From IMG/VR virus record IMGVR_UViG_3300016466_000630, positions 1 to 39,938 of that record: a DNA stretch of 39,938 bases. One strand, given 5' to 3'. Below are positions 1 through 39,938 of this stretch, piece after piece. Numbering within the stretch: position 1 is the stretch's first letter; every line of letters starts with the position of its first letter. The position numbers were made by a program, and so were the translations under genes. This DNA is from a virus. Taxonomy: Duplodnaviria > Caudoviricetes. The notes under the pieces are model-generated. The model made no database searches. It saw only the letters and a list, made by a program, of their open reading frames with translations, and was not told the origin of the DNA.

Positions 1-401
1 ATGGCAAAATAACGACATGCAAAAATACACGAGTCTTCTGCACGCAGTAACATCTCTGACAATGAGTTTAAATTAAATACTTTCTTTTTTTTTGCGTCTT
101 TTAAGTCTAGCCACGGATGCCGTGCTTCGTAAATCATATCGTTAATGGTAGGGGCTAGGTGTTCGCCATAGTCAATCATGTCAACCATGACCGCACCTAA
201 CTCTACTGCATTCTCACCCATGAACACGACACATATAGACGTATCAGGTTCATTTTCAAGGTAAACTGCACGAGTCACTTTCCACGAATAAATCAAGTTA
301 GCATCGAGTTTCAACCGATACCGTTCAGGGTGCTGGGTTTCTACTTGAAACCCTAAAAAATCAAACTCCACCCACCTAGGGGCTGGTCTGTGTTTAGTCA
401 T
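1..401 (-). CDS. Hypothetical protein, 5' part; wraps across the window end into 39827..39938 (170 aa joined)
   Basis: ATG at 401-399 after RBS AAGGAGG; frame open to position 1 (133 codons + 2 nt); joins in frame with 39938..39827. Confidence 0.75.
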   Translation of the reverse strand, partial: MTKHRPAPRWVEFDFLGFQVETQHPERYRLKLDANLIYSWKVTRAVYLENEPDTSICVVFMGENAVELGAVMVDMIDYGEHLAPTINDMIYEARHPWLDLKDAKKKKVFNLNSLSEMLLRAEDSCIFACRYFA

Positions 402-582
402 CGCTATCCTCCTTTGGGCGGTCTTTGTGTACCTCTTGGTGCTGTTTGATGTGTTTACGCACTGCCTTGCGAATCTCTTGGCCTCGTGAACCCATCTCGG
501 CTTTAGCGATAGCATCAAGGGCGTTGATTTGGCTTACAGGCAGTCGCACATGCACTACTTCCATCGTTTCTTTTTTAGCCAT
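394..582 (-). CDS. Ribbon-helix-helix (CopG/Arc-like) DNA-binding protein
   Basis: VVHVRLP beta strand followed by helix-turn-helix pattern LDAIAK..SRGQEIRKAV; 62 aa. Confidence 0.75.
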   Translation of the reverse strand: MAKKETMEVVHVRLPVSQINALDAIAKAEMGSRGQEIRKAVRKHIKQHQEVHKDRPKEDSDD

Positions 583-629
583 TTTTAGCTTCTTCTTCTA
601 TCTTTTTCCGACTTTCCTCAATGTGCTTT

Positions 630-941
630 TCAATCTGCACTTATCAAATCTTTTTGCGGAAGATACCACTCGTCCTCTATCGCATCATGTTCTAACTGAT
701 ACATTCGTCCTGTAGGCTCTAAATATTCTTGGCTCCATGATACATTTAGAATTGAGTCCGATTTCTTTAGCCTCTCTGCACTAATATAACCGCAAGAATC
801 TTTGAGTAGCTTTAATTTTTCTTGGGCTTCCTTTTTTGTGTCTGCCTCAATGCTGATAGTTGCCTGGTAGTCTACTGCAACATCAACAAGTTGCGTACCT
901 TTAAATTCAAAATCAAAACAAGGCATAAACTTCCCTTTCAC
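630..941 (-). CDS. Hypothetical protein (start may be the ATG at 926)
   Basis: ORF in operon orientation; 'ISIEADTKKEA' resembles small phage proteins; lies downstream of the promoter at ~980. Confidence 0.6.
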   Translation of the reverse strand: MKGKFMPCFDFEFKGTQLVDVAVDYQATISIEADTKKEAQEKLKLLKDSCGYISAERLKKSDSILNVSWSQEYLEPTGRMYQLEHDAIEDEWYLPQKDLISAD

Positions 942-974
942 AAAAAACTAAATCAATTATCAAAGAAGATTTAC

Positions 975-983
975 ATTATAACA
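975..983 (-). promoter_or_regulatory. Extended -10 promoter (TGTTATAAT)
   Basis: TGnTATAAT on the minus strand between the terminator at 1005-1036 and gene 630..941; weak -35. Confidence 0.55.
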
Positions 984-1004
984 CAAAGAATCACAAAAGA
1001 AAAC

Positions 1005-1036
1005 AAAAAAAAGGAGGAGTGTCTCAATCTCCTCCG
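1005..1036 (-). terminator. Rho-independent terminator
   Basis: GGAGGAG/CTCCTCC stem followed by a T run on the minus strand, just after gene 1058..1306. Confidence 0.8.
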
Positions 1037-1057
1037 TTCGCTTATCGTCTTAGGTGT

Positions 1058-1306
1058 TTAGCTTTTTGTCTGTTTTGCTTTGTTAATTGCTTCTATAATC
1101 TCATCTCGCAGAAGCTCCGCATTATATTCCTCTGCATTAGCAAAGACGAGCTTTTGTGTGCGTACGTGCCACGCCACTTCCTTCCATGTGACTTCAAAAA
1201 CAAAGTCACCTCGCCATGTCTTTTTTATGGCTGTAACGTTGGTGATAGTGCTTGGGTCACACAAGTACCTATATCCGTTTTTGTCTGTAATCCACATTTT
1301 TTTCAC
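1058..1306 (-). CDS. Hypothetical protein
   Basis: 82 aa ORF, RBS GAGG, tightly packed in the operon. Confidence 0.65.
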   Translation of the reverse strand: MKKMWITDKNGYRYLCDPSTITNVTAIKKTWRGDFVFEVTWKEVAWHVRTQKLVFANAEEYNAELLRDEIIEAINKAKQTKS

Positions 1307-1311
1307 CTCTT

Positions 1312-1518
1312 TTACTTTGATTTTTGATACATGTGTATTTTCAACGCACCAGCTGGCGTCCTGCTTTGGTGTAGCACTACCTTAAACCCTTCAGGGATAC
1401 ATCCTCCTTCTACCAAAACAATAGCGTTTCGGCTTTTAAGAGGAGGCACTCTGCTGGCAATTTGTAATGCTTCTTCAGGTGTTATCCAGTCGCAGTGTGA
1501 AATAATAATACGTTTCAT
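1312..1518 (-). CDS. Hypothetical protein
   Basis: 68 aa ORF, RBS GAAAGGG, tightly packed. Confidence 0.6.
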   Translation of the reverse strand: MKRIIISHCDWITPEEALQIASRVPPLKSRNAIVLVEGGCIPEGFKVVLHQSRTPAGALKIHMYQKSK

Positions 1519-1529
1519 TTTGACCCTTT

Positions 1530-2054
1530 CTAACTAGCATCAATACCGAACTGCATATGTGCAGTTCGGTTACCGTCTTTCAGTTTCTCTCGCAATCTAG
1601 CTTCTAGCTCTCTTCCTTCTTTTAAGGCGGTTTCTCGCCACGTCACGAGGTCTAAACCTGTGATGCGAATCAACGTACCTTTTAGCTCATCAGAGGGGAT
1701 TTTACGAGGCTCCTCAAACGTTACAATTTGTGCATCTTTGGCCGTGTAGCTATAGACACGAAAAACTGCATCTAAAGAATGCTTTAAAAAACCGTCTGTA
1801 TCCCCTGCGTTCATGCTTAACTCTCCCTGTTTGGTTAAAACCTTTGGGAAAAAGAAAACAAGCTCGACACGCAACGGTTGCTTAGGTGCAAACGGCCAAT
1901 GCTGGCTTTTACACGCCTTTTCTACAATTCGTTGCCACTCTTTTAGCTCTTCGGCTTTGTAATGCACAACTCTTTTTAGTTTTTTGTTGTACATGCTTTT
2001 TGTGGCATGATTCAACCCAGGGGGCAAACCTTCAATTAATAATTCAAAGTGCAT
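1530..2054 (-). CDS. rusA: RusA-like Holliday junction resolvase
   Basis: P..N N-terminal motif, VELVFFFP strand, GDTDGFLKHSLDAV and KDAQIV resemble the RusA acidic catalytic motifs (DxDNxxK..D / DDxQIV). Confidence 0.7.
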   Translation of the reverse strand: MHFELLIEGLPPGLNHATKSMYNKKLKRVVHYKAEELKEWQRIVEKACKSQHWPFAPKQPLRVELVFFFPKVLTKQGELSMNAGDTDGFLKHSLDAVFRVYSYTAKDAQIVTFEEPRKIPSDELKGTLIRITGLDLVTWRETALKEGRELEARLREKLKDGNRTAHMQFGIDAS

Positions 2055-2059
2055 CGGGT

Positions 2060-2464
2060 CTAATCCTTTGTTTTAATATCTTTATCGTTCACATCATGGA
2101 ACTTGTGCCACCAGTGCGAAAAGTCACCTGTATAGATGCCCCACTGGCTTGTGGCCGCTTCTTCTAGCGATATTTCGGAGTCCACCGTCCACGGTTCACG
2201 CTTGCCTGTATCAAGCATGACAACCTTCTTGCCTTGCTTCATCCACTTTACCGCTTGTTGAATCGTGGCTCCCTTCTTTTTAGAAAGATGCTCCATCAAA
2301 ACAGGTGACACCAAACTAAAAATGCCATAAAAAATAACGTAAATAAGAGACAAGCAAGAAACAGTTATAAAAAAGGGCTGTTTTGAGGCAAGCCCTAAAA
2401 GAAGCAAGGCGACAATCAAAAACGTAATACTTGCTGATACTGTTAAAATCACAATTTCGTGCAT
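2060..2464 (-). CDS. Membrane protein (2 N-terminal TM segments plus soluble C-terminal domain)
   Basis: Two hydrophobic stretches, then TIQQAVKWMKQGKKV. Confidence 0.65.
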   Translation of the reverse strand: MHEIVILTVSASITFLIVALLLLGLASKQPFFITVSCLSLIYVIFYGIFSLVSPVLMEHLSKKKGATIQQAVKWMKQGKKVVMLDTGKREPWTVDSEISLEEAATSQWGIYTGDFSHWWHKFHDVNDKDIKTKD

Positions 2465-2466
2465 AA

Positions 2467-2829
2467 TTACTTTCCTTCCTTCAAGGCTTCATCGGCTTTA
2501 TCGGTTACATGCTCGACTAGGTCAAGCACCTTCAACGAGAGGGCGTCTAGCTTTTGTGCCTGCTTGCTGTTGACAACTTGAGGCACAAGGTACATCGCAC
2601 CTAGCGTTTGTGAGCTGGGGATAAAAATGGACAAAGTGAAAAAGAAAATACTAAGCAAAAAAGAACAGCATGATGTGATAATTAGATACTTCTTACCACG
2701 TTCCATCAAGAAAGGAAACACCATAAATAGCATCGGAGCGGCTATAAACCACAAAAAACCTGTAAATGCACTCGTAGACTTAAATGTATCCGCCTGCATG
2801 ACTAAATAAACATCTAAAGGAGTTAACAT
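2467..2829 (-). CDS. Membrane protein (2 TM)
   Basis: Hydrophobic segments ending in FIPSSQTLGAMY, a pattern common in small phage membrane proteins. Confidence 0.7.
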   Translation of the reverse strand: MLTPLDVYLVMQADTFKSTSAFTGFLWFIAAPMLFMVFPFLMERGKKYLIITSCCSFLLSIFFFTLSIFIPSSQTLGAMYLVPQVVNSKQAQKLDALSLKVLDLVEHVTDKADEALKEGK

Positions 2830-3076
2830 AATTTACCTACTTTCTAACATCAAATACATCAATGTTAATTTGTCATTTGTTTCTTGCCACTGCAAATAAC
2901 GATTCACGCAAAAAGGTGTAAGTTTTTCAGGATATTCTTGTAAACGTTGCATTAACACTTCTAGTTCTTCGTGCAATTCAGGACATTGCACAAGCACTCT
3001 AGTGTTGCTTAAACATTTTTTAACATGAGCCTTAAAAATACTTACCTACTTTCTAAACCTATCGAAATCGATATAA

Positions 3077-3274
3077 TTAAACCCTACTCACTGGCGTTGG
3101 CTTTGTGTTTGCTTTTCGCTCCAGCTCGTTGACTTTCTGTTGAAGCTTTACTAGGTCGCTTCTGTGTTGCTTGCTGAATTGTTGTTGTTCTTCCAGCTTT
3201 TTCTCTAGGTCTTTGATGTGTTCTTGCATGCTTTGAACAACAAGCAACACCCTATCTAGTGTAGGGTCTTTCAT
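3077..3274 (-). CDS. Coiled-coil hypothetical protein
   Basis: RBS AAGGAG; heptad-rich 65 aa ORF. Confidence 0.7.
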   Translation of the reverse strand: MKDPTLDRVLLVVQSMQEHIKDLEKKLEEQQQFSKQHRSDLVKLQQKVNELERKANTKPTPVSRV

Positions 3275-3291
3275 AGCGGTTTCTCCTTTGC

Positions 3292-5511
3292 TTACTTCCA
3301 GGCACTTCTAAAGGTTAACGCAAACTCTCGCTCATCCAGTGGGCTAGAACTCGTCACCTGACGCATGATTTGCTCTGCTTCACTTTCGATAAAGCCTTTG
3401 TCTCTTAGCCAACGGACGCAACGAAACAACGTGTTGTTTCGGTTGCCATCGTGATAAGCAACTTGGCAGAACGTGTTTATCGCCTTAACACACCGTCTTC
3501 TTTGCTCATCGAGGCCAATAGACACATCGGCTTTGGTGAACACCACAGGACGGGCTACAGTGGCTGTATCATCCATGAAACGCTCCCACTCCAACGCATG
3601 GCCGTAAAGGTTTGCGTAAGTGATACCTTGGCCTGCCTCACCGTTCTGTTGAGCGTAATAGCGTGCCTTCTCAATGCAAGCCTTATCCACAACGGCATCA
3701 ATGCCTAAGTGCTTAGCAATGTTGGTTAGAATCCGCTTATACGCCTCTGATGACACGTTTTTAACTGGCTTATCCAACACAACAACGATGCGAAACTTAG
3801 GGTGTGCCTCGGTAGAAGAGGAGGTGTTGATAATAACCCCCTGGTATCCACTTAAACGGCTTTTCGCATCCGACACGGTGAACATAGTTTCAGGCGTTGC
3901 TTTATCGTTATCCACATCAAAAAATGCTAGGTTACCCATGTACTCCACGTTCTCGGTTTTGCGGTGGCCGTCTTTAAAAATAGCGGGCGATACATGACAC
4001 GATGATGAGTACAACGTTAGCTCTTCAAGCGTGCTAGTGACGACTTCATACCCTCTAGCGTTGCAATGCTTTGGGCGTTCGGGGTCATCAGGGGGCTTTA
4101 CAGAGTACGTCACCACGGCTTCAGGAGTAGCATCCATCGGCTTTAAGTAACACACATAGCCACGTCTGCCTTTGGTGTTGTCTCCTTCTTCGTGGACGAG
4201 GTAAAAACCATCTTCTTCCGCCATTTGCATAGCTTCAAATAGCAAGGCATTCCAAGCATCGCCTTTGGGGACTTTGTTGCGTGGTCGTAAATCAAGTTTC
4301 AAGTCACGCACACGGTATGGTGTCTTGCTTTGCTTGAGTAGGTGTAGAATCTGTGTCTCGTATGAGCTAGATTCTTCCAACGCTTCATCTTCAACGCTCG
4401 CAATCAACTCTGCGTAATGCTTGGCTGATTCTTGAACGTAGGCCATGGCACTTTCAGCATGAGCTTTTGAAACGTAAAAAACGCCGTCAATAAACGCTAA
4501 GATGCACGCTAGCTTTTGAGCCTTAAACACATGGTCGTTTCGCTCGTTATCTGCATCTTTGTTATCGCTTTCAAATTGATTATGATACGCATAATCCCGA
4601 AACAAACGAATAGCCTCAACGTCAAAAATAAATTGCTTCCCCTCACTGGTTGCAAACCTAGTAAAAACGTTCTCAAAATAGGCAGAAGCTTTTTCGGTCT
4701 TTTCTAACTCGGGTATCATATCAAACACATGACGCTCAACAATTTTACGCTTGGGGATGTAAGTAAAAAGGGTTCTGCGTGCAAACCCTTTTCTCAAAAA
4801 TGCCCTAAATTGTTTAAACGTTTTTTCGCTTTCAAGCAAGGCTTCTTTGTTACCCATGAAGTGGAGGTTAAACGCAATGCCCTCGGCGTTGAGCTGAAAA
4901 AACTCGCCCTTTAAGGGTCTACTAATGCTCTTTTTACCGCCCGAAAAATCAAGCAAGGTACTGATAAAATCTTGTTTCTCTTGATTTTTTGAAACAATTT
5001 CATCCGCACATTCATCGATGATATGTGTGTAGCCACCAACACCCAAACGTCTCATTGTGTCAATCGAGTGGGCGATACCTTGAGATGTACCTAGCTGGGT
5101 AAACTCCAACGCAAACGGCTTGAGGCAATGCTCTTTTTTGTAGGCTTCAATCCGCTGGATAGCCTTTTCGCTTGCCTCGCCGTAAGTTGCCCTAGCGATT
5201 CCTTCCACATTTTGGTTGTACACCAATACCTTCTGCTCAATGAGCTTGTAATAGGCGTTTCTCGCACGCTTAAACACGGCGTTCACACCGTGCGTCACAC
5301 GACTTTTACCGCCCCCTTGTGGAGCCACGGTCATAAACACCATCGACAAAGGGATGCTTGACGCAGAGGAGTCCACGGGCGAAAACGTGGCTTGCGTTGC
5401 CCCCACCAAGCTAAATAACTGGGCTAACACATAAGCCCGAATCATGTTTCTGTCGTCTCGTGGACTGATTTGTTCAATCAAGTCTACGATTCTCTCTAAC
5501 CCAGTGTGCAT
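3292..5511 (-). CDS. Replication protein: N-terminal P-loop helicase (DUF3987-like), AEP-type primase, PriCT-like C-terminus
   Basis: Walker A APQGGGKS, Walker B HIIDE, GFARR arginine finger; FFDVDN, HPKFRIVVVL and DKAC..ARYY primase motifs; GNRNNTLF PriCT motif. Start moved to ATG 5511 (MHTGLE) because 5512-5700 is a structured leader. Confidence 0.8.
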   Translation of the reverse strand: MHTGLERIVDLIEQISPRDDRNMIRAYVLAQLFSLVGATQATFSPVDSSASSIPLSMVFMTVAPQGGGKSRVTHGVNAVFKRARNAYYKLIEQKVLVYNQNVEGIARATYGEASEKAIQRIEAYKKEHCLKPFALEFTQLGTSQGIAHSIDTMRRLGVGGYTHIIDECADEIVSKNQEKQDFISTLLDFSGGKKSISRPLKGEFFQLNAEGIAFNLHFMGNKEALLESEKTFKQFRAFLRKGFARRTLFTYIPKRKIVERHVFDMIPELEKTEKASAYFENVFTRFATSEGKQFIFDVEAIRLFRDYAYHNQFESDNKDADNERNDHVFKAQKLACILAFIDGVFYVSKAHAESAMAYVQESAKHYAELIASVEDEALEESSSYETQILHLLKQSKTPYRVRDLKLDLRPRNKVPKGDAWNALLFEAMQMAEEDGFYLVHEEGDNTKGRRGYVCYLKPMDATPEAVVTYSVKPPDDPERPKHCNARGYEVVTSTLEELTLYSSSCHVSPAIFKDGHRKTENVEYMGNLAFFDVDNDKATPETMFTVSDAKSRLSGYQGVIINTSSSTEAHPKFRIVVVLDKPVKNVSSEAYKRILTNIAKHLGIDAVVDKACIEKARYYAQQNGEAGQGITYANLYGHALEWERFMDDTATVARPVVFTKADVSIGLDEQRRRCVKAINTFCQVAYHDGNRNNTLFRCVRWLRDKGFIESEAEQIMRQVTSSSPLDEREFALTFRSAWK

Positions 5512-5522
5512 AAAAAACTTTC

Positions 5523-5697
5523 TAAAAACTAGATAGCAGGCAGTAGAAAAGTTGGAAAAGAAGGTTTTACCCAGCGACCCCCCTAGCCTTACGGACACGG
5601 ATATATACCCATGGGTTTTACTCCTAGGGCTACCTACTACCCAGTTTTTAAGAAGCATCAAACTTCTTTTCCGTACTTTCTAGGTACGCTGGGGTTC
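5523..5697 (-). ncRNA. Structured leader with C4/CI-like antisense RNA architecture upstream of the replication gene
   Basis: Closing stem 5683-5695/5569-5579; internal segments 5663-5682 and 5630-5650 complementary to downstream 5544-5563 and 5523-5543; internal hairpins AGAAG/CTTCT and CCCTAG/CTAGGG. Confidence 0.7.
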
Positions 5698-5707
5698 AGT
5701 ACAAACA

Positions 5708-5736
5708 ATTATAACCATGGTTTTTTGTAATTTCAA
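5708..5736 (-). promoter_or_regulatory. Sigma70-type promoter for the replication operon
   Basis: TTGAAA-17 bp-TATAAT with TGG just upstream of the -10. Confidence 0.85.
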
Positions 5737-5766
5737 CCCTCCTATTTTATCTATTTTTTACCCCTA

Positions 5767-6217
5767 TTATGCACAAGATTTAATTATGCACAATAGGTTG
5801 TGCATAAGTTTGTGCATAATGCAACCCACGCTACATAAGGCTTTGAGGCATTATGCACAAATGCACAAGTTTTTCTAATAAATAAAAAATATTATATATT
5901 TATTTATATATAAGAAATAAGAAACTTGTGCATAATTAAAAACTTTCCTAGGAAAAATAAATCCTGTGCAGAATAAAAATATACCCTATAGAGGCTTGTG
6001 CATTTGTTCATTTGTTCATAATGGCTTCAAACCCTTTACTGGCAAGGGTTACATTATGCACAACATTTTTAGAATAAAGTGTTCATAATGAAAACGTGTG
6101 CATAATGCCTAGGGGGTTATGTTAGCGACACAAATGTCGCCAACATATAACAGCAAGGTAAATCGTGTTGAAGATACCCAAAATCAGCTGGGGTTTTGTA
6201 ATACCGATTATGCACAA
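5767..6217. repeat. Putative replication origin: TTATGCACAA iterons in both orientations around an AT-rich core
   Basis: TTATGCACAA at 5767, 5784, 5851, 6054, 6208; TTGTGCATAA at 5798, 5810, 5926; variants at 5861, 5964, 5995, 6079, 6096; AT-rich 5870-5925; adjacent to the primase-helicase gene. Confidence 0.8.
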
Positions 6218-6289
6218 AATGCCCCACAATAGCAGGAGTGCTATCGAAGTCAGCCAAACTCTGTAAACAAGGGCTATCCACATATCCAT
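6122..6289 (-). CDS. Small membrane protein (55 aa, MDMWIALV...)
   Basis: RBS GGAG; hydrophobic; overlaps the upstream ORF stop. Confidence 0.5.
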   Translation of the reverse strand: MDMWIALVYRVWLTSIALLLLWGILCIIGITKPQLILGIFNTIYLAVICWRHLCR

Positions 6290-6423
6290 TTCCACACTCC
6301 ATAAGCGATCAGGTGAACAATCAAAACGCACGGCAAGACAACAAACAACACCAGGCACGTGGTGTAGGCGATGTACTCTAAGGCAAGGGATAAAACCTCA
6401 CCTAACTTTGTGTAAAACAACAT
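6274..6423 (-). CDS. Small membrane protein (49 aa, not in the ORF track)
   Basis: MLFYTKLGEVLSLALEYIAYTTCLVLFVVLPCVLIVHLIAYGVWKWICG; fills the gap between neighbours. Confidence 0.5.
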   Translation of the reverse strand: MLFYTKLGEVLSLALEYIAYTTCLVLFVVLPCVLIVHLIAYGVWKWICG

Positions 6424-6426
6424 TGT

Positions 6427-6630
6427 TTAGTTCCCCCATTTATCTAACGAAAAAAGAAACCATTGGTAAAGTGTAGCGACAATTTCCATGAATAAAGATA
6501 CACTTAGGAGGATTGGCAATAAAGCAAGATAAACTATCCAGTCACGCACGCCAGCAACAAAAAATAGCAAATAGACAAAAAACGTTCCCCCAAAAAACGT
6601 TGTTAAAAAAGAAGCTAAAAACTTTTTCAT
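6427..6630 (-). CDS. Small membrane protein (67 aa, MKKFLASF...)
   Basis: ATGA overlap with the upstream stop at 6627-6630; two hydrophobic segments. Confidence 0.65.
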   Translation of the reverse strand: MKKFLASFLTTFFGGTFFVYLLFFVAGVRDWIVYLALLPILLSVSLFMEIVATLYQWFLFSLDKWGN

Positions 6631-6935
6631 TTCAATTGCCCTTTCATTTTCACACGATAAATAAAGCTTTGATTCCATAATTGAACTTTGCTACTTTCAG
6701 GAATGCTCCACACCTTCAGGTGCTTTGTGACCTCGCTTAACTGCTCCATATGCTCTTGGGCGATAATCACTCGGGTATACGCTGGTAACGTGGCTAAAAA
6801 GGCTTTGAGACGCTTCATTTTACCGTGATTCTCTAAGTTGCCTTTAAACGGTTGTACCATCGAGCAACTCATGACCAACTCATTTTTCTGATTTAGCAGG
6901 TACACGTGACACCCTGTTAGATTGTAAATCTCCAT
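6627..6935 (-). CDS. Hypothetical protein (MEIYNLTG...)
   Basis: RBS GGAGGAG before ATG 6935. Confidence 0.65.
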   Translation of the reverse strand: MEIYNLTGCHVYLLNQKNELVMSCSMVQPFKGNLENHGKMKRLKAFLATLPAYTRVIIAQEHMEQLSEVTKHLKVWSIPESSKVQLWNQSFIYRVKMKGQLK

Positions 6936-7053
6936 TTGACTCCTCCAAGCAAACATTAAGGCATCGGCGGTTGTACGCCACGACAAGGGGTTTAAAAGTA
7001 CCCTCGGCATAACTTATACACCAAGGGTAAAAACAAGGGGCTTAAAACGGCTT

Positions 7054-7410
7054 TTAATCAACTAAGCCTTGAGCGTTAAACATGAGACTAAAAAGTTTGA
7101 TTTTAGCTTCAAGGTCTGCAACACGCTGTTCAATGTCGGCGATATTCGTGTCGCTAACATGTTCTGCTTCAGCCTGTGCTAGCTCGGCCTCGGTGATGAA
7201 GAGGTCGGCATAGTCGGGGTTGATATTTTTGATGGTGTAGGGTAAGTGACGGTAATTAAGTATGTCGTCCCTATGCAGGGAACAGTAATTTCTTTCAACC
7301 ACGCAATCACTGCTCCCTATGTGAAACATCAAAAACGCCACAAACTTTTTGACTTCTTCAGGTGTTCTAATCACGTAACCGTTTTCAGGGCGTAAAAGTT
7401 TTTGCATCAT
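7054..7410 (-). CDS. Hypothetical protein, paralogue of 10345..10890
   Basis: Shares MMQKLLRPE.G..I.TPEEV and NPD.A.LFITEAELAQA with 10345..10890. Confidence 0.8.
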   Translation of the reverse strand: MMQKLLRPENGYVIRTPEEVKKFVAFLMFHIGSSDCVVERNYCSLHRDDILNYRHLPYTIKNINPDYADLFITEAELAQAEAEHVSDTNIADIEQRVADLEAKIKLFSLMFNAQGLVD

Positions 7411-7426
7411 GGCGTGGCCTTTCTGG

Positions 7427-7618
7427 TTAAAACCAAATTAAGCTAGCTGGCAAAAACGTATGACCGCCAAAAGCATAAATCAATAAACCGATTACATAAA
7501 TTGCTGCAGCTACCCAAAATAACCACCAAATGATGTTTATCAAAAGCACTACTAACGCTAAAACAAAAGCTACTACAGTGGCTAAAATGCTCAAGTTCTC
7601 ATCTGACGACTTTTTCAT
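7427..7618 (-). CDS. Small membrane protein
   Basis: 63 aa, almost entirely hydrophobic; RBS AAGGAAAG. Confidence 0.65.
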   Translation of the reverse strand: MKKSSDENLSILATVVAFVLALVVLLINIIWWLFWVAAAIYVIGLLIYAFGGHTFLPASLIWF

Positions 7619-7650
7619 CTTTCAACTTTCCTTTTAACTTTCCTTTTACT

Positions 7651-7680
7651 CAAAAGCCGTAACCCTGTTGGGATACGGCG
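7651..7680 (-). terminator. Terminator-like hairpin after ssb
   Basis: GCCGTA-TCCC/GGG-T-TACGGC stem followed by TTTTG. Confidence 0.55.
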
Positions 7681-7726
7681 TTTAAGTTTAACTAATAAGT
7701 TTAACTAACTTTTAACTTACTTTTAA

Positions 7727-8080
7727 CTAAAAAGGGATAGCTTCATCTCCTCCGTACCACTCTCCAGCGTCATGTGCAACGCTTTGTGGCTCGTGGGTGG
7801 AGGCTTTGCGTTCAATGTGTACAGTCGCCTGCTGGGTGGGGTATAGCGTTACTTGAGGCTTTCCGTTGTACTCGGTGGCCTTTAGGTATCCTTCCGACAC
7901 TGTCACTTTATCCCAGGCATTTACAGGCTCGTCAAACCACATTTGAAGCCATAAACCCCCTTCGTATTTTCCAGTCGCTTTGTTTTTCGTACTTCCCACG
8001 CAAAAACTAGCAACATACTTTTGATTTACTTGGCGAACCGTTTTAATCGGTTCGGCATCTAGCACAATCGTTAAACTCAT
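7727..8080 (-). CDS. ssb: Single-stranded DNA-binding protein
   Basis: OB-fold-like pattern (DKVTV.EGYL...EYNGK), acidic tail ending DEAIPF, directly after the ERF gene. Confidence 0.8.
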   Translation of the reverse strand: MSLTIVLDAEPIKTVRQVNQKYVASFCVGSTKNKATGKYEGGLWLQMWFDEPVNAWDKVTVSEGYLKATEYNGKPQVTLYPTQQATVHIERKASTHEPQSVAHDAGEWYGGDEAIPF

Positions 8081-8811
8081 TGTATTTTTCCTGCTCCTTT
8101 CAGCATCAGTAACGCTGTTTCACATTCGCTATCGCTTGCATCGTCAATCGGGCAAGGTAACGCATACGCTTGTAACTCGGGGGGTAAGGCTTTTAATTGC
8201 TCCCTGGCGGTTTTAGCAACCGCTAAAGGCATTTGTAGCCGTGGCAACAGGGCTTTAAACCCTTGCTCGTCTAAACCCTCTAAACTGCCTAGGTGGGCTT
8301 TTAGCTGGTCTTTAGAGATGCCTTCTTTTAGTTTAGCGTTCACCCATGCCATCACGACCTTTTTGTGTGTTTCTTGCGGTGGTGGCGGTGCTGGCGGTGG
8401 TAGTGGTGGGGCTTCTACCTGTTTCGCTTTAGGGTTTTTAGGAAGTGTAGAAGCACCGTTCCCATCGTCATCATCATCGGCGAACAGATTGAACGCCGTG
8501 GCGATAGCATAACGGCGAGCGTATGTTAAACCGCTTCCCATATCTTGAGCAGTCCCTTTTCCATTAATCACTGGCACGGCTCCAAAGTCGATAACGCCTC
8601 CTTCTTCATCATGCACACTTACATGCACACTTAACGGCTCTTGGTGAATAGAAACAACCAACGCTAGCCCGTTGGCATTCAACGTAGGAATCACACAATC
8701 AAGCACCGCACCTAAATCAGCGTATTTGTTACGCAGGTGTGGGTTGACGGCGTTTTTAACCACAGGCGGGAACTCACGCTGGGCTTTTAGTAACTTGGCA
8801 TAAATGCTCAT
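8077..8811 (-). CDS. erf: ERF-family single-strand annealing recombinase
   Basis: KNAVNPHLRNKYADL and QDMGSGLTYARRYAIATAFNL..DDDDG signature. Confidence 0.92.
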   Translation of the reverse strand: MSIYAKLLKAQREFPPVVKNAVNPHLRNKYADLGAVLDCVIPTLNANGLALVVSIHQEPLSVHVSVHDEEGGVIDFGAVPVINGKGTAQDMGSGLTYARRYAIATAFNLFADDDDDGNGASTLPKNPKAKQVEAPPLPPPAPPPPQETHKKVVMAWVNAKLKEGISKDQLKAHLGSLEGLDEQGFKALLPRLQMPLAVAKTAREQLKALPPELQAYALPCPIDDASDSECETALLMLKGAGKIQ

Positions 8812-9269
8812 GATTTCAGACTCACTTTCAAGGTAGGGGTGGTTGTAACTTCAATGCAATGACTTGCTAACGCTTTACCTAGCACGTCTTGTAGCCCTTT
8901 TTGGGTAAACTTGACAAACTCGGCAAGGCTTCCATGCTCGGCTACTAAAGCATAGGCTTTATCGGTGTCAATGACGGCCTTATTGCTTTCAGAAACAACA
9001 TACACATGGTCGTTGTGGCTGTAGTTGCTTGCCCCTTCGGCTAGCATACGCTCCAGTACCTCGGCTTCTAAGGCTTTGGCTGTTGCATCCGTGTCTTTTT
9101 TCTCGGCTTCCCATAGCTTAATCTCATGAGCAATTTGAGCTTTTCGGTCATGCACCGTTTGCAGGGCTTGTAATAGCTCCACGATGTGCATTTCTTTTGG
9201 CTCGATGTTCTCGATGCTGGGGACTTCTTTCACGTCTCCCATCGCTTCCAACAGTTGGTCGTTAGTCAT
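8808..9269 (-). CDS. Hypothetical recombination-region coiled-coil protein
   Basis: 153 aa, coupled by overlaps to the HTH and ERF genes. Confidence 0.7.
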   Translation of the reverse strand: MTNDQLLEAMGDVKEVPSIENIEPKEMHIVELLQALQTVHDRKAQIAHEIKLWEAEKKDTDATAKALEAEVLERMLAEGASNYSHNDHVYVVSESNKAVIDTDKAYALVAEHGSLAEFVKFTQKGLQDVLGKALASHCIEVTTTPTLKVSLKS

Positions 9270-9492
9270 TGTCTTTTCCTTCCTTCACTTCCATCAACAA
9301 GGCATCAGGGGCTACACCGATTGCTCGGGCAAGCTTGAGCCGTCTACTGTAACTAGGGTTTCTTTGGCCTTTCAGCCAGTACTGCATCGTAGTCAAGGAC
9401 ACCCCTATCGCCTTGGCTAGTTGTTTTTGTGAGCCATAGCGTTGCTTTTGAAGCCACGCTTTTAGGGGCTTGGGGTTAAAAACGAAAGGCAT
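9262..9492 (-). CDS. XRE/Cro-like helix-turn-helix regulator
   Basis: SQKQLAKAIGVSLTTMQYWLKGQRNPS...LARAIGV. Confidence 0.9.
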   Translation of the reverse strand: MPFVFNPKPLKAWLQKQRYGSQKQLAKAIGVSLTTMQYWLKGQRNPSYSRRLKLARAIGVAPDALLMEVKEGKDND

Positions 9493-9738
9493 TTAATTCG
9501 CTCCGTATTTTTTCAATAGTAACTGCCCTTTTTCAATGAAGGCATCACGGAAGGCTTTAGGGCGGTAGTGGTTTGGGTCGGCCATTGCTCCCATTTCGAA
9601 ATGAGCCTTCATTAAGGCATCTAACCAATAGTTTTTTGGCACTTGTTTAGCGGTGTCCAATCGTTTAAAAAACAACTGGGCTTCCATCTCCCCCATTTGT
9701 CTGTAGTGACGCTCGTTGAGCTGTTGTGCGGTAGTCAT
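9493..9738 (-). CDS. Hypothetical protein
   Basis: 81 aa, TAATG coupling with the upstream gene. Confidence 0.7.
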   Translation of the reverse strand: MTTAQQLNERHYRQMGEMEAQLFFKRLDTAKQVPKNYWLDALMKAHFEMGAMADPNHYRPKAFRDAFIEKGQLLLKKYGAN

Positions 9739-10283
9739 TACGCTTTCTCACTTTCTAACGTTTGTAGGAACTCAATCTGTTCATAAACAATAATAGACAA
9801 CGCCCCTAAGCCTCTATCAACATAAGGCAAGCCAAAGGCATCACACATATCACGGTCTGCCTTGTCGGCGACACGGAGGACTTTAAGCAAGGTGTCGGTG
9901 TCTTCAAGGGTCATTCGCTTACTTTTAACTCGAGTGCGATAAGTGCCAAGTATCTCTTCTTTGACACGCTCGGCCAAGATAGCAAGGGCTTCTTCACCGT
10001 AGGCTTTGGGTGCATCTCCCCTAGGCTCAAGCCAAACGCCATCTTCTAGGGCTTTTTGCACGTCTTCCGACGTGAAATAAAACAAGCAAGCATGATAAAA
10101 TACCTTGTCGCCAAAGGGGTCAATAGCATCCCATATTTGCTTCTTTGTATCATCGGTCTTTGTGGCGTGATACCATGGTCGCAACACTTGATGACGCACT
10201 GTTTCGGTCATAAACTCATACTGGGCATTTGTAAACAAAGGATAGCCAAAGGCTTGCTCGATTTGTTCAACTGTAATAGGCAT
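9738..10283 (-). CDS. Hypothetical protein
   Basis: 181 aa ORF with purine-rich RBS. Confidence 0.75.
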   Translation of the reverse strand: MPITVEQIEQAFGYPLFTNAQYEFMTETVRHQVLRPWYHATKTDDTKKQIWDAIDPFGDKVFYHACLFYFTSEDVQKALEDGVWLEPRGDAPKAYGEEALAILAERVKEEILGTYRTRVKSKRMTLEDTDTLLKVLRVADKADRDMCDAFGLPYVDRGLGALSIIVYEQIEFLQTLESEKA

Positions 10284-10344
10284 TTAGGCTTCTCTTTCTA
10301 AAATGGAAATTGCGTAATCGATACCTTGCAGAAAAGCGTGATTG

Positions 10345-10890
10345 TCACGCTTTTGAACTTCTGATTGCTCTAATGTACTCAACTTCACCTTCTTCAAGGT
10401 ACGTTGGCTCATGCTGGCCTAGCTCGTCAATGTTAAGCTCGGCTTGATTGACTAGGTCGTTTGCTAGCTCAAGCGTTTCGTTAAGGTCATCGATAAGGTA
10501 CTCAACGGCTTGTGCAAAGGCTTCTGCATTGCCTTTAAAGGCTTCCCATCCACTAAGTGAATGAAGCTTGTTAGAAAGCTCCTGTAGGGCTTCTAGCTTG
10601 CTTGTGATAGGGTTGAAGGTTTTCGCCTGTGCTAGCTCGGCTTCAGTTATAAAGAGGTGGGCAAAGTCGGGGTTGACACTTTTGAAAGTCCACGGTAGGA
10701 ATCGAGATTTTTCCATGTCGAGTTCCGATATACAAAGATTCCTCTCATCAACTGCATAGTTAGGATTCCATGTATGGAACACGAGGCACGCTTTGTACTT
10801 CTCAACCTCTTCAGGTGTGTTAATCTGTTGCCCATCTTCGGGGCGTAAGAGTTTCTGCATCATAGTGGGGCTTTTATCAAACATAATCAT
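10345..10890 (-). CDS. Hypothetical protein with C-terminal coiled coil, paralogue of 7054..7410
   Basis: N-terminal ~80 aa clearly homologous to 7054..7410. Confidence 0.8.
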   Translation of the reverse strand: MIMFDKSPTMMQKLLRPEDGQQINTPEEVEKYKACLVFHTWNPNYAVDERNLCISELDMEKSRFLPWTFKSVNPDFAHLFITEAELAQAKTFNPITSKLEALQELSNKLHSLSGWEAFKGNAEAFAQAVEYLIDDLNETLELANDLVNQAELNIDELGQHEPTYLEEGEVEYIRAIRSSKA

Positions 10891-11038
10891 CCTCGCTTTC
10901 TTTAAATTGAATAGGTAGGGCTTTTAACTGCTTCCAAAAGTTGAGGCATTCAAACCACAACACAGGGGCAATTAACAGTGTAACAATGCCGATAAACCAA
11001 TCGGCAAAAAGAGACACAGTGGGGTCTAGTTGATACAT
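10877..11038 (-). CDS. Small single-TM protein (53 aa, not in the ORF track)
   Basis: MYQLDPTVSLFADWFIGIVTLLIAPVLWFECLNFWKQLKALPIQFKESEDDYV; purine-rich leader; overlaps the next gene's start. Confidence 0.55.
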   Translation of the reverse strand: MYQLDPTVSLFADWFIGIVTLLIAPVLWFECLNFWKQLKALPIQFKESEDDYV

Positions 11039-11058
11039 GGTCTTTTTCTTTCTCTTTT

Positions 11059-11116
11059 AACTGATGCCATACGCTGGCACCTAGCGGGTGTGCCTACCAT
11101 CGCTAGCAGGCACAAC
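11059..11116 (-). ncRNA. Two-hairpin structured RNA motif, copy A
   Basis: GTGCCTGCT-agcgat-GGTAGGCAC / ACCCGCTAG / GTGCCA-gcgta-TGGCAT / CAGTT. Confidence 0.75.
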
Positions 11117-11122
11117 AAACAA

Positions 11123-11362
11123 TTAGTTAAAAGCCCGCTCGATGCGAGCAATTAACTCACCCCGCTTGGAGGCAACCAGCAACTTTGTACCGTTCATTTG
11201 TGGGTGGGACACCGATTTGTGCTTACCCACAAAAGTTAAAATGGCTACATAGCCTTTCTCACCATTGCTTATTTGTACGCCTAACTTTTGACCATCGCTT
11301 AATGTGGCTGTAGCAAAACCTTGACCACGTGTGCGACCCCAATGAAACTTTAAAGCTATCAT
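11123..11362 (-). CDS. Hypothetical early protein
   Basis: RBS AGGAG; flanked by motif copies A and B. Confidence 0.7.
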   Translation of the reverse strand: MIALKFHWGRTRGQGFATATLSDGQKLGVQISNGEKGYVAILTFVGKHKSVSHPQMNGTKLLVASKRGELIARIERAFN

Positions 11363-11393
11363 TTAAACATCTCCTATCAATCAACCAATTAAA

Positions 11394-11452
11394 AACTGAT
11401 GCGTTACGCACGCACCTAGCGGGTGTGCCTACCCACTTGGAGCAGGCACAAC
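11394..11452 (-). ncRNA. Two-hairpin structured RNA motif, copy B
   Basis: GTGCCTGCTC-caagt-GGGTAGGCAC / ACCCGCTAG / GTGCGT-gcgta-ACGCAT / CAGTT. Confidence 0.75.
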
Positions 11453-11457
11453 GGGGG

Positions 11458-11646
11458 TTAATCCCAATGCCAATAATCGTTCTCAGTGTCGTGAATTACC
11501 TCCTCACGAGGCTTGAAATAGCCTTTCACGTCAATACGTCTACCCTTGTACATCATGCAAGTGGAATTAGAATAGGCTACAGGGACACGTTCACCGCAAA
11601 CAACCCTGTCGGTGAAGTTTTTTAGCCGAGTTTTTATTTTATTCAT
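11458..11646 (-). CDS. Hypothetical early protein (62 aa, MNKIKTRL...)
   Basis: RBS AGGAG before ATG 11646. Confidence 0.65.
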   Translation of the reverse strand: MNKIKTRLKNFTDRVVCGERVPVAYSNSTCMMYKGRRIDVKGYFKPREEVIHDTENDYWHWD

Positions 11647-11677
11647 AATTAAATCTCCTAAATTAAATAAATAAACA

Positions 11678-11732
11678 AACTGGTGTGATACGGTCACACC
11701 CACCGAATCAACCAACCATTGCTAGCTAGCTG
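11678..11732 (-). ncRNA. Two-hairpin structured RNA motif, diverged copy C
   Basis: CAGCTAGCTA-gcaa-TGGTTGGTTG / ATTCGGTGG / GTGTGA-ccgta-TCACAC / CAGTT. Confidence 0.65.
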
Positions 11733-11891
11733 AATAATGCGTTAAGGCCTGCAAACCCGCTACACCGTGTCGTGGTGGAGGTGAAACGCTTGATTGTCAA
11801 TGAACCAGTTAGAAGCATCAATCAAGAGGGAACTGCTGAGCGGTAACTGCGCCGTCTGTCGTCTGTCTCGTTTGCTTAACTTCATGATGTA

Positions 11892-11934
11892 ATAATACAA
11901 CAATACAACAAAGAATGCAACTAAATTACAACAA
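11892..11934 (-). promoter_or_regulatory. Leftward early sigma70 promoter with overlapping TACAACAA repeats
   Basis: TTGCAT (11920-11915)-17 bp-TATTAT (11897-11892); TACAACAA (+ strand) at 11896, 11904, 11927. Confidence 0.75.
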
Positions 11935-11987
11935 ACGTTACAAAACTTCATACAAATAGATGATAAGCAATCTTAATGTTTTATTCC

Positions 11988-12018
11988 TTGACAACACCTG
12001 TAGAAGATATGCTATAAT
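11988..12018 (+). promoter_or_regulatory. Rightward promoter upstream of the methyltransferase
   Basis: TTGACA-19 bp-TATAAT with extended -10 TGC. Confidence 0.7.
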
Positions 12019-12266
12019 GAGACGTACCGAACGCATACGCCGTTTGAAGCGACCGCAAGGGTAGCGTAAACAAACGGTGGCGTGGAACGTAGTAGGGATA
12101 TTATATTCACTAAAAGCTATTACAGATGTAGCTATTTTATGGTTAATATTTAAGGTTTTTTGAGCTACTAGTTACTTTGTGGTTCAAAAATAACACTCAA
12201 TAGAACGCACACACTTTGCTGACGCATGGTGTGCTATTTTGCTTTGAAAGGATAAGGGGGAACTAG

Positions 12267-13457
12267 ATGACGAGCTATCAACTGATTAACGGCAACAGCT
12301 TAGAGGTGCTTAAAACACTACCTGATAACAGCGTGGATGCGATTGTAACCGACCCCCCCTATGGGTTAAGCCAACACAGCCAAGGCGATATTGTCAACGC
12401 CTTAACAGCTTGGCTAGCTGGTGAAGAATACACCCACGGCAAAGGCGGATTCATGGGTAAAGAGTGGGATTCGTTTGTGCCAAGCCCGATGTTATTCAAA
12501 GAATGTTTGCGTGTGTTGAAGCCAGGGGGACACATGCTTTGCTTTGCAGGGGCGAGAACGCAGGACTTAATGGGGATTGCTATTCGCCTAGCTGGGTTTG
12601 AATTAAGAGATAGTTGCTTGTTTTTGTATGGTTCAGGATTCCCCAAGGGGCAGAATATAGCCAAGGGTATAGAAAAGCATTTTGGAAAAGAGCCTATAAT
12701 TGTAGGAGAACGTGAAGACTTTGCGAGACGCAGAGCAAAAAACAACTTTAAGCAATTTTATGCAATCAATCCAAGTGAAAAAGCCATAAACTCCCAAGCC
12801 TTTCAGGAAAAAATAGGTGCTATTTATGAGTATTCCACCCCCGAAGCCAAGCAATGGGAAGGGTGGAACACCAACCTCAAGCCAGCCTATGAACCAATCC
12901 TCATGGCACGCAAGCCGTTAACTGGCACGGTGGTTGAGAACGTGCTAAAGCACGGTGTGGGGGGCTTGAATATAGACGGTTGTAAGGTTGAAAGTACAGA
13001 TGTTGTAGGTGGTCGTGGGTGTAAAAAAAATACTAAAGGTGCAGTATGCTTTTCCGAATACAAAGGTGAAGGATACGAGCCACGGCGACACACACAAGGA
13101 CGCTATCCCGCCAACGTCATCCTAGACGGTAGTGAGGAAGTGGAGGCGTTGTTTCCAAATGATACGCAACGGTTCTTCTATTGTGCTAAAGCAAGCAAGC
13201 GTGATAAAGATGAGGGGCTGGAAGGCATGAACCCTCATCCAACGGTTAAAAACACAGCCCTCATGCGTCATTTAGTCCGTTTGGTTACACCTAAAGGTGG
13301 TGTTGTGCTAGACCCCTTTATGGGGAGCGGTAGCACTGGCAAGGCGTGCATGTACGAGGGGATGCAGTTTATCGGCGTGGAGCTAAACCCTGACTATGTT
13401 GAGATTGCCAAAGCACGGATTGAGTTTGCAAAAGGGGATACCGATGCCACCGAGTGA
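12267..13457 (+). CDS. DNA N4-cytosine/N6-adenine methyltransferase (beta class), orphan
   Basis: VTDPPY catalytic motif near the N-terminus; HPTVK and VLDPFMGSGSTG SAM-binding motif near the C-terminus. Confidence 0.93.
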   Translation: MTSYQLINGNSLEVLKTLPDNSVDAIVTDPPYGLSQHSQGDIVNALTAWLAGEEYTHGKGGFMGKEWDSFVPSPMLFKECLRVLKPGGHMLCFAGARTQDLMGIAIRLAGFELRDSCLFLYGSGFPKGQNIAKGIEKHFGKEPIIVGEREDFARRRAKNNFKQFYAINPSEKAINSQAFQEKIGAIYEYSTPEAKQWEGWNTNLKPAYEPILMARKPLTGTVVENVLKHGVGGLNIDGCKVESTDVVGGRGCKKNTKGAVCFSEYKGEGYEPRRHTQGRYPANVILDGSEEVEALFPNDTQRFFYCAKASKRDKDEGLEGMNPHPTVKNTALMRHLVRLVTPKGGVVLDPFMGSGSTGKACMYEGMQFIGVELNPDYVEIAKARIEFAKGDTDATE

Positions 13458-13562
13458 ACGGACGTTGCAATTGATTAGATTTTTAAGGGTAATAGAGAGG
13501 CTGTCTCTCTTTGTCCTTCTCACTCACGCATATAGGAATAAACGCTTGTTTGGAGCCAACAC

Positions 13563-13604
13563 ACAAACCCCCTAGGCGTGTCACTGCTTCGGGGGGTGTC
13601 TTTA
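13563..13604. terminator. Hairpin between convergent genes, probable bidirectional terminator
   Basis: ACCCCC/GGGGGT stem followed by GTCTTTT; lies between the MTase (+) and the ejection gene (-). Confidence 0.55.
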
Positions 13605-13619
13605 TACCTAGTTGAAAGT

Positions 13620-16466
13620 TTAGGGGCGTTCTTGGGGTTTCTGCGTTCGCTCCAGTCGTTTTACGGCTTGTAGCTTCCTGAACTGGTTTTGAGTGATGGC
13701 GGTGTCAAGCTCGGGGTCGTATTTGAACGGTTTGGCCTTTAGCTTATTTTCGTACCCTTCGGAGCCAAGAAACTCACGGCTTTCTTTGTTGGGGTTACGG
13801 CGTTCCATGTCGGCTACCATGGCTTTTGCATGACTTAGCTTCTCGGCGGTCATTGGGTTAAGTGTGCTGTTTAGTACGTTGGCTAGCAAGTACGACACCA
13901 TGCCCATTTCGGCTTCAATGGCACGCTCTCGTTCGTGCTTTACTTCCATCGGGGCTACATCCCCTGATTCCACATCTACGACTTGAGGTAGTGTCGCTTT
14001 CGGCTTGTCGGGTTTTTTTGTCTTGGGGTTGAGTGCCACTTCTACTGGCCTGCGTACAATCAACGGTATCAATGTTAAGCCAAGGTTGGTTAAGGCATTC
14101 TGCGAACCCTTGCCGATGTCTTTCTCGCCTTCTTCGTTGCGTGTGTCAAATAGCTTTTTCATCGTTTGGTTCGCTGGGGTGTCAAGGAACAAGGCTGTTA
14201 GCCCTTTAGCCACGGTGTTCGCCACGACACGGCTTTTATCGGGGTCATCCCATAGCTTCACACCCTTACGCAAGGCATTAGCGTTGTAGGCCATGTAGGA
14301 GGTCATAGGGAACGCACTCATGCCAAGTACTAAATCGTTCTCTTGTGTTTTAGGCGGTGCTCCCATTGCCAAGCGAACAAGCTGGCTCCAGTTGAATTGC
14401 ACACCGTACATCCCTACTTGCTTTTCGAGGCGGTCGTCATCGTCTCCATCGGGGTCGGGAACCATCAACACCCCTAGGTCAATGAGTACCGCTAACCCTG
14501 CTACACCCACGCTAGACACGATACCACGCATCATAATAGCGTCCGTTTGTATGGATTCTTCAACGGTCATAAAAGCTCGGGTGTTTAAAACATTCAACAT
14601 CCGAATATCTCGGGCTTGATAGGCTCGGGTCGCTAGCTGGGCTAGCTTCCCTACCATCACATAAGGAGCAACGGTCATGTTCACGCTACGCACCCCTAAA
14701 CGCACCATGAAGCCTGCAAATGGCATAAATGCGGTTAAGCCTACATCAGCAACGCTAGCTAGCATACGTGTGATTTCACCATTGGCTTTGTTGTTGGCCG
14801 TTTTGTCCAGGTATTGATTGAGGCCACTTAGCTTCTCTGTGATAGTGGCCTCAATCCCTGCCATGTGATAGCCAAACGTGTTGCTCTTGCTTAGCTTTCC
14901 TACTGGGCTGTAGGTGGCGTTCGCTCCTGCCGATTGTGCATAGTCACGCAACGTTTGCTGTTCAAGGTCTGTCTTTGCGGTGGCTCCGTATCGCTTTATC
15001 AAATAGTCATAATGCTGTTGATACACCATTTTCGCTACACTGTTACGCAAGGCATCCTGCACCGTTGCGTACTTCTCAAGCACCTTGTCGGCTTTATTAG
15101 CTAGCTTATCGCCTAGCACTTTTCGGAACTCGGGAGGCAAGCGTAAGGCATCCGCTGGACTTGTACCGTAGTCGCCTGTGGTCACGTCTGCCCCCATGGT
15201 GTTAATGCCTTGTAAGGCTTCATTGTAGAAGCGTTTGAATAGCTTAACGTTGGGTAGTTGGGGCATGGCTCCACTTAATAGCTGGCCTTCTAGCTCTGTG
15301 CCTATCGAGTCTTTCAAGCCCCCTGATGGGCTTGTTAGGAGGTTGATGCGTATTGCCGATTTGAACCAACGTGCTACGGTGTTAGGTACTTCATGCTGTA
15401 GCTGGCGATCAATCAATCGTAACGCAACCGTCTTTTCGTAGGGGTCTTTAATCTCCTTGGCTTTCTCGATTTGCTCTAGGTAGGCTTTGATATCGCCATG
15501 GCCTAAGTAAGCAAGTCCTGTTATCGCCGTGAAGTCACGCTTGATAGCCTTGGGGTCGGCATCCTTTTTTAAGATGTTTTCAAGCAATCGGTTTTTGATA
15601 TTTGCGTTTTGCCACTCGGGGTCATTATTGGTTAAGTCACGCCACAAATCAACGTAGGATTTCCTAGCGTCACTTTTGGCTTTTCGTTGTTCGGCGTTGT
15701 ATTTGGCTTGCTCTTCCTTCCATTTGGCACGGAACGCATCACGCTCGGTTTTCTTTGTTGCTTCATCAGCTTTGTAGGCTTCGATTTCAGCTTTGGTTTT
15801 CGCTCTGTCGGCGTCACGCTGTGCTTTAGTTAGGTCTTGCTCAAACTCACGGCTAATTCTTTCGGCTTCTTTTTCAGCATCACGACTAGCTTTAGCTTCA
15901 ATCGCCTCTAGCTTTTTGCCTTTGTTTTCAAGGCGTTTTTTCTTGCTGTTGTCGGCTAACCGTTTGAACATATCCGCACGTCTTGCACGGTATAGGTCAA
16001 TCTGACGGTCAAGGTAACTATCAATCTCTTTGCTTGGCACCGTCCCTAAGGCTTTATGCACCTCGGCGTTAATTTTCTCTGGGCTTTTGTCGTGGTGGGT
16101 AGCAATCGTTTTAGCCACAATAGAAGCCACGCTAGGGGGCTTGGGTTGCTTTGCTTTGGTCTCACGCTCTGCAAGGGATTGTAGCTTCTCTTGCGTGGTT
16201 TTAATAAGCTTGTCTCTGTTTTGCTTGGCTTGCCCTTTGGCTTTGTCTAACTCGCTTTCAAGTTCAAGCTCTCGTGTCCCTTTTGGCTTGCGTGGCTTGG
16301 AGGGTGAAGCGTCTTTTTTTTTACCGCTCTTTTTAGCCTTGGGTGTGCCGTAAAGCAGTGTAGTATCATTCACAAGGTCATCTACATCGGTTATAGGGTC
16401 TTTTGCTATCGCAATGGCTTTTCTTTGAGCCAATAGTTTTGTGATGTCGCATTCATGGTTTAGCAT
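13620..16466 (-). CDS. Large internal virion/DNA ejection protein
   Basis: 948 aa, last gene of the tail operon; Lys-rich helical N-terminus, hydrophobic segments in the C-terminal half. Confidence 0.7.
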   Translation of the reverse strand: MLNHECDITKLLAQRKAIAIAKDPITDVDDLVNDTTLLYGTPKAKKSGKKKDASPSKPRKPKGTRELELESELDKAKGQAKQNRDKLIKTTQEKLQSLAERETKAKQPKPPSVASIVAKTIATHHDKSPEKINAEVHKALGTVPSKEIDSYLDRQIDLYRARRADMFKRLADNSKKKRLENKGKKLEAIEAKASRDAEKEAERISREFEQDLTKAQRDADRAKTKAEIEAYKADEATKKTERDAFRAKWKEEQAKYNAEQRKAKSDARKSYVDLWRDLTNNDPEWQNANIKNRLLENILKKDADPKAIKRDFTAITGLAYLGHGDIKAYLEQIEKAKEIKDPYEKTVALRLIDRQLQHEVPNTVARWFKSAIRINLLTSPSGGLKDSIGTELEGQLLSGAMPQLPNVKLFKRFYNEALQGINTMGADVTTGDYGTSPADALRLPPEFRKVLGDKLANKADKVLEKYATVQDALRNSVAKMVYQQHYDYLIKRYGATAKTDLEQQTLRDYAQSAGANATYSPVGKLSKSNTFGYHMAGIEATITEKLSGLNQYLDKTANNKANGEITRMLASVADVGLTAFMPFAGFMVRLGVRSVNMTVAPYVMVGKLAQLATRAYQARDIRMLNVLNTRAFMTVEESIQTDAIMMRGIVSSVGVAGLAVLIDLGVLMVPDPDGDDDDRLEKQVGMYGVQFNWSQLVRLAMGAPPKTQENDLVLGMSAFPMTSYMAYNANALRKGVKLWDDPDKSRVVANTVAKGLTALFLDTPANQTMKKLFDTRNEEGEKDIGKGSQNALTNLGLTLIPLIVRRPVEVALNPKTKKPDKPKATLPQVVDVESGDVAPMEVKHERERAIEAEMGMVSYLLANVLNSTLNPMTAEKLSHAKAMVADMERRNPNKESREFLGSEGYENKLKAKPFKYDPELDTAITQNQFRKLQAVKRLERTQKPQERP

Positions 16467-18043
16467 AATAGCAGTTTGGTTACCTCATCACGCTTGGCTT
16501 GTGGCATGTCTGATAATAATTTATAGGCGGTTTCATCATTTCCTAGTTGCAAATGGCGGTCAATTGTTTTCGCAATACGTACTGCATCGTTCTTTGCGTA
16601 AAGCTCCTGCCGTAGCATCTCTCGGGGGTCATAGCTGGCAAGCTCGGCTTCTAGCTCCTGTACACGCTGTAAGCTCTTGTTATAGGCTTCTGTAAGGCTT
16701 GCTATCTCTTTATCCCCACCTAGGGCTTGCAACGTGGCCTCTAGTGTGTCCTGCTTGGCCTTTAGGTCGGCTTCAAGCTGGGCTACTTTCTTTTGCAACG
16801 TGGCTTTGTTAGCCCAGTTACCCTCCTTGGCTTTTTTCAGTTGCTCTCCTTGCTTGATTAGTTTTTCTTTCAGATCGGTAATTTCAAGCTGGAGGTTGAC
16901 GTTTTGTTTCTCCACCTCGGGTAAGTCGCTAGCAATAGCGTTTAAAGCGTCCTGTAGTTTTTTGGCCTTGTCGCTGGCTTGCATGTTTTGAGAGAGGGTG
17001 TTTATCTTGTTTTGTGCCGATTTTAGCTTGGCTTGCAAATCTTCAACCTTGGCTTCATTGCCTTTTAGAAGCGTGATTTGTTGCTCAAGCCCTGCTACTA
17101 CCCCTTGTGTGTCTTTTAACGCTTGCTGGGCTTCCTGCACTTGCTGGCGTAGCTTTTCGGCGTTCTCCTTGCCTTTGCTTTCAGCACTGGCTAACTGCTG
17201 TTGCAAGCGGTTGAGTTTGGCTTCTTGCTCTTTCTTCGTTGCGGTTAATGCCTGCACTTGCTTTATCAGCCCTTGTGCCTTGTTGAGGTTGAGGAGCTTT
17301 TGCTTCGCACGCAACGCCGTGGCCTCTTTGCCAAGTTGCACGTCCTTACCCATGGCTTTAGCCAAGTCGAGAACGTCATGCTGAGCTTGGGCTAGCATGA
17401 AAAACATGAGGGGGTCACTATCGGCGGTGATATTGTCTTCCACCGTGGCGGTGGCCTCTTCGTTGGCATCTTTAGCAATGGTGGCTAGGGTATCAGGGTT
17501 AAGGCCGTCTAGGGCGTCTTCTACGGCTTTATTTGTCTCGTTAAAGCTGTTGATGTCACGCTGGGCTTTGATAAGCATGTACTCGGGCAACTGGCGATAC
17601 AACGTACTCATCACTTGCAAGGCTCGGCCTGCTTGCGTGCCTGTCTTCACAAAGGCTTCTAGCCCCTGTGCAAAAGCTTCTTGATTGCCTGCGTGGGCTA
17701 AGGCGTGCATAGCTCCTATCAGTTGCATCTGTTGCGTGTGGTTGGCTTTCATAGCATCGGGTAGGCTGTTGTAGAGGTCAATGATTTCAGTGGGGTTCAT
17801 TGCCCCTGTCATCATGTTTTGCAGTGTTTCAGAGGAGTTAGCTAGCACAATCTCGGTGGTGTTCTGCCGTGGTCGTAAAAAGCCGATACGTTCGGCCTCC
17901 AGTAACTCGGGGGTGATTTCTCCAGCGTCAATCGCATTAGCAAGAATGGCTAACTCCTGCCCTAGCTTGTTGTTTGGGTCTATCTTCCCCCTAAGCGTGT
18001 TAAGTTGCTGGGCTTGGTGCTGTACACATTCAATGTTAGCCAC
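16460..18043 (-). CDS. Coiled-coil internal virion/ejection protein
   Basis: 527 aa, GTG start overlapping the upstream stop; long Ala/Gln/Lys heptad region. Confidence 0.7.
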   Translation of the reverse strand: MANIECVQHQAQQLNTLRGKIDPNNKLGQELAILANAIDAGEITPELLEAERIGFLRPRQNTTEIVLANSSETLQNMMTGAMNPTEIIDLYNSLPDAMKANHTQQMQLIGAMHALAHAGNQEAFAQGLEAFVKTGTQAGRALQVMSTLYRQLPEYMLIKAQRDINSFNETNKAVEDALDGLNPDTLATIAKDANEEATATVEDNITADSDPLMFFMLAQAQHDVLDLAKAMGKDVQLGKEATALRAKQKLLNLNKAQGLIKQVQALTATKKEQEAKLNRLQQQLASAESKGKENAEKLRQQVQEAQQALKDTQGVVAGLEQQITLLKGNEAKVEDLQAKLKSAQNKINTLSQNMQASDKAKKLQDALNAIASDLPEVEKQNVNLQLEITDLKEKLIKQGEQLKKAKEGNWANKATLQKKVAQLEADLKAKQDTLEATLQALGGDKEIASLTEAYNKSLQRVQELEAELASYDPREMLRQELYAKNDAVRIAKTIDRHLQLGNDETAYKLLSDMPQAKRDEVTKLLLC

Positions 18044-21000
18044 AGTTTACCATCCGTTCTATTTGTTGAAATTGTGCGTCTGATAATTTCTCTTTTAGTT
18101 TGAGTATATCAGTTTTACTCATGCCTGCCAACTGGTCGGTTAAAGCGAACACTTCGGCATCTTCTAAAAGCTCTAGCTTGCTTCGGTCGGGTAAGATGCT
18201 CATTTGCTCAGGGTTTCCTTCCTGTTTGGCAAGTTGGTAGTAGTGTTTTAAAAGGTTGGTTAACTGTTTTGGCTTGTTGGCGTACTCCACTATTAGGTCA
18301 AGCACCTTGTTCGCTTCGGGGCTTAAACCATCCCCTAACAGCGATAACTGACGGCGGTAATCCTTAACCGTAATGCCTTTTTCTTTAAGTTCTAGTAGCT
18401 TTTCTACGGCCATACCGATATCGCTTGAGATGTCAAAGTCTTTGTACACCTTGGCTTCTTGTTGGGCTTTGTATTCGGCCACGGTTGGGCTTATTGCGAA
18501 CATCGCTTTCCCTAGGTTGACGCTTTCTTCTTCCGCATTGTCTAGCAACGTTGTTAGGTTGTTAGCGTTCGGGAATGCTTTAACCAACAGGGCGTTTTGA
18601 ATGCGTTTTAAGCCTGTAGCGGTAAGCTGGGATTTCTTATTAACCATGGTTGCGTGTTCGTTGTTAGGCACAACTTCAAGGGTGAATGCTTGCACAAACT
18701 CGCCGTTAAGCCTTCCTTTTTCATCGGGTTGAAGCAAGTTCAGGGTTTCAACAGAGACTTTATCCGCATCGTTTTTAGCCTGCTCTAAGATGCTAAGGCT
18801 GGCAATCGTGGACTCGTTGGCTTTTTTGGTAAACGCTACACGGTCGGTGTCTGTTAACCGTTCACGTACCAAGACAGGCTGTTTCATCCCCTTGATAACT
18901 TCGGGGTCAAGGCCAAACTCGCTAGCGTTGGCTTCAAGGTAGGCTTTGTATTCTTTACCCTTGTCTTTAAATAGCTTATAGGCTTGTCGGATAGCAAGGG
19001 TTCGTCCGTTGCCACTTTCAACAACGTTATCCTTGCCAACAATGGGGCTTCCATCTGTAATGCTTTTCGAGTCTGTTAGCTTTTCAGGAGTCAATGCTTG
19101 GGCGATGTCGTTGATCTGCTCACGAGACGTTGCACGCTCACGGTCACGAGGCTGTAACTCTTGTGGGTAGGCTTTGTTCGGCGTTAGGTCGTCATTGTTC
19201 GAGGTAACTAACTGGCTGGCCTCTACGGCTTTGTAACGCACTTCATAGGCGTTACCGTCATTGTCATACACTTTTGCCGTTTTCGCTTTATCTTTAGGCT
19301 TTCCACCAAGCATCACATCATAGATTTCACGCATGGCTGGGGATAGCTCACGCTCCAGTGGACTACCCTCAATAGCTTTGTAGATGTTAGTTAGCCACGT
19401 TTTGAACTTCTTAAACACGGCTTTTAACCCCTTGGTGGGTGCGTTGCCTTCGGCTAGGTAGGCTTCAAACCCTTCAGCAAACGCTTCAGAGGTGGCTCGG
19501 TTCCACTTCTTTTGGCCTGCGTATTGCAACACGATTTTACGCTCAATGGGGTTTAGCACCGATTCATAAGCGTGGGCTAGCTCGTGCAACGGTGTAGACA
19601 CGTTCGGGTTGGTTAAGGCGTAAATGATGAGTTGTTGGTCTTTTTGCTGGAACGCTCCTAGAGGCTCGGATAAGGCTTGTTGAAAGCGAATATCGGGATT
19701 GTTGGGGTCAAAAGTGCCTTTGTTTCCTATGGCGGATTTGATTTGTGTAGGCTCAAAAACTACATATTGTTGAGCTTGGTATTTTGTTTCCGTTATAGGG
19801 TCTGCTTTTTTTTCTTTAATAATTAGTCCGTCATAACCTTTTTGTTTAAATTGCTCAATAATTTTTTGCATAGGGAAAGAAACTGCTAACTCATCAAGTT
19901 CTCTTTCTGTTATTTTTTTTGGCTTTTTGATAGATAAAAAGACTTCTTTAAGCGTACTCCCATACTTACTAGCTTCATTCTTGTCGCCAGTAAACCAATA
20001 TCCAATCATAGAACGGTCTGCCATTCTATTTATTTCAGGTTTTTTAAATTCATTAAAATCAGTGTTAGTCCCATGATAAACAACCAAAGGTTTTTTGTTT
20101 TCATCTGTAATTTTAGATTTGCCAAACCATTTTTTAAACTCGGGTGTGTTTATTTGATTGCTTTCTCCTTGCTCCTGCTTTAGCTCCTTCCCTTGCAACT
20201 GCTCGGGCGTGGCTTTGGTGAACTCAAACCGTTGTGCTTGTTCCTGTGGCGTGATAGCGTTACGCTCGGCCATAGTGCGGTTGGTTGCTTCATACACCTG
20301 TGCTACTGCATCGGCTTGTTCATCATTCAAGCCGAACGTTTGTTGTATCGCCCTTTTAAAGCCTTGCGTTGTTTCGTCCTTGGGTCTTTGTACTTGCGGA
20401 GCATTAAGGCGTGCTGGTGGCGTTTTTGGCTCGGGATTCGGGGCTATTTGTTGCCCCTGTAATGCCTCTGTTTGTTGAGGGGGTAGTGTAGAGGTGGGGG
20501 CAATTTGTGGCAATTCGGCGGTTTGTTGATTTTGGGGTATTTGCTGTTGCGAAAGTTGCAACAACTGCGAGAGTATCGCTTGTTGTTGCTCCATAGGCAA
20601 GGCTTGCAACTGTTGAATCAGTTGCTGTTGAGGGTCGACTGTTTGGGGTAGCTGTGGTACTTCTTGTGTTTGCTGTTGAGACACGTCACCAATGACTGGT
20701 GGAATAGAAGTGCTAGGGTTGCCTTGTGGTACGGTAACACTTTGTGGTTCAAGCAGAGTCGCTTGTGTGGGTTGCAAAGCGGTTGCAATGCTTTCCATGG
20801 CGTTAGGGATAGAAGCTAACGCATTGAGTGCCGTGCTAGGTGCTTGCCCCTGTGGTAAGGTAGGCGTGGCTGTTTCAATCGGGGCTTCTTGTAATGCTGT
20901 AACACCCCCTTGATAAATGCGTGTCTTGGGGTCAACCAAGGCGTTCCCCATCTCTTGCCCTTCTTGAAACTGTAGTTGCCCCCCATGCGTGGCATTATAC

Positions 21001-22064
21001 ATGCTACTGGCTTGATTTACGGCCATGGTGGCTATGTCATCGCCGTACCGTTGGCGTAGCTCATTGTAGATAGCATTCGATTCGGGCGAATCCCCTAGTT
21101 GTGCAAGTTGCTCTACGGCCGTTCCTAGAATAGCCGTTTCTTGTTCAGGGGTGTAGTTTTCGGGTGTGCGGATGTTACGGCCAAAACGCCCCATAAGTGC
21201 CTTTGCAAAAGCCATCCCTGCACCTACACCAACCCCTCCAGCAAAGGATTCTCCTGTGCCTTCAAGGGCATTGTCGTTATAGCGGTTGGTGATGTTACCA
21301 GCAATTTGGCTTAATGCTTCCTGTCCACCTTCCGCAAGGATTTCTTGAGGTACAGAAAGATTTTTAAACGGCTTCAAATGCTGAAATGGCAAGGCATCAA
21401 ACGTGCCTTGAGCTATAGCAGAATTAGGGTCGATATTCGGTTGTTTTCCTTGATATACGGCTTGCTTTTGAGCTTGAATATTTTGAAAGGCAGAATCTCC
21501 CCCACTTGCAAGGCTACTTGCTGTAATAGCTCCACCTGGACCCCCTACAAGTTGTCCTAGCGCCCCTGCTGGGAAGCTAACGCCTGCTCCTCGTAAGGCA
21601 CTACCTAAAGCTCCAGCCCAAAAGTTAGCAGTGGCATCGCCCCCTAGTTGCTGTTGGGCGGTGGGGTTTACACCTAGCACCCCTGTTTTTAAAGCGGATA
21701 AAGCGTTTGCTACAGGGTTTTGCGTTTTAGGTTGCGTGTTGAGTTGATAGGTTTCAGGGCTGATAAGTGGAACCCCTTTTTGCTCTGCACGCTTTGCTAA
21801 TTCTGTACGCCCATAATTGTAATAAAGGGCTTCTTGCTGTTTATAAAATTCAGCAATTTGAGCTTTGGTTGGAGGTAATTTGTATTGAGATTGAGCTTGA
21901 TAGTTCTTAACAAACTTGGAAATGTCTTTAAGTGCATACGTTTGAGCTAGTTTTTTAACACGATTTTCAACGTAGTTTGTGGTGGCGTAGCGTTGATGTA
22001 AAGGGTCTGGAAAGAGTTCTTTTCCCCCTTGTACCACTTGGTCTAAATTGAACTCTTGAGCCAT
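18036..22064 (-). CDS. Large polyvalent ejection protein with ART-PolyVal-like, zincin-like and ddrB/ParB-like domains
   Basis: FKKWFGKSK..PLVVYHGT...GYDG...VVFEPTQIKSAIGN.GTFD; LHELAHA...EAFAEGFE; YPQELQPRDR...GSPIV...VESGNGRTLAI; Gly/Ala-rich membrane-type N-terminus. Confidence 0.8.
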   Translation of the reverse strand: MAQEFNLDQVVQGGKELFPDPLHQRYATTNYVENRVKKLAQTYALKDISKFVKNYQAQSQYKLPPTKAQIAEFYKQQEALYYNYGRTELAKRAEQKGVPLISPETYQLNTQPKTQNPVANALSALKTGVLGVNPTAQQQLGGDATANFWAGALGSALRGAGVSFPAGALGQLVGGPGGAITASSLASGGDSAFQNIQAQKQAVYQGKQPNIDPNSAIAQGTFDALPFQHLKPFKNLSVPQEILAEGGQEALSQIAGNITNRYNDNALEGTGESFAGGVGVGAGMAFAKALMGRFGRNIRTPENYTPEQETAILGTAVEQLAQLGDSPESNAIYNELRQRYGDDIATMAVNQASSMYNATHGGQLQFQEGQEMGNALVDPKTRIYQGGVTALQEAPIETATPTLPQGQAPSTALNALASIPNAMESIATALQPTQATLLEPQSVTVPQGNPSTSIPPVIGDVSQQQTQEVPQLPQTVDPQQQLIQQLQALPMEQQQAILSQLLQLSQQQIPQNQQTAELPQIAPTSTLPPQQTEALQGQQIAPNPEPKTPPARLNAPQVQRPKDETTQGFKRAIQQTFGLNDEQADAVAQVYEATNRTMAERNAITPQEQAQRFEFTKATPEQLQGKELKQEQGESNQINTPEFKKWFGKSKITDENKKPLVVYHGTNTDFNEFKKPEINRMADRSMIGYWFTGDKNEASKYGSTLKEVFLSIKKPKKITERELDELAVSFPMQKIIEQFKQKGYDGLIIKEKKADPITETKYQAQQYVVFEPTQIKSAIGNKGTFDPNNPDIRFQQALSEPLGAFQQKDQQLIIYALTNPNVSTPLHELAHAYESVLNPIERKIVLQYAGQKKWNRATSEAFAEGFEAYLAEGNAPTKGLKAVFKKFKTWLTNIYKAIEGSPLERELSPAMREIYDVMLGGKPKDKAKTAKVYDNDGNAYEVRYKAVEASQLVTSNNDDLTPNKAYPQELQPRDRERATSREQINDIAQALTPEKLTDSKSITDGSPIVGKDNVVESGNGRTLAIRQAYKLFKDKGKEYKAYLEANASEFGLDPEVIKGMKQPVLVRERLTDTDRVAFTKKANESTIASLSILEQAKNDADKVSVETLNLLQPDEKGRLNGEFVQAFTLEVVPNNEHATMVNKKSQLTATGLKRIQNALLVKAFPNANNLTTLLDNAEEESVNLGKAMFAISPTVAEYKAQQEAKVYKDFDISSDIGMAVEKLLELKEKGITVKDYRRQLSLLGDGLSPEANKVLDLIVEYANKPKQLTNLLKHYYQLAKQEGNPEQMSILPDRSKLELLEDAEVFALTDQLAGMSKTDILKLKEKLSDAQFQQIERMVNCG

Positions 22065-22067
22065 GGT

Positions 22068-23126
22068 CTAGCCTTTCTGTAACTCTCTAAAAAACTTTGC
22101 ATCCATCCCTTGTGTTTTGGCACCTAAAACCGATTGTTTTTGCTTGGAGGGAATGCTTCCTGTAGGTTTAGGCGGTGGAGTGTTGATGGTAGGGATAGGT
22201 CTAGGGTTTACCACTGAATCATTTAACAGCGTTTGGAACTGTGCCTCTTCTGCATCTGTTCGTTTTATGAGATTGCTAAGTGCTTGGAGTTTTGCCCGTT
22301 TTTCGGCTACAGAGAGGCGTTGTAGCTCTTGTTTTGCTTCTTGCTGTAGCTTCTGTTTTGCAATGGATAATTGAGCCCCTGTGCTACGTTTGTTATTTTT
22401 TTCGCTTGTGGCGGTCGTCATTTGGGTGCGTTTGGTGGCTCCTGCTTCATTTATGAGGGCACGTTCTTTTGCGGCTTCGTCTTGCATAGCTCTACGTTTA
22501 GTTTGCTGTGATTCGCTAAAGCCAAGCGAGTAGAGTTTTTCAATCAAGTTGGGGTCTGTACCCATTGGTGCGTCTTCAATGTAGCTAACATTGCCACTAT
22601 TGCCCCCTGCTCCCATTCCTTGCTTGTAAATGCCAGGGGCGTTTTTAATTGCCCAATTAGAGATTTGGCGTGCTGTGTCATCTTTAATATTTTGTGTCAT
22701 TTGCGAGGGTACGCCTAGAGTGCTTAACGCCTTTAAGGCTTCAAGATTAGAAATGTCTTGTCCTCTAAAGCCTTTAACACCATACGTTGTATTGGCAATG
22801 TTGGCTAGGCGTGCATTATCAAGCATCCCCACTTGTTGGTTTAACATGCCTAAATCCATGTTCACCATTTCAGGGGTTTGTCCGAAAAACATTTTTTTAA
22901 ACAGTTCGCCAGTTGTTGCTTGAGGCTGATTGGCAATACTTTGAAGCTGTTGAGCAACCATCGGGTCTTTCGCATAATCAGGGTTTTGCTTGAGAAACGA
23001 GGCAAGCTGTCCTAGCCCTTGCATCCGCTGTAGTTTGGCTTGTTGTACTTGTTGAAAGTCTTCTGCTACTTTACCGCCTACCAAGCCTACAAGGCTTGCT
23101 AAGGCGTTTACGGTTCCTTGTTCCAT
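22068..23126 (-). CDS. Probable DNA ejection/internal virion protein
   Basis: Gln/Ala-rich helical 352 aa, position after tail genes. Confidence 0.6.
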   Translation of the reverse strand: MEQGTVNALASLVGLVGGKVAEDFQQVQQAKLQRMQGLGQLASFLKQNPDYAKDPMVAQQLQSIANQPQATTGELFKKMFFGQTPEMVNMDLGMLNQQVGMLDNARLANIANTTYGVKGFRGQDISNLEALKALSTLGVPSQMTQNIKDDTARQISNWAIKNAPGIYKQGMGAGGNSGNVSYIEDAPMGTDPNLIEKLYSLGFSESQQTKRRAMQDEAAKERALINEAGATKRTQMTTATSEKNNKRSTGAQLSIAKQKLQQEAKQELQRLSVAEKRAKLQALSNLIKRTDAEEAQFQTLLNDSVVNPRPIPTINTPPPKPTGSIPSKQKQSVLGAKTQGMDAKFFRELQKG

Positions 23127-23127
23127 G

Positions 23128-23577
23128 TTATTGTCCTCCGATTGTAGGAATGCGTCTAGCTAAGGCATTGCCAGCAAGGCCACCAAGCAACATAGCATCA
23201 GGATTGCCACGAGTGGCTAACCCCATCGCTCCAGCGGTTAATCCTGCGGTTAATAGAGGGTGTCGCTTCATCCATTGCTTGCCCTTGCCTAGCTTTTGCC
23301 CTAACACTTGGCTCCAGTCGTATTCAGGGGTAACGGCTAGCGGTTGCATGGTGTTGCTTGGTTGCATCAAAGGTTGCATCTCGTAGTTCCCTTGATGAAG
23401 CGGTTGAGTTGGGGTCTGTGGCATTGCAAGCGTTGGTAACTGTGGATAGGCATTATGCACCATTTGCTCGTTGTTGGTTCCGCCTTTTTGCTTCATTGCT
23501 CCTGCAACAGAACCTGCGGTTCCTGCAATTTTTGCCCCTTTGATTAATGTTGGTAGAATAGCCGCCCATGCAATCAT
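23128..23577 (-). CDS. Probable ejection (pilot-like) protein
   Basis: Gly/Ala-rich hydrophobic ends; position in the operon. Confidence 0.55.
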   Translation of the reverse strand: MIAWAAILPTLIKGAKIAGTAGSVAGAMKQKGGTNNEQMVHNAYPQLPTLAMPQTPTQPLHQGNYEMQPLMQPSNTMQPLAVTPEYDWSQVLGQKLGKGKQWMKRHPLLTAGLTAGAMGLATRGNPDAMLLGGLAGNALARRIPTIGGQ

Positions 23578-23590
23578 GTGTGTGACTCCT

Positions 23591-24409
23591 TTATTTTTTC
23601 ATTCCTGCAAACGCATTTACCGCACTGCTAAGTGCCTGCCCCCAGTCGATACCTTTCGGTTGCTCGATTGGGGTAGCCCATCCTGCTCGACGCATAGCGT
23701 CTTGATACCCTGGGCTAGAACGCATTGTTTGTAAGCCTTGGGCGTGGCCTTGGCTTGCCATAGCGATGCGTTGGGCTACGTTAGCCATATCTTGCGTGAT
23801 AGGCACGTTGTACGTCTGTAAGGCTTGCAAGATTGGGTTCATCTCGTTTTGTACTACCTGCCCACGGTTGAGAATCGCATCACGGCTGATGCGTGCAAGG
23901 GCTGGGGTTAGCACATCTTGGTTCATTTTAGTAAATTGCTGTGCAAAGTTACTGTTATTAAACGAGCCAAAACGGTTGCCTATTTGGTTTTGGAAGTTTT
24001 GCACCATGGGGTTCCATTGCCCCATGAAGTCTTCGGTTGCTTGGTCTCTATACGCCTGTTCTGCACGGTCTCCTGCGGTGGCTGGGTCAAACTCGTTCAA
24101 GGCTTCTAAGTTGCTGAGGTAGCCTTGATTGGCTAGCTCTAAAATGCGTTTTTCGTTATCACTTCGGCGTGCATTGATACGAAACGCACCGTTTTCAAAG
24201 CCTGCATCGGCCAAGGCTTCACCGTCTACGCCTGCACCAAAATTATAGTTATTTTCCATGCCTAACACTTGGTTTTGTGCTTCGGCTCTAGCCCTAGCCG
24301 CTGCTGCTTTTTTACGTTTACGGCGTGCAAAAAAGGAACCAATAGGCCCCAGTGGGTTAGTGAGTATGTTGGTTGAGCGAGTATTATATGCCCATTTACT
24401 TTGAACCAT
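23591..24409 (-). CDS. Probable ejection (pilot-like) protein
   Basis: Gln/Asn/Ala-rich 272 aa directly after the tail nozzle gene. Confidence 0.6.
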   Translation of the reverse strand: MVQSKWAYNTRSTNILTNPLGPIGSFFARRKRKKAAAARARAEAQNQVLGMENNYNFGAGVDGEALADAGFENGAFRINARRSDNEKRILELANQGYLSNLEALNEFDPATAGDRAEQAYRDQATEDFMGQWNPMVQNFQNQIGNRFGSFNNSNFAQQFTKMNQDVLTPALARISRDAILNRGQVVQNEMNPILQALQTYNVPITQDMANVAQRIAMASQGHAQGLQTMRSSPGYQDAMRRAGWATPIEQPKGIDWGQALSSAVNAFAGMKK

Positions 24410-25944
24410 TATTTATTGTCTCCTTTGCTGACTTCAAAGCCAAGCGAGAGTAAGCGAAAATCCGTAATAGGCGTACTGCACACCAGTTCTACTTTAAGTG
24501 TTTTAAAACGAAATTGCAACGGAAACCGATGCTCTAGCGTACTTTGCGTGGAGTAGATGGTCGTGTCATAAATAGCTGTGCCATAGGTGCTATTTTGACT
24601 ATTGGCTGTAAAGTTACGGCTTTCGACAATCTCACTATTGTTATCCACATAGAAGTTTAGCGTAAAATCAGTAGAAGTCCCTGCTTGAAAGCGAAAAAAC
24701 AGATGATTGATTTTTTTAAAAGCGTATTTATCGCCAAAATCTAAATAGCCTGTTGCCATTTTTTTAATGAAAGGGGTTGCATCTTCAAGGCTAAACGTAG
24801 CTCCATCTCGGTAGATTTGCCCACTTGCTGGGTTGCTGGTGCGTCCGTCTGTAATGTACATTGAGCCATGGGCGTAACACGCCATTGAAAACGGTACGGT
24901 TTTTTTATATTCCCATGTAGCGTTATCAAAGTTAAAAATAAATTGACCTCGGTAGGTGGTTTCGTTGTCCATGCGAGGAGCAAAGACTAATTCGTTTCTA
25001 GCTGGGTTGGAGATGAGCAAGGCTTGAGACACGTTGGTGATGTTGCCGTAAGGGTTTGAGATATTTTGAAAGATAGGGCGAATGTTACGTGATAGTTCCG
25101 TGTCACGCTCCCATAGGATTTTACCAAACTCGTTGACGCTTAACGCATAAATACCACGGCTAGACACATACCACGAACCACGGTTTGCGTTGGCTGTTCC
25201 TAGGCGTGCCTGACACGATTGAGGGGCTTCTATTGGTGTAATCTGATAGTTATCAGGCTCGTCCCCTGTAAGGAGCTTCACGCCGTTGCTAGCACTGTGA
25301 AAGGCCGTCACTTCACCGTAGTTTTGCACGGCTCGAATATCGGTAAAGTCGCCAAATGCCCCTGATAAATTAAACGCATCGTTGGGATGTGTCCAGTTAT
25401 TGGGGTTGCCTAACGCACTGATATAAATGTTGTTTTTAACAGTCACAACAACACGCAAGCTATTGTGAATTGCAATGCGGTTCGGTTGGCCTATAGAGGC
25501 ATTGCTCCAGTCGGGGTGGGGCGTTGTCACTGATGCGTAAGTGGTAGGGGTGCAGGTAAAGGGTACATTGACCCCATTAACGCCTACGATAACGTTAGCG
25601 AATTGCTTAAACAAGCAAGGGGCGGTGATACCTGTGGCGACTGGGGTAGGCTCGGCTCCTCCGTTAATTGAAATGAAACGGATAGCTCCGCTAGCCTTTT
25701 GATACACAATCATGTTTTCGGATTCAGACGAATATTCCGCCATGGCAATAACGGGCGTAGTGTCTGATACCGTAGAAAGCAAGCTAAGAATCCCCTGGTG
25801 GCTTGTTAGCCCCCCTGATTGGTAAGAAGTGAGGTTTTCTAGGTAGGAAAACTCCGTGTTGGTTGTCCCTGTGTTAATCAAGGTATCCACTTGACGGATG
25901 TTTAAGCCCCCTGTAAGTTGGTTAAAATCAATCGTTTGCGTCAT
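24409..25944 (-). CDS. Tail nozzle / stabilisation protein (P22 gp10 / tubular protein B-like)
   Basis: N-terminal GGLN motif, beta-propeller-like sequence, C-terminal TGYLDFGD..FKKI motif; 511 aa. Confidence 0.75.
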   Translation of the reverse strand: MTQTIDFNQLTGGLNIRQVDTLINTGTTNTEFSYLENLTSYQSGGLTSHQGILSLLSTVSDTTPVIAMAEYSSESENMIVYQKASGAIRFISINGGAEPTPVATGITAPCLFKQFANVIVGVNGVNVPFTCTPTTYASVTTPHPDWSNASIGQPNRIAIHNSLRVVVTVKNNIYISALGNPNNWTHPNDAFNLSGAFGDFTDIRAVQNYGEVTAFHSASNGVKLLTGDEPDNYQITPIEAPQSCQARLGTANANRGSWYVSSRGIYALSVNEFGKILWERDTELSRNIRPIFQNISNPYGNITNVSQALLISNPARNELVFAPRMDNETTYRGQFIFNFDNATWEYKKTVPFSMACYAHGSMYITDGRTSNPASGQIYRDGATFSLEDATPFIKKMATGYLDFGDKYAFKKINHLFFRFQAGTSTDFTLNFYVDNNSEIVESRNFTANSQNSTYGTAIYDTTIYSTQSTLEHRFPLQFRFKTLKVELVCSTPITDFRLLSLGFEVSKGDNK

Positions 25945-26687
25945 TGGTAGATGGTTCCAAAAGGCCAGTTGCTGTGGCGTTCACGCTCCTGATAGTGCGG
26001 TACAATTTGCGTTACAGTATCACGGCCAGCAGGTTGCATAAAGGAAAGCAAGCCTTTCAACTCTTGATCGGCAAGCTGTAGCAATGAAACGTACTTTGCA
26101 TCACCAGCATTCATGGAGCGATAGGTTAAGGCCGATGCTTGCAAGATAACGTAACGCTTCCAGCGGTCGGGTAGCACCATGGTATCGGTGGCTTGCGTCA
26201 ATTCAGTAAGTTTGGTGTTGTTTGTGTTTTGGCCGATGTATTGCTGATAATAGCGAACAGTACAAACATAGGCTTTATTAGGCGTGTGAGATAGCACAAA
26301 CTGATTGCCTTCGATTGTGTAGTGTGTTGGCTCTCCACTGCCTAAATCAATTCCCCAGGTGTCTAGGGTTGTGTAGTCAATGTACCCTAGTGGTTTATCT
26401 GTACCTTGTAGGTAATAAGCATTAGACGCTACGCTTGCAAGTTCAAAGCACGGTAAGTTAATTTCAGCTTCGGTGTACCGTTGCTTCCCTTGGGTGATAT
26501 TGAACGTGGCTTTCGTCATCATAAAAAATAGCCGATATGACGTGATTAAATGCGTCAACGTGGCGTTAATGTTGGCTAAGGCTTGTGTTTGCTCGGGGTT
26601 GGGATTGCTTGGAAAAGAGGAGGGTGCTTGTAATGCACCCTCCCTAGCGACACCCATAAGCAGTTCGTTAAGGGTGACGGCCATCAT
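25941..26687 (-). CDS. Head-tail adaptor (tubular protein A-like)
   Basis: T...I.QG..RY, GEPTHY, TP...Y...VRYY, LPDRW pattern; precedes the nozzle gene. Confidence 0.7.
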   Translation of the reverse strand: MMAVTLNELLMGVAREGALQAPSSFPSNPNPEQTQALANINATLTHLITSYRLFFMMTKATFNITQGKQRYTEAEINLPCFELASVASNAYYLQGTDKPLGYIDYTTLDTWGIDLGSGEPTHYTIEGNQFVLSHTPNKAYVCTVRYYQQYIGQNTNNTKLTELTQATDTMVLPDRWKRYVILQASALTYRSMNAGDAKYVSLLQLADQELKGLLSFMQPAGRDTVTQIVPHYQERERHSNWPFGTIYQ

Positions 26688-27445
26688 TAGTTACCTACCA
26701 CAATGTTACCAGTAAATACGGCACTAGGGCTTGTTCCACCCATGACGTACTTAATGCGGAAATATGTGCCGTCAATGCCTGTAGTTTCAGGGTAGCCACT
26801 GCCGATAGTAGTTAGGCCAACACCAACACCGTTACTCAAGCTAACAGAACCACTAGACACAAATGAACCGCCTGTGGTTCCATGAGGGACATCTACCCAG
26901 TTGTTTGAGTAAAACGCTAGGGCTTGAGCGGTAAAGGCAACACCAGTCGTGCCCTCTACACCACGCACAACGGTTAGGTTTTTAAAGCCTGTTCCACCGC
27001 TATCGTTAGCTCCTACCGCCGTTACACGGACGGTTTCACGAGTAACGCTTTGGTCGTCATTGTTACTGCCATTGGCGTTGCCATATTCTACCAAGTAAAG
27101 CAATTCGCCTACAGTGGGGTTAGTTGCTGTGTTAGGCACAACAATCGTGGTAGCACTGTTGTTAATCGCCCCGATGGTACTAGAGAGGTTAAAAGGGAAA
27201 GCATTACGTTGTAACGTGGCTACAACGGTAGGGCTTGTACCCGAAACGCTAGAGGCGGTGGTGCTTAATTGTAACGACTTTGCCCGACCGTTAGCATTCA
27301 TGCCAACAACAGCTTTAGGTAAAGAACGGATTTGACGTACCGTGTTAGCAGGCATTGTGATAATGCCGTCTTTGAGAAGTACTAAGCCCCCAAAAAGAGT
27401 ACCTGTAACAGCGGGCGTAACTACTGGGATGGTTAAAAAAGACAT
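26687..27445 (-). CDS. Probable virion structural/decoration protein
   Basis: Thr/Gly/Val-rich beta protein with ETVRVTAV..LTVVRGVEGTT. Confidence 0.6.
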   Translation of the reverse strand: MSFLTIPVVTPAVTGTLFGGLVLLKDGIITMPANTVRQIRSLPKAVVGMNANGRAKSLQLSTTASSVSGTSPTVVATLQRNAFPFNLSSTIGAINNSATTIVVPNTATNPTVGELLYLVEYGNANGSNNDDQSVTRETVRVTAVGANDSGGTGFKNLTVVRGVEGTTGVAFTAQALAFYSNNWVDVPHGTTGGSFVSSGSVSLSNGVGVGLTTIGSGYPETTGIDGTYFRIKYVMGGTSPSAVFTGNIVVGN

Positions 27446-27447
27446 AG

Positions 27448-28044
27448 TTAGCGACTTTCTAAAAATCTAATAAAATAAGGATGTAAATTGGTTTTAACTA
27501 AATGAAATTGAAACTTTTTCTCGTTGCCTGTAACAACGTTTAAGTTCTTTTCATCATCATCAAAGAGTAAATGCCCAAGGTCTCCACCTTTAAAATAAAA
27601 GATATTTTTAGGTTCAAACAGAGGCATTTCTTTAAAAGTGTTTTGATTTTTATTGATGGCATCAACGTTAAAATTCGCTGGGGCAATGCTTGCAAAGTCA
27701 AACTGTTGCCAAAAAAGAACACTAGGTATCATGTGTTCTAAATTGATGTTTGCTTCACTAACCCATGTTTCAAACTGTTTTGCTAGCACTACAAGGCGTT
27801 GCTTGTCCGCTACTTCAAAAATTTGAAACCGTTTGGCTGGCAGTTTTAGCAGTTTACACAAATCTAAATACCCATACTCTGTACTTGCTTTTGCAACATG
27901 CTGGCGTTTGGCACTCACTGCTTTGCTAAATGCTTCATCAGATTCTACCCATTCGCTACCTGGGTTGCTTGATGCTTCATCAGCGTTTGCGGTTAACGTT
28001 AATTCATCTAAATCCAAACTGGGTGTTTTATGTCTCGCTAACAT
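27448..28044 (-). CDS. Hypothetical protein downstream of the capsid gene
   Basis: RBS AAGGAGG; 198 aa. Confidence 0.7.
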   Translation of the reverse strand: MLARHKTPSLDLDELTLTANADEASSNPGSEWVESDEAFSKAVSAKRQHVAKASTEYGYLDLCKLLKLPAKRFQIFEVADKQRLVVLAKQFETWVSEANINLEHMIPSVLFWQQFDFASIAPANFNVDAINKNQNTFKEMPLFEPKNIFYFKGGDLGHLLFDDDEKNLNVVTGNEKKFQFHLVKTNLHPYFIRFLESR

Positions 28045-28064
28045 AAATAAACCTCCTTACTTAA

Positions 28065-28970
28065 CTAGGAAAACGTAGCAGAAATACAGCCAAGTTTTGC
28101 GTCATACACTACGCCACCGCCGTAATGTGCTAAAGCTCGGGTTGCATCTGCAAAGGTGCTTTGTAAGCGGATTTTCTCTGTCTTTGGCTCCATAGCAGCA
28201 AAGAACTCATAACCACCTGTTACGGCCGCTGGGCATTGATATAAGCCATTGGCATTTTGGGTTAACGTGCTATCAAAGGTAACTTCTAGGCTTTCAAACA
28301 GTTTAATGGTAGGAGCGTACCCAGATACAGGTGTAGACAATTTATTGTCATCAACCATTTGAGGGGTTTGCTTGTTGTACATGTGTGCTTCAAGCAACGA
28401 CTGGGCTTCGAGAGGTAAAGCAATACGTAGGGTTTCGCCTGCTTTCAAGGCTAGACGGCTAGAAAACGTTTGCTTGAAGTCAATTAAGCCTTTGATAATG
28501 TTGTTTTCATCAAGTGCCATGTTGACGTTGTGACCTACAGCGATAGCAGACGCACAAATATCAGATACAATAAAACGGTTCATTGTATCAGCAAAACCTT
28601 CCGCCATACGCATTTGGTATTCGGCCAGTAAGTTAACAGAAAGCTCAACATCGTCCAAATCGTCTAACTGCACGGCAGAATATTTCGATTGGGTTAGGTA
28701 TAGCTTAACTGTGCCAGAGTTTGTGGGGTCATAAACAATACTTTGGCCACGAGTGTAGTCCTTAATAACAGGCGTACCTACTACGTTTACAACTACAGAG
28801 TCACCGCCTTGCTTTCCGCCAAATTTAGATTCAAACTTACGGCCAGCCAGTTGCATTGCCCCCCGCTGGTTTTCTAAGGCTTTTAAGACTTCTTGTACCA
28901 CCTGTTGATGGATAGCACTGTTGTTAGCTTGCAATCCGCTACTGCGGACGTGTCCAGTGTTATTAGGCAT
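28065..28970 (-). CDS. Major capsid protein
   Basis: GDSVVV, L.LTQSKYSAVQLDDLD..ELSVNLL, and FADATRALAHYGGGV patterns of podoviral HK97-fold capsids; follows the scaffold gene. Confidence 0.85.
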   Translation of the reverse strand: MPNNTGHVRSSGLQANNSAIHQQVVQEVLKALENQRGAMQLAGRKFESKFGGKQGGDSVVVNVVGTPVIKDYTRGQSIVYDPTNSGTVKLYLTQSKYSAVQLDDLDDVELSVNLLAEYQMRMAEGFADTMNRFIVSDICASAIAVGHNVNMALDENNIIKGLIDFKQTFSSRLALKAGETLRIALPLEAQSLLEAHMYNKQTPQMVDDNKLSTPVSGYAPTIKLFESLEVTFDSTLTQNANGLYQCPAAVTGGYEFFAAMEPKTEKIRLQSTFADATRALAHYGGGVVYDAKLGCISATFS

Positions 28971-28989
28971 GACGCACCTTTCTTTTTAG

Positions 28990-29820
28990 TTAACGGTAAA
29001 ACGTGTTAATTCTTTTAAATGGAGCATTGCTTGGTGCAATCGCATCCTCTCTTAATTGCCTTGTGTTCTTTGGAAGATCTGTTTTAGAAGCTTCTGTGGG
29101 TTGTACATATTTTTCTTGAATGTACTGCATAACAGAAGCGTTAGAAGGATTTGAGTAAAATTGAGTTTGCTGTTCTGCAGAATAGGCAATAAGTTCTTTG
29201 AGTTCCTTTTGTAACTGGGCTTCAACTAAAGGGGTAATATGTTTACCGTTTTTAGTCAATTCATTAAAGCGGTCAGCAAATGCCTGCTCTGTAGCACTGT
29301 AAAAGGTTTCGAGTTGTTGAACAATAGGGGCGACAACACTATCCTTTTCAGCAATTTCTTGCAATGCTTCAAAGATGCCAACATGCTGTTTAAGTGCTTC
29401 GTGTTCATACATCGGCTCGATAAAACGAGAATCAATGTAATGTTGCGTGAGTTCGGGATCAGCTGGTTGAGCTAGTTTTTTTTCTAAAAACTCATTCAAC
29501 ACGGCTTCGGGAGACTCGGCCAGCTTCTCAAGGAAATCCGTAGAATCCTCTTCTTTTGGGCTTGCGACTTTAGCTTCCAGTGCGTCAATTTTAGCTTGTA
29601 AGGCTTGAATTTGTTGCTCTCTGGCTTGCTCTGTTAGTCGGCGGTTGCGGTCATCAATACGTCTCTGTGCAAACTTTTTATTGTGACGTGCCTGCTCATT
29701 TCCTGCGTTAGTTTGTGGCTCGGCTGTTTCAACAACATCGTTATCAGACGTGTTATTATCAGACGCTTCTTGCTCAAAAGAAGGTGTAATTTCTTCAAAT
29801 CCATCATTATCAAAGAACAT
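28990..29820 (-). CDS. Capsid scaffolding protein
   Basis: Acidic N-terminus, KKFAQRRID coiled coil, directly upstream of the capsid gene. Confidence 0.7.
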   Translation of the reverse strand: MFFDNDGFEEITPSFEQEASDNNTSDNDVVETAEPQTNAGNEQARHNKKFAQRRIDDRNRRLTEQAREQQIQALQAKIDALEAKVASPKEEDSTDFLEKLAESPEAVLNEFLEKKLAQPADPELTQHYIDSRFIEPMYEHEALKQHVGIFEALQEIAEKDSVVAPIVQQLETFYSATEQAFADRFNELTKNGKHITPLVEAQLQKELKELIAYSAEQQTQFYSNPSNASVMQYIQEKYVQPTEASKTDLPKNTRQLREDAIAPSNAPFKRINTFYR

Positions 29821-29942
29821 AAGGGTTTTCTCTTTCTATAGAAAGGCTATCTCTAGTGCGTTATTATCAGACACTAGGCAAATGCACACACTTGTGCTAC
29901 TATAAGTATAACAGGTTTTACAAAAAAGAAAAGGGGTAATTT

Positions 29943-30479
29943 ATGCCTCCTGCAAAAAAAACAAAGGCTCCTCCAGCTCGGCTACAGTTTGACGAAGCGG
30001 ATATTGCCTACAAATACATTTATAAAAACATGTCCATTGCGGATATTCGTGAAGAATTAGGTTTGACTGTTAAAAATACACCTACCGAATATAAAGCGTT
30101 TTTACGTCTAGTGCAAAGCAACATAGGTACTTGGAATGCAGAACAAGCGTTGTATCGTGAAGACTTGCGTAGGGCAACAGTAAACGATGTAGCCCCTACG
30201 CTTTCTATAGCGATTAAAACCATAGCATCCCATGCCATGGATGTGATGCAAGAGGCAAGCAAGCATGTAAAAGAGTACATGCAACCTACTGTGGGTGCGG
30301 ATGAAAAAGTAAACACTAACGCTATTGGCTTTATGAAAGATGCAACCAAGTGTGTCTTGGAACTAGCCAAGGCGTTGGAGGTTGTCGCCCCTGCCAAGGA
30401 ACAAACAGAAGCAACACAAGAAGATATCTCGTTTCAGTTGGTTATTCAACCTTTGGAGCCTTTGGAGGATGTTACCTAG
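29943..30479 (+). CDS. terS: Probable terminase small subunit
   Basis: HTH-like N-terminus, helical body, stop overlapping the TerL start. Confidence 0.6.
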   Translation: MPPAKKTKAPPARLQFDEADIAYKYIYKNMSIADIREELGLTVKNTPTEYKAFLRLVQSNIGTWNAEQALYREDLRRATVNDVAPTLSIAIKTIASHAMDVMQEASKHVKEYMQPTVGADEKVNTNAIGFMKDATKCVLELAKALEVVAPAKEQTEATQEDISFQLVIQPLEPLEDVT

Positions 30480-31771
30480 TGGTTACAGTTAGTCTGCCTA
30501 TGGCAAAACCTCATTGGCAAATCTACCATTGCGACAAGCAATTTAGGGTCGTTAATGCTGGTCGGCGTTTTGGGAAGACACTGTTAGCCATTGCAGAAAT
30601 TATTAGGGCAGTCTCCACAAAGTACACCGATGCGGTAGGCAATGTTTTAAAGCCGATTGTTTTCTATGCGGCTCCTACACAAACGCAAGCCAAAGAGATT
30701 ATGTGGGATAGGCTACTAGATGCCCTAGGAAGCTCGGTTAAGGCGACTAACGTTGCCACGCTAACGATTAAGCTAAAAAACGGTGCTATGATACGCCTAG
30801 GTGGTTCTAAAAACTGGAATAGTTTTCGGGGTAAGTATTGCTGTTTGTTTATTGTGGATGAGTTTGCTTTTTGCGAAAAGCCTGAAGATTTTAAGAATGC
30901 GATTTTACCCATGCTGGCGACTCCTGTCCCTGCTGGGCGTGTGTTGTACTTGTCAACACCTAATGGTAAAGACCATTTTTACGAAAACTACATGAAAGAA
31001 AAAGAAGACCCTGTGCGGTGGAAAAGTTTTCATTTTTCATCGCTAGATGGCAAGCTAACAACAGAAGCATTTATTGAAGATTTGCGAAGCTCGTTCACGC
31101 CTACCAAGTTTAGGCAAGAGTTTTTTGGCGAGTTTATTAACCCTACAGGATTAGTGTACTATGCGTTTAGTCGGGATGTTCATGTAATTGATGGAAATTA
31201 CTACCCTAAAAAGCATCATGACCTTCACTGGGCTTGGGATTTTAACGTAAACCCTGCGTGTCATTCAACCATAAGTTATATTCGGCCTGATAAGACTGTT
31301 ATTGTGGTAGATGAAATTGCTATCGGTAACACGCCTGACAACCTAAAGGAGTTTATGGCCAAGTACCCCCCTAGGCATTTTGCGCGCCTTTATTTGTATG
31401 GTGATTGCACTGGCAATAGAAACACCTCGGGCAAGACGGATTACATTGTCATGCTTGAAACGTTGCGTAGTAATGGCTATGATGTACACCTGAAAGCTAC
31501 TAAAAGCAATCCTGCCGTTCGGGATAGAACAGAAAATGTTAATAGGATTTTGCTAGACTCTTTAGGCAATAAAAAAATGTTTGTGTTGTCTAAATGTGGG
31601 TTGCTTATTAACGATTTTGAGAAAGTAAAACGCACCGTCAATAGTGGCATTGATAAAACAAGTGATGCTGATTTAAGTCACATTAGTGACGCAATAGGGT
31701 ATCAGTTATGGGTGACGCACCCTCCACGCATTACACAACAAAAGCCAGCGAAGGAATTAAATGTTGCATGA
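30479..31771 (+). CDS. terL: Terminase large subunit
   Basis: AGRRFGKT Walker A, YAAPT..QAK, FIVDEFA Walker B, STPNG, WDFN and HISDAIGY nuclease motifs; GTG start at 30479 after GGAGG. Confidence 0.95.
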   Translation: MVTVSLPMAKPHWQIYHCDKQFRVVNAGRRFGKTLLAIAEIIRAVSTKYTDAVGNVLKPIVFYAAPTQTQAKEIMWDRLLDALGSSVKATNVATLTIKLKNGAMIRLGGSKNWNSFRGKYCCLFIVDEFAFCEKPEDFKNAILPMLATPVPAGRVLYLSTPNGKDHFYENYMKEKEDPVRWKSFHFSSLDGKLTTEAFIEDLRSSFTPTKFRQEFFGEFINPTGLVYYAFSRDVHVIDGNYYPKKHHDLHWAWDFNVNPACHSTISYIRPDKTVIVVDEIAIGNTPDNLKEFMAKYPPRHFARLYLYGDCTGNRNTSGKTDYIVMLETLRSNGYDVHLKATKSNPAVRDRTENVNRILLDSLGNKKMFVLSKCGLLINDFEKVKRTVNSGIDKTSDADLSHISDAIGYQLWVTHPPRITQQKPAKELNVA

Positions 31772-33738
31772 TAGATTTTGAATACGAAGATATTTCTATT
31801 TTTGAAGCCCCTGTGAAAAACAAGATAGCCGTTCTTAAAGACCAGCGTAAAGAGGTGGAGCGGTTATGGCAAGTGTGCGAGGATGTGTGGGATAACATCT
31901 TTGATACTCAAGATACTGGACGTGTTGTTCCTTTGGCTGATTATCGCTATGTCCCTTTGGCTCGGCAAGTGGCACGCAACATCCAAAACCAAATATACTC
32001 TCGGGCAGTATCTAACCCTACGACCATTTTCGGGATTGTAGGAAAAACAAAAGCAACTCGTGAGCGAGAAAAGATTTTTGAAGCCTATTTAAAAGAGAAA
32101 ATCTTAACAACTGATTTCAAAAACGAGCTACAAAAAGTAATTCAAGATGGATTAAAGTATGGGGCTGGTGTAGCGTTAATTGAGTTTAAAGAAAAAACAA
32201 AACGGTATCGTAAAGCACTTCAAGATGGAACAGTGATTATTGAGGAGGCGGTAGAATCTCGAACTGCTGGCATTCGGTGCATACGTCCTTATGATTTTTA
32301 CTTTGATACGGCTGAAAACGAATTTTGCGATGCGTTTAAAGTGGTTGTTTCGTATTTGTCAGAATCTGCTTTACTTAAAGCCTATCCTGATTGCACGGAA
32401 AAACTAACACGCTTTTTTGAGCGTGCAGAAAATGCAAAAAGCGAGGCGTTTCGTGGGTTCAATCAAGGGGTTAGATACGAAAAACCTATTTACAAAGATG
32501 GAAAGATTTTAGTGCAAGAATGCTACGGCTCAATAAAAGCGGATGGGCAATGGTACCATGATATGCAATTTGTCATGGTAGGGAATGAGGTCTTAGTTAA
32601 GGCACAAAAGAATCCATATTTTACTAACCCTGTTCATTTGTACACGGTTCGCAACAGTGATGACGGCTGGGGCGAGGGCGGTATTCTTTATGAAAACAGT
32701 GGGCTTTTAAAGGGGTACAATCATTTCAACGCAACGGCGTTAGGCTCGATGGAGTATGTCATTCGTCCTGCGTATTTAGTACCTGCTGGAACGCTAGAAC
32801 AAGACGTGAAAATGAAGCCAGGTGCGTTCATCCCTATGAATCCTGATGTGCTAGGTGATTTTAAACCCCAACGCATTGATATTAACCCTGATGGGGCGTT
32901 GAGTGTGCTTCCATTGCTTGAAAGAAACCTTCAAGGGGTATCGGGGGCAGTGCGTCAAATTACAGGGGATGTTAGTACAACAGACGCTTCTCAAACCGCT
33001 ACAGAGTTTCAAGGCTTGGCAATGGCCGCTAATATCGATATGGATGTGCAGATTGACCGCTTTAACAATTTGTTTAAGTTGCCTTTAGTGGAAGCGTTGA
33101 GCCATACGATTGCTTGTTATTTTGCTGAAGAGAAAACTGTGGAAGTGCTTGGGAAAACAGGGAAAAAAGAAGAGACGATTTACCCTGATGATTTTTACGA
33201 GTCTTGGGATTTTATTGTGACCGACAACAAAAGCAAGCAAGCAGAGGCTAATTTGCTACAACAGAAGATTCAAATGCTTCAACTGATTGCTTCTTTACCC
33301 TCGGGACGCAATGTTAATTTTGAGGAACTTGCAAAGCAATTATTGAAAGATGGCGGTTTTGCGGTGGATGATTTATTCATGGATGATACGCAAGTCATCT
33401 TTAATCAGTTAAACGCATCGTTACAGCAAGCGTTTTTACAAGCCTTGGCACAAAAAGCAAGCGAACAATATGTGGATTTAACTCCTTTGGTATTGCAGAC
33501 CATGGGCGAAGGTGTGGCGGAGTTTCAAGAGTCGCTAATGAAAGGTTTAGATGATGGACAAGATGACAATCAAGGAATGCTTCAACAAAACCCAGTTGCC
33601 CCGTTTGATCAGCTCGGAGGTGTTTCAGAGGGAACTCCAAACCTTTCAGCACTTATTGGTGGCCTCACAACTCAAAACGGTGGGGGGGCAAGCGGAGGCG
33701 TGTATCAACAAAATGACGGAACAGGAATGGGTTATTAA
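31768..33738 (+). CDS. Portal protein
   Basis: ATGA overlap with TerL; DGLKYGAGV, IRPYDFYFD, KPGAFIP, TATE motifs of P22/T7-like portals. Confidence 0.88.
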   Translation: MIDFEYEDISIFEAPVKNKIAVLKDQRKEVERLWQVCEDVWDNIFDTQDTGRVVPLADYRYVPLARQVARNIQNQIYSRAVSNPTTIFGIVGKTKATREREKIFEAYLKEKILTTDFKNELQKVIQDGLKYGAGVALIEFKEKTKRYRKALQDGTVIIEEAVESRTAGIRCIRPYDFYFDTAENEFCDAFKVVVSYLSESALLKAYPDCTEKLTRFFERAENAKSEAFRGFNQGVRYEKPIYKDGKILVQECYGSIKADGQWYHDMQFVMVGNEVLVKAQKNPYFTNPVHLYTVRNSDDGWGEGGILYENSGLLKGYNHFNATALGSMEYVIRPAYLVPAGTLEQDVKMKPGAFIPMNPDVLGDFKPQRIDINPDGALSVLPLLERNLQGVSGAVRQITGDVSTTDASQTATEFQGLAMAANIDMDVQIDRFNNLFKLPLVEALSHTIACYFAEEKTVEVLGKTGKKEETIYPDDFYESWDFIVTDNKSKQAEANLLQQKIQMLQLIASLPSGRNVNFEELAKQLLKDGGFAVDDLFMDDTQVIFNQLNASLQQAFLQALAQKASEQYVDLTPLVLQTMGEGVAEFQESLMKGLDDGQDDNQGMLQQNPVAPFDQLGGVSEGTPNLSALIGGLTTQNGGGASGGVYQQNDGTGMGY

Positions 33739-33814
33739 AATGGGCTTGCGTTTTGCCAAGACACAAGGCACAATGGAATTATTGGAGGTGCTAACCGATG
33801 ATGGCAGAGTATAA
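33551..33814 (+). CDS. Small ORF overlapping the portal 3' end in another frame
   Basis: 87 aa, AAAGG upstream, bridges the gap to the tail fibre gene and overlaps its start. Confidence 0.45.
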   Translation: MMDKMTIKECFNKTQLPRLISSEVFQRELQTFQHLLVASQLKTVGGQAEACINKMTEQEWVIKMGLRFAKTQGTMELLEVLTDDGRV

Positions 33815-35048
33815 TCCGTTACACAGTGCCGAAATAAACAGTGGTTTAAATGTGTATAGTTACCATTTAAAAGACAATTTCAATGCTATTAAAACATCCA
33901 CTGATACAAAGCTAAACAAGGATAGTGCGACTACTCAAAATGTGGCAGGCATAGTTATTTTTAATCAACTAGAAGTTACTACTTTTAGTGGTAATCCTAA
34001 CTTTACTGGCACGCCTATTTTGACTAATTTAGGGCTAGGTGTTACATCCCTCACCCCTGTAGCAGATTTAAACGCCATTGCCACGGCTGGGCATGTAGTG
34101 GCTAACGATGCTACGGCAAACAAACCCACTGCTACAGGCGTGTACACAGTCACTACCCTGGCTGGAAACAACACCACAAGTTCAACTCAAACAGCCGTAA
34201 ACACCGCCGTTGCTGGTGACGTGTGGGTGCGTCAAGAAACAGCTGGAACATGGGGGGCATGGAGACAACTATCAGATAGACAATATGCTTTAGGCGACTC
34301 CATTCGTGGAGCCGTGCCAACATATACAAGCACTACTTCAATAACGATGGGGGCTGGCTTGGATTGTGCCGATTCTGCTCGTAGCACACGCATCACCATT
34401 GCCAACGCCACGGTTGTGAACTTTGGAACGATTGGGTTGAACGGCTTAGACACTGGTACAATTGCAAGCAATACATGGTATTATATCCATGCCATACTAA
34501 ATCCAACCACAGGGGCTACAGGCTATCTAGCCTCTACTAGCTCAACCAGCCCAACGATGCCAAGTGGGTTTACCATTCGGCGGTTGTTGCAGTACCAAAT
34601 TAAAACTGCTTCAGGTGGAGCCACGATTCAACCGTTTCGCTTTTACGATGACGGCCAATCGTTGCGGTGCGAATGGACAACTAGCCGAGCCGATGGGATT
34701 ATTTTTAACACACCAGGGATAGGTTCGGCGACACCTTATGTTGTGGATGCTAGTAGCAGTGTACCTCCTATTTGCAATGGATTGAATGCTAAGTTAATTG
34801 CGAACGTATGGCAAGATACAGGTACTCAAAGCACATGGTCTAGGCTTTCTACAGATGCTGGTACTGCTAACAACTGGATTGTTTTATCCGCACAACCATG
34901 GGTGGCTGAATCGGAGTTTGAAATTGATTTATATGACGGAACACGGCAGTTTAGACTTCGTAACGATGCCAGCGGTGGCGGTGCAGCGGCTTGTACTTGC
35001 ATAGTCACTACTTTAGGGTATATCTTTTATTACAAAGGAGTCATCTAA
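33798..35048 (+). CDS. Tail fibre / receptor-binding protein
   Basis: Thr/Gly-rich; WVRQ..GTWGAWRQ knob-like motif; NGLDTGTIASNTWYYIHAI...PTMPSGFT..R motif. Confidence 0.8.
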   Translation: MMAEYNPLHSAEINSGLNVYSYHLKDNFNAIKTSTDTKLNKDSATTQNVAGIVIFNQLEVTTFSGNPNFTGTPILTNLGLGVTSLTPVADLNAIATAGHVVANDATANKPTATGVYTVTTLAGNNTTSSTQTAVNTAVAGDVWVRQETAGTWGAWRQLSDRQYALGDSIRGAVPTYTSTTSITMGAGLDCADSARSTRITIANATVVNFGTIGLNGLDTGTIASNTWYYIHAILNPTTGATGYLASTSSTSPTMPSGFTIRRLLQYQIKTASGGATIQPFRFYDDGQSLRCEWTTSRADGIIFNTPGIGSATPYVVDASSSVPPICNGLNAKLIANVWQDTGTQSTWSRLSTDAGTANNWIVLSAQPWVAESEFEIDLYDGTRQFRLRNDASGGGAAACTCIVTTLGYIFYYKGVI

Positions 35049-35050
35049 TT

Positions 35051-35434
35051 ATGGGCTACATTGTTACGTTAGGGCAAGCCCCCAACACCTACACAGGATT
35101 TAGAGCGGCCACCGCTGATATGGAAGTCAACGAAGGCGAGCTATTCGTGGAAAGCCTTGAAGGCTGGAGCCAAGAAGTGCCTACGCCACCACCAACGCCG
35201 TTAAGTGTTCTTGCCGAGCTTGAAGCATGGGCTGGTGCTAAACCTGTTGAATGGCTCATGACGTGGGCGACTCAAATTACGTTGTTACGCACCTTGTTTC
35301 AATGGTGGGGTGCTGATAACAACCCACTGAATAAAGCCAAGCTACTTGATGCCCTTGAAGCATTACGAGCCGTTGAGGGCGTATCTCAACAAGAAGTCGA
35401 TTATCTCGTCAGCAAAGTGAACGAGGTGCCCTAG
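35051..35434 (+). CDS. Tail fibre assembly/accessory protein (putative)
   Basis: RBS AAGGAG, ATG 35051, directly after the fibre gene; Pro-rich linker. Confidence 0.6.
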   Translation: MGYIVTLGQAPNTYTGFRAATADMEVNEGELFVESLEGWSQEVPTPPPTPLSVLAELEAWAGAKPVEWLMTWATQITLLRTLFQWWGADNNPLNKAKLLDALEALRAVEGVSQQEVDYLVSKVNEVP

Positions 35435-35448
35435 AAAGGACCGCAACT

Positions 35449-35589
35449 ATGTACTGGAAGATTCTTATTTCAGCAGTTATCTTTGTTCTTGAAACCCACG
35501 GTGAAGCGATTGCCAAAGACACAAAGAACCCTTTTGATGACTTAGCTATTCAAGCTCTCATCAAAGCGTTAAAATTGATAAAAGTGTAA
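35449..35589 (+). CDS. Small protein (46 aa, not in the ORF track), possible lysis/membrane accessory
   Basis: RBS GAAAGGA; MYWKILISAVIFVLETHGEAIAKDTKNPFDDLAIQALIKALKLIKV. Confidence 0.65.
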   Translation: MYWKILISAVIFVLETHGEAIAKDTKNPFDDLAIQALIKALKLIKV

Positions 35590-35604
35590 CTAATTCCTCC
35601 CTTT

Positions 35605-35634
35605 AGGGGGTACTAAACATACCCCCCTTTTTTT
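35605..35634 (+). terminator. Rho-independent terminator
   Basis: GGGGGTA/TACCCCC stem followed by a T run. Confidence 0.75.
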
Positions 35635-35692
35635 GAGGGGCATTCTTAAATAACGAACATTTAGATATTATCAGACACGATAGAAAAACACC

Positions 35693-35956
35693 ATGGATTT
35701 CATACAACTATTGCCATACATTAAAGACTTCCCTTTGCTCATTACCTTTGTGGGTGCTTTGTGGTTTGCCTACCACTACATGGGGAAGCCTCTACTGGGT
35801 AAGCTAGACGGTACTAACCAGCGGCTAGACAACCTAACCGATGGCTTAGTGCAACACAAGCTTTCTACAGCCGAACAGCTTTACGCAATGCGAGCAGATA
35901 TTGTTAAGCTAGAAAGCAAAATTGACAATTTAATTAAAAGTGATTACAATAAGTGA
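35693..35956 (+). CDS. Single-TM plus coiled-coil protein, holin-like candidate
   Basis: Hydrophobic N-terminus followed by heptads; late region near the amidase. Confidence 0.55.
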   Translation: MDFIQLLPYIKDFPLLITFVGALWFAYHYMGKPLLGKLDGTNQRLDNLTDGLVQHKLSTAEQLYAMRADIVKLESKIDNLIKSDYNK

Positions 35957-36019
35957 AACACACACAAGCGTTTGCATCAGAATACACGATAACAGAGATA
36001 ATAATTTAATACTACAGCC

Positions 36020-36101
36020 CCCCCCTAGACGGAAGAAACTAGGGGGTATTTTTTTACATACTATAACCCCCCTTAACCAAAAAAAAGGTTAAGGGGGATT
36101 A
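36020..36101. terminator. Pair of terminator hairpins between convergent units
   Basis: CCCCCTAG/CTAGGGGG + T run (36020-36055); CCCCCTTAACC/GGTTAAGGGGG (36068-36097). Confidence 0.7.
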
Positions 36102-36103
36102 TA

Positions 36104-36188
36104 TGGCCTTTAGAGGGATTTGAACCGACGACCTGTATCACCGCATTAAAGGGATTGATACTGCTCTACCAGGCTGAGCTACAAAGGT
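36104..36188 (-). tRNA. tRNA-like RNA with extended anticodon arm (non-canonical)
   Basis: CCTTTG/TAAAGG acceptor + CCA; D arm GCTC-AGCCTGGTA-GAGC; T loop TTCAAAT (stem 3 of 5 pairs); anticodon stem GTATC/GATAC encloses 17 nt. Confidence 0.7.
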
Positions 36189-36280
36189 ATGAAGGAATAT
36201 GAGCCAAACACCTACATTACTCATAATCCAGCAGCTCAACGTGTGTAAGCGAAGAGTGTTCACGAAGAGGCTTTTTAAAT

Positions 36281-36326
36281 ACAATAGCACAACATCTAGC
36301 AGTTGGCAAGGGGGGTATGTTATAAT
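36281..36326. promoter_or_regulatory. Divergent promoters: leftward for the tRNA-like RNA, rightward for the 36352 operon
   Basis: Minus: TTGCCA (36309-36304)-17 bp-TATTGT (36286-36281); plus: TGTTATAAT (36318-36326). Confidence 0.6.
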
Positions 36327-36351
36327 TAAGAAAGAAAAGGAGGAGCTAACT

Positions 36352-36516
36352 GTGGATTTATTAAAACGGCTTTGTATTTTTCACCTGAGTATCGTTGCTT
36401 TTTATTTTGAAATCTTGGTGCAGGTACTGTTTTACAAGCAAACGGTGGTTCATTTAGAAGCCGATACAGAACACGCCTATGCTAGTTTGATTGATACGAT
36501 GGAGGATTTACTGTAG
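36352..36516 (+). CDS. Small hypothetical (hydrophobic) protein, 54 aa
   Basis: GTG after RBS AAGGAGGAG; same frame as track ORF 36199..36516. Confidence 0.55.
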   Translation: MDLLKRLCIFHLSIVAFYFEILVQVLFYKQTVVHLEADTEHAYASLIDTMEDLL

Positions 36517-36815
36517 TGAAAATAACCTTGGAGCAATTTAAAGAGTACATCAATTACAAGCAAACTGCTAATAATGACGTTTACGAAGCTTTATTGAAGC
36601 TAGGCGTAGATATTCTCACCTTGCTTGAGAATCAACCTAAACACCCACTAGAAGCCGTTGTGTTTAGCCAGGAGCAACGAGACTGGATAGACTGGTGGTT
36701 ATATGAGGCACCTAGTGATAATCAACTCGTAATCCACCCAGACGGCAGTAGCTACAACCTTGCTAGTGTGGAAGATTTATACAATTACCTTGTCGAGCAT
36801 ACGGAGCAATTATGA
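36516..36815 (+). CDS. Hypothetical protein
   Basis: RBS GGAGG; DWIDWWLYE...SVEDLYNYL pattern; coupled on both sides. Confidence 0.75.
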   Translation: MKITLEQFKEYINYKQTANNDVYEALLKLGVDILTLLENQPKHPLEAVVFSQEQRDWIDWWLYEAPSDNQLVIHPDGSSYNLASVEDLYNYLVEHTEQL

Positions 36816-37837
36816 GTGAATTAAAAGCACCGTTCCCTTACTTCGGGGGAAAGTCTAAGATAGCTTCTCGTGTGTGGGAATTGTTCCATGACGTGAAGCA
36901 TTACAACGAGCCGTTCTTTGGTAGCGGTGCGGTGTTGTTGCAGTGTCCGACTCCGTTAGAGTTGGTGTTTAGTGTGAATGATGCGGATTGTCATGTCGCC
37001 AACTTTTGGCGGGCAATCAAAGCAGACCCCGACACGGTGGCTAAATACGCTGATAACCCAGTGAATGAGATTGACCTACACGCACGGCATGTATGCTTGG
37101 TGAACGCCAAAGAAACCTTAGAACACGCATTGATTGCCGACCCTGAATACTACGATGCTCGATACGCTGGCTACTGGGCGTGGGGTGCGTGCGTTTGGAT
37201 AGGGAGCGGTTGGTGTAGTGGCAAAGGTTGCTGGAATGTTGTTGATGGGAAGTTCGTGAAGATAGGTACGAGCGTGCAAGCTGTTAGACGCAAACTCCCT
37301 CACCTAGGCAACAAAGGAACGGGTGTTAATAGGAAACTACCTCACCTAGGGGATAAAGGAACGGGTGTGAACAAACAACTCCCTCACCTAGGGAATAGAG
37401 GAACGGGTGTCACAGAGGCACGCACCGAGTTTATCACGCAATGGTTGCGAGAGTTACAAGACCGCATGAGACACGTTCGAGTAGCGTGCGGTGACTGGAA
37501 ACGCCTTGTGGCAAGCTCAAGTGTGACGACTAAGCACGGTGTGACTGGTGTCTTCCTAGACCCGCCTTACACGGAAGGGGCGTATCAATACGGAACAGGG
37601 GATGTAAGCCTAGGTGTGGCTGAGCAAGTTAATGCGTGGTGTGTTAAGAATGGGACCAACCCTGACTTACGGATTATTCTTTGTGGGGTAGAAGAGGAAC
37701 ACGACAACTTGCTTGCTTTAGGCTGGCGAAAAGAAACGTGGAAAGCCAACAAGGGCTATAGCTTGACGGCAGAAGCTCAAGCAAAACGTAAACAAGAAGC
37801 GATTTGGATTAGCCCATTTTGCAAGGAGGTATTATGA
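36812..37837 (+). CDS. Dam-like (D12 class) DNA adenine methyltransferase, orphan
   Basis: PFPYFGGKS, EPFFGSGAV, VND, FLDPPY. Confidence 0.9.
   Translation: MSELKAPFPYFGGKSKIASRVWELFHDVKHYNEPFFGSGAVLLQCPTPLELVFSVNDADCHVANFWRAIKADPDTVAKYADNPVNEIDLHARHVCLVNAKETLEHALIADPEYYDARYAGYWAWGACVWIGSGWCSGKGCWNVVDGKFVKIGTSVQAVRRKLPHLGNKGTGVNRKLPHLGDKGTGVNKQLPHLGNRGTGVTEARTEFITQWLRELQDRMRHVRVACGDWKRLVASSSVTTKHGVTGVFLDPPYTEGAYQYGTGDVSLGVAEQVNAWCVKNGTNPDLRIILCGVEEEHDNLLALGWRKETWKANKGYSLTAEAQAKRKQEAIWISPFCKEVL
37286..37410 (+). repeat. Three in-frame 42-bp tandem repeats inside the MTase
   Basis: RKLPHLGNKGTGVN / RKLPHLGDKGTGVN / KQLPHLGNRGTGVT. Confidence 0.9.
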
Positions 37838-38310
37838 ACGCACTTAAACGCATCTGCATCCACTGGACGGCTGGAGGGGCTAGGGCTAACGCCGTGGAGC
37901 GTCAACACTATCACTTCATCGTAGAGGCCACTGGCAACATCGTAGAGGGCGTTCACAAGCCCGAGGCTAACATTGCCCCCCTAGCTCGTAAAGCCTACGC
38001 ACAACACTGTGGAGGGGGCAATAGCAACACCATAGGGGTAGCCGTCGCTGGCCGTGGTGAAACCATTACCGCCGTATCCATGGAGGCCACGTTCAAGCTC
38101 GTAGCCGAACTCTGTAAGCGGTATAACATTGATATTACCCCCGAAACGGTGTACACTCATTATGAGTTTGGCGTACGAAACCCCCGTACCTCCTCCTTTG
38201 GCAAGCCTGATATTTCACGGCTTGTCTATAGCCCCGCGGTGGATAAATTGAAGCCTCATGAAGTGGGCGAGTTCATCCGTGGTAAGATACGTTGGTATGC
38301 ACAACAATAG
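37834..38310 (+). CDS. Endolysin, N-acetylmuramoyl-L-alanine amidase (Amidase_2)
   Basis: ICIHWTAG, YHFIV, AQHCGGGNSNTIGV, VYTHYE; ATG 37834 after AAGGAGG. Confidence 0.88.
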   Translation: MNALKRICIHWTAGGARANAVERQHYHFIVEATGNIVEGVHKPEANIAPLARKAYAQHCGGGNSNTIGVAVAGRGETITAVSMEATFKLVAELCKRYNIDITPETVYTHYEFGVRNPRTSSFGKPDISRLVYSPAVDKLKPHEVGEFIRGKIRWYAQQ

Positions 38311-38337
38311 CTTTCCTTTCTCCTATTTTCCAAAAGC

Positions 38338-38374
38338 AAAAACCCCCCTGCTTTTTAGCAGAGGGGCTTTTTTT
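38338..38374. terminator. Bidirectional terminator
   Basis: AAAAA-CCCCCCTGCT/AGCAGAGGGG-CTTTTTT between convergent genes. Confidence 0.75.
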
Positions 38375-38392
38375 AGTTACCCGCTTACATTC

Positions 38393-38692
38393 TTAACCTT
38401 CACCATCGCCATAACCATAGCCAGAGCCATCGCCATAGCCATCGCCATAGCCATAACCATAGCCATCGCCATAGCCATAACCATAGCCATCGCCATAGCC
38501 AGAGCCATAGCCATCGCCATCGCCATCGCCAGAGCCATAGCCATCGCCAGAGCCATAGCCTGAACCATAGCCATAGCCTGAACCATCGCCTGAACCATAG
38601 CCAGAGCCAGAGCCATAGCCGTTTGTTACAACACTTGGCATAGGTTGGCCTAACGATTGCCAAATATCCAAAATACTAAAGTGTGGTGGCAT
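38393..38692 (-). CDS. Glycine-rich (G-X)n repeat protein
   Basis: C-terminal ~75 aa alternate Gly with Tyr/Ser/Asp; 6-bp periodic DNA. Confidence 0.7.
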   Translation of the reverse strand: MPPHFSILDIWQSLGQPMPSVVTNGYGSGSGYGSGDGSGYGYGSGYGSGDGYGSGDGDGDGYGSGYGDGYGYGYGDGYGYGYGDGYGDGSGYGYGDGEG

Positions 38693-39083
38693 TTGGAGCG
38701 ACTCCTAAAATCTGTTCTGATGCTGACTCACTCACTAATGTGATTGAAAAGTTCTCAGCGATAATTAGTTTCTTCTCAACTTTCCCACTGATTTTACTGT
38801 TTTCAGGGCAGAGGCCGCTTTTAGCGACCCCTTCATACCAAGAAAGTTTTTTGTCGTTGCTGACAATTCTAAAAATGCGTTGAGCATCTTCCAAAATGAC
38901 TCCGTCCTTACAAACGGTGTGCAATTTCCCAAAGTTGATGCCTTCGTTGCGGTCGCGAACTATGACATATTTTCCTACCATAGACTGATAAAAAGCCATA
39001 GTAGGGTCTGCATCTTGGGTGCTGATTGAATCATCAGTGGATAATAATTTAATAATCGTTTCTTCAACTAACTTTTTTAACAC
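38676..39083 (-). CDS. Conserved phage protein (DUF6948-like)
   Basis: VGKYVIVR...G..FG.L......LEDAQRI...VAKSG pattern; adjacent to the Gly-repeat gene. Confidence 0.7.
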   Translation of the reverse strand: MLKKLVEETIIKLLSTDDSISTQDADPTMAFYQSMVGKYVIVRDRNEGINFGKLHTVCKDGVILEDAQRIFRIVSNDKKLSWYEGVAKSGLCPENSKISGKVEKKLIIAENFSITLVSESASEQILGVAPNATTL

Positions 39084-39086
39084 AAT

Positions 39087-39581
39087 CTAATCTCCTACAT
39101 TCTTCACATAATTAACGGTTTCGGATGGGGGAGTTGCCTCCCCACGTTGCCACTTGCGTACGTTGCCAATGCCCCAGTTATACGCCATTAAAGCAGTGTT
39201 TGTATCGCCTGTTTGCCTCAAACACCAACGTAAATAACGGGCGGATAGTTGCAAGTTATACCTCCAATCTGTCTTTGCTCTTTCCGTGTCGCCACCTAAA
39301 TGTGTCACCGCTTCATCCATTAACTGCCCTAAGCCATAAGCTCCTACCTTGCTAGTTACTCTAGGGTTGTATCCGCTCTCTTGACGCACTAGGCGATGAA
39401 ACAACCTAGGGTCAATTCCGTGACGCAACGCAACGTTTGTTACTTCTTGCTTGATAACGTGTCGGGCTTGCGTGCTTCTTCGTGCAGTTTTAACGACACT
39501 GGTTTTAACGGTTCTACCACCGTACCCACCAGTGTGTCGGGTAACATGCCTTGAAAGGTAGGGTGGTATTGCTTTCCCTGC
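39087..39581 (-). CDS. Soluble lytic transglycosylase (SLT) domain, probably reached by -1 frameshift from 39440..39823
   Basis: HGIDP..F..LVRQES, SKVGAYGLGQLM, ALMAYNWG, ETVNYV; frame open upstream to ~39620 with no start codon before TTG 39428. Confidence 0.85.
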   Translation of the reverse strand, partial: AGKAIPPYLSRHVTRHTGGYGGRTVKTSVVKTARRSTQARHVIKQEVTNVALRHGIDPRLFHRLVRQESGYNPRVTSKVGAYGLGQLMDEAVTHLGGDTERAKTDWRYNLQLSARYLRWCLRQTGDTNTALMAYNWGIGNVRKWQRGEATPPSETVNYVKNVGD

Positions 39582-39823
39582 TTTTTTACATCCTCTACTG
39601 TCGCTAAAATAACACGAGCATTAGGGACGTTTTTAGCGTGTTCTAGCTCTTGCTTTAATAAAGCAAGACGTGCGATATCTTTATCTATAGCCTTGCTTGT
39701 TGCCTCAAGGGTTGCTAACGCCTTAGGCACATCGGGGTCTTGCGGTTGCCTCGAGCAACCGCTTAACGAGGCCATCACCAAGGTTAAAACAAGTATCAAA
39801 ATAGCAATTAACGTGTAATTCAT
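39440..39823 (-). CDS. Lipoprotein with coiled coil
   Basis: Hydrophobic signal ending in lipobox LSG-C. Confidence 0.75.
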   Translation of the reverse strand: MNYTLIAILILVLTLVMASLSGCSRQPQDPDVPKALATLEATSKAIDKDIARLALLKQELEHAKNVPNARVILATVEDVKKQGKQYHPTFQGMLPDTLVGTVVEPLKPVSLKLHEEARKPDTLSSKK

Positions 39824-39826
39824 CCC

Positions 39827-39938
39827 TTATCCCTTCCAAGCATTAACGTGCGTAAACCTGTAATACTCTGCTGGGTTAATCGGCTTGAATGCAACCCAAG
39901 AATCGTGAAATGGCTTTTCAGCCAATGGGGATTCCCAT
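39827..39938 (-). CDS. 3' part of the hypothetical gene starting at 401
   Basis: 1 nt + 37 codons ending TAA at 39829-39827; in frame with 1..401. Confidence 0.7.
   Translation of the reverse strand, partial: WESPLAEKPFHDSWVAFKPINPAEYYRFTHVNAWKG

Follow-up and report, generated by a model that had tools for sequence, protein, structure and literature searches.

A repeated, covarying cis-RNA element with a predicted pseudoknot at the first gene junctions of a phage operon

Introduction

What does a short RNA fold do when a phage carries it, in nearly the same form, ahead of several consecutive genes? The question arises from a tailed virus (Duplodnaviria; Caudoviricetes) known from the IMG/VR record IMGVR_UViG_3300016466_000630, the whole of which, 39,938 bases classed as linear and 69% complete, was analyzed here and is referred to as the window. 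The record encodes a terminase, portal-type and capsid proteins, internal virion proteins, a primase, an Erf-like annealing protein, RusA, two methyltransferases, and endolysins. Sequencing runs in which the region occurs at a share of at least 0.2 are all metagenomes, from lakes, freshwater, or sediment, and contigs confirmed its presence in four of these runs. No RNA run turned up among those with the region, which has no bearing on whether it is expressed. A preliminary description of the sequence had noted three copies of a two-hairpin motif in the early genes. The present analysis finds a real, covarying, and uncatalogued cis-RNA with cassette exchange and a narrow known range. An RNA of 57 nt that covaries naturally and comes with three ready-made alleles offers a test bed for studying how phages express newly acquired early genes.

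Three copies at the head of an operon

The element is 56–57 nt long, and its three copies, all on the minus strand, occupy 11733–11678 (copy C), 11450–11394 (copy B), and 11114–11059 (copy A). Each precedes one of the three genes that open a long operon on the minus strand, which reaches to the Erf gene. A model built from the copies found no fourth one in the window, the next best place scoring 14.8 bits versus 76–86 bits for the copies themselves. The linker, the arms of hairpin 2, the (G/C)CGUA loop, and the CAGTT tail agree with the preliminary description, as does the start of copies A and B at 8 and 7 nt past the preceding stop codon; the helix lengths required correction, hairpin 1 having 11 bp, not 9–10 bp, and hairpin 2 having 7 bp. 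The features of the region are listed below in the direction of transcription.

11892..11920, minus strand: candidate sigma70-type promoter of the operon, read from the sequence; weak -35 (3/6), 17-nt spacer, -10 5/6
11708..11733, minus strand: hairpin 1 of copy C; 11 bp, GCAA tetraloop; variants of relatives at 11724 and 11728 turn U-G into C-G
11678..11707, minus strand: predicted pseudoknot of copy C; stem S1 pairs 11705-11703 with 11693-11691, stem S2 pairs 11700-11694 with 11688-11682; AGUU tail 11681-11678
11647..11677, minus strand: A/U-rich spacer and Shine-Dalgarno sequence of gene 1; 35 nt from S2 to the ATG, 86% A+U
11458..11646, minus strand: gene 1; 62 aa, no family; cluster of 4 near-identical members
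11424..11450, minus strand: hairpin 1 of copy B; 11 bp, 5-nt loop
11394..11423, minus strand: predicted pseudoknot of copy B; S1 pairs 11421-11419 with 11409-11407, S2 pairs 11416-11410 with 11404-11398; tail 11397-11394
11123..11393, minus strand: exchangeable slot; spacer, Shine-Dalgarno sequence, and gene 2 (11362-11123, 79 aa, no family)
11089..11114, minus strand: hairpin 1 of copy A; 11 bp, GCGA tetraloop
11059..11088, minus strand: predicted pseudoknot of copy A; S1 pairs 11086-11084 with 11074-11072, S2 pairs 11081-11075 with 11069-11063; tail 11062-11059
10877..11058, minus strand: A-rich spacer without a Shine-Dalgarno sequence, then gene 3 (11038-10877, 53 aa, hydrophobic, no family)
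8077..8811, minus strand: Erf-like single-strand annealing protein; PHROG 2324, E 2e-33; same operon as the copies

The copies had been said to punctuate the first early transcript. Their place before the first three genes of the operon stands, whereas "first early" is suggested by the gene content of the operon, and the candidate promoter at about 11920–11892 is weak in its -35 element and was missed by a consensus promoter scan. A 41-codon frame running from the predicted +1 (11885–11760, minus strand) was considered as a leader peptide and rejected, as it is broken by small deletions in run X1 and by one of 62 nt in run X6; the leader is variable over this stretch (11760–11885) and probably non-coding there. 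The copies had further been placed ahead of the ribosome-binding site of each gene, which is accurate for genes 1 and 2 but not for gene 3, where no Shine-Dalgarno sequence follows copy A: the predicted duplex reaches only -2.9 kcal/mol, compared with -7.3 and -7.4 kcal/mol for genes 1 and 2. From the end of the fold to the ATG, 35, 35, and 24 nt were counted for copies C, B, and A and 25 nt for the B copy of the metagenome contig L183, across spacers that are 68–86% A+U; the leader of gene 3 in X3 would give 21 nt, extending the range to 21–35 nt. No protein family was found for genes 1, 2, and 3 or for a 57-aa gene that L183 carries.

Several further signals surround the copies. Terminator-like scores were obtained for copies B and C and for a hairpin in the last codons of gene 2 (11149–11133, minus strand), which amino-acid changes in the relative P0008 would shorten. 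TTAAC lies 6–11 nt upstream of every copy (11126–11133; 11457–11461; 11741–11745). At copy A, the 8-nt stretch 11126–11133 is perfectly complementary to the tail region 11054–11061 and could close the whole element, and weaker versions of this complementarity accompany copies B and C. A boxA-like reading of TTAAC was discarded, with a loose fit at copy A and none at copy B.

Folding and covariation of the RNA strand

Folded with RNA parameters, the minus strand of the three copies gave z scores of -3.35, -2.78, and -3.49, versus -0.83, -0.76, and -0.92 for the plus strand. With DNA parameters, both strands behaved alike (-12.2/-11.1, -13.0/-12.8, and -8.6/-8.3 kcal/mol). Because the strands differ with RNA folding and fold alike with DNA parameters, the strand bias lies at the RNA level, as the preliminary description had proposed from its G-U pairs. 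The three copies are under selection as minus-strand RNA.

Covariation was assessed in an alignment of copies A, B, and C with the near-identical counterpart of copy B from L183. Each of the 20 pairs is formed in every sequence (80 of 80 cells), and 7 of them are changed on both sides, three of these changes falling in S2 and one in S1. None of 500 shuffles reached this level, and slid structures were 24–44% paired and had no two-sided changes, although both controls lean in favor of the structure because it was drawn from the copies themselves. Hairpin 1 consists of 11 pairs capped by GNRA loops in copies A and C and by a 5-nt loop in copy B. The hairpin 1 of copy C, earlier taken to be of unrelated sequence, aligns pair by pair with those of A and B, with three two-sided and two one-sided changes, and on this alignment is homologous to them.

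Since the copy C variants found in relatives preserve pairing, they provide independent support for the paired structure. Five such variants occur among the 40 differences, out of 144, that the check took in. Four fall where bases pair, and pairing survives in each: U-G becomes C-G twice, G-C becomes G-U once, and A-U becomes G-U once, those in S2 at 11683 and 11694 still pairing as G-U; the fifth is at an unpaired position. L183 has two changes at unpaired positions of copy C, one of them within the tail. The copy A variants in X6 and X7 are divergent, with 34–35 differences over 10923–11122.

A predicted pseudoknot in the second half

The preliminary description placed a 9-nt linker between two plain hairpins. 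The second half of the element is better read as a small pseudoknot. Three linker bases are complementary to the three that open the hairpin-2 loop, and we consider it probable that this 3-bp helix (S1) forms with hairpin 2 (S2) an H-type pseudoknot. In the predicted geometry, a 3-pair and a 7-pair stem are accompanied by two loops of 2 nt each. One pair of S1 is swapped on both sides, from C-G in copies A and B to G-C in copy C, and among 20 alternative helices of 3–4 bp common to the three copies, S1 is the sole one composed entirely of Watson-Crick pairs. A sequence-free descriptor, shaped with the geometry of this element in mind, matched only the three copies on both strands of the window, compared with 0.4 matches per shuffled 40-kb strand (5 shuffles). 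Against the pseudoknot, the two-sided change is a single one among the three copies, the other two pairs being an invariant self-complementary CG. In addition, ViennaRNA, which does not model pseudoknots, assigns the linker bases of S1 in copies A and B to a competing nested helix that lengthens hairpin 2 by 3 bp; this extension fails in copy C.

Gene exchange bounded by the copies

In close relatives, either other sequence stands in place of the gene between copies B and A or copy A is missing, with breakpoints at the ends of the motif. Single contigs of X3 and X7 run through copy C, gene 1, and copy B into 333 or 331 other letters and then into copy A. Their joints lie at 11394 or 11405 at one end and, at the opposite end, at 11122, immediately beyond the gene 2 stop codon; the joint at 11394 is that of run X3, and relatives diverge straight after the tail of copy B. 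An X1 contig appears to join 11441 to 11104 via 12 bases common to copies A and B. L183 is 99.4% identical to the window over 328 bases up to the tail of copy B and unrelated thereafter; it continues with another ribosome-binding site and its 57-aa gene, which overlaps gene 3 in a TAATG, and copy A is absent. A loose contig end of X3 shows another leader ahead of gene 3. The copies therefore bound an exchangeable gene slot, which bears out the earlier impression that the genes look like cassettes at a shuffling site; the genes between copies do vary among relatives, namely in X3, X7, and L183. Homologous recombination inside the repeats explains the breakpoints, and the Erf-like protein may be the agent that recombines the copies.

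This arrangement recalls the PeSLs of the T4-type phages RB49 and phi1, in which a sigma70 promoter is combined with a terminating stem-loop in about 50 places per genome (PMC2839356; PMC4122927). As far as those accounts describe them, PeSLs are likewise repeated intergenic motifs that lie between one gene's stop codon and the following ribosome-binding site, before small orphan genes, and at which exchange takes place. The present element differs in its three copies, its covarying hairpin with a predicted pseudoknot, and its lack of a constant U-run, and no promoter-like site was found inside any of the three copies.

Known range of the element

The preliminary description did not recognize the family and supposed an undescribed cis-RNA, and the database searches agree. 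Across the whole window, Rfam 15 returned no family at the gathering threshold except one tRNA, and over 10800–12300 at E values up to 10, it returned three sub-threshold chance matches outside the helices of the copies. Guanidine-II kissing loops, a hammerhead core, a CRISPR-repeat mimic, and an N4-type single-stranded DNA promoter hairpin were considered and dropped, with neither Rfam support nor a DNA strand preference. A literature search, covering few subscription papers, found no account of a repeated hairpin-pseudoknot before phage early genes. Five motif strings were absent from the searched supplementary tables of a catalogue of viral structured RNAs (PMC10690425), the alignments of which may bear on novelty.

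None of 169 pattern matches in viral contigs was real. The exact A/B core had 0 matches, the consensus pattern had 2 (neither paired), the A/B-type pattern had 100 without a single full 6-bp stem, and the hairpin-1-anchored pattern gave 0 real matches out of 30. Among 37 C-type matches, one (L225) has the full stem, but it was rejected because it lacks hairpin 1 and lies inside stop-free frames. L183 was the one real match out of 94 in metagenome contigs, and none of 5 in genome contigs was real, the model scores of these five being circular because the pattern itself had selected them. Two pattern matches unrelated to this motif, L184 (~260–360) and L200 (~1470–1570), one of them an Acidobacteriaceae bin, share a conserved stretch of ~95 nt that has no Rfam match. 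In 270 loci (612,738 bases), 11 places fit the pseudoknot, and hairpin 1 accompanies it only in L183. Searches with blastn against isolated phages gave only methyltransferase matches or one chance match, and plasmids gave chance matches only. The capsid and first primase alignment yielded no loci; two loci from a deeper alignment (L239 and L240) had no model match above 12.7 bits and no descriptor match. As far as these searches reach, and they may miss very close records, the sequence family is narrow, although all patterns assume the present consensus and diverged members would escape them. No copy was found in the nearest complete relative that the searches reached, the primase of which is 45% identical and the genes of which are ordered differently; the element is thus dispensable at the lineage scale.

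Proposed function and alternatives

Gene exchange accounts for the breakpoints and leaves the fold to be explained, and the anatomy of the element favors a role in translation initiation over antitermination or self-cleavage. We tentatively adopt a reading that we rate a little below an even chance: each copy would be an S1/30S standby site that lies clear of the ribosome footprint and also serves as an anchor for recombination. Each copy would act in cis in the mRNA through its 11-bp hairpin, predicted H-type pseudoknot, and A/U-rich single strand. The pseudoknot would recruit the 30S subunit through ribosomal protein S1, allowing the next small gene to be translated at once, while hairpin 1 may protect against nucleases. 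The repeated sequence would serve as the point of homologous recombination at which relatives swap whole genes. The reading is drawn from the placement of the fold, the A+U-rich spacer, gene 3 without a Shine-Dalgarno sequence, and precedents for S1. Lying 24–35 nt from the start codon, beyond the initiation footprint, the fold cannot hide the ribosome-binding site. Moreover, gene 3 lacks a Shine-Dalgarno sequence where copy A precedes it and lacks copy A in the coupled arrangement of L183. According to PMC7708055, H-type pseudoknots are ligands of ribosomal protein S1, and tisB depends on a 5' pseudoknot for its standby translation; S1 is also described as docking mRNAs with a weak Shine-Dalgarno sequence (PMC3858243). 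The layout resembles tisB in that an H-type pseudoknot, here predicted, stands upstream of a single-stranded region and a ribosome-binding site. The tisB mRNA, however, is described as having just one such site, located at a processed 5' end some 100 nt away from a ribosome-binding site that is sequestered (PMC7708055), whereas three internal copies are present here, 24–35 nt from the start codon and with a hairpin upstream, and the role of S1 is putative.

Several observations weigh against S1/30S standby. Elsewhere in the operon, no copy accompanies four uncoupled junctions with gaps of 16, 43, 61, and 108 nt, and a weak Shine-Dalgarno sequence occurs at two of these. Genes 1 and 2, which have good Shine-Dalgarno sequences, would not obviously need help, and hairpin 1 and the conserved (A/G)GUU tail are left unexplained. 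The reading also assumes an S1 resembling that of Escherichia coli; the best matches in the search for a host are 21–44% identical and spread over phyla. A bolder formulation, that the element is a portable ribosome-entry module that loads 30S via S1 at cassette joints whatever the quality of the Shine-Dalgarno sequence, gives any gene captured between copies immediate translation, and is one case of a convergent, undescribed class in phages, seems to us unlikely, though a serious possibility. Should ribosome recruitment prove independent of Shine-Dalgarno sequences, gene shuffling would be tied to translation in one small module. If true, S1-pseudoknot standby would be extended from type I toxin mRNAs to phages, with a useful expression part as a by-product; if the element only stabilizes RNA, it would be a new cis-element of modest importance from a single lineage of freshwater phages.

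RNase III sites punctuate the early transcript of T7. A host endonuclease might similarly cut in or before hairpin 1, after which the hairpin and the pseudoknot would guard the new 5' end and leave one stable mRNA per gene. We regard such processing as rather unlikely, with evidence on both sides. One copy lies at each of the first three junctions, 7–8 nt past the stop codon, and hairpin 1 is kept at 11 bp while the spacing to the start codon varies. However, 11 bp is at the short end for RNase III, hairpin 1 contains several G-U pairs, and processing does not explain why the pseudoknot always faces the start codon across an A/U-rich strand. A parallel for the stability is the T4 gene 32 mRNA, which has a leader pseudoknot and is described as unusually stable (PMC3014915). 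The same leader inspires another proposal, in which a phage or host protein binds the pseudoknot, spreads over the spacer, and shuts off the three genes together, much as T4 gp32 acts on its own leader. The succession of pseudoknot, A+U-rich unstructured strand, and ribosome-binding site is indeed that reported for T4, T2, and RB69 (PMC3014915), and the operon includes a 117-aa gene (7727–8080) that looks SSB-like from its acidic C-terminal tip and has no family match. Yet no copy precedes that gene, and the spacers vary in length and base make-up. The gene 32 operator is presented in the same source as a single autoregulatory site before the SSB gene, at about -67, whereas the element here is repeated before unrelated, exchangeable genes. 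A translational operator is improbable in our estimate.

Two adjacent stems near the start of an early phage operon also call to mind the put RNA of HK022, and a factor-independent antiterminator or attenuator of that type would also agree with the terminator-like hairpin that ends gene 2 and the terminator-like scores of copies B and C. This seems still less probable. As set out in the accessible part of PMC9378689, which mentions no pseudoknot, put is a V-shaped RNA of 73 nt with two long stems, a triplex in stem I, a bulged loop, and G35-A9 at the fork; the present element has 56–57 nt, helices of 11 and 7 bp, a probable pseudoknot, and three copies. A U-run is missing after copy A and after copy B of L183, and three copies within 700 nt are hard to square with a persistent modification of the polymerase. 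The compact fold, some conserved unpaired bases, and the position at gene junctions would also suit a small self-cleaving ribozyme of a new kind, whose cuts would leave each gene with its own mRNA. Such a ribozyme is very improbable, given that no Rfam ribozyme matched even at E values up to 10 and that few conserved unpaired bases are left once the pseudoknot is counted, one of them changing in L183. Least plausible of all is a purely DNA-level site, attC-like or a plain recombination repeat, with an incidental fold. Integron attC sites are long, imperfect single-stranded DNA hairpins with RYYYAAC/GTTRRRY ends, of which the GTT tail where exchanges stop and the upstream TTAAC are a faint echo. 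The G-U pairs, the strand bias seen only with RNA, two separate helices instead of one long hairpin, weak DNA folding, and a GTT followed by pyrimidines in copies B and C speak against it, as does the absence of a tyrosine integrase (no PF00589 match) from the record, itself 69% complete.

Other features of the record

Two minus-strand early genes of the record (7054–7410 and 10345–10890) are paralogous, with a 96-nt stretch at 75% identity, and the latter carries deletions in relatives. Upstream of the primase gene, 5766–6106 contains direct and inverted copies of a 10-bp word (ATTATGCACA), a candidate origin or operator array. The terminase and portal-type genes are on the strand opposite the capsid and virion genes (23128–33738), with divergence at about 29.9 kb. 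A CRISPR array at 37282–37407 (plus strand) was ruled out, its three 42-nt repeats being in-frame 14-codon repeats within a DNA methyltransferase gene. Additionally, a tandem repeat with a 12-nt period occupies a short minus-strand frame beside a DUF6948 gene (38358–38644), and a tRNA-Gly(CCC) gene lies at 36105–36188 (minus strand). Finally, 18036–22064 (minus strand) encodes a 1342-aa polyvalent protein with ART-PolyVal (E 2e-22) and ddrB-ParB (E 4e-38) domains, adjoining other large family-less genes of the virion region.
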